Shown here: piece by piece, positions 1-34,052 of the stretch
Numbering within the stretch: position 1 is the first letter of the stretch
How the letters are laid out: every line of letters starts with the position of its first letter
From: Patescibacteria group bacterium
Lineage (GTDB): Bacteria; Patescibacteriota; Gracilibacteria; UM-FILTER-43-11
Assembly: GCA_043800105.1 (NCBI GenBank)
Contig: JAZDNJ010000047.1
Span: 1 to 34,052 of the forward strand
DNA length: 34,052 nucleotides
Direction of reading: 5' to 3'
Notes under the pieces: model-generated
The model's database searches: none
What the model was told of the DNA's origin: nothing
Seen by the model: only the letters and a program-made list of their open reading frames with translations
Made by a program: the position numbers and the translations under genes

Positions 1-20
1 ACTCCGACGTACGTCGGAGT
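1..20. repeat. Perfect 20-nt palindrome ACTCCGACGTACGTCGGAGT. Its 14-nt core CCGACGTACGTCGG recurs at 42-59.
   Basis: Read directly. Positions 1-20 are self-complementary, and the second palindrome CCCCGACGTACGTCGGGG lies at 42-59. Confidence 0.9.
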
Positions 21-21
21 G

Positions 22-110
22 TGGTGCCCAAGGAGAGACTCCCCCGACGTACGTCGGGGTCACGCCTCGCGGCACCCCGCCAAGGCGGGGCGTGTCTGCC
101 AATTCCACAT
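22..110 (-). pseudogene. Degenerate tRNA-Leu-like copy, with a disrupted T-arm, an aberrant anticodon arm and no 5' acceptor strand
   Basis: Positions 22-41 are identical to 113-132 of the intact tRNA, and blocks 61-76 and 91-108 match 140-155 and 171-188. The 6 nt GAGTTC of the T-arm are replaced by the 18-nt palindrome at 42-59. The anticodon arm is 16 nt (CCCCG CCTTGG CGGGG) instead of 5+7+5. The 5' end (..TTATGTGG) cannot pair with the 3' acceptor strand. Confidence 0.6.
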
Positions 111-112
111 AA

Positions 113-197
113 TGGTGCCCAAGGAGAGACTCGAACTCTCACGCCTCGCGGCACCGGCTCCTAAGGCCGGCGTGTCTGCCAATTCCACCACCTGGGC
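113..197 (-). tRNA. tRNA-Leu, anticodon UAG, class II with a long variable arm and an encoded CCA
   Basis: The reverse complement is GCCCAGGTGGTGGAATTGGCAGACACGCCGGCCTTAGGAGCCGGTGCCGCGAGGCGTGAGAGTTCGAGTCTCTCCTTGGGCACCA. The acceptor stem is GCCCAGG/CTTGGGC. The anticodon stem is CCGGC/GCCGG with loop CTTAGGA. The T-arm is GAGAG-TTCGAGT-CTCTC. Confidence 0.9.
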
Positions 198-233
198 TCA
201 TACTTATGCCATAGTTTTATACAGGTATCGCTC

Positions 234-713
234 TTAAAGCGCAAGCCTGCTCTCGATCTCCAGCTCCCCCTCAGGGACATGATCGATAAACAGAATGCCG
301 TTCAGATGATCGACTTCATGCTGGACGACACGGGCTTCAAAACCATTAAACTTCATGACCCGCTCCTTACCGGCAAGGTCGGTAAAACGCAGGGTCAGCT
401 CTTTGGCGCGCGAAACCGGTCCCCAAAGCCCCGGCAGACTCAGACAGCCTTCAGTATCTTCCTCAAATTCTTCCGACATTTCCAGGATTTCGGGATTGAT
501 AATCGGAAAAACCTGTTTTTTGTTGATGGTAATATGTGCTATACGCGTGTTCACTCCCACCTGAGGCGCGGCAATACCCACGCCGTTGGTGGCGATCATA
601 CTTTCTTCCATATCTTTCAGCAGCTTCAGGGTTTTTTTGGTGATCTTTCCCTGTTTGGGCGACACCTTGCGAAGTATGGGGTTGTTCTTTCCTTTGGTAA
701 TATCAAGAATCAT
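234..713 (-). CDS. def: Peptide deformylase
   Basis: All three signature motifs are present: GIAAPQVG, EGCLSLPG and QHEVDHLNG. The start is placed at MILDITKG (ATG at 713), which avoids overlap with the prfB stop. The ORF track extends to 746. Confidence 0.93.
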   Translation of the reverse strand: MILDITKGKNNPILRKVSPKQGKITKKTLKLLKDMEESMIATNGVGIAAPQVGVNTRIAHITINKKQVFPIINPEILEMSEEFEEDTEGCLSLPGLWGPVSRAKELTLRFTDLAGKERVMKFNGFEARVVQHEVDHLNGILFIDHVPEGELEIESRLAL

Positions 714-717
714 AGAA

Positions 718-1789
718 TTATTTCGTTTTAAGTAAATAGGCTTCAATAAAATCGTCCAGCTCGCCGTCCATCACCGCCTGCACCTGACTGGTTTCCGCGC
801 CGGTACGGTGGTCTTTGACCATAGTATACGGCTGAAAAACATAAGAACGGATCTGGTTTCCCCAGGCGGCCTCACGGTATCCGCCTTTCAGCTCTTCAAT
901 TTTCTCCTTTTTTTCTTCCAGCAGTTTCTGGGCCAGCCGGCCTTTGAGTACGCTCATTGCCTGGGCTTTGTTCTGCTGCTGACTGCGTTCGGACTGGCAG
1001 GTGACCACCAGACCGGTCGGCAGATGGGTAATGCGCACGGCGGAATCGGTGGTATTAACGTGCTGCCCGCCCGCTCCGCTGGAACGGTAGGTGTCGATTC
1101 TCAGATCTTTTTCATCAATCGCAACCCCCTCATCTTCCGGGATAACCGGCAGAACTTCTACAAGGGCGAAGGAAGTCTGGCGCAGGTTCTTGGCGTTAAA
1201 AGGGGAAAGGCGGACCAGCCGGTGAACGCCGTGCTCGCCTTTTAAAAAACCGTAAGCCATTATTCCCTTTATTTCAATCGTGGCGCTTTTAATTCCGGCT
1301 TCTGCGCCCATAGTTTTTTCAGTGACGGCTGTCTTCCAGCCCTGCTGTTCGGCGTAACGCAGATACATCCGCAAAAGCATCTCCGTCCAGTCCTGGGCGT
1401 CCACTCCTCCCGTACCAGCCGAAAGCACCAAAATGGCATCCATCTGATCGTAAGGACCGCTCAGAAGAAGCTTTACATGTGCCTTTTGGTAAGCATTTTC
1501 CAGCTGCTCCAGCTCCGTTTCAAGCTCCTTTGCTTCAGGACTGTCTTCTTCCACCATCCGGCCAAGTTCTTCGATGTCTTTGGCCTTAGCTGAAAGTTCC
1601 CGCCAGGTTTCTTCAAGGTCGGTCCAGTACTTGAGTTCTTTCAGGACTTTTTCCGCTTTCTTCGGGGCATTCCATAGTTCTTTCTGTTTGGATTTTTCCT
1701 CCGCTTCGGCTTTTTTCGCTTTCAGGCCGATGCCGTCAAAGATAGTGGAGGTCCTGACTGATTTTTTCATTGAGTTTCCGGATGTCCAT
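718..1789 (-). CDS. prfB: Peptide chain release factor 2, with a programmed +1 frameshift
   Basis: It carries the SPF tripeptide (RLSPFNA) and the GGQ motif (SGAGGQHVNTTDSAVRITHLPTG). The frame-0 leader MDIRKLNEKISQDLHYL starts at ATG 1789 and ends at CTT TGA C (1741-1735). The +1 frame continues DGIGLKAKKAEAEE into the 350-aa tracked ORF. Confidence 0.93.
1735..1741 (-). other. RF2 autoregulatory +1 frameshift site CTT TGA C
   Basis: The reverse complement of 1735-1741 is CTTTGAC, and the in-frame TGA occupies 1738-1736. This is the same heptamer as the classical prfB recoding site. Confidence 0.85.
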
Positions 1790-1840
1790 TTGGGCTTATT
1801 CCTGGTTACTGATAATTGCGCCTATTTTAGCATAAATCCC

Positions 1841-1869
1841 TTGAAAAATGCACAAAAAAATGATAGAAT
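1841..1869 (+). promoter_or_regulatory. Sigma70-like promoter for pilus module 1
   Basis: TTGAAA (1841-1846), a 17-nt spacer ending in TGA (extended -10), then TAGAAT (1864-1869). It lies 26 nt upstream of ATG 1895. Confidence 0.55.
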
Positions 1870-1894
1870 AAGAAGATATAAAAAATATGAACCT

Positions 1895-3268
1895 ATGGAA
1901 GCTCCAGAAGACAAAAACAAAGATGTTAAATCCCCGGCCGACATCGGAAGCCTTGAAAAGGAAATGAAAAACGCCCTGAAAGAAGGGGATTTTGAAGGTG
2001 CAAAGACAGTCTACGATAAGCTGAAAAAGGCGGACCCTGAAAACCGTTTGGCGGACAAATTGATGCGGAAGATGCAGAAAATCAAAGAAAAAGAAGGAAA
2101 GAAAGAAAAACTCAGAAAAGCCAAGGAATACAAGACCATGCTCAGGACACTCCTTAAAAACCGTGACGTGGAAAAACTGGAGGCTTTAGCTAAGGAATTT
2201 AAGGAATTCGACCCCGACAGCAGGCATGCCGCAAAATGGCTCCTGCGCGCCGAAAGGCTCAAAGAAAAAACGGGCGGTAAAACGGAAAAAAAGCCCGCGG
2301 TACCCAAACCATTAGCCATCGGACTGAAAAAAGAGGCACCTCTCAGGCTGACTCCGATCCCTACTCCTCCGGTAAAACCGCTTGTAGTTCCAACGCCAAA
2401 TGTAAAACCGCTTGTAGTTCCGCAGCCAAAGCCAAAACCAGCTGAACCCGTAAAGCAACCGGCACCACCGAAAGATGAGCCAAAGGGCAACATCTTCACT
2501 AAAATGTTCGGGAAGAAAGAGGAAACGATGAATGAAAAATCCATCATCGACACAATTGTTGCCAGGACCGACAAGATGAAGGAAAAGGAAGTTATCCAAA
2601 AAGAAATGGAGCCGGAAAAGCCGGACAAAAAAGGGACTTCACTCGGACTGCTGACTTTCTCAAAGGCATTCATGAATTTCATAGTCATTTTTATCGTTTT
2701 CAGCGCGGCCTTTCTTTATGTTGAGTGGATTGATACAGGAAATACCATGCTCAGCCTGGCCGGCATTTCCGAAAATACCGGCGGAAGGCTCCATAGCGCT
2801 TCCGAAAAACTGGGAATCCTCAGGCGTCAGGAAGCCATTCTGAATAAAGACATTGAGCTTTACAAAGAAGGCTACGACGACAAAGCGGTAAGTACCATTG
2901 AATCCATCATCAAGAGCCGCATCAATTGGCCCGATATTTTCGGAAAAATCAATGAGGTGACCAATTCCGTCTATGAACTCAATGACTTCTTTAAATATAT
3001 TGAGTACAACAACTATTCCTTTGACGCAGAAAACCGCACAATTCGTGTGACAGGGGCTCTTAGCGACCCGCTTGGCAGGAATCTGACCAAACTGGTGGAG
3101 CTTGAGGAGGCATTCAAATACTATCCAAAGGACAAGAATAATCCCGATGACACGACTGAGCCGTATTTCACGGGATTTAAAGAGTTTACCTCTTTCAGCA
3201 AAACGCTTGACCCGACAACCAACCGCTATAACTCAAGCTTTCAGCTTTCTTTTGCGCTTAACGAATAA
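1895..3268 (+). CDS. PilN-like bitopic pilus alignment protein with a long K/E/P-rich cytoplasmic N-terminal extension
   Basis: The start is set at ATG 1895 (MEAPEDK), because the tracked ORF upstream overlaps prfB. There is a single TM helix (FMNFIVIFIVFSAAFLYVEWI) at about aa 256-277, followed by a coiled coil. The C-terminal part (RINWPDIFGKINEVT...RTIRVTGALSDPLGRNLTKLVELEEAF) resembles the PilN fold pattern. It is the first gene of a pilB/pilC/pilin operon. Confidence 0.5.
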   Translation: MEAPEDKNKDVKSPADIGSLEKEMKNALKEGDFEGAKTVYDKLKKADPENRLADKLMRKMQKIKEKEGKKEKLRKAKEYKTMLRTLLKNRDVEKLEALAKEFKEFDPDSRHAAKWLLRAERLKEKTGGKTEKKPAVPKPLAIGLKKEAPLRLTPIPTPPVKPLVVPTPNVKPLVVPQPKPKPAEPVKQPAPPKDEPKGNIFTKMFGKKEETMNEKSIIDTIVARTDKMKEKEVIQKEMEPEKPDKKGTSLGLLTFSKAFMNFIVIFIVFSAAFLYVEWIDTGNTMLSLAGISENTGGRLHSASEKLGILRRQEAILNKDIELYKEGYDDKAVSTIESIIKSRINWPDIFGKINEVTNSVYELNDFFKYIEYNNYSFDAENRTIRVTGALSDPLGRNLTKLVELEEAFKYYPKDKNNPDDTTEPYFTGFKEFTSFSKTLDPTTNRYNSSFQLSFALNE

Positions 3269-3288
3269 AATTCTTCATCACTTATCTC

Positions 3289-4068
3289 ATGATTTCACTC
3301 AAAGGCATCATCGGCAAAGCAAACGAACCGTCGAAGGCAAACTACGACACGCCGGCAAAACAGGGAAATATTTTTGGTCAGACACTAAGTGCCGGACAAA
3401 CGGTTAAAACAAAAAAATCGGAGTACATTCAGGCAAAAAACAGAAAAAAAGCTTACCTCAGACTGGGCATCTCTTTTGCGGCTCTCGCGCTCTATTCCGT
3501 TTTCTTTCTTTACGACAACACCGCCGCATACCTGAAGGCGCCATCGGAAATTGCCGATCGTCAGGCGCAAATCAAGGAATATGAAGATATAATAATCCCC
3601 AGTCTTCAGAAAACAAAGGATTTGCACAAGGCCGCTTACGATCAGGAATTTGAAGACACCATTCAGGCTCTGGAAACGGTTTTTCCGACAGAAATTGACA
3701 AGCTTGGAATCGTGCGGCTGTTTGAATCTTTCGCGACGGAAGTAGCCGCCAATTACCCTCCTTTCGAATTTACATCTATCAACTTTTCCAGTCCTCAGCA
3801 AAAAGACGGCTACATGATTATTCCTGTCTCAACCTCCATTCACTCCAGTCTGGTGGGCTTTGATAAGTTCCTCAGCCTGGTCGATCGTTCCGGTTACATT
3901 TATTCCGGAGAAGGGGACAAGAGGGTACTTATCGACAAGAAAATCCGCCTGATGAGCATCTCAAATATCAGTGTAAAATATCGCGGTGTAGATCAGGCCA
4001 CCGGAAAAGATCAGGGGGTGGATTTTAGCGTAAAACTAAACATTTATTCCAGAACTCCGAAAGGATAA
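3289..4068 (+). CDS. PilO-like bitopic pilus assembly protein
   Basis: A basic N-terminus is followed by one TM helix (LRLGISFAALALYSVFFLY), a coiled coil (RQAQIKEYEDIIIPSLQKTKDL) and an alpha/beta C-terminal domain. It lies between the PilN-like gene and pilB. Confidence 0.45.
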   Translation: MISLKGIIGKANEPSKANYDTPAKQGNIFGQTLSAGQTVKTKKSEYIQAKNRKKAYLRLGISFAALALYSVFFLYDNTAAYLKAPSEIADRQAQIKEYEDIIIPSLQKTKDLHKAAYDQEFEDTIQALETVFPTEIDKLGIVRLFESFATEVAANYPPFEFTSINFSSPQQKDGYMIIPVSTSIHSSLVGFDKFLSLVDRSGYIYSGEGDKRVLIDKKIRLMSISNISVKYRGVDQATGKDQGVDFSVKLNIYSRTPKG

Positions 4069-4088
4069 GGCAACTAAACTATTAAGCT

Positions 4089-5432
4089 TTGGCAAAGCAG
4101 GCAATTCTTAAACCATTGGAAGAAGTCGGCGGTATTTCATCCGCGGCTCCCGCGCCCAAGGCCGAGAGTTATGCAAAAAAAACCGATAATACCGGTGCCG
4201 GCACGGCTGCGCTGACACAGTCACTTCAAAACGCCATCATCGCGGGAAACATTCCGCAGATCGTGATGTATGCCATTACGCTGGCCCTGATCATGTCGGC
4301 TTCTGACGTGCACATAGAACCGGAAGAAAAGACCGTTCGCATTCGTCTCCGGATAGACGGTGTGCTTCGTCATATTGTGGAATACCCGAACAACATACAT
4401 CCGGCCGTCGTTTCCCGCGTGAAGATCATGTCCAGTTTAAAAATAGATGAACAGCGCGTGCCACAGGACGGCCGCACGCAGGTAACCACGGAAGAAGGCC
4501 GGAATATTGACCTTCGCGTCAGCACTTTACCTACCGTGAACGGCGAAAAAATTGTGATGCGTCTGCAGGATAAAACGAAGACAATTCCAGATTTGCCCGA
4601 ACTAGGACTGAAGGGAAGCTCTCTAGAAATAATGGAAGGCTTCACAAAACTTCCAAACGGTATCATTCTGGTTACCGGACCGACCGGTTCCGGTAAAACC
4701 AATACGCTTTACTCAATTCTGCACCGGCTGAATCAGGTTGGCGTGAACATTATGACATTTGAAGATCCGGTGGAGTATCAGATGGACGGCCTGAACCAGT
4801 CGCAGATCCGCCCCGAAATCCAGTATGACTTTTCAACGGGGCTAAGAACAGCCCTGCGCCAGGACCCCGATATCATTATGGTGGGGGAAATCCGCGACCA
4901 GGAAACCATCGAAATCGCCATCCGGGCGGCCCTCACGGGTCATCTGGTGCTTTCGACCATTCACACTAACAGCGCCGTTTCCACCCTGACCCGTATAACG
5001 GACATGGGCGTGAAACCCTTTCTTATCACTTCATCAATTCGCGGAATCATTTCACAGCGACTGGTGCGTCGCATCTGCGAATTCTGCAAGGAGGAATATG
5101 TTCCTGAAGCTGAGGTGACAGCAGATATTAAAGAAGAACTTAAAAATATTTCCGCCAAAGACATTGACCCTGCTTTGCTCAGAGACATGAAGTTATACAG
5201 GGGCAGGGGCTGTGAAAAGTGCAACGGGCTTGGATACAAAGGCCGGATTGCCGTTTTTGAAATACTGCAGATGGATCGCGAAGTCGGGCAACTCGTACTT
5301 CAGAGCGCCCCGGATTCCCAGCTGGAAGATCAGGCCGGAAAAGGCGGAATGATCACCCTTCGTCAGGATGGCTTTATCAAAGCGCTTCAAGGCATCACTA
5401 GTCTTGAAGAAGTCTTCCGCATAGCCCAGTAA
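4089..5432 (+). CDS. pilB: Type IV pilus / T2SS assembly ATPase of the GspE/PilB family (short form)
   Basis: It has Walker A VTGPTGSGKTNT, an Asp box and Walker B DPDIIMVGEIRD, and a His box GHLVLSTIHTN. It also has the tetracysteine motif CEFC...CEKCNGLGYKGR. The start is uncertain (TTG 4089 or TTG 4116), and no in-frame ATG lies upstream of the conserved SASDVHIEP. Confidence 0.9.
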   Translation: MAKQAILKPLEEVGGISSAAPAPKAESYAKKTDNTGAGTAALTQSLQNAIIAGNIPQIVMYAITLALIMSASDVHIEPEEKTVRIRLRIDGVLRHIVEYPNNIHPAVVSRVKIMSSLKIDEQRVPQDGRTQVTTEEGRNIDLRVSTLPTVNGEKIVMRLQDKTKTIPDLPELGLKGSSLEIMEGFTKLPNGIILVTGPTGSGKTNTLYSILHRLNQVGVNIMTFEDPVEYQMDGLNQSQIRPEIQYDFSTGLRTALRQDPDIIMVGEIRDQETIEIAIRAALTGHLVLSTIHTNSAVSTLTRITDMGVKPFLITSSIRGIISQRLVRRICEFCKEEYVPEAEVTADIKEELKNISAKDIDPALLRDMKLYRGRGCEKCNGLGYKGRIAVFEILQMDREVGQLVLQSAPDSQLEDQAGKGGMITLRQDGFIKALQGITSLEEVFRIAQ

Positions 5433-5444
5433 ATTTTTGATTTT

Positions 5445-6638
5445 ATGGTTTCTCCTTCCCTACATATAGGCGTTCAGACTGGCAGAACAGGTATACCCGA
5501 AGCTCCGAAACAAAAGCCCGTGACTAAAGTGGGCGGGGCAGGCTGGTCCGAGGTGCTGAACGATTTTTTATCCCAGTTTCAGTCCATCAAAATAACCGAC
5601 AAGGTCACCTTTTTCAGACTGCTGGCGACCATGATCAACGCCGGCATATCGATTGTAAAGGCGCTGAATATTCTGATGGATCAGACGGAAAACAGACACA
5701 TGAAGTCTATCGTGCGGAATATCGTGGAAAAAATTGAAACCGGAAACAGTTTCTCGCAGGCCCTCGCGACATATCCGAAGTATTTCACAGGGGCGCAGAT
5801 CGGCATGGTGGAGGCCGGCGAAGCCTCCGGCCGCCTTAACCAGACACTCCTTCAGATTGCCGACGAAACGGAAAAACAGGCCGCCTTCAGATCCCGCATC
5901 AAAGGAGCCATGATATACCCCATTGTCATTATAGCCATCATGGTGGCCGCTTTTGTGGCGGTCATGGTGCTGGTCATGCCGAAAATCAAAGAAATGTTCG
6001 AGGGGCTTGGAGGCGAACTGCCCGGAGTAACCCTGAAACTCATCGCTATTTCTGACTGGTTTGTGTCAAGCTGGCTTGGAATACCCAATTATATTTGGCT
6101 GGTGATTCTTATCATTGCCTTTATCACACTTTTTATTCAGTGGAAAAAAACAAAGTGGGGAAATTATGTGTGGATGAAATTCGTTTTCGCTTTGCCGATT
6201 TTCGGTAAACTGTCAAAAAAGGCTTCGCTGGCTCATTTTTGCCGGGGGCTTTCTACCATGGTTGCCAGCGGCATTCCTATTATAAAGGCTCTGCGCATTA
6301 CAGCCGCCAGCGTCGGAAACCTTATATACCAGCGACGTATCAACCAGATAGCCGACGATGTGAGGCATGGCATTACCATGGCGGAAAACATGAAAGACGA
6401 TGAATATTACTTTCCGAATATGGTCGTGGGTATGATCGGGGTGGCCGAACAAACCGCCCAGATCGACAGCATTTCCCAAAAACTTGCCGATTACTACGAA
6501 GAAGAAGTGGATAATATTGTAAAAGGACTTTCATCTCTGATGGAGCCTCTTATTATGGTAATTCTTGGCGCCGGTGTCGCCTTTCTGGTTATCGCGGTAA
6601 TGGAACCGATTCTCTCAGCATCCGACCTGGCTGTTTAA
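5445..6638 (+). CDS. pilC: Type IV pilus platform protein of the PilC/GspF family
   Basis: It has two T2SSF-type repeats, each containing a GE-x-SG-type motif or its degenerate equivalent (FSQALATYPKYFTGAQIGMVEAGEASGRLNQTL, and a second repeat with MVVGMIGVAEQTAQID). It has three TM segments and is typical in size at 397 aa. Confidence 0.9.
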   Translation: MVSPSLHIGVQTGRTGIPEAPKQKPVTKVGGAGWSEVLNDFLSQFQSIKITDKVTFFRLLATMINAGISIVKALNILMDQTENRHMKSIVRNIVEKIETGNSFSQALATYPKYFTGAQIGMVEAGEASGRLNQTLLQIADETEKQAAFRSRIKGAMIYPIVIIAIMVAAFVAVMVLVMPKIKEMFEGLGGELPGVTLKLIAISDWFVSSWLGIPNYIWLVILIIAFITLFIQWKKTKWGNYVWMKFVFALPIFGKLSKKASLAHFCRGLSTMVASGIPIIKALRITAASVGNLIYQRRINQIADDVRHGITMAENMKDDEYYFPNMVVGMIGVAEQTAQIDSISQKLADYYEEEVDNIVKGLSSLMEPLIMVILGAGVAFLVIAVMEPILSASDLAV

Positions 6639-6654
6639 AATTACAAAAAAAGTC

Positions 6655-6684
6655 TTGCGTTGAACAAATTTTGTATGCTATCTT
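6655..6684 (+). promoter_or_regulatory. Possible extended -10 promoter upstream of pilin 1
   Basis: TTGCGT (6655-6660), an 18-nt spacer, then TGC TATCTT (the -10 element is 6679-6684). This call is weaker than the other promoter calls. Confidence 0.3.
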
Positions 6685-6719
6685 TGACATGCAAATTATT
6701 TTATAAAACAAAAACAAAA

Positions 6720-7349
6720 ATGAAAAAGACTACCAAAAGCGCTTTTCATCGCGGTTTTACCCTCATCGAACTGATGATCGTCATCGTCATTCTCGGTATT
6801 TTGATGGGTACTATTTTACCGCGTTTGTCCGGCGCACAGGGCCGCGCCCGTGACACAGGACGTGTGGCCGACCTTAATTCCATTGCCCAGGCATTGGAAC
6901 TTTATTACGATGATTTCGGTCAATATCCTGCAAATGCTGGTGATGGAACACCTGATTGTATCGCAACCGCAAGCCTACCTGCTTTCGATGTTTTTAAAAC
7001 CTATTTCAAAGCTGACAATACACCAACACCTCCTTCATCTAGTGAGATAGTTACTTTTGATGGTGTAACTTGTACCGGAAGCTACATGTACGTTGCTCTT
7101 GACAGCAAAGGAGCTACTGATCAGGCATATGCAGTGATTGCAAATGTAGAAATCGCACCTAAAGGTAATATGATTATTGACAACGGACTCACAACTCCGG
7201 CAATTGCAACCGCATGGACACACGGTACTGCTTCGTCCATCAATGATGTATTAGGTGCTATTAATGCAGATGCTGATAAACTGGTTCAAGCCGATGATGA
7301 AGATTCTGATGGAGATAGCACGGTTTATGTTGTATCTAGCGGAACCTAA
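6720..7349 (+). CDS. pilA: Type IV pilin / GspG-like major pilin (module 1)
   Basis: It has a class III signal peptide, MKKTTKSAFHRG|FTLIELMIVIVILGIL, with Glu5. It also has the GspG-like motif GAQGRARDTGRVADLNSIAQALELYYDDFGQYP. The start is set at ATG 6720, and the gene is followed by a terminator. Confidence 0.88.
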   Translation: MKKTTKSAFHRGFTLIELMIVIVILGILMGTILPRLSGAQGRARDTGRVADLNSIAQALELYYDDFGQYPANAGDGTPDCIATASLPAFDVFKTYFKADNTPTPPSSSEIVTFDGVTCTGSYMYVALDSKGATDQAYAVIANVEIAPKGNMIIDNGLTTPAIATAWTHGTASSINDVLGAINADADKLVQADDEDSDGDSTVYVVSSGT

Positions 7350-7365
7350 TACTTCTCAGGTAATC

Positions 7366-7395
7366 AAAAAAACCCCGCCAATTGGTGGGGTTTTT
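7366..7395. terminator. Bidirectional rho-independent terminator between pilA (+) and nusA (-)
   Basis: AAAAAAA CCCCGCC AATT GGTGGGG TTTTT. The GC-rich stem is flanked by an A-run and a T-run. Confidence 0.8.
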
Positions 7396-7409
7396 AGTAT
7401 CTGAGTTTC

Positions 7410-8795
7410 TTATTCCAGTTCTTTCAGGATTTTCTGGGCGCTGACCTTACCTATTCCATCAATGCCCTCAAGGGCTTTCAGGTCCATACCTTTCAAATCG
7501 GCCAGTCCGGCATAACCGGCGGCTTCAAGTTTGGTAATAACCGCCTTGGTCAGCTTGCCCCATTCGCCATTTTTGGCGGTTTTAGTTTCAGCTTTACCCT
7601 CGTCACCCTCTTCCTGAAGGGACTTCTCAGCCTCTTCCAGTTCTTTTTCGGTGGCGGCCGCTTCCAGTTCCTTATCTTCTATACGTCTGCCGGCTGTCGG
7701 ATGATCGGATTTCATAAGTTCTTTAAGTTTTTCCTTAAAGGCGGGGAGCTGTTCAAGATTATATAAGTCAAGTTCGTATCCGGTTAAATCGGAAGCCAGG
7801 CGGACATTCTGCCCCTGCTTACCTATGGCCATGGGCCTTTCCGATTCTTCCACAAACACGGCGGCGCGCTTAGGGACTTTAAGATCTTCTCCGGCATTCA
7901 CAATGATCACTTCGGCAATTTTGGCCGGCTGAAGGGCGGTTGCAATGAATTCCTTTGGGTCTTTGGTCCACTCAATAATGTCCACGCGCTCACCATTCAG
8001 TTCATTCATCACCGCCTGAATACGAACGCCCTTTTGGCCGATACATGCACCTACGGGATCGATTTTTTCATTTTCCGCCCACACGGCGACCTTACTGCGG
8101 ACGCCCGCGTCACGGGCGATGGATTTGATTTCCACTTCGCCCTCGGCAATTTCGGGAATCTCCATTTCCAGCAGACGGACTACCAAATTCGGATGCGTGC
8201 GTGAAATAGAAAGCTGAGGGCCTTTACTGGTGTGCACTACTTTATCAAGGTAAACCTTAATGCGCTTTCCGTTGTAATATTTTTCGTTCTGAATCTGGTC
8301 GCGGTGACCAAGCATCACGTTATGCTTTTCAATCTGTATATGTACCACGCCATTCTCGACACGCATCACCTGAGCCGTCATGATTTCGTTTTCACGGTTC
8401 TTAAACATCTCGTAAAGCGCGTCGCGTTCAGCCTCCTGAAGGCGCTGCAGAATAACCTGTTTGGCGGACTGCGCGGCAATACGCCCGTATTCCAGTGGGG
8501 TCACATCGATTTTGATGATGTCGCCGATCTCCACATCCTTTTTCATCTTCTGTGCCTCTTTCAGCGAAATCTCAATATTCGGATTCTCCACATTTTCAAC
8601 CACTTCCTTTACCAGAAGCACGGTGGCAATGTCGCTATCATCTTGCAGAACAATTTCAATTTCCTGTTCCTTATTTCCGAAGTCTTTTCGGTAGGCGGTG
8701 GCAAGAGCCGCCTTAATCGTGTCGATCACGCGTTCATAAGGGATATTTTTTTCATCACAGATCTGATGGATGGCGGCAAAAAATTGCGGTTTCAT
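7410..8795 (-). CDS. nusA: Transcription termination/antitermination factor NusA
   Basis: The N-terminal domain (FFAAIHQICDEKNIPYERVIDTIKAALATAYRK) is followed by an S1 domain and two KH domains (GACIGQKGVRIQAV and AIGKQGQNVRLASDLTG). The C-terminus has a helix-hairpin-helix (GIDGIGKVSAQKILKELE). The start is set at ATG 8795 (MKPQFF). Confidence 0.93.
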   Translation of the reverse strand: MKPQFFAAIHQICDEKNIPYERVIDTIKAALATAYRKDFGNKEQEIEIVLQDDSDIATVLLVKEVVENVENPNIEISLKEAQKMKKDVEIGDIIKIDVTPLEYGRIAAQSAKQVILQRLQEAERDALYEMFKNRENEIMTAQVMRVENGVVHIQIEKHNVMLGHRDQIQNEKYYNGKRIKVYLDKVVHTSKGPQLSISRTHPNLVVRLLEMEIPEIAEGEVEIKSIARDAGVRSKVAVWAENEKIDPVGACIGQKGVRIQAVMNELNGERVDIIEWTKDPKEFIATALQPAKIAEVIIVNAGEDLKVPKRAAVFVEESERPMAIGKQGQNVRLASDLTGYELDLYNLEQLPAFKEKLKELMKSDHPTAGRRIEDKELEAAATEKELEEAEKSLQEEGDEGKAETKTAKNGEWGKLTKAVITKLEAAGYAGLADLKGMDLKALEGIDGIGKVSAQKILKELE

Positions 8796-8890
8796 AGTCT
8801 TTAAGTTACGTAGAAAGGCGGGGCTGTCAAGCTCCACATCATCACAATTATACACGGAAAAGGGAAAGGGGGCAAATATTTTCTCACATT

Positions 8891-8919
8891 TTGACAGAGT
8901 GCGTGAAATAATTTATTAT
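8891..8919 (+). promoter_or_regulatory. Canonical sigma70-like promoter for the surface-protein / pilB2 unit
   Basis: TTGACA (8891-8896), a 17-nt spacer, then TATTAT (8914-8919). It lies 33 nt upstream of ATG 8952. Confidence 0.6.
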
Positions 8920-8951
8920 CATTAACCTTAATATTTTCTTCCTAAAGGTTT

Positions 8952-11441
8952 ATGAAAAGCTGGCTCGCATCAGGTCACAGGATAAAGTCATTTGGTCTTA
9001 TTGTACTCGTATTTTTACTGCTGGTGACAAAAGTCCATTCCGATACCACCTGGGAGGATATCGGGGTGAAGCTGTCCATCGAAATCGGCGATAGCAATGA
9101 GGATTTTGATGACGCGGAAGACACGGTTGAAAAAGGGCGTTTTGTTACTTATAGGGTGGAAGTGGCCAACACCGGTGATCAGGTGCATTCCAGTCTGGTG
9201 GTTTTGATGGAACCACCGGAATTCATGAACTATGTTCCGGGTTCAACCGCTTATATGGCGGACGAAGCCTCCGGATTCGTCGGGCTGAGTGATGCCGATG
9301 AGCTGAGCCCGCTCAATCTGGGTTATGAAATCGACAATATCTATCCGGGTTCATCGGTCTTCTTCAGTGTTCGTTATCAGGTGGCGGTGCCGGATTCAGA
9401 GAAGGATGATCCGATTTATACGCTGGCCTGGGCCAACGTTATGGGCAAGTACGCGGTAACCCCCACGCTCAGCAACCTGATTGAAACCGCGATTTCGGGT
9501 GAAGCCAAAGCCGTCATCAATGTGGTTGCGGAGCCTTCTCCGCCCGCCGGGCAACCGGTCGACGGTGGTTTATACATCGACTACCAGTACACCCTCCACA
9601 ACGTCGGAGGTCTGCCAGCCAACGGCATTATCTTCAAGCCTTATCTGCCTCAGCATACGACCTGCGCGCAGGATTGCGGGAATTTCAGTGTGACCACGCT
9701 TCAGCCCGATGAAGAAGCGATAGTGACAATGGTGGTGCAGGTGGATGCGGACTTAGAAGGGGTCACCCAAATCGAAAACATTGGTTACGACCTGAACGCG
9801 GATGAAATCGATTTTATCGAAAACCGCGACCCCATCATCCACCCGGTGGGCGAAGGAGCAATACCCGAAGGCGGTGATTTTGTTGTAACGATTGAGCAGG
9901 TGCCCAACATTATTCTGAATTCTGCGAACGGCATCGCGCGGGCCGACAAGGGTGATTTGACCGAAACCGTTTACGATACATGGTATGCGGGGCGCCATCA
10001 GCAGTATACCTATCCCGCTTTGAGCACCAACGAGGGCTATACTTACCGCGAGGGCATGGATTGTTCTTACTGGTTTCCTCATAAGTTCAATGCTTATACC
10101 TACGCGTATAACAGTGTCGGCGGGGGCTGTGACGGTTATATTTCAAGCTGTCCGCCGATGAGCACGCCCATTCAGTTCAGTGTTAGTACGGTTTTGCCAG
10201 GCGGGGCACCCAAATTGCTTTTTACCAAAAACACCACATCTTATTTGTACGGCGAAGCCAGTCCGGATTTTTTGGTAAACAATTACATGAAGAACGGTGG
10301 AACCTATCAGGCGCCGCGGATTTTTACTGAAAGCCGCGCGGCCGAAAACGGGGCCAATGGCATTGTCGAAACAAAAGTGACTTCTACCGTCTCGGAAGAC
10401 CGTTGGCAGTATGTGCAGTTCAGCACATCTACATGTAATGTGACTTGTGGTGAAAATACCTGCCCAATCGAAATTCCCCGTTACCGTTGGCAAAAAGTCC
10501 AGTCCACCCCCGTTCAATTGAGCGATACTGATATCACCGATATCACCGTCTATACCTCTACCGCCTGGCTCAAAACCGAAGGCGGGCACATTGGCACCAA
10601 TGATCGCTTTACGGGTAACTCACTTACTGACGCGAACTATGTGGACTTGGGAAATCCCGTTATCAAGCCGAACTTTTTGACGCCCAGCGATACTTACACC
10701 CCGCCCGGCGAAACCAACAGCGATTATATGATCTTCGGAAAAAACGGGACAGGCTCCTTCAAAAGCGCTTCCGGAGACGACTGGCTCCAGACGGGCACCG
10801 AATTTCCGTTTTTGGAACAGGGCGAGGCCTATGACCGCGCCGATAACCCTCGTGATTACTACCAGGACATGCTGGTGCGCGAGAAGTTCGGACCTGTCAA
10901 ATCCGACCAGCTGGAATCCCTGCTGACGGGCACGGTTGATATCGGTGACGGCATCGTCTGGAATCAGACGGGCGACATCACTATCGGTCAGACGGGCGGA
11001 ACCGAGGTAGTGTTTACGGGCGGTCAGTCACGCATTTACACGGCAGGGGACGTCTACATCAATTCCGACATCCGCCTGGGCACTTCGCAGGGGCAGAGTT
11101 ACAGGAATATTACTTCTCTGCGTATCGACGCGCGAAACATTTATGTCAGCGGCTTGGTAACCAACCTTGAAGTCATGCTTCTTGCCCGAGGCAGTTTTTA
11201 CAGCGGGGTCAGCAAAAATCAGCTCCGCATTCTGGGTGATGTGATTGCGGGAAAGGCTCACTGGGAAAGACAGCCTCTTTTGGAAGTCGATCCGGAAGAA
11301 TTTAACAAACCTTCCGAATATATCATCGAGGACATGCGTAAATACGTGATTCCGGTTCCGGGTGACACTACCGTGCCCGACGACTACAACATCTGGCGTC
11401 AGGTCAACCCGGCCACCGGCCAGACCTTAGATGCTTATTGA
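8952..11441 (+). CDS. Large secreted surface protein with DUF11-like (conserved repeat) domains and a Gly/Thr-rich C-terminal region
   Basis: It has a signal peptide (IKSFGLIVLVFLLLVTKVHSD). Two segments fit the DUF11/TIGR01451 pattern: GRFVTYRVEVANTGDQVHSSLVVLMEPPEFMNYVPGST and YIDYQYTLHNVGGLPANGIIFKPYLPQHT. The C-terminal half has no fold I can recognise. Confidence 0.5.
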   Translation: MKSWLASGHRIKSFGLIVLVFLLLVTKVHSDTTWEDIGVKLSIEIGDSNEDFDDAEDTVEKGRFVTYRVEVANTGDQVHSSLVVLMEPPEFMNYVPGSTAYMADEASGFVGLSDADELSPLNLGYEIDNIYPGSSVFFSVRYQVAVPDSEKDDPIYTLAWANVMGKYAVTPTLSNLIETAISGEAKAVINVVAEPSPPAGQPVDGGLYIDYQYTLHNVGGLPANGIIFKPYLPQHTTCAQDCGNFSVTTLQPDEEAIVTMVVQVDADLEGVTQIENIGYDLNADEIDFIENRDPIIHPVGEGAIPEGGDFVVTIEQVPNIILNSANGIARADKGDLTETVYDTWYAGRHQQYTYPALSTNEGYTYREGMDCSYWFPHKFNAYTYAYNSVGGGCDGYISSCPPMSTPIQFSVSTVLPGGAPKLLFTKNTTSYLYGEASPDFLVNNYMKNGGTYQAPRIFTESRAAENGANGIVETKVTSTVSEDRWQYVQFSTSTCNVTCGENTCPIEIPRYRWQKVQSTPVQLSDTDITDITVYTSTAWLKTEGGHIGTNDRFTGNSLTDANYVDLGNPVIKPNFLTPSDTYTPPGETNSDYMIFGKNGTGSFKSASGDDWLQTGTEFPFLEQGEAYDRADNPRDYYQDMLVREKFGPVKSDQLESLLTGTVDIGDGIVWNQTGDITIGQTGGTEVVFTGGQSRIYTAGDVYINSDIRLGTSQGQSYRNITSLRIDARNIYVSGLVTNLEVMLLARGSFYSGVSKNQLRILGDVIAGKAHWERQPLLEVDPEEFNKPSEYIIEDMRKYVIPVPGDTTVPDDYNIWRQVNPATGQTLDAY

Positions 11442-11474
11442 TATCTGATTACCCATAACTTTTAATCAATTCCC

Positions 11475-12995
11475 ATGAGCCCCCAAGCCAACGATTATAC
11501 CGCAGAAACAAGCCAAAAGGTCATCAAGTATCTTGAAGAAAACGGCTACCTTAAAGTTCAGGACATTAAAATCCTGAGCAAAAAGTCCAAAGACAAAGGG
11601 GTGACCGCCCTGAATATTTTCCTCGAGGAAAACCCCCATCTGCACGAAAAAACGGACAAGCTCATCAGCTACCTGTCCGAAAAAAAAGCGGATCAGAATC
11701 CTGACATCAAGACCAAAAGTAAGGTCAAAATTCTTGATGACGACGATGCCAAAGCGGGGGACGCGAATACCTTTGTTTTTGATATGCTCAAAAAATGTAT
11801 AGAGCGCGGCGCCTCGGATATTCACATCGACATGGCCTTATCAGGCGAGGGGCAGGCTGGCTTCAAGCTTCGCTTCAGGGTGGATGGCCGCTGTTTTGAT
11901 GAAGGCTTTTACGACGACATCACCCTGTATCGCGGAATTGTGAATAAACTTAAACTGGACGCGGGCTTAAAAATCGATGAGCGAAGACTTCCTCAGGACG
12001 GCCGAATATCCTTTGAGTTAAACGGCAGGGTTCACAACTTCCGTCTTTCGTTCATGCCAAATACCATCCGGAATAATCAGGAGGAAAAAATCGTCCTCAG
12101 GCAGATGGCGGATGTGAGCAAATGTAACCTGTACGATCTGGGTATTCTGCCTTACGCCATTAAATACCTCGAAGAGGCCATAAAATATCCGCATGGTTTC
12201 ATTTGCGTGACAGGGCCGACCGGCAGCGGTAAAACCACCACCCTTTACGCTCTGCTTCAGGAAATCGACCGCGAAAGTAAAAACGTGCTGACACTTGAAG
12301 ATCCGATCGAAGCCGAGATTCCTATGGTGAATCAGTCCCAGATGTTTCACCGCATCGGCTACGACTTTGCTTCGGGTCTGCGCGTGATTCTCCGCCAGGA
12401 CCCCGATATTATCATGGTGGGGGAAATGCGTGACGAAGAAACGGCGCTCCGGGCCTTCGAGGCGGCCAATACGGGTCATCTGGTCTTTTCCACACTTCAT
12501 ACCAACACCGCCGCCTCTACCGTCACCCGTCTTCTGCAAATGGGAGTTCCGCATTATTTCATCAGCTCCGCGCTCAAATTCATTGTGGCTCAGCGTCTGG
12601 TGCGTCGCGTATGTACCGCCTGTCAGGTGCCGCATCCTCACATGAATGAGGTTCAGAAAGAAATCGAAAGAGCCTTCCAGAACGCCTCGGCGGTGGTGAA
12701 GGATATTTACAAAGAAAAAGCCGCGTCCGCCACTATTCTGGTTCCGCACATAAACGGCAGTATCTGTGAAAGATGCAAAGGAACCGGCTACAAGGGGCGA
12801 ATCGGAATTTTTGAAATCATGAAAGTCACCGACAAAATCCGTCACATCATCAGTTTTGAAAACGGCAGTGAGGATAAAATTCAGGAAGTGGCCATAAGCG
12901 AGGGAATGCTCAGCATTCAGCAATACGGCTATCTGCTCGTTCTGGCCGGCCTGACCACCTTTGAGGAAGTGACCAATACGGTCCTTTCGGCCTGA
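11475..12995 (+). CDS. pilB: Second type IV pilus / T2SS assembly ATPase of the GspE/PilB family, with one N-terminal T2SSE_N-like domain
   Basis: It has Walker A VTGPTGSGKTTT, DPDIIMVGEMRD, GHLVFSTLHTN, and the tetracysteine CTAC...CERCKGTGYKGR. The N-terminus (KVIKYLEENGYLKVQDIKIL...) resembles the GSPII_E N-terminal domain. Confidence 0.9.
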   Translation: MSPQANDYTAETSQKVIKYLEENGYLKVQDIKILSKKSKDKGVTALNIFLEENPHLHEKTDKLISYLSEKKADQNPDIKTKSKVKILDDDDAKAGDANTFVFDMLKKCIERGASDIHIDMALSGEGQAGFKLRFRVDGRCFDEGFYDDITLYRGIVNKLKLDAGLKIDERRLPQDGRISFELNGRVHNFRLSFMPNTIRNNQEEKIVLRQMADVSKCNLYDLGILPYAIKYLEEAIKYPHGFICVTGPTGSGKTTTLYALLQEIDRESKNVLTLEDPIEAEIPMVNQSQMFHRIGYDFASGLRVILRQDPDIIMVGEMRDEETALRAFEAANTGHLVFSTLHTNTAASTVTRLLQMGVPHYFISSALKFIVAQRLVRRVCTACQVPHPHMNEVQKEIERAFQNASAVVKDIYKEKAASATILVPHINGSICERCKGTGYKGRIGIFEIMKVTDKIRHIISFENGSEDKIQEVAISEGMLSIQQYGYLLVLAGLTTFEEVTNTVLSA

Positions 12996-13012
12996 CATTT
13001 GTCAGGTGTTTT
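12991..13012 (+). terminator. Short hairpin plus a partial T-tract, overlapping the pilB2 stop codon (weak terminator or attenuator)
   Basis: CCTGACA TT TGTCAGG (12991-13006) is followed by TGTTTT. The stem is only 7 bp and the loop is minimal. Confidence 0.3.
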
Positions 13013-13046
13013 AGCGGGATGTTACAATTAAATCAACCTTTCCTCT

Positions 13047-16000
13047 ATGCTCAGGAAAACAAGACTCGCCCTTCCCCTCGGCTTTTCAGCCCTCCTCGCA
13101 GTCCTGCTTTTTCATGCAGCCTCCTTTGCCTCCTCTTTCTACGACGTTCCCCCGGATGACCTCCTCTTTTCCCCCTACATCCAAAAACTCTACGACAGTC
13201 ACCTTATCACCGGTGACACGCAAAACGGCAAAGAAACCTATTCCTTCCGTCCCAAGGATCCCCTGTCCCGTGCCGAGTTCACCAAGGTGGCCGTAGGCGT
13301 CAAGCTGGCCGAGAAGTTCGGACAGACGGAAAACTGGCAGGCCAAAAGCGCCTACGAGATGACGGAAACGGTTTTAAAGGACAAACTCCTTTACTTCCAC
13401 CAATGTGACAACTCCGACATCCCGCAGTGTGAAAACCAGTGGGGTGCCGACATCAAAGGTGTCTGTAACGTCTGTCTTCTCACCAATCAAAAACCCTTCA
13501 CCGATGTGAAGGAAAAAGACCGTAACTGCGAGGAGCAGGGAATCTGTTCCCCCTGGTATTCCGAATACATCTACTATGCCCTCCGCAAAGGAATGTTGCA
13601 GGGATACAAAGACATCTCTTCCTCACCCTCCTCCATCTCTTATTCCTTCCACCCCGACCAGTCCATCCTCAGAATCCACGCCCTCAAGCTCATCATGGCC
13701 GATGACGGAGCCGTGGCCCCCGAAGCCGATGAACGCTACCGCCGTCTTTCCCAGACCGCCAAAGCCAGAGGTTCTTACTTTCCCGAATGCCTGAGCGGAG
13801 CCGAGAACTTTATTCTGAACAATAACGGTGGCTCCGGACACCCCGAAGGAGAGAAGCTCCTCCAGTATGCCCTCCTTGCCGATAAACTCGACTTCTTCGG
13901 TAACCGGTGTCAGGTGTTTAGTACTTACGGAGCTAACACCCCTCAGGCCAAAGCCGACTTCCTTCAGTCCTACATGTCCCGCCGGGAAGCGGCCCGTTAC
14001 TTTGTCCTTTCCACTTCCTATTCACCCCTTATAATTAGCCCATTTGATGACGAGACGGTCGACGGCATTGTAAGTAATACCGAAGATCCCGAAAGTGTTG
14101 TCAAAGAAACGGTGAATGAAGATGGCGAAATCGTCAGGGATTTTAGTGATGTCACGATCAAGACCTATGCACAGAATGCACCCATTCCCATCAAAGATAT
14201 TGCGAGCCCCGATTCTCCATTTGATAGTACGTTTAATAGAGCTGCCTGCATCTTGAGTTCCTTTACGCCCAAAATCTGCAAGGATCCAAGTATGGCCAAT
14301 TGCAGCGATGTGCCCAATGGCTCCCGTATTCACACAACAGATGAGGAATATTACGGCAGGACCCCGCCCGGCTACTATACCTGGCTCTGGCATGGTGTGA
14401 TTTATAAAAGCATTGGTTACTATGTACCTCTGGATGACATCGATTTTGACTGTGAAAGAACCCTGCAATGGGAGGAGGCGAAAAGACAGGCAGAGGCTGA
14501 AGCAGCCAGGATAAGGGCATATAATGCCAAAATAGCGGCACAAAATGCCGCAAATGCAGCAGCCTATAAACAACAGCAGCCTGCCGCAGCAGCGCAGAAT
14601 TCACAGTTACCCTGGTATCTTGAGGGTCTAAACCCCTTCGTGCCATTCGTGAAGCCATTTATTCAGCCATATATCGATATTGGCAAAAATATCATCACGT
14701 ACAACATTCAGCAGACAAATTTGAGACAGGACATGCCATGGATTTATACGGCAGATTATTATGGAAATAACAAGGACAAAAGGGTTTCTAATCCATTTGA
14801 AGATATTATTAATGGGGGCATAGGAAGTGGAAAATCGATAGAACAATTTTTGACACCTGTATCGGGAAATAGTGTTTTACATGGATTTGGTACAGAGGTA
14901 ATGGATGGTTTACTAGGGGTAGGCAAGTCGCTTGCAGATAACATCGGAAAGGCTGCAAAGGATTTACACATGCTCACTGTTGACGGTGTCGAAATGGTTG
15001 GGAATGGCATTAAATATGTTACGACTGAAGCCGACAAATTGATAACAAATCAATTAGATAGCGTCCCTGATTGGCTGAAACCTACCATTCAGCCTATCAG
15101 AAATAGCTATAATCTTGGGAAGGGGTTCGTAGAGGGCGGAGCGGCAATGACAGAGGGCGTATTTCAGATCTATAAGGATCCAATTGGAGTAGTTAGTGGG
15201 ATAGGAACTGCCATCGCCCACCCCAGACAGACATGGTCGGCGATTAGTAAGGGGCTTAATGATTTTGCAAACGAATCACTGTCATCCACGGATAAATTGT
15301 ACGAGAATTCGGGGCGAATTATCTTCGAAATTGGCTCCTGGATTGTGGGTGCCGGTGAAGTGAAGTCGGTAATAAAGGCGGCAGAAATAGCGAAAGTCGG
15401 CAATACTGCGGCAAAAACAGCAGACCTGCTTAAAATAGTTGATGCCGTACAGGATGTGGGGACGATTGCAAAGGGTTTGGAAAAGATTGAAGATGTTTCA
15501 AGGGTTCAGAAAGTGCTGGCAGGCATAACCGACATGGAAAAAACGGCTGGCATTATTTCCAAAATGCAACCCGCAAAAGCCGCTGAAGTCGTTTCAGGAT
15601 TGAGTAAATCCACAATAGGAAATATACTCACAAAAATGGATGATATCGCCGCCGCCAAACTGATTACTACGGCAAAGGATGCCGAAAAAATGACTCAAGC
15701 TGTGGACACACTGGGCCTGACAAAAATAAGAAACATTGTCAGTAAACTCAATCCGGATGAAGCGGCCAATGTTATTTCCAAGATGGATGCAGGTAAAGCG
15801 GGAAAAATAATCACTGGCGTTGACCCTGTGAAGGTGGCGAGTATTCTTGAAAAAATTGATGTTGGAACAGCAGCAAAAGTAGTAAAAGAAATGTCTGAAG
15901 CCGAGGCTGGCTCAGCTTTGTTGAAGATTGGAGATGCAAACAAAGTTGCCAAAGTTTTACAGACGCTTAGTTTTGACAAGGCGGATGCTATACTTACAAA

Positions 16001-16523
16001 AATGGCAGAGCAATTAAGAAAGGATTATTCAAGCCTGGTTCCTGGTTTCAAAAAACAGCTTCAGGCTGTCGCGGATAAATTTGATGTTACACTTGATGTC
16101 GAAAATGTCCTTAAAGAGACGAAAGAAATCGTGTTGAAAGCACAGTTATCAAAAAGAGACATCTCGCAAGTGAATGACCTCATGCGAGGAAGATGGGTAA
16201 TTAATACGGAAGAAGAAGGTTATAAGATTGCTGATTATGTCGAGAGCAATTTCAAGATAATAGAGTTCAAAGATAATTTCGTCATACCGAAAAACTCAGG
16301 TTACAGGAGTTTACACTACTACATTGAATTCGATGGTAGAATCGCGGAAGTCCAAATCGTACCACGAACCATGTTTGAGGCAAATGAGAAGACACATATT
16401 ATTTTAGATAGATTGGATATCCTGAAATTGGATCCACTAAAAAATGCGGATGAAATTACTAAATTAAACTATGAAATTCTTAAAATGAATGATGAGGCAT
16501 GGGAATTATTCGTTAATAAATAA
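13047..16523 (+). CDS. Exported SLH-domain protein with a C-terminal divergent RelA/SpoT-like nucleotide pyrophosphokinase domain (candidate polymorphic toxin)
   Basis: It has a signal peptide (MLRKTRLALPLGFSALLAVLLFHAASFASS) and an SLH-like repeat (FYDVPPDDLLFSPYIQKLYDSHLITGD...FRPKDPLSRAEFTKVAV), plus two looser SLH-like repeats. A Cys-rich region and an A/Q-rich linker follow. Next comes a Gly-rich helical segment, then MgtE_N-like helical repeats at aa ~835-985. The last ~150 aa contain, in order, NDLMRGRWVI, FKDNFVIPKNSGYRSLHYYIEF (aa 1085-1090 = GYRSLH) and AEVQIVPRTMFEANEKTH (E1101). This matches the order of the RSH synthetase motifs. Confidence 0.6.
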   Translation: MLRKTRLALPLGFSALLAVLLFHAASFASSFYDVPPDDLLFSPYIQKLYDSHLITGDTQNGKETYSFRPKDPLSRAEFTKVAVGVKLAEKFGQTENWQAKSAYEMTETVLKDKLLYFHQCDNSDIPQCENQWGADIKGVCNVCLLTNQKPFTDVKEKDRNCEEQGICSPWYSEYIYYALRKGMLQGYKDISSSPSSISYSFHPDQSILRIHALKLIMADDGAVAPEADERYRRLSQTAKARGSYFPECLSGAENFILNNNGGSGHPEGEKLLQYALLADKLDFFGNRCQVFSTYGANTPQAKADFLQSYMSRREAARYFVLSTSYSPLIISPFDDETVDGIVSNTEDPESVVKETVNEDGEIVRDFSDVTIKTYAQNAPIPIKDIASPDSPFDSTFNRAACILSSFTPKICKDPSMANCSDVPNGSRIHTTDEEYYGRTPPGYYTWLWHGVIYKSIGYYVPLDDIDFDCERTLQWEEAKRQAEAEAARIRAYNAKIAAQNAANAAAYKQQQPAAAAQNSQLPWYLEGLNPFVPFVKPFIQPYIDIGKNIITYNIQQTNLRQDMPWIYTADYYGNNKDKRVSNPFEDIINGGIGSGKSIEQFLTPVSGNSVLHGFGTEVMDGLLGVGKSLADNIGKAAKDLHMLTVDGVEMVGNGIKYVTTEADKLITNQLDSVPDWLKPTIQPIRNSYNLGKGFVEGGAAMTEGVFQIYKDPIGVVSGIGTAIAHPRQTWSAISKGLNDFANESLSSTDKLYENSGRIIFEIGSWIVGAGEVKSVIKAAEIAKVGNTAAKTADLLKIVDAVQDVGTIAKGLEKIEDVSRVQKVLAGITDMEKTAGIISKMQPAKAAEVVSGLSKSTIGNILTKMDDIAAAKLITTAKDAEKMTQAVDTLGLTKIRNIVSKLNPDEAANVISKMDAGKAGKIITGVDPVKVASILEKIDVGTAAKVVKEMSEAEAGSALLKIGDANKVAKVLQTLSFDKADAILTKMAEQLRKDYSSLVPGFKKQLQAVADKFDVTLDVENVLKETKEIVLKAQLSKRDISQVNDLMRGRWVINTEEEGYKIADYVESNFKIIEFKDNFVIPKNSGYRSLHYYIEFDGRIAEVQIVPRTMFEANEKTHIILDRLDILKLDPLKNADEITKLNYEILKMNDEAWELFVNK

Positions 16524-16526
16524 CAT

Positions 16527-16976
16527 ATGAAAAAAGATGTGAAGCGGATCAAATATATGTCGGCCGAAGGGATTCCGGTTGTGGTAATTACTAACAAAGA
16601 TGGGAAACAAGATATAAAGGCCTATACTTCCACTGGTAGTTATGATTTTTCGCCTTTTGCCCTATTTAAATGGGGAAGCCGAATTTGCAAGGAGGAATAT
16701 GATGATTTGGTAAGGCGCATTGGTTATGAGAGTGAGCTTGCGATACTAAAATCGGCGGAAAAGAAGACTGTAAAAGATAAAGCTAAAATTAAGAAGATCA
16801 CACAATTTATGCAGGGGGTAGTAGAGAAACAACTGAATGGTCATTACAACAGAATTAGTTTGAGCGAGGAATTAGCTGAGCTGGAAGCGATTCACAAAAA
16901 AACGCCCAAAATAATTGTTAGAATGGAGGAAATACAAAAGTATTTAAGAGAAGATAGAAAAAAAAAGAACAACTAG
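16527..16976 (+). CDS. Hypothetical 149-aa cytoplasmic protein, a candidate cognate immunity/antitoxin protein
   Basis: Its ATG lies 3 nt after the toxin-like ORF's stop codon. It shares the same AT-rich composition. It has no signal peptide or TM helix and no motif I recognise. Confidence 0.4.
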   Translation: MKKDVKRIKYMSAEGIPVVVITNKDGKQDIKAYTSTGSYDFSPFALFKWGSRICKEEYDDLVRRIGYESELAILKSAEKKTVKDKAKIKKITQFMQGVVEKQLNGHYNRISLSEELAELEAIHKKTPKIIVRMEEIQKYLREDRKKKNN

Positions 16977-16999
16977 TAGTTTCTATAATCCACTATTAT

Positions 17000-17848
17000 A
17001 TGATCCGAATCATCTTTGGCATCCTAATCCTGATCGGCTTAGCCAACCAATTCATAGTTATGAAGGCGCCCACTTTTGACAACGTAGCCGAGATGCAGGG
17101 CTACGTAGCAGCGAAGATAGCTTTCCTGGTCTTGGCTATCTGGCTTATTTCTTCGGGCATCAAAAAAAGAAGGGCAAAGCAAGGTAAAACCGAGGAAAAG
17201 TCAAAGATGGGAATGATTGACTTCTTCAAGTCATATTTCGGCGGATACAAGGCCTTTCTGCATAAAAATATCGAGCTTAAAAAACCACCCTACTGGCTTT
17301 TAGTCATTTGGTTCTACGGGGTTGTCAGGGTACTTGTCAGGCTCGATTCGTCGGTGGCCGGAATAGGGTTTAATTTTAATATCCAGGGCTGGTTCGATTT
17401 GTGGGTAACATCTCTGGTTCTTGGCGCGGTCATCGGTTTTATTGGTTACTGGCTGGTGGGTTCCATTTTCCATCTGGGAGTCCTTTTGGCAGGCGGTCAC
17501 AAAAAGGCCAAAACGTCCCGCATGATTTTCATTTATTCCGGAATTCCTCACACAATTGCGGTGATGGCATTGTTTTTTGTCGGCATGCTGGCACTACGGG
17601 AAAATTACTTCTTAAACGGCGGTTTGGATCCAAGGTGGTTTTATATTTCGGGAGCCGCTTCATTTTATTCCATTGTTCTGGGGTACATTGGGGCAGTGGA
17701 GGTTCAGAAAACCAAAAAGATCCGCAGTATTCTGCTTTTTCTGGTAGTTCCGATTGCGCTTTACGCCTCTATTTACCTTTATTCATACGCTCAGTCGCAG
17801 GCAGACTACAAACAGATGATGCAGTCGATTCAGACGGAGGAGCAATAA
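17000..17848 (+). CDS. Polytopic membrane protein, Yip1-domain-like
   Basis: It has about 6 hydrophobic helices. The segment SIFHLGVLLAGGHKKAKTSRMIFIYSGIPHTIAVMALF resembles the Yip1/DUF1282 signature (h..a.l.GG.g....t.....Ys..P). Confidence 0.45.
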   Translation: MIRIIFGILILIGLANQFIVMKAPTFDNVAEMQGYVAAKIAFLVLAIWLISSGIKKRRAKQGKTEEKSKMGMIDFFKSYFGGYKAFLHKNIELKKPPYWLLVIWFYGVVRVLVRLDSSVAGIGFNFNIQGWFDLWVTSLVLGAVIGFIGYWLVGSIFHLGVLLAGGHKKAKTSRMIFIYSGIPHTIAVMALFFVGMLALRENYFLNGGLDPRWFYISGAASFYSIVLGYIGAVEVQKTKKIRSILLFLVVPIALYASIYLYSYAQSQADYKQMMQSIQTEEQ

Positions 17849-17871
17849 AAATTTGCGGTTCTCAAATACAT

Positions 17872-17900
17872 TTGACAGTCGGTCAACAAAATAATAGAAT
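17872..17900 (+). promoter_or_regulatory. Canonical sigma70-like promoter for the minor-pilin / module 2 operon
   Basis: TTGACA (17872-17877), a 17-nt spacer, then TAGAAT (17895-17900). It lies 22 nt upstream of GTG 17923. Confidence 0.6.
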
Positions 17901-17922
17901 AAACCCCATTTATTCCCTTTTC

Positions 17923-18438
17923 GTGAAGCTTTCGATCTTAAAACAATTACGAAGCCATGGGGGATTCACCTTTGTAGAGAGTCTGATCACTTTCAGTATC
18001 GTCGGGATCTTTTTAGCTCTTACATGGGCGACCGTAAACTTCCTGCTGATTAAAACCAACGAACAGATTGTCAGAACGCGGGCCCATTTTTTGGCGGTAG
18101 AGGGGATTGAGCTCCTCAAACAGATCCGCCAGACCGCCGTGAACGAGAATCGCGAGACCGGCTTCTATTCATCCATCGGAAGCAGGGATGGTCACTATAT
18201 TCTGGAGGCAAAGGGCGAAGGTTTTGACCTGGCCGAAGGCGCGAACGAACAGATTGTCATGGAAGATGAGCCATATACTACCTATTGCCGGACGGTTGAG
18301 GTCACCGGCTCGGGTGAAAGCGTGAAACAGGTATCCGTTGAAGTCCGATGGGGCGAAGCAACCGATTGCAGTCTGGGAGAGGAAATCATTGCTTACAGTA
18401 CTTACTTAGCCGATTTGGTTCATGAAAATAACGGGTAA
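17923..18438 (+). CDS. Prepilin-type minor pilin / pseudopilin
   Basis: It has the N-terminus VKLSILKQLRSHGG|FTFVESLITFSIVGIFLAL, with Glu5. Only a GTG start (17923) is available in frame. The tracked ORF 17401-18438 upstream of this point overlaps the Yip1-like gene and is discounted. Confidence 0.75.
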   Translation: MKLSILKQLRSHGGFTFVESLITFSIVGIFLALTWATVNFLLIKTNEQIVRTRAHFLAVEGIELLKQIRQTAVNENRETGFYSSIGSRDGHYILEAKGEGFDLAEGANEQIVMEDEPYTTYCRTVEVTGSGESVKQVSVEVRWGEATDCSLGEEIIAYSTYLADLVHENNG

Positions 18439-19087
18439 AAAACCTGCCGGCTTCACGCTGATGGAACTCATCATCGTTATCGGATTCTTCGCTTTCATTT
18501 CAGCCATCATCATGCAGAACCTCTTTGCCGTCTATCACTTCAAAGAGGTCATCCGCTACAAAAAGGACATCAATTTCGAAGCCAGCAGCGTGCTGAACAA
18601 CGGCATGGCGGGGATAATCCGTTCCGGATTCGCCATCAACTACGCCGAAACACAGATCGACAATAGCGTTCAGCCTACCGAAGGCATGCAGAGCAAAACA
18701 GATCAAATCTCCATTTTTACAGACCGTGCCGAAACCCAGTACTTTACCATTTATCGCGCACCCTACAGCGAAGCGGGTAATTACGACGGGGATGTCGCCC
18801 AGATGATGATCCGCTTCAGCAACGGTGAAACTTTCCCGCTTCACTCCTCCGAAACCGTCGTTGAGGACTTCGATGTCATTGTTCCTTCCGACCCCCGTTC
18901 CGCCGGAGATCCGGATTTACAGCCATACGTCACACTGTACCTGCGCGTCCGGCATCGCTACCCCTTCGGGGAAGCAGCTGCCGAAGAAACCCAGATGGCC
19001 TACAGGAATGTCAGGGCCTCGTACCGCACCACTTACAGCCTGCGCAATACGGTTCCAAGTAGTTATAAAACCCCGTCCGAAACTTAA
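18422..19087 (+). CDS. Prepilin-type minor pilin / pseudopilin
   Basis: It has the N-terminus MKITGKKPAG|FTLMELIIVIGFFAFISAII. It overlaps the preceding gene by 17 nt, which suggests translational coupling. Confidence 0.8.
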   Translation: MKITGKKPAGFTLMELIIVIGFFAFISAIIMQNLFAVYHFKEVIRYKKDINFEASSVLNNGMAGIIRSGFAINYAETQIDNSVQPTEGMQSKTDQISIFTDRAETQYFTIYRAPYSEAGNYDGDVAQMMIRFSNGETFPLHSSETVVEDFDVIVPSDPRSAGDPDLQPYVTLYLRVRHRYPFGEAAAEETQMAYRNVRASYRTTYSLRNTVPSSYKTPSET

Positions 19088-19102
19088 TTGTTAACCCCGT
19101 TT

Positions 19103-20275
19103 ATGTCTAAAGCCAAACGATACAATTTTAGTACCATCCTGCTTGCCTCATTTATCGCTTTCTTTGTCCTGCTTTACGTCATTGTCCAGCTGGTCGTGCT
19201 CCGTCCGCTCAAAAACGATTTTGAAACAGGTCAGAAGAAGATCGACACGCTAAAGGCGGCGCAGGAAGACCAAACCGAGCTTCTTGATCAGATCAATACC
19301 TACCGTGATGGTCTTTATGCGCTGAATTTGGTGCTGGAGGCACGAAAAAACGTCATCAGCGGTTCCGATGAGGAGAGCCCCTACCTGGTTTATGATTTTA
19401 ATCAGCTTCTCAATGATCTGAGACGCCTGCTTCCCCGTGATGCAAGGGTTACCAAATTCCAGATCAGCAACAAAGGATTGGTAACGCTTCCGGTGGAATC
19501 GATCGACTACGCGTCACTGGGCCGCGTTCTTAAAAGTTTTAAGGATTCCGAGCTTTTCACAGAAGTCAAAATACCTTCCGGAGCTCAGCGCGTGCCAAGA
19601 CAGGTCGATAGCGGATGGGGGCGTTATTTTGAGTATATCTACGGCTTCACTCTGCAGGCCGCCCTTGATCCAGTTTTCTGGCAAAACCCCATGCCATTCC
19701 CGGACGTTGATTCGCGTGCCTATTACGCGCAGGCCATTCGCGATCTGGTCATAGCGGGCACCATCGAAGGATACCCTGATGGTTACTTCCGTCCCGATCA
19801 GTCGGTGAATCGCGCCGAGTTCTTTAAAGTAGCCCTCTTTGAATTTCTTTCAAACGACACCATCAGCATCGGCGACTACAAAAAGTACATCGATCTTTCC
19901 GAAAAAGACTGGCATTACCAGTATATTCAGCTGGCCAGTAAAATGGGCATTGCCGAGGGGGACAACATCGGACGTTTCCACCCCGATCAGCCCATTAGCC
20001 GAATAGAAGCCTTAACGACACTACTGACCATCTTCGACATCGATACCAGTGAACCGGCGCCCGAATTCGATGAAAACGGAGAAGAGATTAAAGCTAAAGA
20101 ATTCGCCCTGCCGTTCAAGGATGTTGATTCCGGTAGTAAATATTATCGTATTATCAGGGCGGCCATAGCAAAGGGGCTTCTGGACAACATGGGAAACGCC
20201 TTTGAAGCCGAAAAATCAGTGACTCGCGCCGAAATTGCTTACTGGACCTGGAAGCTAAAATTTGATTACCTCTAA
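19103..20275 (+). CDS. PilN/PilO-like bitopic protein fused to three C-terminal SLH domains
   Basis: A TM helix (ILLASFIAFFVLLYVIVQLVVL) is followed by a coiled coil and an alpha/beta domain (RVTKFQISNKGLVTLPVESIDYASLGRVLKSFKDSELF). Three SLH-like repeats then follow: FPDVDSRAYYAQAIRDLVIAGTIEGYPDGYFRPDQSVNRAEFFKVAL, DLSEKDWHYQYIQLASKMGIAEGDNIGRFHPDQPISRIEALTTLL and FKDVDSGSKYYRIIRAAIAKGLL...KSVTRAEIAYWTW. The start is ATG 19103, with TTG 19088 as an alternative. Confidence 0.6.
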   Translation: MSKAKRYNFSTILLASFIAFFVLLYVIVQLVVLRPLKNDFETGQKKIDTLKAAQEDQTELLDQINTYRDGLYALNLVLEARKNVISGSDEESPYLVYDFNQLLNDLRRLLPRDARVTKFQISNKGLVTLPVESIDYASLGRVLKSFKDSELFTEVKIPSGAQRVPRQVDSGWGRYFEYIYGFTLQAALDPVFWQNPMPFPDVDSRAYYAQAIRDLVIAGTIEGYPDGYFRPDQSVNRAEFFKVALFEFLSNDTISIGDYKKYIDLSEKDWHYQYIQLASKMGIAEGDNIGRFHPDQPISRIEALTTLLTIFDIDTSEPAPEFDENGEEIKAKEFALPFKDVDSGSKYYRIIRAAIAKGLLDNMGNAFEAEKSVTRAEIAYWTWKLKFDYL

Positions 20276-20286
20276 ACTAATTCTTT

Positions 20287-21057
20287 ATGTCACAAGAAAA
20301 GCAGATGCCCGATTTTGACATCCCTGGTGTCGCTGACTCAGAAGAGCCAATAAAGCTGGGAAGAATCGATCGCTTTCAGCACTGGCTGATTGCCTGGACC
20401 GAAAAGAAGTTTGGCAAAGATTCCCGCGTACCAAAGTTCCTGAAATCGCTTGAACCAAGAAAGAGGGACAAAACGCTTGATGTTCTGACTCAGCTGAAAA
20501 ACGAAGGTTCCGCGCTGGAGCGCACAAATCTTCTTCTGATGATTATTCTGATTATTGTGCTGGTCTTCACCTGGAAAAAGATGCCTGTGGTGCTGGCGGA
20601 AGTGGACCAGTATAGGAACGATTTGAATGAGCAGGAACAGGTCATCAAGATGGAACAGCAGAACAACGACTTTTTGGAAAAAATGGCGGAGGACAAAAAC
20701 GCGCTGACAGAAAATATTCACAAGGTCTACGCGGCTGTTCCAGATTCCGACGAAAAAGCCGAAGAGGTGATGTCGATGCTGGAAGACATCGCCGCCAAAA
20801 ACCACATCGTCATCGACGCCATCGGCATCCGAAAGGTTTCCGAATCGCAGGTCAATTATGACGATTTAATCGGCGTAGTGGACGTGTACGAATATACCTT
20901 CACGCTTGAAAGCAATTTACCTCATATTCTTAGTTTTATCGGCGCCCTGCGGAATTCCCTGCGCCTCATGGACATCATGACTCTTGAGATCGAGGAGGGT
21001 AAGACTGGCTATCGGGCCACCTTTACCTTGCACGCTTACCATTTAGCCGAAATCTAA
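20287..21057 (+). CDS. PilO-like bitopic pilus assembly protein
   Basis: It has one TM helix (LLLMIILIIVLVFTW) and a coiled coil (QYRNDLNEQEQVIKMEQQNNDFLEKMAEDK). The C-terminal domain ends LRLMDIMTLEIEEGKTGYRATFTLHAYHL. Confidence 0.45.
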   Translation: MSQEKQMPDFDIPGVADSEEPIKLGRIDRFQHWLIAWTEKKFGKDSRVPKFLKSLEPRKRDKTLDVLTQLKNEGSALERTNLLLMIILIIVLVFTWKKMPVVLAEVDQYRNDLNEQEQVIKMEQQNNDFLEKMAEDKNALTENIHKVYAAVPDSDEKAEEVMSMLEDIAAKNHIVIDAIGIRKVSESQVNYDDLIGVVDVYEYTFTLESNLPHILSFIGALRNSLRLMDIMTLEIEEGKTGYRATFTLHAYHLAEI

Positions 21058-21067
21058 CCGATTCACC

Positions 21068-21328
21068 ATGATCAATATCATTCGAAAAGCAACCATTGCC
21101 CTCTCGGTCGTTCTGATTATTTTTCTGGGCTACCAGGCATTTTTTAATAACACGGCCAAAGCCTGGAAGAATTACAGTCAGCCCCAGCTGGCGGCTTACA
21201 CCAGTCTGGAGCAGGATGAGGAAATTCTGAAAGAACTCGATCGTCAGACGCGCTATAATACCTATAAACCGCTTGATCCGGCTTACTTTGTAAAACCCAA
21301 TATTTTTCAGACCATCGAACGAAACTAA
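21068..21328 (+). CDS. Small single-pass membrane protein (86 aa) of unknown function
   Basis: It has an N-terminal TM helix (ATIALSVVLIIFLGYQAFF). Its TAA stop overlaps the ATG of pilC2 by 1 nt. Confidence 0.4.
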   Translation: MINIIRKATIALSVVLIIFLGYQAFFNNTAKAWKNYSQPQLAAYTSLEQDEEILKELDRQTRYNTYKPLDPAYFVKPNIFQTIERN

Positions 21329-22587
21329 TGTACATTTTCTTAGTAAAAGTCAGGGATGCTTTCGGGGCCTCGAAACAGGTCGAGATTAGCGCTGCCACAC
21401 CTCAGGAGGCCATCAAAATGCTGTCTGACGAGGGCTTTTACGCGGAACTCAGCGATATTCTTAAGGCACGTCGGGACAGCTGGCTGGGCAAATTACAGAA
21501 GATCGATTTTTCATCATTCTTTTCCAGAGTTCCGCAAAAAGATGTGCTTCGGCTCGTTAAAATCATCGGTAATTCTCTCGATCGTGGCCGAACGCTTAAG
21601 TCCACGCTGGATTTCGTCGGCGAGAATGAGGACAGTAAGCCCCTCAAAAAACTCATCCAGGGATTGCGGGAGCAAATGGATAAGGCTTTCAGCTCTCAAA
21701 TTGAAATTTTCAGCGCTTTTCCCCAGTATTTCGATGAAGAATTTCTTGGAATCATCGAGGCCGGTGAAACTTCCTCTAATCTGGGAAAATATTTACTGGA
21801 TTTTGTGGAAGAAAAAAAACGCCAGATCAGTCTGAACACTAAATTCAGGGCGGTGCTCATCAAACGTCTGACCACCCTGGTGATCGTGGTGATGGTGGCC
21901 ATCGTCGTGGTCATTTTTGTTATTCCGCAGTTCAAAGTACTTTTTGGTGAAGCCCTCGAGATTCCCTGGGGCATGCAGCTTTTAATGAATATCTCGGATG
22001 CTTTTAAAAATTTCGGCCCGATCATTCTGATGGTCGTCGGTCTGGGTATTGCCACTTTTTACTATTTGGTCGTACACAACGACAATGTCCGCTGGTGGTG
22101 GCACAATTTTTTGCTTCACATGCCGGTTCTGGGTAAAACACTCCGCACCTATTACACGGCACAGTTCACTTACTTGCTTTCCACCCTGCTCACCAAGAAT
22201 GTGGACATTATCAAGTCGATGAATATCATCATTCGCCAAAGCAGAAACGTGTGCATAAAAAAGACCTGCAAAAATATCATCAGCTCCATGCAAGGGGGTG
22301 ACGACCTTTTTAAGGCCATCATCAAAGAACATGAAGAAGAAAGGGATTATCTGGTTCCGGCCATTGTGCAGGCGGCCAAAGTGGGTACGGCAACCGCCAG
22401 TCTGGGGGCTACCCTGATGGACGTTCGGGATGATCTGGAGGAGCTTTTTACCACCCGCCTGGAACGCGCCATCAAGGTTTTCAGCGCTTTTTTCTATCTT
22501 TTTATCGTGGGTTTTGCCGTTTTTCTGGCCTACGCCATTGCCAGCGCCATTTTAGTCTTCTACGAAAACGCCCAGCAGTTGATTTAA
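21328..22587 (+). CDS. pilC: Second type IV pilus platform protein of the PilC/GspF family
   Basis: The N-terminal domain (VRDAFGASKQVEISAATPQEAIKMLSDEGFY) is followed by a T2SSF repeat carrying FPQYFDEEFLGIIEAGETSSNLGKYL. There are multiple TM segments and a second repeat. Confidence 0.85.
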   Translation: MYIFLVKVRDAFGASKQVEISAATPQEAIKMLSDEGFYAELSDILKARRDSWLGKLQKIDFSSFFSRVPQKDVLRLVKIIGNSLDRGRTLKSTLDFVGENEDSKPLKKLIQGLREQMDKAFSSQIEIFSAFPQYFDEEFLGIIEAGETSSNLGKYLLDFVEEKKRQISLNTKFRAVLIKRLTTLVIVVMVAIVVVIFVIPQFKVLFGEALEIPWGMQLLMNISDAFKNFGPIILMVVGLGIATFYYLVVHNDNVRWWWHNFLLHMPVLGKTLRTYYTAQFTYLLSTLLTKNVDIIKSMNIIIRQSRNVCIKKTCKNIISSMQGGDDLFKAIIKEHEEERDYLVPAIVQAAKVGTATASLGATLMDVRDDLEELFTTRLERAIKVFSAFFYLFIVGFAVFLAYAIASAILVFYENAQQLI

Positions 22588-22588
22588 A

Positions 22589-22618
22589 TTTTCAGAAACG
22601 CCGTCTATACACTATAAT
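22589..22618 (+). promoter_or_regulatory. Possible internal promoter upstream of pilin 2
   Basis: TTTTCA (22589-22594), an 18-nt spacer, then the consensus TATAAT (22613-22618). It lies 38 nt upstream of ATG 22657. Confidence 0.4.
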
Positions 22619-22656
22619 AAAAGCCAGTTTCACATCATTCATTAATCCAACTATTT

Positions 22657-23262
22657 ATGAAGAAGCAACTTCGGGCCCTCAAAAATAATACGGCTGGTTT
22701 CACTTTCGTGGAACTGCTGGTGGTTATTGTGATTATGGCGGTACTGGTGGCGTCAACGGCCAACTACTTGTTTTCGCAAGGCGGTTCAAAGGCACGCGAC
22801 ATCGAAAGAAAAAATGACATGAAGCAGGTGGCTGCCCTACTTGAACAGTTTAATTCTTCTTACGGTGAGCCTCCAAGTTCCGAAGTTAAAAACAGAAAAA
22901 TTAAGGACCGGGCTCCGGATTGTGAGGGTGTGGGTGATTACAAATTACTGATGAAATGTTTCAAGTCCCTTAAGTATGCTCAGGCAGACGGTTTGGCCAG
23001 CATGGCGGAAGACCCCAAGGAAGGAATCGAGAATGATGGAGGAAATGAATATCGCTACCTATACGGAGCTGACAATAACGGCTGGAAGGTCTGCGCGCTT
23101 CTCGAAAACCAGACCGATCCCGATCTGAACGATAGCTACGAAGGCTCAGGTACCTACGGAGACGAGGGAGGCAGGACTTACTGCGTTGTTTCGTCAAACC
23201 GAAAACTCAGTGATATTGACTCAGTAGAAGCCGGTTCGGATGAAAGTTATCTGGAGGAATAA
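22657..23262 (+). CDS. Type IV pilin / GspG-like major pilin (module 2)
   Basis: It has the N-terminus MKKQLRALKNNTAG|FTFVELLVVIVIMAVLVA. It also has a GspG-like motif (GGSKARDIERKNDMKQVAALLEQFNSSYGEPP). Confidence 0.85.
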   Translation: MKKQLRALKNNTAGFTFVELLVVIVIMAVLVASTANYLFSQGGSKARDIERKNDMKQVAALLEQFNSSYGEPPSSEVKNRKIKDRAPDCEGVGDYKLLMKCFKSLKYAQADGLASMAEDPKEGIENDGGNEYRYLYGADNNGWKVCALLENQTDPDLNDSYEGSGTYGDEGGRTYCVVSSNRKLSDIDSVEAGSDESYLEE

Positions 23263-23343
23263 AGGGCACCAAGACAAATACAAAATAAGGAATGATGATT
23301 CAAAGAAGAATCTTTTCCGTTTTATTTGTCAGCCAGCACTTTC

Positions 23344-24000
23344 ATGAAGTCCGTACGCGCTAATGCAGGTTTCACTCTCGTCGAACTAATCATCGTAATG
23401 GCGATTATGGGTTTGCTTTTAGCAATGTCAGCCCCTTTTGTGTCGGCCACCCGCTCGGATATTTCCATGAGCCGTACCATTCGGGTGATTAAAACGGATC
23501 TGATGACGAATCTTGGTTACGCGCTCGCAGGCAAGTCCATCGGGGCCCTTTCCGCCGATGCGCTTTTGGACCCGGAACAGATTCCCAGTCACTATGCCCT
23601 TTATTTTCAGAAAATGGATGACTATGGCGGAGGGGTGCCTTATTCCTACCTTGAATTTCATCCGCTCGAAGACGGAAAGAATGTTAAAGTGAGCTATATG
23701 ATCGAAAAAGAATGGCCTTCTTCAGACGTATACCTAAAAGAAATCCGTCTGAGCAAAGATGACGGGTCGGCAGGCAAAACGGTTGATTCAGGTCTGATTT
23801 TTTTTACTGCTCCTTTTGGGAAGATCAATTTTGTTTCGGGAATAAAGTCCCTGGCGGAAGGCGACATGCTGAATCTGAAAGAGGCGTTTCTGAGTGAGGC
23901 CGACTACAAAGAAATCGAACTTGTTCTTCAGTACAAAAATGAGGAATTAAGTGAAACAACCCTCAGTTTTAGTGTCGATAAATATATCAACGTGTTTTAA
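23344..24000 (+). CDS. Prepilin-type minor pilin
   Basis: It has the N-terminus MKSVRANAG|FTLVELIIVMAIMGLLLA. The start is ATG 23344, and the ORF track uses TTG 23326. Confidence 0.8.
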   Translation: MKSVRANAGFTLVELIIVMAIMGLLLAMSAPFVSATRSDISMSRTIRVIKTDLMTNLGYALAGKSIGALSADALLDPEQIPSHYALYFQKMDDYGGGVPYSYLEFHPLEDGKNVKVSYMIEKEWPSSDVYLKEIRLSKDDGSAGKTVDSGLIFFTAPFGKINFVSGIKSLAEGDMLNLKEAFLSEADYKEIELVLQYKNEELSETTLSFSVDKYINVF

Positions 24001-24002
24001 TT

Positions 24003-24986
24003 ATGTATGCCATTCTTGTTTCCATCGCGCTGGCCATTTATACCATCATTCTGGTGGATTTTGGTTTGTTGTTTCAGGAAATCTCCGTAAATGCCGACAT
24101 GCTCACCTCCTCTCAGGCTTTGTACACGGCGGAAGGCGTGGTCGAAAATACTTTTTCGCTGATCGGGGACGGCGACATCATCACCCGCAATATCAGATTC
24201 GCCGACGAAATGCAGAATTCGCCAGATGATCTTGGTAAGGCTTATTTATCCTACAACGAAGGCGCGGATTCCTTTTATGTTCAGCGCGGGCTTTCGCTCA
24301 GTGCGGAAGACTTAAAAGCGTCTGACGCTTACGTCAGTAGTAATCGGGTCGTGCGCAGCGCCGCCTACCTGGCGGACGGTCAGACACTCGACCAGACCGC
24401 TTATTACGGCCTTGAACCGCGCTCGGCCAAGGGCTTTGCCTTCCGCGAGGTCAAAGACGGCGACAACTTCAACGAGATCATTTTCGAATATGACGCATCG
24501 GGTGAAACGTCCGGGATGCTCTTCGAGGTTTTTGCCTTCCCGCGTGAGGGGGCAAATATCGATTTTCTGGATTTTGAGAAGCTCAAGAATGATTTTGACG
24601 GCCCGGTGCAGAGGATCGCAATCAATACCAAAGACACTTCAAAGAATGGCATCGCGGTGCCCACAGGAGGCCAGCCCATGTCGATCAGCTACGGAAGTTA
24701 CGCAGGTGATTACGGCAGGCGGATTATCCTTTCGGGATTTGAGCCCATGAATAAAAACTACCTGCTTCATTTCCAGACTCTCGACAATCAGCAGGTTCAC
24801 TATATGCTGTCCGCCACCTATCAGGGTCAGCGGGTCATGCTTCCCGGCATGATGCAGACCATCGATATCATCGGCGCCACTCCGGGCGGCCTTTATCAGC
24901 GTGTAAAATATCAGCGCCAGACCGAAGAAGAACTTCAGCCGGGCCTGAAATTTGTTCATTTCGGCGACCAGATCATCAATAAATAA
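24003..24986 (+). CDS. PilX-like non-canonical minor pilin
   Basis: It has an N-terminal hydrophobic helix without a prepilin cleavage motif (MYAILVSIALAIYTIILVDFGLLF). This is followed by SSQALYTAEGVVE, which resembles the PilX_N / GspK A-x-x-AE-x-G signature. It lies directly after the minor pilins. Confidence 0.35.
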   Translation: MYAILVSIALAIYTIILVDFGLLFQEISVNADMLTSSQALYTAEGVVENTFSLIGDGDIITRNIRFADEMQNSPDDLGKAYLSYNEGADSFYVQRGLSLSAEDLKASDAYVSSNRVVRSAAYLADGQTLDQTAYYGLEPRSAKGFAFREVKDGDNFNEIIFEYDASGETSGMLFEVFAFPREGANIDFLDFEKLKNDFDGPVQRIAINTKDTSKNGIAVPTGGQPMSISYGSYAGDYGRRIILSGFEPMNKNYLLHFQTLDNQQVHYMLSATYQGQRVMLPGMMQTIDIIGATPGGLYQRVKYQRQTEEELQPGLKFVHFGDQIINK

Positions 24987-24987
24987 T

Positions 24988-26850
24988 ATGAAACACCTGA
25001 CTCGCAAAAGAATCGGAATCTTTGCCACTTTACTGTTTTTTCTTATATTCGCGACGGTCAAAGCCGCCACCGGTTATTCGGTAACGGAATATGAAATGGA
25101 TGTCAGTGCTTTTCCGGCCGTGAAGCTGAAGTTAAAGGTGAGCGGTGAAACCAACGGTCTGGCGGCGAGGAATATCGCCATTCAGGAACGGGGTCACGAG
25201 TTAAATGGCCCGCTCATCTGGCTGCCACCGGCTTTGCCAACGAACAAAATCGACCTCGTTATTTTGCGGGACCGTAGCGAAAATGCCGCAAGATACGAAG
25301 AAGTGATTCAGAATAAGCTTGATGAGCTGATGAATTATTTTGAAGAAAAGGGAGTGGAGGTGACAGTGCATCTGAACAATTCCGAATCGGGGACATCCCG
25401 AAAGGTTGACGGACTCAAAAGAATAAGCGATTTAGCCGCTCAAAGTACCGGAGCCGGAGCGGAAAAAATCCTTCTTATTTTAAATGCCACCCCGTTTAAT
25501 GAGGGGGGGAATGAAACGACAAATACAATCAGCGCCACTGTAGGAAAACTCGCGGAAAAAGGCTTTAAGCCTTTTGTGGTGGGCTACCCCTTCAGAAGTC
25601 TGCACTCTCCCAAGAGCGCGAAAACAAATGACAACAGCTTAAGCCATGCCATACCCGGAGGTTATCTGGGTTCCTTTTCGTCGGATCTGACAATTTTATA
25701 TGACCTTCTGCAGGGGCGTGATATCAGTCATTTTACTCTTTATTACACGTCAGATCTGATGCCATCCGAGGCCTCCGGAGCGTCCGTGAGTTTTTTTGTC
25801 TTCGGAAACGCGGCCGGTTCGTTTAATTATCCCTCCATCAGTACCGCCCAGCCTGTCATTACCCATTTAACGGGCAGCTCAGTCATGAGCGGCGAAGCCC
25901 TGCCCATTCAGGTTGAAGTAGACCCGGCCGGCAAAATGGTCAGCGAAGTGGAACTTTCGTATCGGGATAAGAATGGTGATTTTCAGACAAATCTTCTTAA
26001 AGTTGCCCGCAGTAAAAGTACGCCGGACGCCCTGATCTTCGAAGGTACAATACCGGAAGGGGATTATTCCGAAAAAGGCGTGGATTATTATGCGAAAGTC
26101 TATACTCCTTACGACGAAGTCGGTGGCGGGGGCGACATGGTAAACGTCGACGTTCAGATGATAGATGACGGCATCACGCTGACGCCGACCCTCGTCAACA
26201 AAAAAGAGGTTCTGTGGCATTGGAAGGGTAAGACCGTCGACATGGGGACCCAATTCGAAATCTGGTCCGGAGACGAGCTGATTAAAGGCGGCTTAACAGA
26301 CCGCTATTACACCATCCCCATTACCGAGTGCGATCGTTATCAGAGTGTCAGAGTGCGGGCTCTGCTCAAAAAAACCGCCGACCATCCGCGGGCGGGTGAC
26401 TGGAGCCTGTTTTCCAGGCCAGTGGAATATTATTACGGCGACGAAAGCGCTTCTCAGGACTCTTTTACAGAAGCCTTTGGCGTGGGGAAAATGGTGGAAT
26501 GTCTCAAAAAAAGCGCTTATAAAACAACTGCGGCCTTTATTGTCGGTCAGAAGGGTTACAAACCTGCCGGCAAACTGACTTTAAACAGGACGCTTTATTA
26601 CCTGACAGCCATTCTGAAGCAGACCGCGCTGAGTGAAGCCCGTTCAGATCGATACGGCCTGCTTTATCTGTTTATGGATTATATAAGTCAGGAGGATTAC
26701 GACACTTTTGACCTGAGCGGAAAGCTGATTCCGGTAAAACTGCTGTACAAAGTCATCGCCCTGGCAAATCAAACCACCGATCTGGATATCCTGTATAAAG
26801 ATTCCATGAATGAATTATCCATCCGGCTCCGGGGCAATACATCGATTTAG
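24988..26850 (+). CDS. 620-aa secreted protein, the last gene of the pilus operon, possibly with a degenerate vWA-like N-terminal domain
   Basis: It has a signal peptide (MKHLTRKRIGIFATLLFFLIFATVKAATG). The segment KIDLVILRDRSENAARY resembles a vWA beta1 strand with a degenerate MIDAS motif (D-x-S-x-N). The start is set at ATG 24988. Confidence 0.4.
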   Translation: MKHLTRKRIGIFATLLFFLIFATVKAATGYSVTEYEMDVSAFPAVKLKLKVSGETNGLAARNIAIQERGHELNGPLIWLPPALPTNKIDLVILRDRSENAARYEEVIQNKLDELMNYFEEKGVEVTVHLNNSESGTSRKVDGLKRISDLAAQSTGAGAEKILLILNATPFNEGGNETTNTISATVGKLAEKGFKPFVVGYPFRSLHSPKSAKTNDNSLSHAIPGGYLGSFSSDLTILYDLLQGRDISHFTLYYTSDLMPSEASGASVSFFVFGNAAGSFNYPSISTAQPVITHLTGSSVMSGEALPIQVEVDPAGKMVSEVELSYRDKNGDFQTNLLKVARSKSTPDALIFEGTIPEGDYSEKGVDYYAKVYTPYDEVGGGGDMVNVDVQMIDDGITLTPTLVNKKEVLWHWKGKTVDMGTQFEIWSGDELIKGGLTDRYYTIPITECDRYQSVRVRALLKKTADHPRAGDWSLFSRPVEYYYGDESASQDSFTEAFGVGKMVECLKKSAYKTTAAFIVGQKGYKPAGKLTLNRTLYYLTAILKQTALSEARSDRYGLLYLFMDYISQEDYDTFDLSGKLIPVKLLYKVIALANQTTDLDILYKDSMNELSIRLRGNTSI

Positions 26851-27326
26851 AAAAGTCTGTAAATAGTCGAATCACCAAAACCGCGATTTTTCAGAAAATT
26901 CACCAGTTTTTGCTTCTTTTTCCGCTCATCGGCCTCATGCAGCACCCGCTCTTTTTCCAGAACCGCTCTTTTAGCCGCTTCCAGTTCGCTCCAGCCGGCG
27001 TCCAGAAGCACCTGTTCCACAGCTTCTGAACCAAGCCCACGTTTTTTGGCTTCCATCATAAGTTTAAAGCGGCCAATAGGTTTTTGGATCATATAATGAA
27101 CGAATTCCTCAGTGAAGCGGCGGTCGTTTAAAAGCTGGACCCGTTCCATTTCATCGATCACCGTTAAAATCGTACCTCGTTCACCCGGAAACTTTTCCGT
27201 CAGTTTGCGCGTTAACTCCGCTTTACTGTGGCTTCGTGTTTCCAGTTTTTTTAAAGCGGATTCCCAGATTTGGTCGGAAGTGCTTTTCACGCTAAAATAA
27301 AAGCATGACTCCGGATAAAAGTCCAA
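26847..27326 (-). CDS. recX: RecA regulator RecX
   Basis: It has the RecX three-repeat helical pattern: SHSKAELTRKLTEKF...ILTVIDEMERVQLLNDRRFTEEFV...GRFKLMMEAKKRGL...KKKQKLVNFLKNRGFGDSTI. An alternative GTG start at 27290 would remove the overlap with the divergent gene. Confidence 0.75.
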   Translation of the reverse strand: MDFYPESCFYFSVKSTSDQIWESALKKLETRSHSKAELTRKLTEKFPGERGTILTVIDEMERVQLLNDRRFTEEFVHYMIQKPIGRFKLMMEAKKRGLGSEAVEQVLLDAGWSELEAAKRAVLEKERVLHEADERKKKQKLVNFLKNRGFGDSTIYRLF

Positions 27327-29344
27327 AAGAACGTGGCAGCCTGAAAATAAAACCGCTTAGCGGAAAGTTTTTTGATATTAAGCCGGCCGAATCAGGTAAC
27401 AACCCGCCAAGATTTACCAGACACGGTGATTTTTTCCGTTTTGCCATGGTGACCCTAATCGCCTTTTTGATTTTGGGATTGGGTAATGCTTATGTGCTGG
27501 GGCGCGATATGGTTTTCGAAAGTCAGGAGGCGGCCTATGAGGGCTACGGAAATATAAAAATGGGCACAGACAGCCTGCTTGCCGGGGACGCCGCCAAAGC
27601 GAAGGAATATTTTTCAAAAGCGGAATCCTCGTTTTACGAACTCAGTCAGACCGCTGAGCCTTTAACGTCGCAAAAAAATCACCTTCTGGCCGAAAGCCTT
27701 TATCTGGACACCGCGGACAAACTGATTGAGGGCGCGCTGGAAGTGACTCAAATAGGACAACAGCTGGCCGACCTGATACAGAGTTTTTCCGGGCTTCCGC
27801 AGGCGGTTTTTTCGGTCGCCGGCGGTGAGGACGGGGGACTCATTGAAGCACTGCAGGCGCGCAAAACGTCCTCCGACAAAATCCTGGCCCTGGCAGCTTC
27901 GCTCCAGCGGAAAATGACTACGCTGAATGACCGCGTGTTGCCGGATGAGCTGAAAGATAAAATTATTTCCGCACGCAGTCAGGTCGCTCAGCTGATAGCC
28001 GGGCTCCTGGAAGTGGATAACAATTTTGATGTCATTCTGCGCCTCTTGGGCGACAAAATGCCACATCGTTACCTGATTTTACTGCAAAATAATCATGAAC
28101 TCCGTGCCACAGGAGGTTTTATCGGCAGTTACCTTTTAGTGGACATCAATGACGGAAAAATCAGCAAAATGGAAGCGAAAGATATCTACGAAACCGATGG
28201 TCAGCTGCAGGATGTTGTAAGTCCGCCGCCGGGAATAGACCGGGTTGCTGGCCGGCTTTACATGCGCGATGCCAATTACAGTCCCGACTTCCCGACAAGC
28301 GCCCAAAGCATCATGTGGTTTCTGGAGCATAGCAGAGGTCCATCCGTCGATACCGTTATTGCCATAGATCAGAGCGTGGTCGAAGACCTGCTTAAGCTGA
28401 CCGGTCCGCTGGTGCTTCCTGACTTTCCTTTTCAGGTAAAGGCCGGTAACTTCAGCGACATTGTTTCATTTTATACCGAGGCCAAACTAAGCGATTCGGT
28501 CACCCCCAAACAACTCCTTTTTGATCTGATCCCGGTCTTTCAGGGGAAATTCGCGAACCTGAAAGAGACGGAAGAATTATTGGATGTTGGTATAGGATTG
28601 GTCAAAAAAGGGCATATTCAGGCTTATTCCGCTGATCCGAAGGTACAGGATCTGATCGTCCGCGCCGGGATGGACGGCGGCATGACAGAGTCTGAAGCGA
28701 AAACTGATTACCTTTCCGTCATCACCACATCAGTTGGCGGAAACAAGAGCGATCAGTATATCAAAACCAACCTCCGTCATCGCAGTGTGGTCGGTAAAAA
28801 GGGGCAAATTGAGGATGAGCTGACCATCAAAAAAACCCACACATTTTCTGAATCAGATAAAACAAAGATTCAGAATCTTATTGATCGCTACGGCACCGGG
28901 AAACTCAGTGAAGAATCACTGTTTTTTATTCTGGGGGAAGGGCCGAATATAGATTACATGCGGGTTTATGTGCCCAAAGGCAGTCAGCTCCAGGACGCCT
29001 CAGGAATCGCCCTTTCCGCTATCGGAGTTTCCGAAGATATTGGTTATACCGTTTTCGCTTTCACTTACGGCCCGATAAAGGCAGGAGATTCACAGGAAAT
29101 CACACTTCGTTACACGCTCCCTTTCAGACTTTCGTCTTCACTATTTGAAAGCTACCGATTTATTGCCCGGCACCAGGCCGGCGCCGAAAATATGGCTCTG
29201 AAAAAAGAAATCGTAATGACAGGCTCACCACAGACAGGCGGAAGCTACCAGGCCACGGATAATGCATTCACGTCAGCACCTATTCTTGAAACCGAATTTG
29301 ACAGCGATCAGATATTTATGTCATCCATCAGCGCCGGACTGTGA
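27305..29344 (+). CDS. DUF4012-domain membrane-anchored protein
   Basis: It has an N-terminal TM helix (FAMVTLIAFLILGLGNAYVLG). It carries the hallmark LLQNNHELRATGGFIGSYLLVDINDGKI, which matches the DUF4012 N-x-E-x-R-x-TGG-x-x-G-S-Y signature. Confidence 0.7.
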   Translation: MTPDKSPKERGSLKIKPLSGKFFDIKPAESGNNPPRFTRHGDFFRFAMVTLIAFLILGLGNAYVLGRDMVFESQEAAYEGYGNIKMGTDSLLAGDAAKAKEYFSKAESSFYELSQTAEPLTSQKNHLLAESLYLDTADKLIEGALEVTQIGQQLADLIQSFSGLPQAVFSVAGGEDGGLIEALQARKTSSDKILALAASLQRKMTTLNDRVLPDELKDKIISARSQVAQLIAGLLEVDNNFDVILRLLGDKMPHRYLILLQNNHELRATGGFIGSYLLVDINDGKISKMEAKDIYETDGQLQDVVSPPPGIDRVAGRLYMRDANYSPDFPTSAQSIMWFLEHSRGPSVDTVIAIDQSVVEDLLKLTGPLVLPDFPFQVKAGNFSDIVSFYTEAKLSDSVTPKQLLFDLIPVFQGKFANLKETEELLDVGIGLVKKGHIQAYSADPKVQDLIVRAGMDGGMTESEAKTDYLSVITTSVGGNKSDQYIKTNLRHRSVVGKKGQIEDELTIKKTHTFSESDKTKIQNLIDRYGTGKLSEESLFFILGEGPNIDYMRVYVPKGSQLQDASGIALSAIGVSEDIGYTVFAFTYGPIKAGDSQEITLRYTLPFRLSSSLFESYRFIARHQAGAENMALKKEIVMTGSPQTGGSYQATDNAFTSAPILETEFDSDQIFMSSISAGL

Positions 29345-29346
29345 AA

Positions 29347-29970
29347 TTATCCGTATTTAGCGCAAATCGGACAGGCGTCCTTTTTGTGTCGCAGGGCGGG
29401 ACAATGCTCTCTGCCAAAAAAAATCATCTGCAGATGAAGTTTTCGCCAGCGCTCTTTGGGGAATATTTTTTTCAAATCCCGTTCCGTTTGTGTCACAGAC
29501 CTTCCATTGCTCAGTCCCCAACGATGAGCCAGCCGATGAATATGGGTATCCACCGGAAAAGCGGGCTGATAGAAGGCCTGCGCCATAATAACCGAAGCCG
29601 TTTTATGGCCAACGCCCGGTAAACTTTCCAAGTCTTTAAAATTGTCGGGCACCTTACCGCCGAACTCTTCCGCCAGCTTTCGGCTGAGTGCCTGAATGTT
29701 CCTGGCTTTGGCAGGGGACAGGCCTATCGGCTTAATAATCTCCCGAATCTTTTCCACCGGCAGCTTCATCATTTTTTTCGGCGTGTCAGCCAGTTTAAAA
29801 AGCGCTGGCGTGAACTTATTCACCACCTTATCTGTCGCTCGTGCCGAAAGCAGTACCGCCACCAGAAAAGTGAAATGATTGTTTTTCTTATGTTTCAAAG
29901 GAATCGGCGCTTTTGGATAAAGCCGGTCCAATATTTCCATGATTTTTACAACCTTTTCTCGTTTGGTCAT
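29347..29970 (-). CDS. nth: Endonuclease III (HhH-GPD base excision DNA glycosylase)
   Basis: It has the HhH-GPD motif LESLPGVGHKTASVIM with the catalytic Lys, and FPVDTHIHRLAHRWGL with the catalytic Asp. The C-terminal Cys cluster is CPALRHKKDACPIC. Confidence 0.85.
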   Translation of the reverse strand: MTKREKVVKIMEILDRLYPKAPIPLKHKKNNHFTFLVAVLLSARATDKVVNKFTPALFKLADTPKKMMKLPVEKIREIIKPIGLSPAKARNIQALSRKLAEEFGGKVPDNFKDLESLPGVGHKTASVIMAQAFYQPAFPVDTHIHRLAHRWGLSNGRSVTQTERDLKKIFPKERWRKLHLQMIFFGREHCPALRHKKDACPICAKYG

Positions 29971-29999
29971 TATGGCTAAGGGGTCTCTTTTTGGTCGCT

Positions 30000-30030
30000 A
30001 TACAAATTGATGTCACTGAGACATGTATTT
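30000..30030. repeat. Copy 1 of a 31-nt direct repeat, ATACAAATTGATGTCACTGAGACATGTATTT
   Basis: It is identical to 30085-30115. It contains the internal palindrome ATGTC-ACTGA-GACAT and the flanking ATACA...TGTAT. Confidence 0.9.
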
Positions 30031-30084
30031 TCACTAATAAAATTTCTATTTTGGCTTATTTAAGCTATTTTCATTTCTTTGATG

Positions 30085-30115
30085 ATACAAATTGATGTCA
30101 CTGAGACATGTATTT
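30085..30115. repeat. Copy 2 of the 31-nt direct repeat
   Basis: It is identical to 30000-30030. The two copies start 85 nt apart, in the aroE-nth intergenic region. Confidence 0.9.
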
Positions 30116-30135
30116 GTATAATGCGTCTGGGTAGA

Positions 30136-30960
30136 CTATGCCCCCCCAATCTTCAATTCCTCATAAAGCGCCCTTTCCATCACTTCAAAGGGAGCTGGTT
30201 TATCAAGCCAAATCTCAAACTGTCCCGCCGCCTGATGCAGAAGCATGCGTTCGCCGCTGATTGTTTCTGCCCCGGCCTTCCTGGCTTCTTTTAGCAGCTG
30301 CGTATCACGCGGATGAGTGACAATGTCCATGACCACAGAACCCTTTTTGATCTGGTCAGCTTTCAGCAGGCTTTCTTCTGTGTTCTGGAACATGCCCACG
30401 GGCGTGGCATTCACAATAATGTCAAAACCGGCTTCCTTAATCTTACGGAAATCAATTACTTCTGCATCAAACCATTTGGCAAGCGTTTTGGCCTTATCGG
30501 GAGTGCGGTTAAACACAAAAACTTCGGCTCCGAATTCCCGTAAAGCGTAAATAATGGCCCGCGCAGCACCTCCGGCACCGAGTACCAGTGCCTTTTTCCC
30601 TTTAATTTTCGCCTTTTCCTGAAGCGCTTTAATAGCTCCGGTTACATCCGTGTTATAGCCGTTCAGATTGAAATCTTCGTTTTTCACCGTGTTCACAGAA
30701 GAGACTTCTTTCGCCAGCACATCCAGATTATCCATGTAGTCCATAATGGCTTCCTTGTAGGGCATGGTTACACTAAAGCCGGAAATGCCTTTAAGATCGG
30801 TTTCATAGCAAAAATTAGCCAGGTCTTCCGGATTTACCGGGTCAATATCAAAATACCTGTACTCGGCATCAATGCCTTCCGCCTTAAAAGCCGCGTTATG
30901 CATAACAGGACTTAATGAGTGTTCGACCGGATGCCCCACAATTCCATAGATTTTTTTCAT
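30136..30960 (-). CDS. aroE: Shikimate dehydrogenase
   Basis: It has IYGIVGHPVEHSLSPVMHNAAF (the shikimate-binding motif), the NAD(P) Rossmann motif VLGAGGAARAI, and NTD. The start is set at ATG 30960, which forms an ATGA overlap with the hisS stop. ATG 30969 is an alternative. Confidence 0.9.
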   Translation of the reverse strand: MKKIYGIVGHPVEHSLSPVMHNAAFKAEGIDAEYRYFDIDPVNPEDLANFCYETDLKGISGFSVTMPYKEAIMDYMDNLDVLAKEVSSVNTVKNEDFNLNGYNTDVTGAIKALQEKAKIKGKKALVLGAGGAARAIIYALREFGAEVFVFNRTPDKAKTLAKWFDAEVIDFRKIKEAGFDIIVNATPVGMFQNTEESLLKADQIKKGSVVMDIVTHPRDTQLLKEARKAGAETISGERMLLHQAAGQFEIWLDKPAPFEVMERALYEELKIGGA

Positions 30961-32267
30961 TCTTCCCACAATTTCTTACTGGACAGCTTCTTTTCGCCGA
31001 GCAGGGTTTTCATCTTTTCAACAACACCTTCATATGGAATAATTTCCTGACTGCCCTTTTCCATGTTACGCAGAATAATAGTTCCTTCCTGCACTTCTAT
31101 CTGCCCAAGAATCAAACTATATTTGGCATTTAGCTTATCGGCCAGTCCCATCTGCCCCTTCATCGAAGACTTCCCGATGGCGCCAACTGTGTTTATACCA
31201 AGATCCCTGAGTTCGTTGATCAAAGACAATGACTTCTTTTTGGCTACCAGTCCCAGTTGTGCCACAAAAACCTCTACCTTGTCTTTGTTGGGCGGCCGGA
31301 TGCCGGTCTCTTTCATGTATTCCACAATACGCTCCATACCGGCCGCGTAGCCGATAGCCGGTGTGCTTTCACCACCCATTAGCTCAACCAGGCCGTCGTA
31401 GCGTCCGCCGCCGCCGGTGGCGTTCTGTGAGCCCTCTTTCTTGCTCCAGAATTCAAAAACGGTATGAGTATAATAGTCCAGTCCGCGAACCAGCGTGTGG
31501 TTGAGTTCATATTTCACCCCCAGTTCATCCAGATATTCTTGCAGAAGTCTGAAATGTTCTTTGCTTTCCTCGCTCAGTACGCTTTCCAGTTTGGGAGCCA
31601 TGGAAGCCAGAATCTGGCAATCCTCCTCCTTGCAGTCCAGCAGGCGCATTGGATTTTCGTGCATGCGGCGCTTGCAGTCCTCGCACAAACTGCGTTCCTT
31701 GCCGGTATAGTAGTTCACCAGATCTTCGCGGAACTGTTTTCGGTCCTCACTGCTGCCAATGGTGTTCAGCTGAAGGGTAAGGCGGTCCGCTATACCAAGA
31801 TCATAATTGATGCGATGGGAAATATAGATCACCTGCGCGTCGATGGCCGGATCAGCCTCGCCCAGCACTTCAAAACCGAACTGATAAAACTGCCTGTAAC
31901 GTCCTTTTTGAGGGCGATTGTAACGGAAATGAGGCTCAATGTAATAAAACTCCACAGGTTTCGGCAGATTAGAAAGGCCGTGTTCCAGATAAGCCCGAAC
32001 CACTCCGGCTGTTCCCTCCGGCTTAAGGGCGAATTTTTTTCCGCTTTTACTTTCAAACATAAACATCTCCTTTTCCACAATGTCCGAAGTTTCACCGATA
32101 CTCCTTTTAAAAACCTCCACATCTTCAAACATGGGAGTAGAAATACGGCGAAAACCTGCCCGCCGGCAATGATGCCTAACAACTTTTTTTATAAAGGAAA
32201 AATAAAGGTGATCATCCGGCAGAATATCGTGAACACCTTTTGGTGATTGGTATCTTGGCTGGGACAT
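30957..32267 (-). CDS. hisS: Histidyl-tRNA synthetase
   Basis: It has PKGVHDILP, the class II motif 2 (FRYNRPQKGRYRQFYQFGFEVLG), motif 3 (GGGGRYDGLV) and a C-terminal anticodon-binding domain. Confidence 0.93.
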   Translation of the reverse strand: MSQPRYQSPKGVHDILPDDHLYFSFIKKVVRHHCRRAGFRRISTPMFEDVEVFKRSIGETSDIVEKEMFMFESKSGKKFALKPEGTAGVVRAYLEHGLSNLPKPVEFYYIEPHFRYNRPQKGRYRQFYQFGFEVLGEADPAIDAQVIYISHRINYDLGIADRLTLQLNTIGSSEDRKQFREDLVNYYTGKERSLCEDCKRRMHENPMRLLDCKEEDCQILASMAPKLESVLSEESKEHFRLLQEYLDELGVKYELNHTLVRGLDYYTHTVFEFWSKKEGSQNATGGGGRYDGLVELMGGESTPAIGYAAGMERIVEYMKETGIRPPNKDKVEVFVAQLGLVAKKKSLSLINELRDLGINTVGAIGKSSMKGQMGLADKLNAKYSLILGQIEVQEGTIILRNMEKGSQEIIPYEGVVEKMKTLLGEKKLSSKKLWEE

Positions 32268-32333
32268 AGAAAAATATAAGAAGGACTTAAATCATCTTAC
32301 CACAAAATTTTTCTGACGCAAAGATCTGTTTAC

Positions 32334-33776
32334 TCACTTCAGCTTACTCACTTCAGCGGCCAGGACCTGTCCGTCCAGGCGGGGTTTCCATTGAATTCCC
32401 TGCTTAATGCCGTAAAGCCGTGAAGTTTCAAAAAGGGGAATACCTATCAAATCTTTATCCGTTTTGTCGCCGATCTCCTGTAAGAGTGCAAGCCTCTTTT
32501 GGGGGTCCATTTCGGCGCGGCTTTTAAAAATAAGAGCGTCTGCTTCGGGATTTTTATAGCGGCCGTTATTCAGGGGACCCAATGAATATATAAAAGATTC
32601 AAAAAAACCGCCGGCATCCCCGTCTTCAGCCTGCCAGCCGATTAAGAACAACTGCGATTCATTACGACCGATTTTAGCCAGCAAGTCGTTCGGTTCGACC
32701 GCATTTGCTTTTACCGAAAAGCCGGCCTTCCGCAACTGGCTTACCAGATACTCGCTCAGGGTCTGATAAGTGCTCAGGTAATCAAAATTCAGCCTTTCCA
32801 GCCGTTTGCCGAACAAATCACTCGCTTCCTTTTTCGGATCGTACAAATAGACTGGAATATGCTGGTTGTAACCGAATACGCCCGGCGCGATAAACTGGTT
32901 ACTTCGCCGCACAAACTTATTCCCGATAGCTTCAATGCGCTCAGGGTCAATAAGACTTCGGACAGCCTCCCGGATATCCCGATCCTTAAAGAGCGGATCA
33001 TCCAGATTAAACATCAGAAAATTCACTTCCAGTCCGTATTGGCTGATTACCTGAGCCGGCGGAAGTTCAAGCGCCTGCTCCGCTCCAAGCCCAACCAGAA
33101 TATCAATATCACCATTTTCAAACATCCTGTTGCGCTCAGTCCTGTTGCTTACCACTTCATACCGCGCTTTTTGAAATTCCGGTTTTTGCCCCCAGTAGTC
33201 GGGAAATGCCTTTAAAGACAAATGATCCCCCGGGACCCATTCGTCCAGCTCATAGGGGCCGGTGCCTATATTATCTTCTTTAGAAATGAACACTTTAGTC
33301 AGTTTGCTCAGAAGAAGCGGATCGGGAGAGTGAGTGGTGATGATAACGCGGTGGCCATCCATAACGGTAATATCCTGTATGGAATTGATATAGGCGACAA
33401 TCTGCACGTTGGTGGAACTTTTGGCTTTTTCAAAAGTTTCCACAACATCATAAGCGTCAAAAGGACTGCCGTCATGAAACAGCACTCCCTCCCTTAGCCG
33501 GAACTCCCAGCTGGTCTGGGTCAGGCTTCCCCAGCTGACCGCCAGCGCCGGTATGATTTTCAGGTTACTGTCAAAGGCCACAAGTCCTTCATAAATATTC
33601 TGAATACGCGTGGCATTATTCAGATCCAGGTTGTAAGGAGAAATATCCGTCGCCGCGGTATTCATTACAATTATCAGAGCGTCTTTTTCCACGATCGGGA
33701 AAATGGCATCCCGAAAATAAAACAGCCCCGCGCCCAGGATGGTAAAAATAACGATAACAAATACTATCTTTTTCAT
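32334..33776 (-). CDS. ABC transporter substrate-binding protein, family 5 (peptide/nickel type)
   Basis: It has an N-terminal signal anchor (MKKIVFVIVIFTILGAGLFYF). Its length and sequence are typical of SBP_bac_5 (LVAFDSNLKIIPALAVSWG...WEFRLREGVLFHDGSPFDAYDV). The start is set at ATG 33776. Confidence 0.75.
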   Translation of the reverse strand: MKKIVFVIVIFTILGAGLFYFRDAIFPIVEKDALIIVMNTAATDISPYNLDLNNATRIQNIYEGLVAFDSNLKIIPALAVSWGSLTQTSWEFRLREGVLFHDGSPFDAYDVVETFEKAKSSTNVQIVAYINSIQDITVMDGHRVIITTHSPDPLLLSKLTKVFISKEDNIGTGPYELDEWVPGDHLSLKAFPDYWGQKPEFQKARYEVVSNRTERNRMFENGDIDILVGLGAEQALELPPAQVISQYGLEVNFLMFNLDDPLFKDRDIREAVRSLIDPERIEAIGNKFVRRSNQFIAPGVFGYNQHIPVYLYDPKKEASDLFGKRLERLNFDYLSTYQTLSEYLVSQLRKAGFSVKANAVEPNDLLAKIGRNESQLFLIGWQAEDGDAGGFFESFIYSLGPLNNGRYKNPEADALIFKSRAEMDPQKRLALLQEIGDKTDKDLIGIPLFETSRLYGIKQGIQWKPRLDGQVLAAEVSKLK

Positions 33777-33870
33777 CTTTCTTTTTGGAACGGAATTATT
33801 CCGTGAATCATTGTAACAGAAAAAGGCCGCCTGAAAAAACACTCATATTCTTCGGCAGACGAAATGCTGA

Positions 33871-34052
33871 TTACAGAGTGGATGCAGGTGTAGTTACTGT
33901 TGGGGTGCCGGGTGTTGCGGATTTAAGGGCGCCGAGGGCTGTTTTGGCTTCCTCGAGAGTGTTATACACCGTAATGATTTGCGTGATGCCGACGACTTTC
34001 AGGATGTCCAGGATATTGGGCTTGGGGCCGATGATTGAAATAGAACCGCTTT
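33871..34052 (-). CDS. STAS-domain protein (anti-sigma-factor-antagonist-like), C-terminal fragment truncated by the window edge
   Basis: My own translation of the minus strand is ..SGSISIIGPKPNILDILKVVGITQIITVYNTLEEAKTALGALKSATPGTPTVTTPASTL*, with the stop codon at 33871-33873. It is absent from the ORF track because no start codon lies inside the window. Confidence 0.5.
   Translation of the reverse strand, partial: SGSISIIGPKPNILDILKVVGITQIITVYNTLEEAKTALGALKSATPGTPTVTTPASTL

Follow-up and report, generated by a model that had tools for sequence, protein, structure and literature searches.

Why would a RelA/SpoT-type (RSH) pyrophosphokinase domain, whose substrate is ATP, lie at the end of a predicted surface protein that is encoded among type IV pilus genes? 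This question is raised by a gene from an uncultured ultra-small bacterium of the Patescibacteria, which we studied in a stretch of 34,052 nucleotides (contig JAZDNJ010000047.1), hereafter the window. The ORF lies at 13047..16523 on the forward strand, as do all of the features described below. It has an ATG start and a TAA stop, it encodes 1,158 amino acids (NCBI accession MFH0837965.1, from a Patescibacteria metagenome-assembled genome or MAG), and its coordinates match the preliminary description exactly. Translation table 11 fits, because 5 of the 26 ORFs in the window terminate with TGA. All of the sequences that we compared are from MAGs or metagenomes.

We consider it probable, from sequence comparisons and predicted structures, that this gene encodes a polymorphic toxin whose tip is an RSH domain and which is paired with a cognate immunity gene, in a small lineage of Patescibacteria. 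Little is known about cell-to-cell warfare in the Patescibacteria; if our reading is true, the locus offers a variant of a known bacterial weapon, with an RSH tip and an antidote gene, in which the swappable tip is carried by a wall-tethered protein from a pilus operon.

From the export leader to the RSH tip

The protein begins with a signal peptide; SLH repeats with a Cys-rich insert come next, then, farther on, an array of helical repeats, and the C terminus is an RSH synthetase domain. (If the smaller segments are counted as well, there are about eight modules, and the RSH domain is the last.) The signal peptide (aa 1–28; 13047..13130) begins with MLRKTR and continues with a hydrophobic core of 19–22 residues and a cleavage-type junction, SFA/SS, with the cut between A28 and S29. 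It is the sole hydrophobic segment of the protein, and the junction (A-x-A/SSFYDV) is conserved in eight of nine homologs. Judging from these features, the ORF carries a Sec-type cleavable leader.

The leader is followed by a constant anchor module (aa 29–335; 13131..14051; GC content of 0.533), which includes SLH repeats and a Cys-rich insert with eight Cys. About 90 of its columns are invariant in an alignment of 9–10 family members. Pfam’s SLH family (PF00395) matches aa 31–78 (31.6 bits versus a cutoff of 20.8), and this is the only SLH repeat in the 1,158-aa protein that Pfam places above threshold. A second repeat, at around aa 150–190, was detected in homologs, and a putative third was recognized by eye from the motif MSRREAARYFV. 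All 12 Cys of the protein fall within aa 120–469 and most of them are invariant or nearly so across the family; by composition, there are no Cys in aa 470–1158. A disulfide-rich module with SLH repeats at the N terminus would tether the protein to the cell wall.

Next is an acidic linker (aa 336–394; 14052..14228; pI of 4.05), which is weakly conserved in the family alignment and has low pLDDT in the structural model. Then there is a small beta-rich domain that is bracketed by Cys (aa 395–468; 14229..14450), with predicted strands at aa 399–461 (block pLDDT of 59–81) and with C411 and C419 invariant. It has no match in Pfam, but by eye it resembles SH3b, and it is also present in P0015, a homolog that lacks SLH repeats. 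It is a candidate for a module that binds the target or the wall.

The Ala/Gln-rich segment (aa 469–512; 14451..14582) is modeled as a single long helix (aa 469–509) with low confidence. It leads into an unassigned region and a Gly-rich helical “pre-toxin” segment (DPIGVVSGIGTAIAHP...GSWIVGAGEV), which together span aa 513–790 (14583..15416). This part is modeled as disordered at aa 547–617 and as long helices with low pLDDT at aa 638–787, and a family search at E ≤ 1 matched nothing in it. The Gly-rich segment is shared by P0002, P0003, P0005, and P0015. The array of alpha-helical repeats (aa 791–976; 15417..15974) resembles MgtE_N and FliG: Pfam’s MgtE_N matches in three stretches (57 bits) and FliG_M also matches (33 bits). 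The model has about 18 helices of about 10 residues each at aa 791–973, with block pLDDT mostly at 66–87, and comparisons of its fold gave only weak matches, to ARM/importin and MgtE.

The predicted toxin domain occupies aa 977–1158 (15975..16523, including the stop codon). PF04607 matches aa 1023–1112 of the full protein (E = 1.8e-10, 41.5 bits versus a gathering cutoff of 27), and it matches the domain alone more strongly (E = 3.7e-12, 47 bits). TIGR00691 also matches the protein (E = 1.6e-12), and there is a marginal match to XopAD (E = 0.015). When we searched the PDB by sequence, every match to the tip was a Rel or a GTP pyrophosphokinase. The model of the domain (pLDDT of 90.1, pTM of 0.82) matches RelP in Foldseek (E = 3.6e-9, TM of 0.69), and it also matches the Streptomyces enzyme SaEAS (8vx3; E = 5e-8, TM of 0.67), Tas1 (6ox6) and CapRel (7ztb; both E = 1e-5), RelQ, and RelSeq. 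In fold, the domain comes closest to RelA/SpoT modules that belong to large phage proteins (TM of 0.78–0.80). The nearest relatives by sequence outside of the family include P0021, an RSH protein with a DUF4157/eCIS-core module.

We mapped 14 catalytic residues of RelSeq onto the tip and found that 12 are kept (the equivalents of K243, K251, D264, R269, K297, K304, Y308, S310, H312, E323, Q325, and R327). For example, D1044, which is the Asp of NDLMRGR, aligns with D264, and E1101 aligns with E323. R241 and N306 are replaced by V1021 and S1084, and the ExQIRT motif holds an insert of two residues, so the activity or the substrate could differ. By these comparisons, the tip is a pyrophosphokinase domain of the RelA/SpoT type, and its catalytic site is essentially complete. 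The profile search and the structural comparison thus bear out the RSH module of the preliminary description, and its other modules (the leader, the SLH repeats, the Cys-rich region, the Ala/Gln linker, the Gly-rich segment, and the helical array) were recovered as well, with the third SLH repeat visible by motif only and the Gly-rich segment modeled with low confidence.

Exchange of the tip with its partner ORF

The protein belongs to a family of about 14 homologs that have the N-terminal ~470 amino acids in common and differ at their C termini. P0002–P0010, P0157–P0159, and L012 have 35–70% identity at the N terminus. (P0004 is named “MotE” by JGI.) The C termini are RSH domains of types A, B, or C, DUF6973, DUF676/esterase, or unassigned domains. 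The protein from the window is of type A; in types B and C, several of the catalytic residues are gone. P0015 has the pre-toxin, repeat, and RSH modules but not the SLH module, and locus L005 has a tandem pair of the gene.

Just 3 nt beyond the stop codon begins an ORF of 149 aa (16527..16976; pI of 9.6; NCBI MFH0837966.1, annotated as hypothetical), which is a candidate for the cognate immunity protein because of its position and because it co-varies with the tip. It has no relatives in Pfam, NCBIfam, or the PDB and matches no known family of immunity proteins or antitoxins. Its sole homolog is the ORF behind the other type-A RSH toxin (40% identity, E = 5e-29). In three independent pairs of homologous loci, the downstream ORF varies with the C-terminal type: the partner ORFs are similar within each pair (E = 5e-29 for the window and L001, E = 3e-11 for L004 and L005, and E = 8e-50 for L010 and L018), with each class resting on two loci because the family is so small. 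Across C-terminal types, we found no similarity between partner ORFs, while the Yip1 gene behind them is conserved throughout.

The predicted location of the partner also agrees with the class of toxin. None of the six partners of RSH tips, including the one in the window, has a transmembrane segment; the partners of DUF6973 and esterase tips have a single N-terminal anchor; and P0010’s partners are polytopic.

Together, the tip and the partner ORF form a cassette that is compositionally foreign (GC content of 0.36 versus 0.48; the tip alone is at 0.357, the partner at 0.369, and the window at 0.476) and in which the divergence of the locus is concentrated. The partner is the most divergent gene, with 40% identity to its counterpart in L001 versus 71–82% for the adjacent pilus genes. 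Overall, a constant N terminus, exchanged C termini, a co-varying next ORF, a foreign cassette, and conserved synteny support the view of the preliminary description that this is a polymorphic toxin, and the co-variation and the transmembrane-free partner argue for its suggestion that the next ORF is the likely antidote.

The pilus operon and the possible targets

As first described, the gene lies in a type IV pilus locus. Immediately upstream is a PilB-type pilus assembly ATPase (11475..12995; Pfam T2SSE, 348 bits), which L002, L003, and L006 have at this position as well and of which L001 has a partial copy. The cluster opens with a predicted exported protein of 829 aa (8952..11441), which has an N-terminal hydrophobic leader and weak matches to DUF11/DUF7507; a counterpart of 827 aa precedes PilB in L002 and L003. 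Just 5' of the start codon is a promoter-like element (12999..13028; TTGTCA, then 18 nt with a TG, then TACAAT) that matches 10 of 12 consensus positions, but this is weak evidence because a consensus scan of the region found no more such sites in total than in shuffled controls.

Downstream of the partner ORF is a Yip1-family polytopic membrane protein (17000..17848; Pfam Yip1, 29.5 bits), which is directly behind the partner in six loci (29–75% identity) and hence is a constant gene beside a variable cassette. It is followed by two prepilin-like (minor pilin) genes (17938..18438 and 18422..19087), for which Pfam’s N_methyl scores 20.1 and 15.7 bits, both under the cutoff of 21.2, and the leader G/FTFVE is visible; this pair is syntenic in L001 and L004. 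A PilN-like protein that is fused to three SLH repeats (19088..20275; SLH at 92 bits in three stretches, PilN at 21.5 bits or slightly under its cutoff) is conserved in L001, L004, and L007. Finally, there is a PilC-type platform protein (21328..22587; T2SSF, 92 bits). The toxin gene has the same slot or is in the same pilus operon in the window, L001, L002/L003, L004, L005/L006, and L007/L008, so the slot is kept in at least six loci. We interpret the co-location with pilus genes as co-inheritance and probably co-expression, rather than as mechanistic coupling.

If the protein is a toxin, then Sec would export it and it would be displayed on the surface. Pili would bring the cell to another cell, where the Cys-free C-terminal part would be released and would cross the target’s membrane. 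In the target’s cytoplasm, the RSH domain would move pyrophosphate from ATP onto a purine nucleotide, which would yield (p)ppGpp and/or (p)ppApp and drain ATP, or it might modify the 3' ends of tRNA; either way, growth would stop. RSH toxins kill when they act in the cytoplasm (PMC12691689). Cells that carry the gene would be protected by the basic cytoplasmic partner, which would bind directly to the acidic toxin domain. Profile searches of the protein found no domain for release or processing (HINT, peptidase, VENN, or PT-TG) and no recognizable translocation domain, and aa 513–790 have no match and are poorly modeled, which makes the delivery steps purely inferential. Taken alone, contact-dependent and pilus-assisted delivery is a tentative proposal that we lean against somewhat.

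Because an immunity gene appears to be present, related Patescibacteria would be at least one of the targets, and a host bacterium may be another. It is unlikely, though, that the protein is primarily an effector against hosts, with the pilus attaching to a host and the RSH tip being delivered to halt its growth or to redirect its nucleotide pools. Patescibacteria are thought to be epibionts that attach to their hosts by type IV pili (PMC10633639; bioRxiv 2024.03.08.584096), and the toxin gene is built into a pilus operon. The partner would then protect the producer only from protein that folds before export, and a protein of 1,158 aa that is exported after translation could require such a safeguard in the cytoplasm. 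However, an adjacent immunity gene that is matched to the toxin is a mark of toxins against relatives, and effectors with distant targets usually lack one (PMC3482391). Also, Sec-exported RSH enzymes, as far as they have been described, manage without an immunity gene. The partners of the DUF6973 and esterase tips are anchored in the membrane and face outward, as expected for a guard against incoming toxin and not against folding before export, and the rapid diversification of toxins and partners between close relatives fits with competition among kin.

Patescibacteria rely on external nucleotides. It is conceivable, but quite improbable, that the protein remains tethered to the wall and is never delivered into another cell, and that it converts external ATP and GTP to (p)ppApp or (p)ppGpp as a signal or to modify scavenged nucleotides. 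There are documented RSH enzymes that leave the cell through Sec and show activity in spent medium, including SaEAS, which works extracellularly (PMC12691689) and which the model of the tip resembles. The claim in the preliminary description that an exported ATP-dependent enzyme “only makes sense” inside another cell was therefore too strong, and export alone is no proof of delivery into cells. A better argument for action inside a cell is the cognate partner without transmembrane segments, as SaEAS-type enzymes are short, have a single domain, and lack immunity genes. Furthermore, the same scaffold bears unrelated tips (DUF6973, esterase, and others), each with its own partner ORF, as one would expect of a toxin family and not of an enzyme of nucleotide metabolism, and the cassette is foreign and fast-evolving.

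It is very improbable that the protein is a structural or regulatory component of the pilus or S-layer, in which case its N-terminal module and repeats would help to assemble pili or to anchor to the wall and the tip would be a degenerate, non-catalytic appendage. In favor of this, the gene keeps its place between pilB and the minor pilin genes, the neighboring PilN is also fused to SLH, the repeats are of a type that motility proteins contain (along with the “MotE” name), and relatives of types B and C have missing catalytic residues. However, the type-A domain retains both acidic residues of the catalytic site, and a purely structural part would not be expected to swap its C terminus for DUF6973 or an esterase together with a downstream ORF to match. 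In addition, P0015 does without the SLH module, and tandem copies as in L005 are usual for toxin arrays but not for the subunits of a machine.

Relationship to known toxins and RSH enzymes

For the toxin reading, the closest parallels in architecture include polymorphic toxins that depend on Sec and carry a constant N-terminal anchor specific to one lineage, such as MafB/MAFB-N of Neisseria, Microscilla-N, and APD1/2 (Zhang et al. 2012, PMC3482391). In these proteins, as here, the signal peptide leads into a lineage-constant domain, the proposed surface anchor of the toxin; the C-terminal toxin is variable, and an immunity gene comes directly after it. Here, unlike in those systems, the constant module is made of SLH repeats and a Cys-rich insert, the gene is from a Patescibacteria MAG, and it is inside a type IV pilus operon with a constant Yip1 protein behind it. 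The text of PMC3482391 mentions neither SLH nor S-layers, nor the setting of Patescibacteria, a pilus operon, and Yip1. The preliminary description’s claim of novelty stands for the SLH scaffold and the pilus-operon position, which appear to be undescribed for an RSH toxin, as does the Patescibacteria host. As a whole, however, the claim is too broad: RSH heads on polymorphic toxins were described in 2012 (PMC3482391), and Sec-exported RSH enzymes were reported in 2025 along with fusions of RSH to LXG, Rhs/PAAR, MuF, DUF4157, and XopAD modules (PMC12691689).

The predicted layout also recalls the WapA type. These toxins are exported by Sec, tethered non-covalently to the wall by the N terminus, and extended in the middle; they end in a polymorphic toxin domain, and an immunity gene lies beside theirs. 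They are filamentous and wall-attached, are found in Gram-positive bacteria, and deliver the C-terminal domain on contact (as cited in PMC13460014). In contrast, a Pfam search found no Rhs/YD repeats in our protein: its stalk consists of the acidic linker, the beta domain, the long helix, and the MgtE_N-like alpha-solenoid, its wall-binding module is SLH, and its head is an RSH enzyme.

Among RSH enzymes, SaEAS and VpEAS/RelV also have the synthetase behind a Sec signal peptide (PMC12691689), but they are not wall-anchored and are encoded at isolated loci, whereas here the RSH domain terminates a long multi-domain protein with a co-varying partner. In toxSAS systems (FaRel, FaRel2, PhRel, and CapRel; PMC11782079), a toxic RSH synthetase is accompanied by an adjacent neutralizing gene, as predicted here, and the fold of CapRel is among those that match the tip. 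However, the toxSAS toxins are small, carry no export signal, and stay in the cytoplasm, and here an exported surface protein would carry the RSH domain at its tip, with a partner that matches no known antitoxin family. Known RSH effectors include Tas1/Apk1 (T6SS), Apk2 (MuF, phage), LXG-RSH proteins such as AaEAS (T7SS), DUF4157-RSH (eCIS), and XopAD (T3SS) (PMC12691689, PMC3482391, PMC12226406). As in these effectors (the fold of Tas1 also matches), the synthetase is the C-terminal head of a modular protein, which usually has an immunity gene. Their PAAR/Rhs, LXG/WXG, MuF, DUF4157, and SKWP delivery modules are absent from our protein, and its delivery would instead begin from a Sec-exported, wall-anchored state.

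Architecture of the protein and its RSH domain

The toxin ORF (13047-16523, + strand; MFH0837965.1) begins with ATG, ends with TAA, and encodes 1158 amino acids. TGA terminates five of the 26 ORFs in the window at sensible lengths, so the standard bacterial code applies; because of these TGA stops, and with the toxin gene itself ending in TAA, we rejected the alternative code (UGA as glycine) of the Gracilibacteria and Absconditabacteria.

The protein starts with a Sec-type leader (residues 1-28), which consists of MLRKTR, a hydrophobic core, and SFA, followed by SS at the predicted cleavage site. The leader is the sole hydrophobic segment of the protein, and the junction (A-x-A followed by SSFYDV) is kept among homologs. 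Judged by these sequence features, the export signal expected of a polymorphic toxin is present. Residues 29-335 make up a conserved anchor module of SLH repeats with a Cys-rich insert. Proteins anchored to the wall by SLH domains typically have three tandem repeats. Here, one repeat is over the Pfam threshold (31.6 versus 20.8 bits), a second was found at the equivalent site in homologs, and the third is recognizable as a motif only, with large inserts between the repeats. An acidic, variable linker (residues 336-394) leads to a small beta-rich domain that is bracketed by invariant cysteines (residues 395-468; block pLDDT of 59-81).

The full-length AlphaFold model has a mean pLDDT of just 50.7 and was used for secondary structure only; a fold search of the PDB with this model returned nothing at E ≤ 0.001. 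The Ala/Gln linker and the Gly-rich helices of the preliminary description can both be recognized in the model: the former (residues 469-512) is a single long helix, and the latter lie, at low model confidence, at the end of a region (residues 513-790) with no family match. Next comes an MgtE_N-like array of about 18 short helices (residues 791-976; MgtE_N at 57 bits, with a match to FliG_M as well), and the RSH (RelA/SpoT homolog synthetase) domain occupies residues 977-1158. All 12 cysteines fall within residues 120-469, and the last 689 residues are Cys-free. This distribution fits a disulfide-stabilized anchor that remains on the outside, and a possible need for the C-terminal half to unfold.

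Several lines of evidence identify the RSH domain. PF04607 matches the full protein with 41.5 bits and residues 977-1158 alone with 47 bits (E = 3.7e-12), versus a gathering threshold of 27, and TIGR00691 matches with E = 1.6e-12. Among PDB sequences, all of the matches are Rel proteins or GTP pyrophosphokinases. A model of the domain, built from an alignment of five sequences, has a pLDDT of 90.1 and a pTM of 0.82. The model has the synthetase fold, with its mixed alpha/beta nucleotidyltransferase core: every one of its best 50 fold matches in the PDB is an SAS, Rel, RelA, SpoT, SaEAS, Tas1, or CapRel structure. RelP/SAS2 is the best of these (E = 3.6e-9, TM score of 0.69), and the neighbors also include SaEAS, RelSeq, RelQ, Tas1, and CapRel. 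Both the profile search and the Foldseek comparison (with RelQ and Tas1 among the structures) thus bear out the domain assignment in the preliminary description.

By HMMER alignment to RelSeq, the reference for residue numbering, 12 of 14 mapped functional positions are kept, including D1044 (D264 in RelSeq) and E1101 (E323). (The mapped set includes K243, K251, D264, R269, K297, K304, Y308, H312, E323, Q325, and R327.) The changed positions are R241, which is Val, and N306, which is Ser, and there is a two-residue VP insert before the Arg of the ExQIRT motif. We conclude that the RSH domain is real, that its catalytic site is, as far as sequence can tell, intact, and that it looks active. For the class of product ((p)ppGpp, (p)ppApp, or modified tRNA), we found no sequence rule in the literature consulted; the model fits RelP, Rel, and SaEAS slightly better than Tas1 or CapRel, but this leaning is not decisive.

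The model fits viral modules better than it fits housekeeping SAS enzymes. Its viral neighbors (in BFVD; TM scores of 0.78-0.80, rmsd of about 3 Å) are RelA/SpoT modules within multidomain proteins of about 1000-1300 amino acids from uncultured tailed phages, and some of these proteins are named DdrB-like or ART-PolyVal-like. This similarity between models hints that RSH warheads may be exchanged between phage and cellular toxin systems.

Exchanged C-termini and matched partner genes

We found about 14 relatives of the protein, all from metagenome-assembled genomes or metagenomes. Additional searches yielded six loci on genome contigs (mostly weak, SLH-only matches), four short loci on metagenome contigs, and, from a second profile search, three new proteins; in public data, the family is genuinely rare. 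The N-terminal 470 or so amino acids are common to the relatives (35-70% identity) and the C-termini differ, as expected from the polymorphic-toxin-like reading in the preliminary description. Three subtypes of RSH tip are present. The window protein and P0002 share type A. P0003 and P0007 have type B, which has no Pfam match, but its invariant D..R, SGYR, and E align. P0004 has a divergent type C, which is below the Pfam threshold. Other relatives end in DUF6973 (P0006, P0008, and P0159) or in a DUF676/alpha-beta-hydrolase esterase (P0009), and four have tips without an assigned domain (P0005, P0010, P0157, and P0158). Pfam gave no match for the C-termini of P0005 and P0010; by eye only, the P0005 tip has a ParB-like look. 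A more distant member, in locus L012, has a sub-threshold RSH domain at its C-terminus.

An exhaustive HMMER search with the C-terminal 182 amino acids returned 5377 relatives. Among these, P0015 (750 amino acids) combines a signal peptide, the beta domain, the pre-toxin helices, MgtE_N repeats, and a type-B RSH domain, without the SLH module. On this evidence, the parts of these proteins behave as shuffled modules, and the deliverable half also circulates on other scaffolds.

Two further features were seen in the relatives. In P0003, P0004, P0006, P0007, P0008, and P0157, the linker after the beta domain carries two or three copies of a Cys-loop motif, (D/N)CGV.MSC(E/D/N)P, which is not in the window protein. 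Locus L005 has two members in tandem, one with a type-B RSH domain (584-3577) and one with a ParB-like-looking tip (4838-8266), each with its own downstream ORF or ORFs; for the first member, these are a soluble ORF and a polytopic membrane ORF.

In every family member, the gene that comes next varies with the type of the C-terminus. The two type-A partners are homologous to each other (40% identity, E = 5e-29), as are the two type-B partners (E = 3e-11) and the two DUF6973 partners (41% identity, E = 8e-50), and there is no similarity between the partners of different types. The partner of the type-C RSH protein belongs to the DKNYY family. In the window, the partner ORF (16527-16976, + strand; MFH0837966.1; 149 amino acids) starts 3 nt after the toxin gene and has no relative in Pfam, NCBIfam, or PDB sequences. 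Co-variation in three independent, type-matched pairs, with no similarity across types, argues for this ORF as the likely antidote.

The predicted location of the partners fits the class of toxin. All six partners of RSH tips lack transmembrane segments, as would suit an enzyme that depends on cytoplasmic ATP. The partners of the DUF6973 and esterase tips have one N-terminal anchor, and those of P0010 are polytopic membrane proteins. In the window, the toxin domain is predicted to be acidic (pI of 5.25) and the partner basic (pI of 9.6).

Base composition and divergence also set the cassette apart. The GC content of the N-terminal module is 0.533; it drops to 0.357 (RSH domain) and 0.369 (partner ORF) and rises again to 0.455 in the Yip1 gene that follows. 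In a comparison with L001, which is the closest locus, identity is 71-82% for the adjacent pilus genes, 56% and 65% for two distal genes, 69% for the N-terminus of the toxin, 55-61% for its C-terminal half, and only 40% for the partner. Such a pattern is typical of a toxin/immunity cassette that recombines and evolves fast while its scaffold stays stable.

The two ORFs after the toxin gene are annotated as "hypothetical protein" and "Yip1 family protein". The latter is a polytopic membrane protein that follows the variable cassette in six loci (17000-17848 in the window, 4539-5336 in L001, 14168-15103 in L002, 4546-5358 in L004, 8721-9596 in L005, and 5019-5627 in L009) at 29-75% identity, and it is conserved even though the cassette before it differs between loci. 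Possible roles are those of a general factor for export, release, or the blocking of import, or of a receptor.

The type IV pilus operon and its homologous loci

The window, a 34,052-bp contig from a metagenome-assembled genome of the Patescibacteria, is chromosomal in character, with housekeeping genes (release factor, NusA, HisRS, shikimate dehydrogenase, and an HhH-GPD glycosylase) along with two sets of pilus genes. The larger set spans about 8952-24000 of the + strand, and the gaps between its genes are very short. The first gene (8952-11441) encodes an exported protein of 829 amino acids and is followed by PilB, the SLH toxin protein (13047-16523), the partner (16527-16976), Yip1 (17000-17848), two prepilin-like genes, and a fusion of a PilN-like protein with three SLH repeats (19088-20275). 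After these come two small ORFs, PilC, and two more prepilins.

The toxin gene thus does lie within a type IV pilus locus, as first described, in a slot between pilB and the minor pilins, and this slot is occupied in the same way in L001, L002/L003, L004, and L005/L006. In L007/L008, the gene comes last in the pilus operon, behind pilC and a pilin. In L012, a giant pilin-like gene is nearby but in a separate transcription unit. On the short contigs L009 and L010, no pilus genes are visible. This recurrence shows co-inheritance and probably reflects co-expression, but it does not establish a role of the pilus in delivery.

Several other features of the region are worth recording. Within 20 kb, the window has two PilB/PilC/prepilin sets, one compact (PilB, PilC, and a pilin; 4089-7349) and one large and toxin-bearing (11475-24000), which suggests two pilus systems with different jobs. 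The SLH repeats of the PilN-like pilus alignment protein are canonical (92 bits) and are kept in L001, L004, and L007; given this fusion, the pilus machine itself and the toxin appear to share one type of wall anchor. The 829-amino acid protein has only weak matches to DUF11 and DUF7507, has a counterpart of 827 amino acids at the same place in L002 and L003, and may be an adhesin or a pilus-associated surface protein. A DUF4012 protein of 679 amino acids (27305-29344) is encoded where the pilus region ends distally. In L012, the giant pilin-like gene (178-3213), near the distant SLH-RSH member, encodes a protein of 1011 amino acids that combines a FecR domain with a prepilin N-methylation motif. 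The L012 contig is labelled as Myxococcales and may be mis-binned, as the N-terminal module of the SLH-RSH member is related to the Patescibacteria family. Pairs of promoter-like hexamers are found upstream of the toxin gene (12999-13028), of the first gene of the cluster (8891-8919), and of the minor pilins (17872-17900). In the promoter and terminator scan, total site counts were not above those in shuffled controls; these sites, including the one directly 5' of the toxin gene, may be due to chance, and we give them little weight.

Precedents and a proposed mode of action

The preliminary description overstated the novelty of the protein. A study from 2012 already reported polymorphic toxins with RelA/SpoT heads, in T7SS, XopAD/T3SS, and MuF contexts (PMC3482391), and a survey from 2025 lists some 600 RSH enzymes as exported, carrying Sec signals or one of the modules LXG, XopAD, MuF, DUF4157, and Rhs/PAAR (PMC12691689). 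Constant N-terminal anchors that are specific to a lineage (MAFB-N and others) are likewise known from Sec-dependent polymorphic toxins (PMC3482391), and filamentous toxins attached to the wall are known from Gram-positive bacteria (PMC13460014). Systems of this kind are therefore known, with precedents for both the toxin class and its general architecture. Three features of polymorphic toxin systems (Zhang et al. 2012) are found here: a constant anchor at the N-terminus with alternative tips, a type-matched next gene, and a leader. In a literature search that was incomplete, we found no mention of an SLH scaffold, of Patescibacteria as carriers, or of a polymorphic toxin in a type IV pilus operon.

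Each of the known formats differs from this one. SaEAS and VpEAS are short, single-domain SAS enzymes directly behind a signal peptide, at isolated loci with no immunity gene (PMC12691689), whereas here the RSH domain is at residues 977-1158 of a multidomain protein and a co-varying partner lies 3 nt downstream in a conserved operon. The toxSAS toxins are small and cytoplasmic, have no export signal, and are encoded in two- or three-gene toxin-antitoxin operons, unlike this 1158-amino acid protein with its leader, SLH module, and pilus operon. The RSH effectors of T6SS (Tas1/Apk1), T7SS, MuF, eCIS, and T3SS (XopAD) systems have delivery modules (PAAR/Rhs, LXG/WXG, MuF, DUF4157, and SKWP, respectively); Pfam identified none of these in the toxin protein, and the helical repeats have just a marginal NCBIfam match to the SKWP repeats of XopAD (E = 0.015; 12.5 bits versus a cutoff of 2000). 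WapA/Rhs wall-associated toxins have an Rhs/YD shell between the anchor and the toxin. This shell is not present here: no RHS/YD family matched at E ≤ 0.1 in the full protein or at E ≤ 1 in the middle region. Similarly, PT-TG, VENN, HINT, peptidase, and Rhs domains had no Pfam match at E ≤ 1 in residues 469-806.

The observation in the preliminary description is confirmed, and its interpretation is supported in its core. The architecture, the polymorphism of the family, the co-variation of the partners, the intact catalytic site, and the position in the operon can be read directly from sequence, and from these we propose the following mode of action. Sec export and SLH tethering would put the protein on the cell surface, and pilus-mediated contact would bring a target cell near. 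The Cys-free C-terminal part would then be released and imported into the target, where the RSH domain would consume ATP, pyrophosphorylating a purine nucleotide or possibly tRNA. In carrier cells, the partner would block the toxin by direct binding. Release and import are the weakest steps, because Pfam identified no processing or translocation domain. Action inside another cell is retained in this proposal, but the earlier argument that the enzyme only makes sense there was too strong, as some exported RSH enzymes work extracellularly (PMC12691689). By analogy with other polymorphic toxins, an immunity gene that adjoins the toxin gene and matches its type makes relatives the probable targets (PMC3482391). 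A host is also a possible target.

A bolder version would make the type IV pilus part of the delivery device, with the operon encoding a complete contact-dependent killing system. Retraction would pull a neighbor onto the SLH protein; the C-terminal half (pre-toxin helices, alpha-solenoid, and tip) would be released and imported, with Yip1 and the 829-amino acid protein as accessories; and RSH would be one of several interchangeable warheads against competing epibionts and possibly the host. We consider this version unlikely. If true, it would mean pilus-coupled toxin delivery without a secretion system in monoderm, ultra-small bacteria.

A sizeable part of bacterial diversity falls to the Patescibacteria, whose presumed lifestyle is attachment to other cells. 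To our knowledge, there is next to no information on their competition with each other or on the ways in which they harm hosts. The locus is a concrete candidate: a surface-tethered protein with exchangeable, putatively toxic tips and matched candidate antidotes, in the operon of cell-contact pili. If confirmed, polymorphic toxin systems would extend to this phylum, the SLH-anchored scaffold would join the known delivery formats, RSH toxins would gain a new delivery context, and a part of pili in delivery would become a question to ask. With an unrelated partner family for each of the three RSH subtypes, the toxin/partner pairs could also be a source of new RSH inhibitors. The locus is also an experimentally approachable lead into interbacterial conflict in Patescibacteria, since the C-terminal domain and its partner can be tested in E. 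coli without culturing the carrier.

Classical toxin-antitoxin pairs adjoin homologous loci, namely ParE/PhD in L002 (5096-5648) and MNT/HepT in L010 (613-1216), which suggests that conflict genes cluster in this region.

Follow-up and report, generated by a model that had tools for sequence, protein, structure and literature searches.

A GC-rich core set against AT-rich tips is a classical compositional contrast of the Rhs elements of E. coli. RelA/SpoT domains are established as tips of polymorphic toxins (Zhang et al. 2012, PMC3482391), and exported alarmone synthetases (EAS) that carry Sec signals are toxic if placed in the cytoplasm (PMC12691689). The published Sec-type EAS have no immunity genes and may act outside cells, and the paper that reports them makes no mention of Patescibacteria, SLH or MgtE (Ahmad et al. 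2025, PMC12691689). The locus considered here lies within 34,052 nucleotides of Patescibacteria DNA (JAZDNJ010000047.1 of GCA_043800105.1), which we refer to as the window. Its ORF at positions 13047-16523 very probably encodes a polymorphic effector of this Patescibacteria (CPR) lineage, in which modules are swapped and the ORF downstream provides matching immunity. Such an effector family of tiny Patescibacteria, located inside a pilus operon, is previously undescribed.

All features of the locus are on the plus strand. Upstream of the putative toxin ORF is pilB2 (11475-12995), encoding a second pilus/T2SS-type assembly ATPase (Pfam T2SSE, E 4.7e-104). Judged from gene order, this position immediately 5′ of the toxin gene is kept in relatives, as a T2SSE gene is directly upstream in loci L002 and L003 too. 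A promoter-like site (TTGTCA-18-TACAAT with a TG extension; 12999-13028) that scores 10/12 in a consensus scan, a pattern match only, is present ahead of the ORF. The reading frame is open for 1158 codons and begins with a predicted Sec-type signal peptide (aa 1-30, MLRKTR..., with a hydrophobic core and SFA/SS; 13047-13136), assigned from hydrophobicity. Indeed, the sole hydrophobic segment of the protein spans aa 4-32 (Kyte-Doolittle 2.07). This is followed by a Cys-rich core (aa 31-330; 13137-14036), delimited by conservation, that is universal to the scaffold and has GC3 and C3 values of ~0.67 and ~0.50, respectively. Core identity is 64-74% for the eight closer homologues and 53% for L011. 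The core includes an SLH stretch (aa 31-78; Pfam SLH, 31.6 bits, cutoff 20.8), which is the only one to pass the cutoff in the window protein; some homologues have two such stretches, and the neighboring PilN-like protein carries three. An SLH domain that follows a signal peptide matches the layout of SLH-anchored cell-surface proteins, and binding to the wall is predicted.

The remainder of the scaffold is a semi-conserved middle region (aa 331-475; 14037-14471), defined from identity bins and intermediate in GC3. It consists of a variable portion (aa 331-390) and a second conserved block (aa 391-470, YYGRTPPGYYTWLWHGV...DDIDFDCE), and the equivalent region of the protein P0011 is matched by SH3_3. 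A low-complexity linker (aa 476-535; 14472-14651; A 30%, Q 12%) comes next. Family-wide homology stops where this linker starts, and identity collapses from bin 481 on. Beyond it is a Gly/Ile/Val-rich region that lacks Cys (aa 536-830; 14652-15536), recognized from composition and identity, with no Pfam match at E values up to 1. This pre-toxin module is common to homologues with other tips (identity 49% in L001, 42% in L004 and 32% in L009b) and is a candidate for a presentation or translocation module. MgtE_N/FliG-like helical repeats (aa 831-1000; 15537-16046; Pfam MgtE_N, E 3e-15) then form the first half of the predicted exchangeable toxin module, which ends in a RelA/SpoT-homologue (RSH) tip resembling a small alarmone synthetase-like pyrophosphokinase (aa 1001-1158; 16047-16523), as assigned from Pfam, AF2 and Foldseek. 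There are 12 Cys residues in the scaffold and 0 in the C-terminal half. The next ORF, P0002 (149 aa; 16527-16976), starts 3 nt past the toxin stop and is a candidate cognate immunity protein. A gene for a Yip1-domain polytopic membrane protein (17000-17848; Pfam Yip1, E 8.2e-7) marks the conserved downstream edge of the variable region, where composition is normal again (GC3 0.56).

A preliminary description of this DNA had proposed a sharp composition break at 14600-14640, based on eight hand counts of G+C in 60-nt lines. All eight are exact, including 30 C versus 4 G at 13621-13680. Total GC is 0.514 for 13047-14600 (GC skew −0.149), 0.410 for 14601-16523 (+0.188) and 0.369 for the downstream ORF at 16527-16976 (+0.325). 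When all 2400-bp windows of the genome are ranked, the pooled value for 14601-16976 (0.402) falls under the 1st percentile (0.407), and the lowest window has 0.391. From the scaffold side to the tip side to the next ORF, GC3 runs 0.589, 0.397 and 0.389, compared to a mean for the ORFs of the genome of 0.544 (sd 0.07). The fraction C/(C+T) at two-fold pyrimidine-ending codons falls from 0.66 to 0.31 across the break, and four-fold-site GC falls from 0.72 to 0.43. The fact that the drop is seen at two-fold and four-fold sites as well as in GC3 means that amino acid content is not its whole cause. This 0.96-Mb genome has 210 ORFs with a length of 400 aa or more, and none of the others comes close to the toxin ORF in internal composition change: its change-point log-likelihood ratio is 31.2 for GC3 (next best 15.0, median 2.3) and 54.1 for C3 (next best 15.5). 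The maxima from 500 permutations were 7.9 and 9.6, respectively, and thus a significant change point exists, as had been anticipated.

The location of the break is less simple than proposed. Across 12000-18500, total GC is best split by a single change point at 14657, close to the original estimate, but synonymous sites shift earlier and in steps, beginning near nt 13995 (aa 316), where GC3 switches (support 13977-14070), and continuing at codon 447 (nt 14388), where C3 switches. Total GC stays high until ~14650 because the Ala/Gln linker keeps GC high at codon positions 1 and 2. The coincidence of the break with the low-complexity linker holds insofar as 14600-14640 lies at the linker end, but the linker masks the earlier synonymous-site break. 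Half of the composition contrast is contributed by the abnormal C-rich scaffold, in which C at four-fold sites (0.60) exceeds the genome 99th percentile (0.51) and G (0.12) is under the 1st percentile. The tip is less extreme, at about the 5th percentile only, with a GC3 like that of ribosomal-protein genes (0.39-0.49). A contrast in codon adaptation was not borne out, as CAI calculated against ribosomal-protein genes does not tell the two halves of the ORF apart. The strand-asymmetric C excess of the scaffold is the most puzzling part of the contrast.

Nine homologues from other metagenomes have a common N-terminal scaffold, with 60-90% identity to aa ~330, and also share the second block (aa 391-470). 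Beyond aa ~480 their ends are unrelated, and include RelA_SpoT domains of three subtypes, DUF6973, a DUF676-like lipase, Amidase_2 and others that are unassigned; in more distant genomes of the family, ends of further types occur, among them M15-like peptidase and Gly-rich hydrophobic ones. The finding of unrelated C-terminal domains on a common N-terminal region is the hallmark by which polymorphic toxins are recognized, and suggests that these proteins belong among them. The expectation of a conserved N-terminus and a variable C-terminus is thereby upheld, although divergence starts at aa ~480 and not at aa ~520 as had been supposed. On one contig (L009), two tandem copies have near-identical scaffolds and different tips. 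Mosaic junctions are found near aa 330, 480-535, ~765-830 and ~1000, and so the modular homologues support the proposed signature of toxin and immunity exchange, but as a mosaic and not with a single sharp graft line. In a scaffold tree, the window protein pairs with a DUF6973 carrier and not with L001, its closest relative. Grouping both DUF6973 carriers in one clade is rejected by an AU test (p 0.009), which is borderline for a clade of the window protein and L001 (p 0.063). The MgtE_N and RSH portions are also collinear with the C-terminus of P0037, a 2216-aa RHS-repeat protein (29% identity over 328 aa, E 2e-23), and with P0012, a 353-aa protein that has no scaffold (42% identity). This collinearity shows that one putative toxin module is reused on an unrelated delivery scaffold (RHS).

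Since the genome is a fragmented metagenome-assembled genome (119 contigs, 89% completeness), two unrelated metagenomic fragments could in principle have been fused inside the ORF during assembly. We regard this as extremely improbable, given that the frame is open through the junction, that L001, an independent assembly from another sample, is collinear from the pilus genes through the toxin gene and the ORF after it to Yip1, and that eight further loci have the same architecture and the same break.

The break marks where conserved parts of the protein give way to exchangeable ones. In 30-aa bins, GC3 and C3 follow mean identity to the nine homologues (Spearman rho 0.77 and 0.78), whereas rho is only 0.32 for codon positions 1 and 2. 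Irrespective of the tip, the same GC3 drop is present in all 10 close homologues and in the majority of the distant paralogues. Its level moves with genome GC (0.39 to 0.18 in L011; 0.85 to 0.3 in G001 paralogues). The occurrence of the contrast in every homologue, together with the half that comes from the C-rich scaffold, indicates a standing property of the family and not the scar of one recent graft. Moreover, the contrast is retained between the window protein and L001, which have their whole architecture in common and identity as low as 59%. A GC3 contrast that outlasts ~40% protein divergence argues against a simple case of foreign DNA not yet ameliorated. As L001 is collinear over its full length, no exchange event can be dated to the window lineage. 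We therefore interpret the break as a lasting difference in composition, with a scaffold rich in C3 and a pool of cassettes rich in AT3, in preference to a recent import.

Some of these same observations fit a possible alternative, wherein modules are exchanged, yet the break reflects differing selective or mutational regimes in the two halves, such as codon choice suited to export during translation and to folding of the Cys-rich scaffold, or GC-biased conversion of the frequently recombining homology arm. Such regimes would account for a break that occurs with any tip, shifts with genome GC and persists despite saturating divergence from L001, and for a scaffold that is the stronger outlier beside a tip with the GC3 of ribosomal-protein genes. 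However, the low GC3 runs on through the separate downstream ORF and halts at Yip1, and it thus tracks the cassette and not the protein. In addition, GC-biased conversion is strand-symmetric and gives no account of the four-fold C and G values of the scaffold, and CAI reveals no adaptive difference between the halves.

The tip matches Pfam RelA_SpoT (PF04607) at aa 1023-1112 with 41.5 bits (gathering cutoff 27; E 1.8e-10). AF2 modeled aa 985-1158 (nt 15999-16520) with a pLDDT of 89.7 and a pTM of 0.82. A Foldseek search with this model gave 60 PDB matches at E ≤ 0.001, and the best 50 of the 60 are all RSH enzymes. Matches include RelP (6fgj, E 2e-9), CapRel (7ztb) and Tas1 (6ox6, E 1.3e-5, 15% identity), and the best superposition is with SaEAS (8vx3; TM 0.73, rmsd 3.2). 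On the basis of this model, we confidently predict an SAS-type alpha/beta nucleotidyltransferase fold. RelP, SaEAS, Rel, CapRel and Tas1 all match the fold, which does not separate acceptor types. The catalytic Asp and Glu of RelSeq (1vj7), D264 and E323, have their aligned counterparts in D1044 and E1101 of the tip. Five tips belonging to three subtypes all keep these two residues, and an SGYR motif is located at 1084-1087. The tip is thus a predicted RSH pyrophosphokinase with both catalytic residues.

As had been proposed, the next ORF varies together with the C-terminus. The downstream ORFs of the window and L001, which have the same RSH tip, are 40% identical; those of L004 and L009a, with a second RSH subtype, are 26% identical; and those of L006 and L007, with DUF6973 tips, are 41% identical. 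No match was found when downstream ORFs were compared across tip types. In L001, L002, L004, L009 and L010, a Yip1 gene follows the variable ORFs, with 58-74% identity to the window copy in L001, L004 and L009b and ~32-33% in L002 and L010. A small downstream gene specific to the tip type, as seen in three independent tip classes, is what would be expected of cognate immunity, and neutralization is predicted. The only relative of P0002 is its counterpart in L001; searches of Pfam, NCBIfam and the PDB found no match, a word-based search found no homologue, and P0002 has no similarity to any solved immunity protein. Its AF2 model is poor (pLDDT 69). Position and co-variation are what make P0002 a candidate for an immunity role. 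Relatives also carry an orphan tip and putative immunity pair (L010, 6160-7193) and tandem copies of the putative immunity gene (L007). Orphan or stand-alone cassettes are common in polymorphic toxin systems, though not required. They exist in relatives, the scaffold-less P0012 included, but tblastn found none in the window genome (89% complete), where the preliminary description had suggested looking for them.

We propose that the signal peptide and the Cys-rich SLH scaffold (aa 1 to ~475) would carry the protein out of the cell and anchor it to the wall, and that the Ala/Gln linker would connect this scaffold to a Cys-free half made of the exchangeable pre-toxin (536-830), MgtE_N-like (831-1000) and RelA/SpoT-type (1001-1158) modules. 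The tip probably poisons the cytoplasm of a target bacterium, and the 149-aa protein would provide the matching immunity. Such a tip could drain ATP through synthesis of (p)ppApp or (p)ppGpp, or else pyrophosphorylate tRNA. Recombination would exchange each tip together with its immunity gene, and would separately exchange the upstream modules, within a variable region bounded by the scaffold at one end and at the other by Yip1 and the pilus genes. A weak point of this proposal is the presumed passage of a Sec-exported, wall-anchored protein into the cytoplasm of a target.

An improbable alternative is that the protein is a surface-displayed alarmone synthetase exported for extracellular signaling or nucleotide scavenging, with a downstream ORF that is unrelated or that safeguards against activity before export. 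Sec-type EAS exist and can act extracellularly (PMC12691689), the tip superposes best on one of them, the signal peptide and SLH anchor put the enzyme outside the cell, and several sister proteins carry peptidoglycan hydrolases that likewise act outside the membrane. However, the published Sec-type EAS genes are without adjacent small ORFs (PMC12691689), and here the adjacent ORF co-varies with tip subtype. The same module is also found at the end of an RHS-repeat protein, and such proteins are classical scaffolds for toxin delivery; orphan tip and immunity pairs occur in relatives, and the difference in Cys content between the halves is as expected if the C-terminal half must unfold and translocate.

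No T5SS or T6SS genes were seen among the window ORFs that were scanned. A speculative and rather doubtful extension of the effector reading is that SLH-anchored, surface-displayed polymorphic effectors are hard-wired into the type IV pilus operon, between a dedicated PilB-type ATPase and a Yip1-like membrane protein, and that pilus contact or a T2SS-piston-like machinery presents or releases the toxin onto a host or competitor. If true, no effector-delivery system of Patescibacteria epibionts would have been described before this one, and delivery would depend on contact by a route other than T5SS, T6SS or T7SS, with a family that would include alarmone-synthetase, lipase, amidase and peptidase tips.

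Among described systems, the toxSAS proteins (FaRel, FaRel2, PhRel and CapRel) are likewise RSH SYNTH domains, which arrest growth and are neutralized by the product of an adjacent gene; toxicity in the window would be comparable. These are small cytoplasmic toxin-antitoxin or antiphage toxins, whereas the window tip ends an exported surface protein. Membership in this toxin-antitoxin group is ruled out for a domain at the end of a 1158-aa protein with a signal peptide and SLH. In Pseudomonas aeruginosa, Tas1/Apk1, a (p)ppApp synthetase secreted by the type VI system, similarly has a C-terminal RSH SYNTH fold on an exported effector and is encoded beside the gene for its immunity protein Tis1. 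The window has a candidate for such a gene, but identity to Tas1 is only 15%, the export route differs, and housekeeping SAS and SaEAS match the window tip better. Like SaEAS and VpEAS, the window protein combines a Sec signal peptide with an RSH SYNTH domain, but EAS are small, single-domain proteins without neighboring immunity genes, whereas this is a multi-module protein with SLH, MgtE_N and a co-varying ORF. Rhs and CdiA systems resemble the locus in having a conserved N-terminal part for delivery or presentation, unrelated tips with a cognate small ORF behind each of them, and orphan pairs in relatives, and Rhs elements of E. coli also resemble it in their compositional contrast. The window protein differs from these in that it lacks RHS/YD and hemagglutinin repeats as well as any VENN or PxxxxDPxGL junction motif, and in a Sec-exported, Cys-rich, SLH-bearing scaffold that occupies a fixed slot in a Patescibacteria type IV pilus operon.

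The gene at positions 13047 to 16523 encodes an 1158-aa protein (P0001) whose single hydrophobic segment (aa 4–32), taken as a signal peptide, leads into an SLH domain (aa 31–78, Pfam). Twelve cysteines are present in aa 1–475 and none in aa 476–1158, a distribution that fits a disulfide-stabilized extracellular scaffold joined to a putatively translocation-competent C-terminal half. Two further Pfam matches exceed threshold, one to MgtE_N-like repeats (aa 901–997, within a module taken as aa 831–1000) and the other to a RelA_SpoT domain (aa 1023–1112). The structure model of the resulting RSH tip (aa 1001–1158) is confident (pLDDT 89.7), and the best 50 of its 60 PDB matches comprise RSH synthetases only: RelP, RelQ, Rel, CapRel, Tas1, and the exported SaEAS, the last with a TM score of 0.73. 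Moreover, residues D1044 and E1101 align with D264 and E323 of RelSeq and are invariant in five tips from three subtypes.

The gene is part of a pilus locus, preceded by genes for an 829-aa surface protein and a T2SSE ATPase and followed by a 149-aa ORF (P0002, 16527 to 16976), a gene for a Yip1-domain protein, pilin-like genes, and genes for a PilN-SLH protein, T2SSF, and more pilins. The fixed slot beside a second PilB-type ATPase suggests, from gene position, a functional link to the pilus. Flanking direct or inverted repeats such as would mark a mobile-element insertion were sought, and only short, chance-level matches were found.

The preliminary description had reported a sharp fall in G+C content inside the P0001 ORF, and all eight of its 60-nt counts proved exact upon recounting. 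Total GC and GC skew are 0.514 and −0.149 for positions 13047 to 14600, 0.410 and +0.188 for positions 14601 to 16523, and 0.369 and +0.325 for P0002. The contig (C95) belongs to a 957,796-bp genome of 119 contigs with a GC content of 0.473, and the value of 0.402 across the 2.4 kb from 14601 to 16976 is below the 1st percentile for windows of this size in that genome. A significant change point had been anticipated; indeed, that of the P0001 ORF is by a wide margin the largest internal one among 210 genome ORFs of at least 400 aa, and permuted data never come near the observed value. GC3 declines from 0.589 in the first of these segments to 0.397 in the second and 0.389 in P0002 (genome mean 0.544). 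Amino-acid composition alone is ruled out as the cause of the break, because synonymous choices shift too: C/(C+T) at two-fold codons falls from 0.66 to 0.31, and GC at four-fold sites from 0.72 to 0.43.

The break had been placed near position 14600, which agrees with the best change point for total GC (14657), but synonymous sites change earlier. The change point for GC3 is at codon 316 (nucleotide 13995), and that for C3 is at codon 447 (nucleotide 14388). The Ala/Gln linker (aa 476–535) holds up GC at first and second codon positions, and thus the visible drop is delayed.

A homologue search with aa 1–530 of P0001 identified nine scaffold-bearing proteins (44 to 69% identity), which have lengths of 791 to 1179 aa and carry ends from different families. 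One scaffold homologue is annotated by NCBI as being from a Patescibacteria group bacterium. Gene order is kept at the homologue loci, which are variable only in the ORF or ORFs between the toxin gene and Yip1. The expectation that the N-terminal part is conserved and the C terminus variable holds for the close homologues, of which ten were sampled, although similarity ends near aa 480 rather than 520. In 30-aa bins, these proteins are 60 to 90% identical up to about aa 330 and share a second common block at aa 391–470. The remainder of P0001 has a mosaic make-up, in which the region spanning aa 331–475 occurs as about three alleles.

Only the protein of locus L001 is collinear with P0001 to the C-terminal end, at 59% identity. 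L001 also has the MgtE_N repeats and tip, to which L002 shows weak similarity, and the pre-toxin module (aa 536–830) is common to L001, L004, and one protein of L009 (L009b). Relaxing E to 1 brought no Pfam match for this module, and a word-based search gave no further carriers. As predicted for a toxin and its immunity gene, the downstream ORF covaries with the tip, wherein ORFs match only between loci of the same tip class. For P0002 itself, homologues were found neither by word-based search nor by PDB sequence, Pfam, or NCBIfam searches, and its structure model is poor, with no fold matches at E ≤ 0.001. A PADLOC match to P0002 (E = 0.003) is not credible.

Proteins with the same tip do not group as sisters in the scaffold tree. 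By the AU test, a clade of the pair with DUF6973 tips is rejected (p = 0.009), a clade of P0001 and L001 is borderline (p = 0.063), such that incongruence between scaffold and tip is only borderline for P0001, and a clade of the second RSH pair is not rejected (p = 0.32). Eight of 30 further genomes from this family carry the scaffold, and it is absent from all four genomes of the same genus, in which a search run without a positive control also gave no Yip1 match. As these four genomes lack the scaffold and their PilB is only ~40% identical, an empty-site comparison is impossible.

Several loci carry additional features. Locus L009 (contig k141_1614693) encodes tandem full-length members (584 to 3577 and 4838 to 8266) whose scaffolds are nearly identical but whose tips differ: one is of the second RSH subtype and the other is unassigned, possibly ParB-like. 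Each copy has its own small ORF or ORFs behind it, and one Yip1 gene follows the pair. Downstream of Yip1 in L010 (5664 to 7193) are an immunity-gene fragment and then an orphan lipase-type C terminus (38% identity) with its own immunity homologue (37%), and L007 has immunity genes in tandem. The preliminary description had proposed looking for orphan tip and immunity pairs elsewhere in the genome under study, where neither orphan tips nor extra immunity genes were found. Another genome of the family (G001) has seven scaffold matches (loci L036–L040 and L046), with GC3 of 0.8 to 0.93 in scaffolds and 0.27 to 0.43 in tips; the L046 copy is apparently disrupted: it contains an X run, and after about aa 190 its reading is aberrant and rich in Arg, Gly, and Pro. 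Type II toxin–antitoxin pairs are present near the effector gene at two loci: in L006, an MNT/HepT pair (613 to 1216) is directly upstream of it, where pilB otherwise stands, and in L002 a ParE/Phd pair (1096 to 1648) adjoins nusA. An extra conserved C-terminal domain (…WQDVGI…GEA.RIQNAA.KI.KPINVVGSRA.G.A..LSDWDY…) follows the RSH tip in the 1139-aa protein P0014 and is the sole tip at L045 (28 to 1878).

A search of the full library with the P0001 tip yielded only two close relatives, P0003 (60%) and P0012 (53%), along with numerous more distant RSH domains that form the ends of long proteins. P0012 (353 aa) is an MgtE_N and tip module without a scaffold whose start is equivalent to about aa 765 of P0001, and the last ~330 residues of P0037, a 2216-aa RHS-repeat protein, are collinear with the MgtE_N repeats and tip. 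These extents place a putative exchangeable toxin unit between about aa 765–830 and the end of P0001, together with the next ORF. By this alignment, the predicted unit is smaller than the low-GC region. The same genome also encodes a stand-alone 268-aa RSH-like protein lacking a signal peptide (…HPSGYRDLLFNIRLED…ITEIQFQ…; contig C57, 13383 to 14189, minus strand), which is 25 to 29% identical to the second RSH tip subtype of P0007 and P0008 (E = 1e-12). Its role may be that of a housekeeping SAS or of a toxSAS; no ORF of at least 90 aa lies between its gene and the next.

The more abnormal half of P0001 is the scaffold rather than the tip. Four-fold C in the scaffold is 0.60, beyond the 99th percentile, and four-fold G is 0.12, below the 1st. 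The scaffold (13047 to 14000), like those of L001–L011, exhibits an extreme strand-asymmetric codon bias in which half of the codons end in C, and third-position GC skew in scaffolds is −0.3 to −0.65. This bias is common to all homologues and is absent from ribosomal-protein genes. The ribosomal-protein and EF-Tu genes (contig C25, 2700 to 14800, minus strand) have a GC3 of 0.39 to 0.49, below the long-ORF mean of 0.54, and the GC3 of the tip resembles that of the ribosomal-protein genes. Thus, low GC3 alone is no sign of foreign origin in this genome. Nor does the scaffold bias represent high-expression usage, since highly expressed genes show no C3 enrichment. Measured against 18 ribosomal-protein and EF-Tu genes, CAI puts the scaffold at the 33rd percentile, the tip at the 17th, and P0002 at the 8th, but its spread is narrow (sd 0.022), which makes it uninformative; it does not separate scaffold from tip.

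The preliminary description had read the GC break as the signature of cassette exchange. Composition does track modular conservation: per 30-aa bin, GC3 and C3 correlate with family-wide conservation (rho = 0.77 and 0.78; 0.83 and 0.71 for the first 540 aa only), although the bins are autocorrelated and p-values are therefore overstated. However, the high-to-low GC3 gradient occurs in all ten close homologues, whose downstream ORFs are low too, and so is not the scar of a recent import. Yip1 is back at the local norm (GC3 0.52 to 0.60) in four of five homologous loci with Yip1, the exception being L010 (0.42). Most distant paralogues have the gradient too (from 0.85 to 0.3 in G001, for instance), and it scales with genome GC (0.39 to 0.18 in L011). 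The contrast cannot stem from a recent import that has yet to ameliorate, because P0001 and L001 have their whole architecture in common at ~40% protein difference. Two explanations remain: the cassettes may circulate within a pool that stays AT-rich, or each half of the protein may be subject to its own long-term mutational or selective regime.

Attachment to other microbes is the way of life of Patescibacteria, and their pilus apparatus has already been implicated in host attachment. Their means of harming, controlling, or competing for hosts are largely unknown, and this locus offers a concrete, testable candidate: a modular surface effector family with a RelA/SpoT-type tip among its ends and tied by gene position to the pilus. 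We envisage that Sec export and SLH anchoring would place P0001 on the surface of the epibiotic cell, and that its cysteine-free C-terminal half would carry the module that enters the target cell. There, the RSH domain could pyrophosphorylate ATP, GTP, or tRNA, with P0002 presumably shielding the producing cell and its relatives. For sister proteins that end in an amidase, M15-like peptidase, or lipase domain, the point of attack would be the target envelope.

The Rhs elements of Escherichia coli are a classical case of an AT-rich tip joined to a GC-rich core. The present family indicates that this signature can be a persistent family property and no tool for dating transfer. A 2012 study already described T7SS, MuF, and T3SS proteins with RelA/SpoT toxin tips (PMC3482391); also known are Tas1/Apk1 and about 600 exported alarmone synthetases (PMC12691689). 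SLH scaffolds are mentioned in neither report, and the latter does not mention MgtE_N repeats or Patescibacteria; literature on polymorphic toxins with Patescibacteria, the candidate phyla radiation, or SLH yielded no description of this family. The candidate locus would add a new phylum and a new scaffold to those known for both polymorphic toxins and exported alarmone synthetases.
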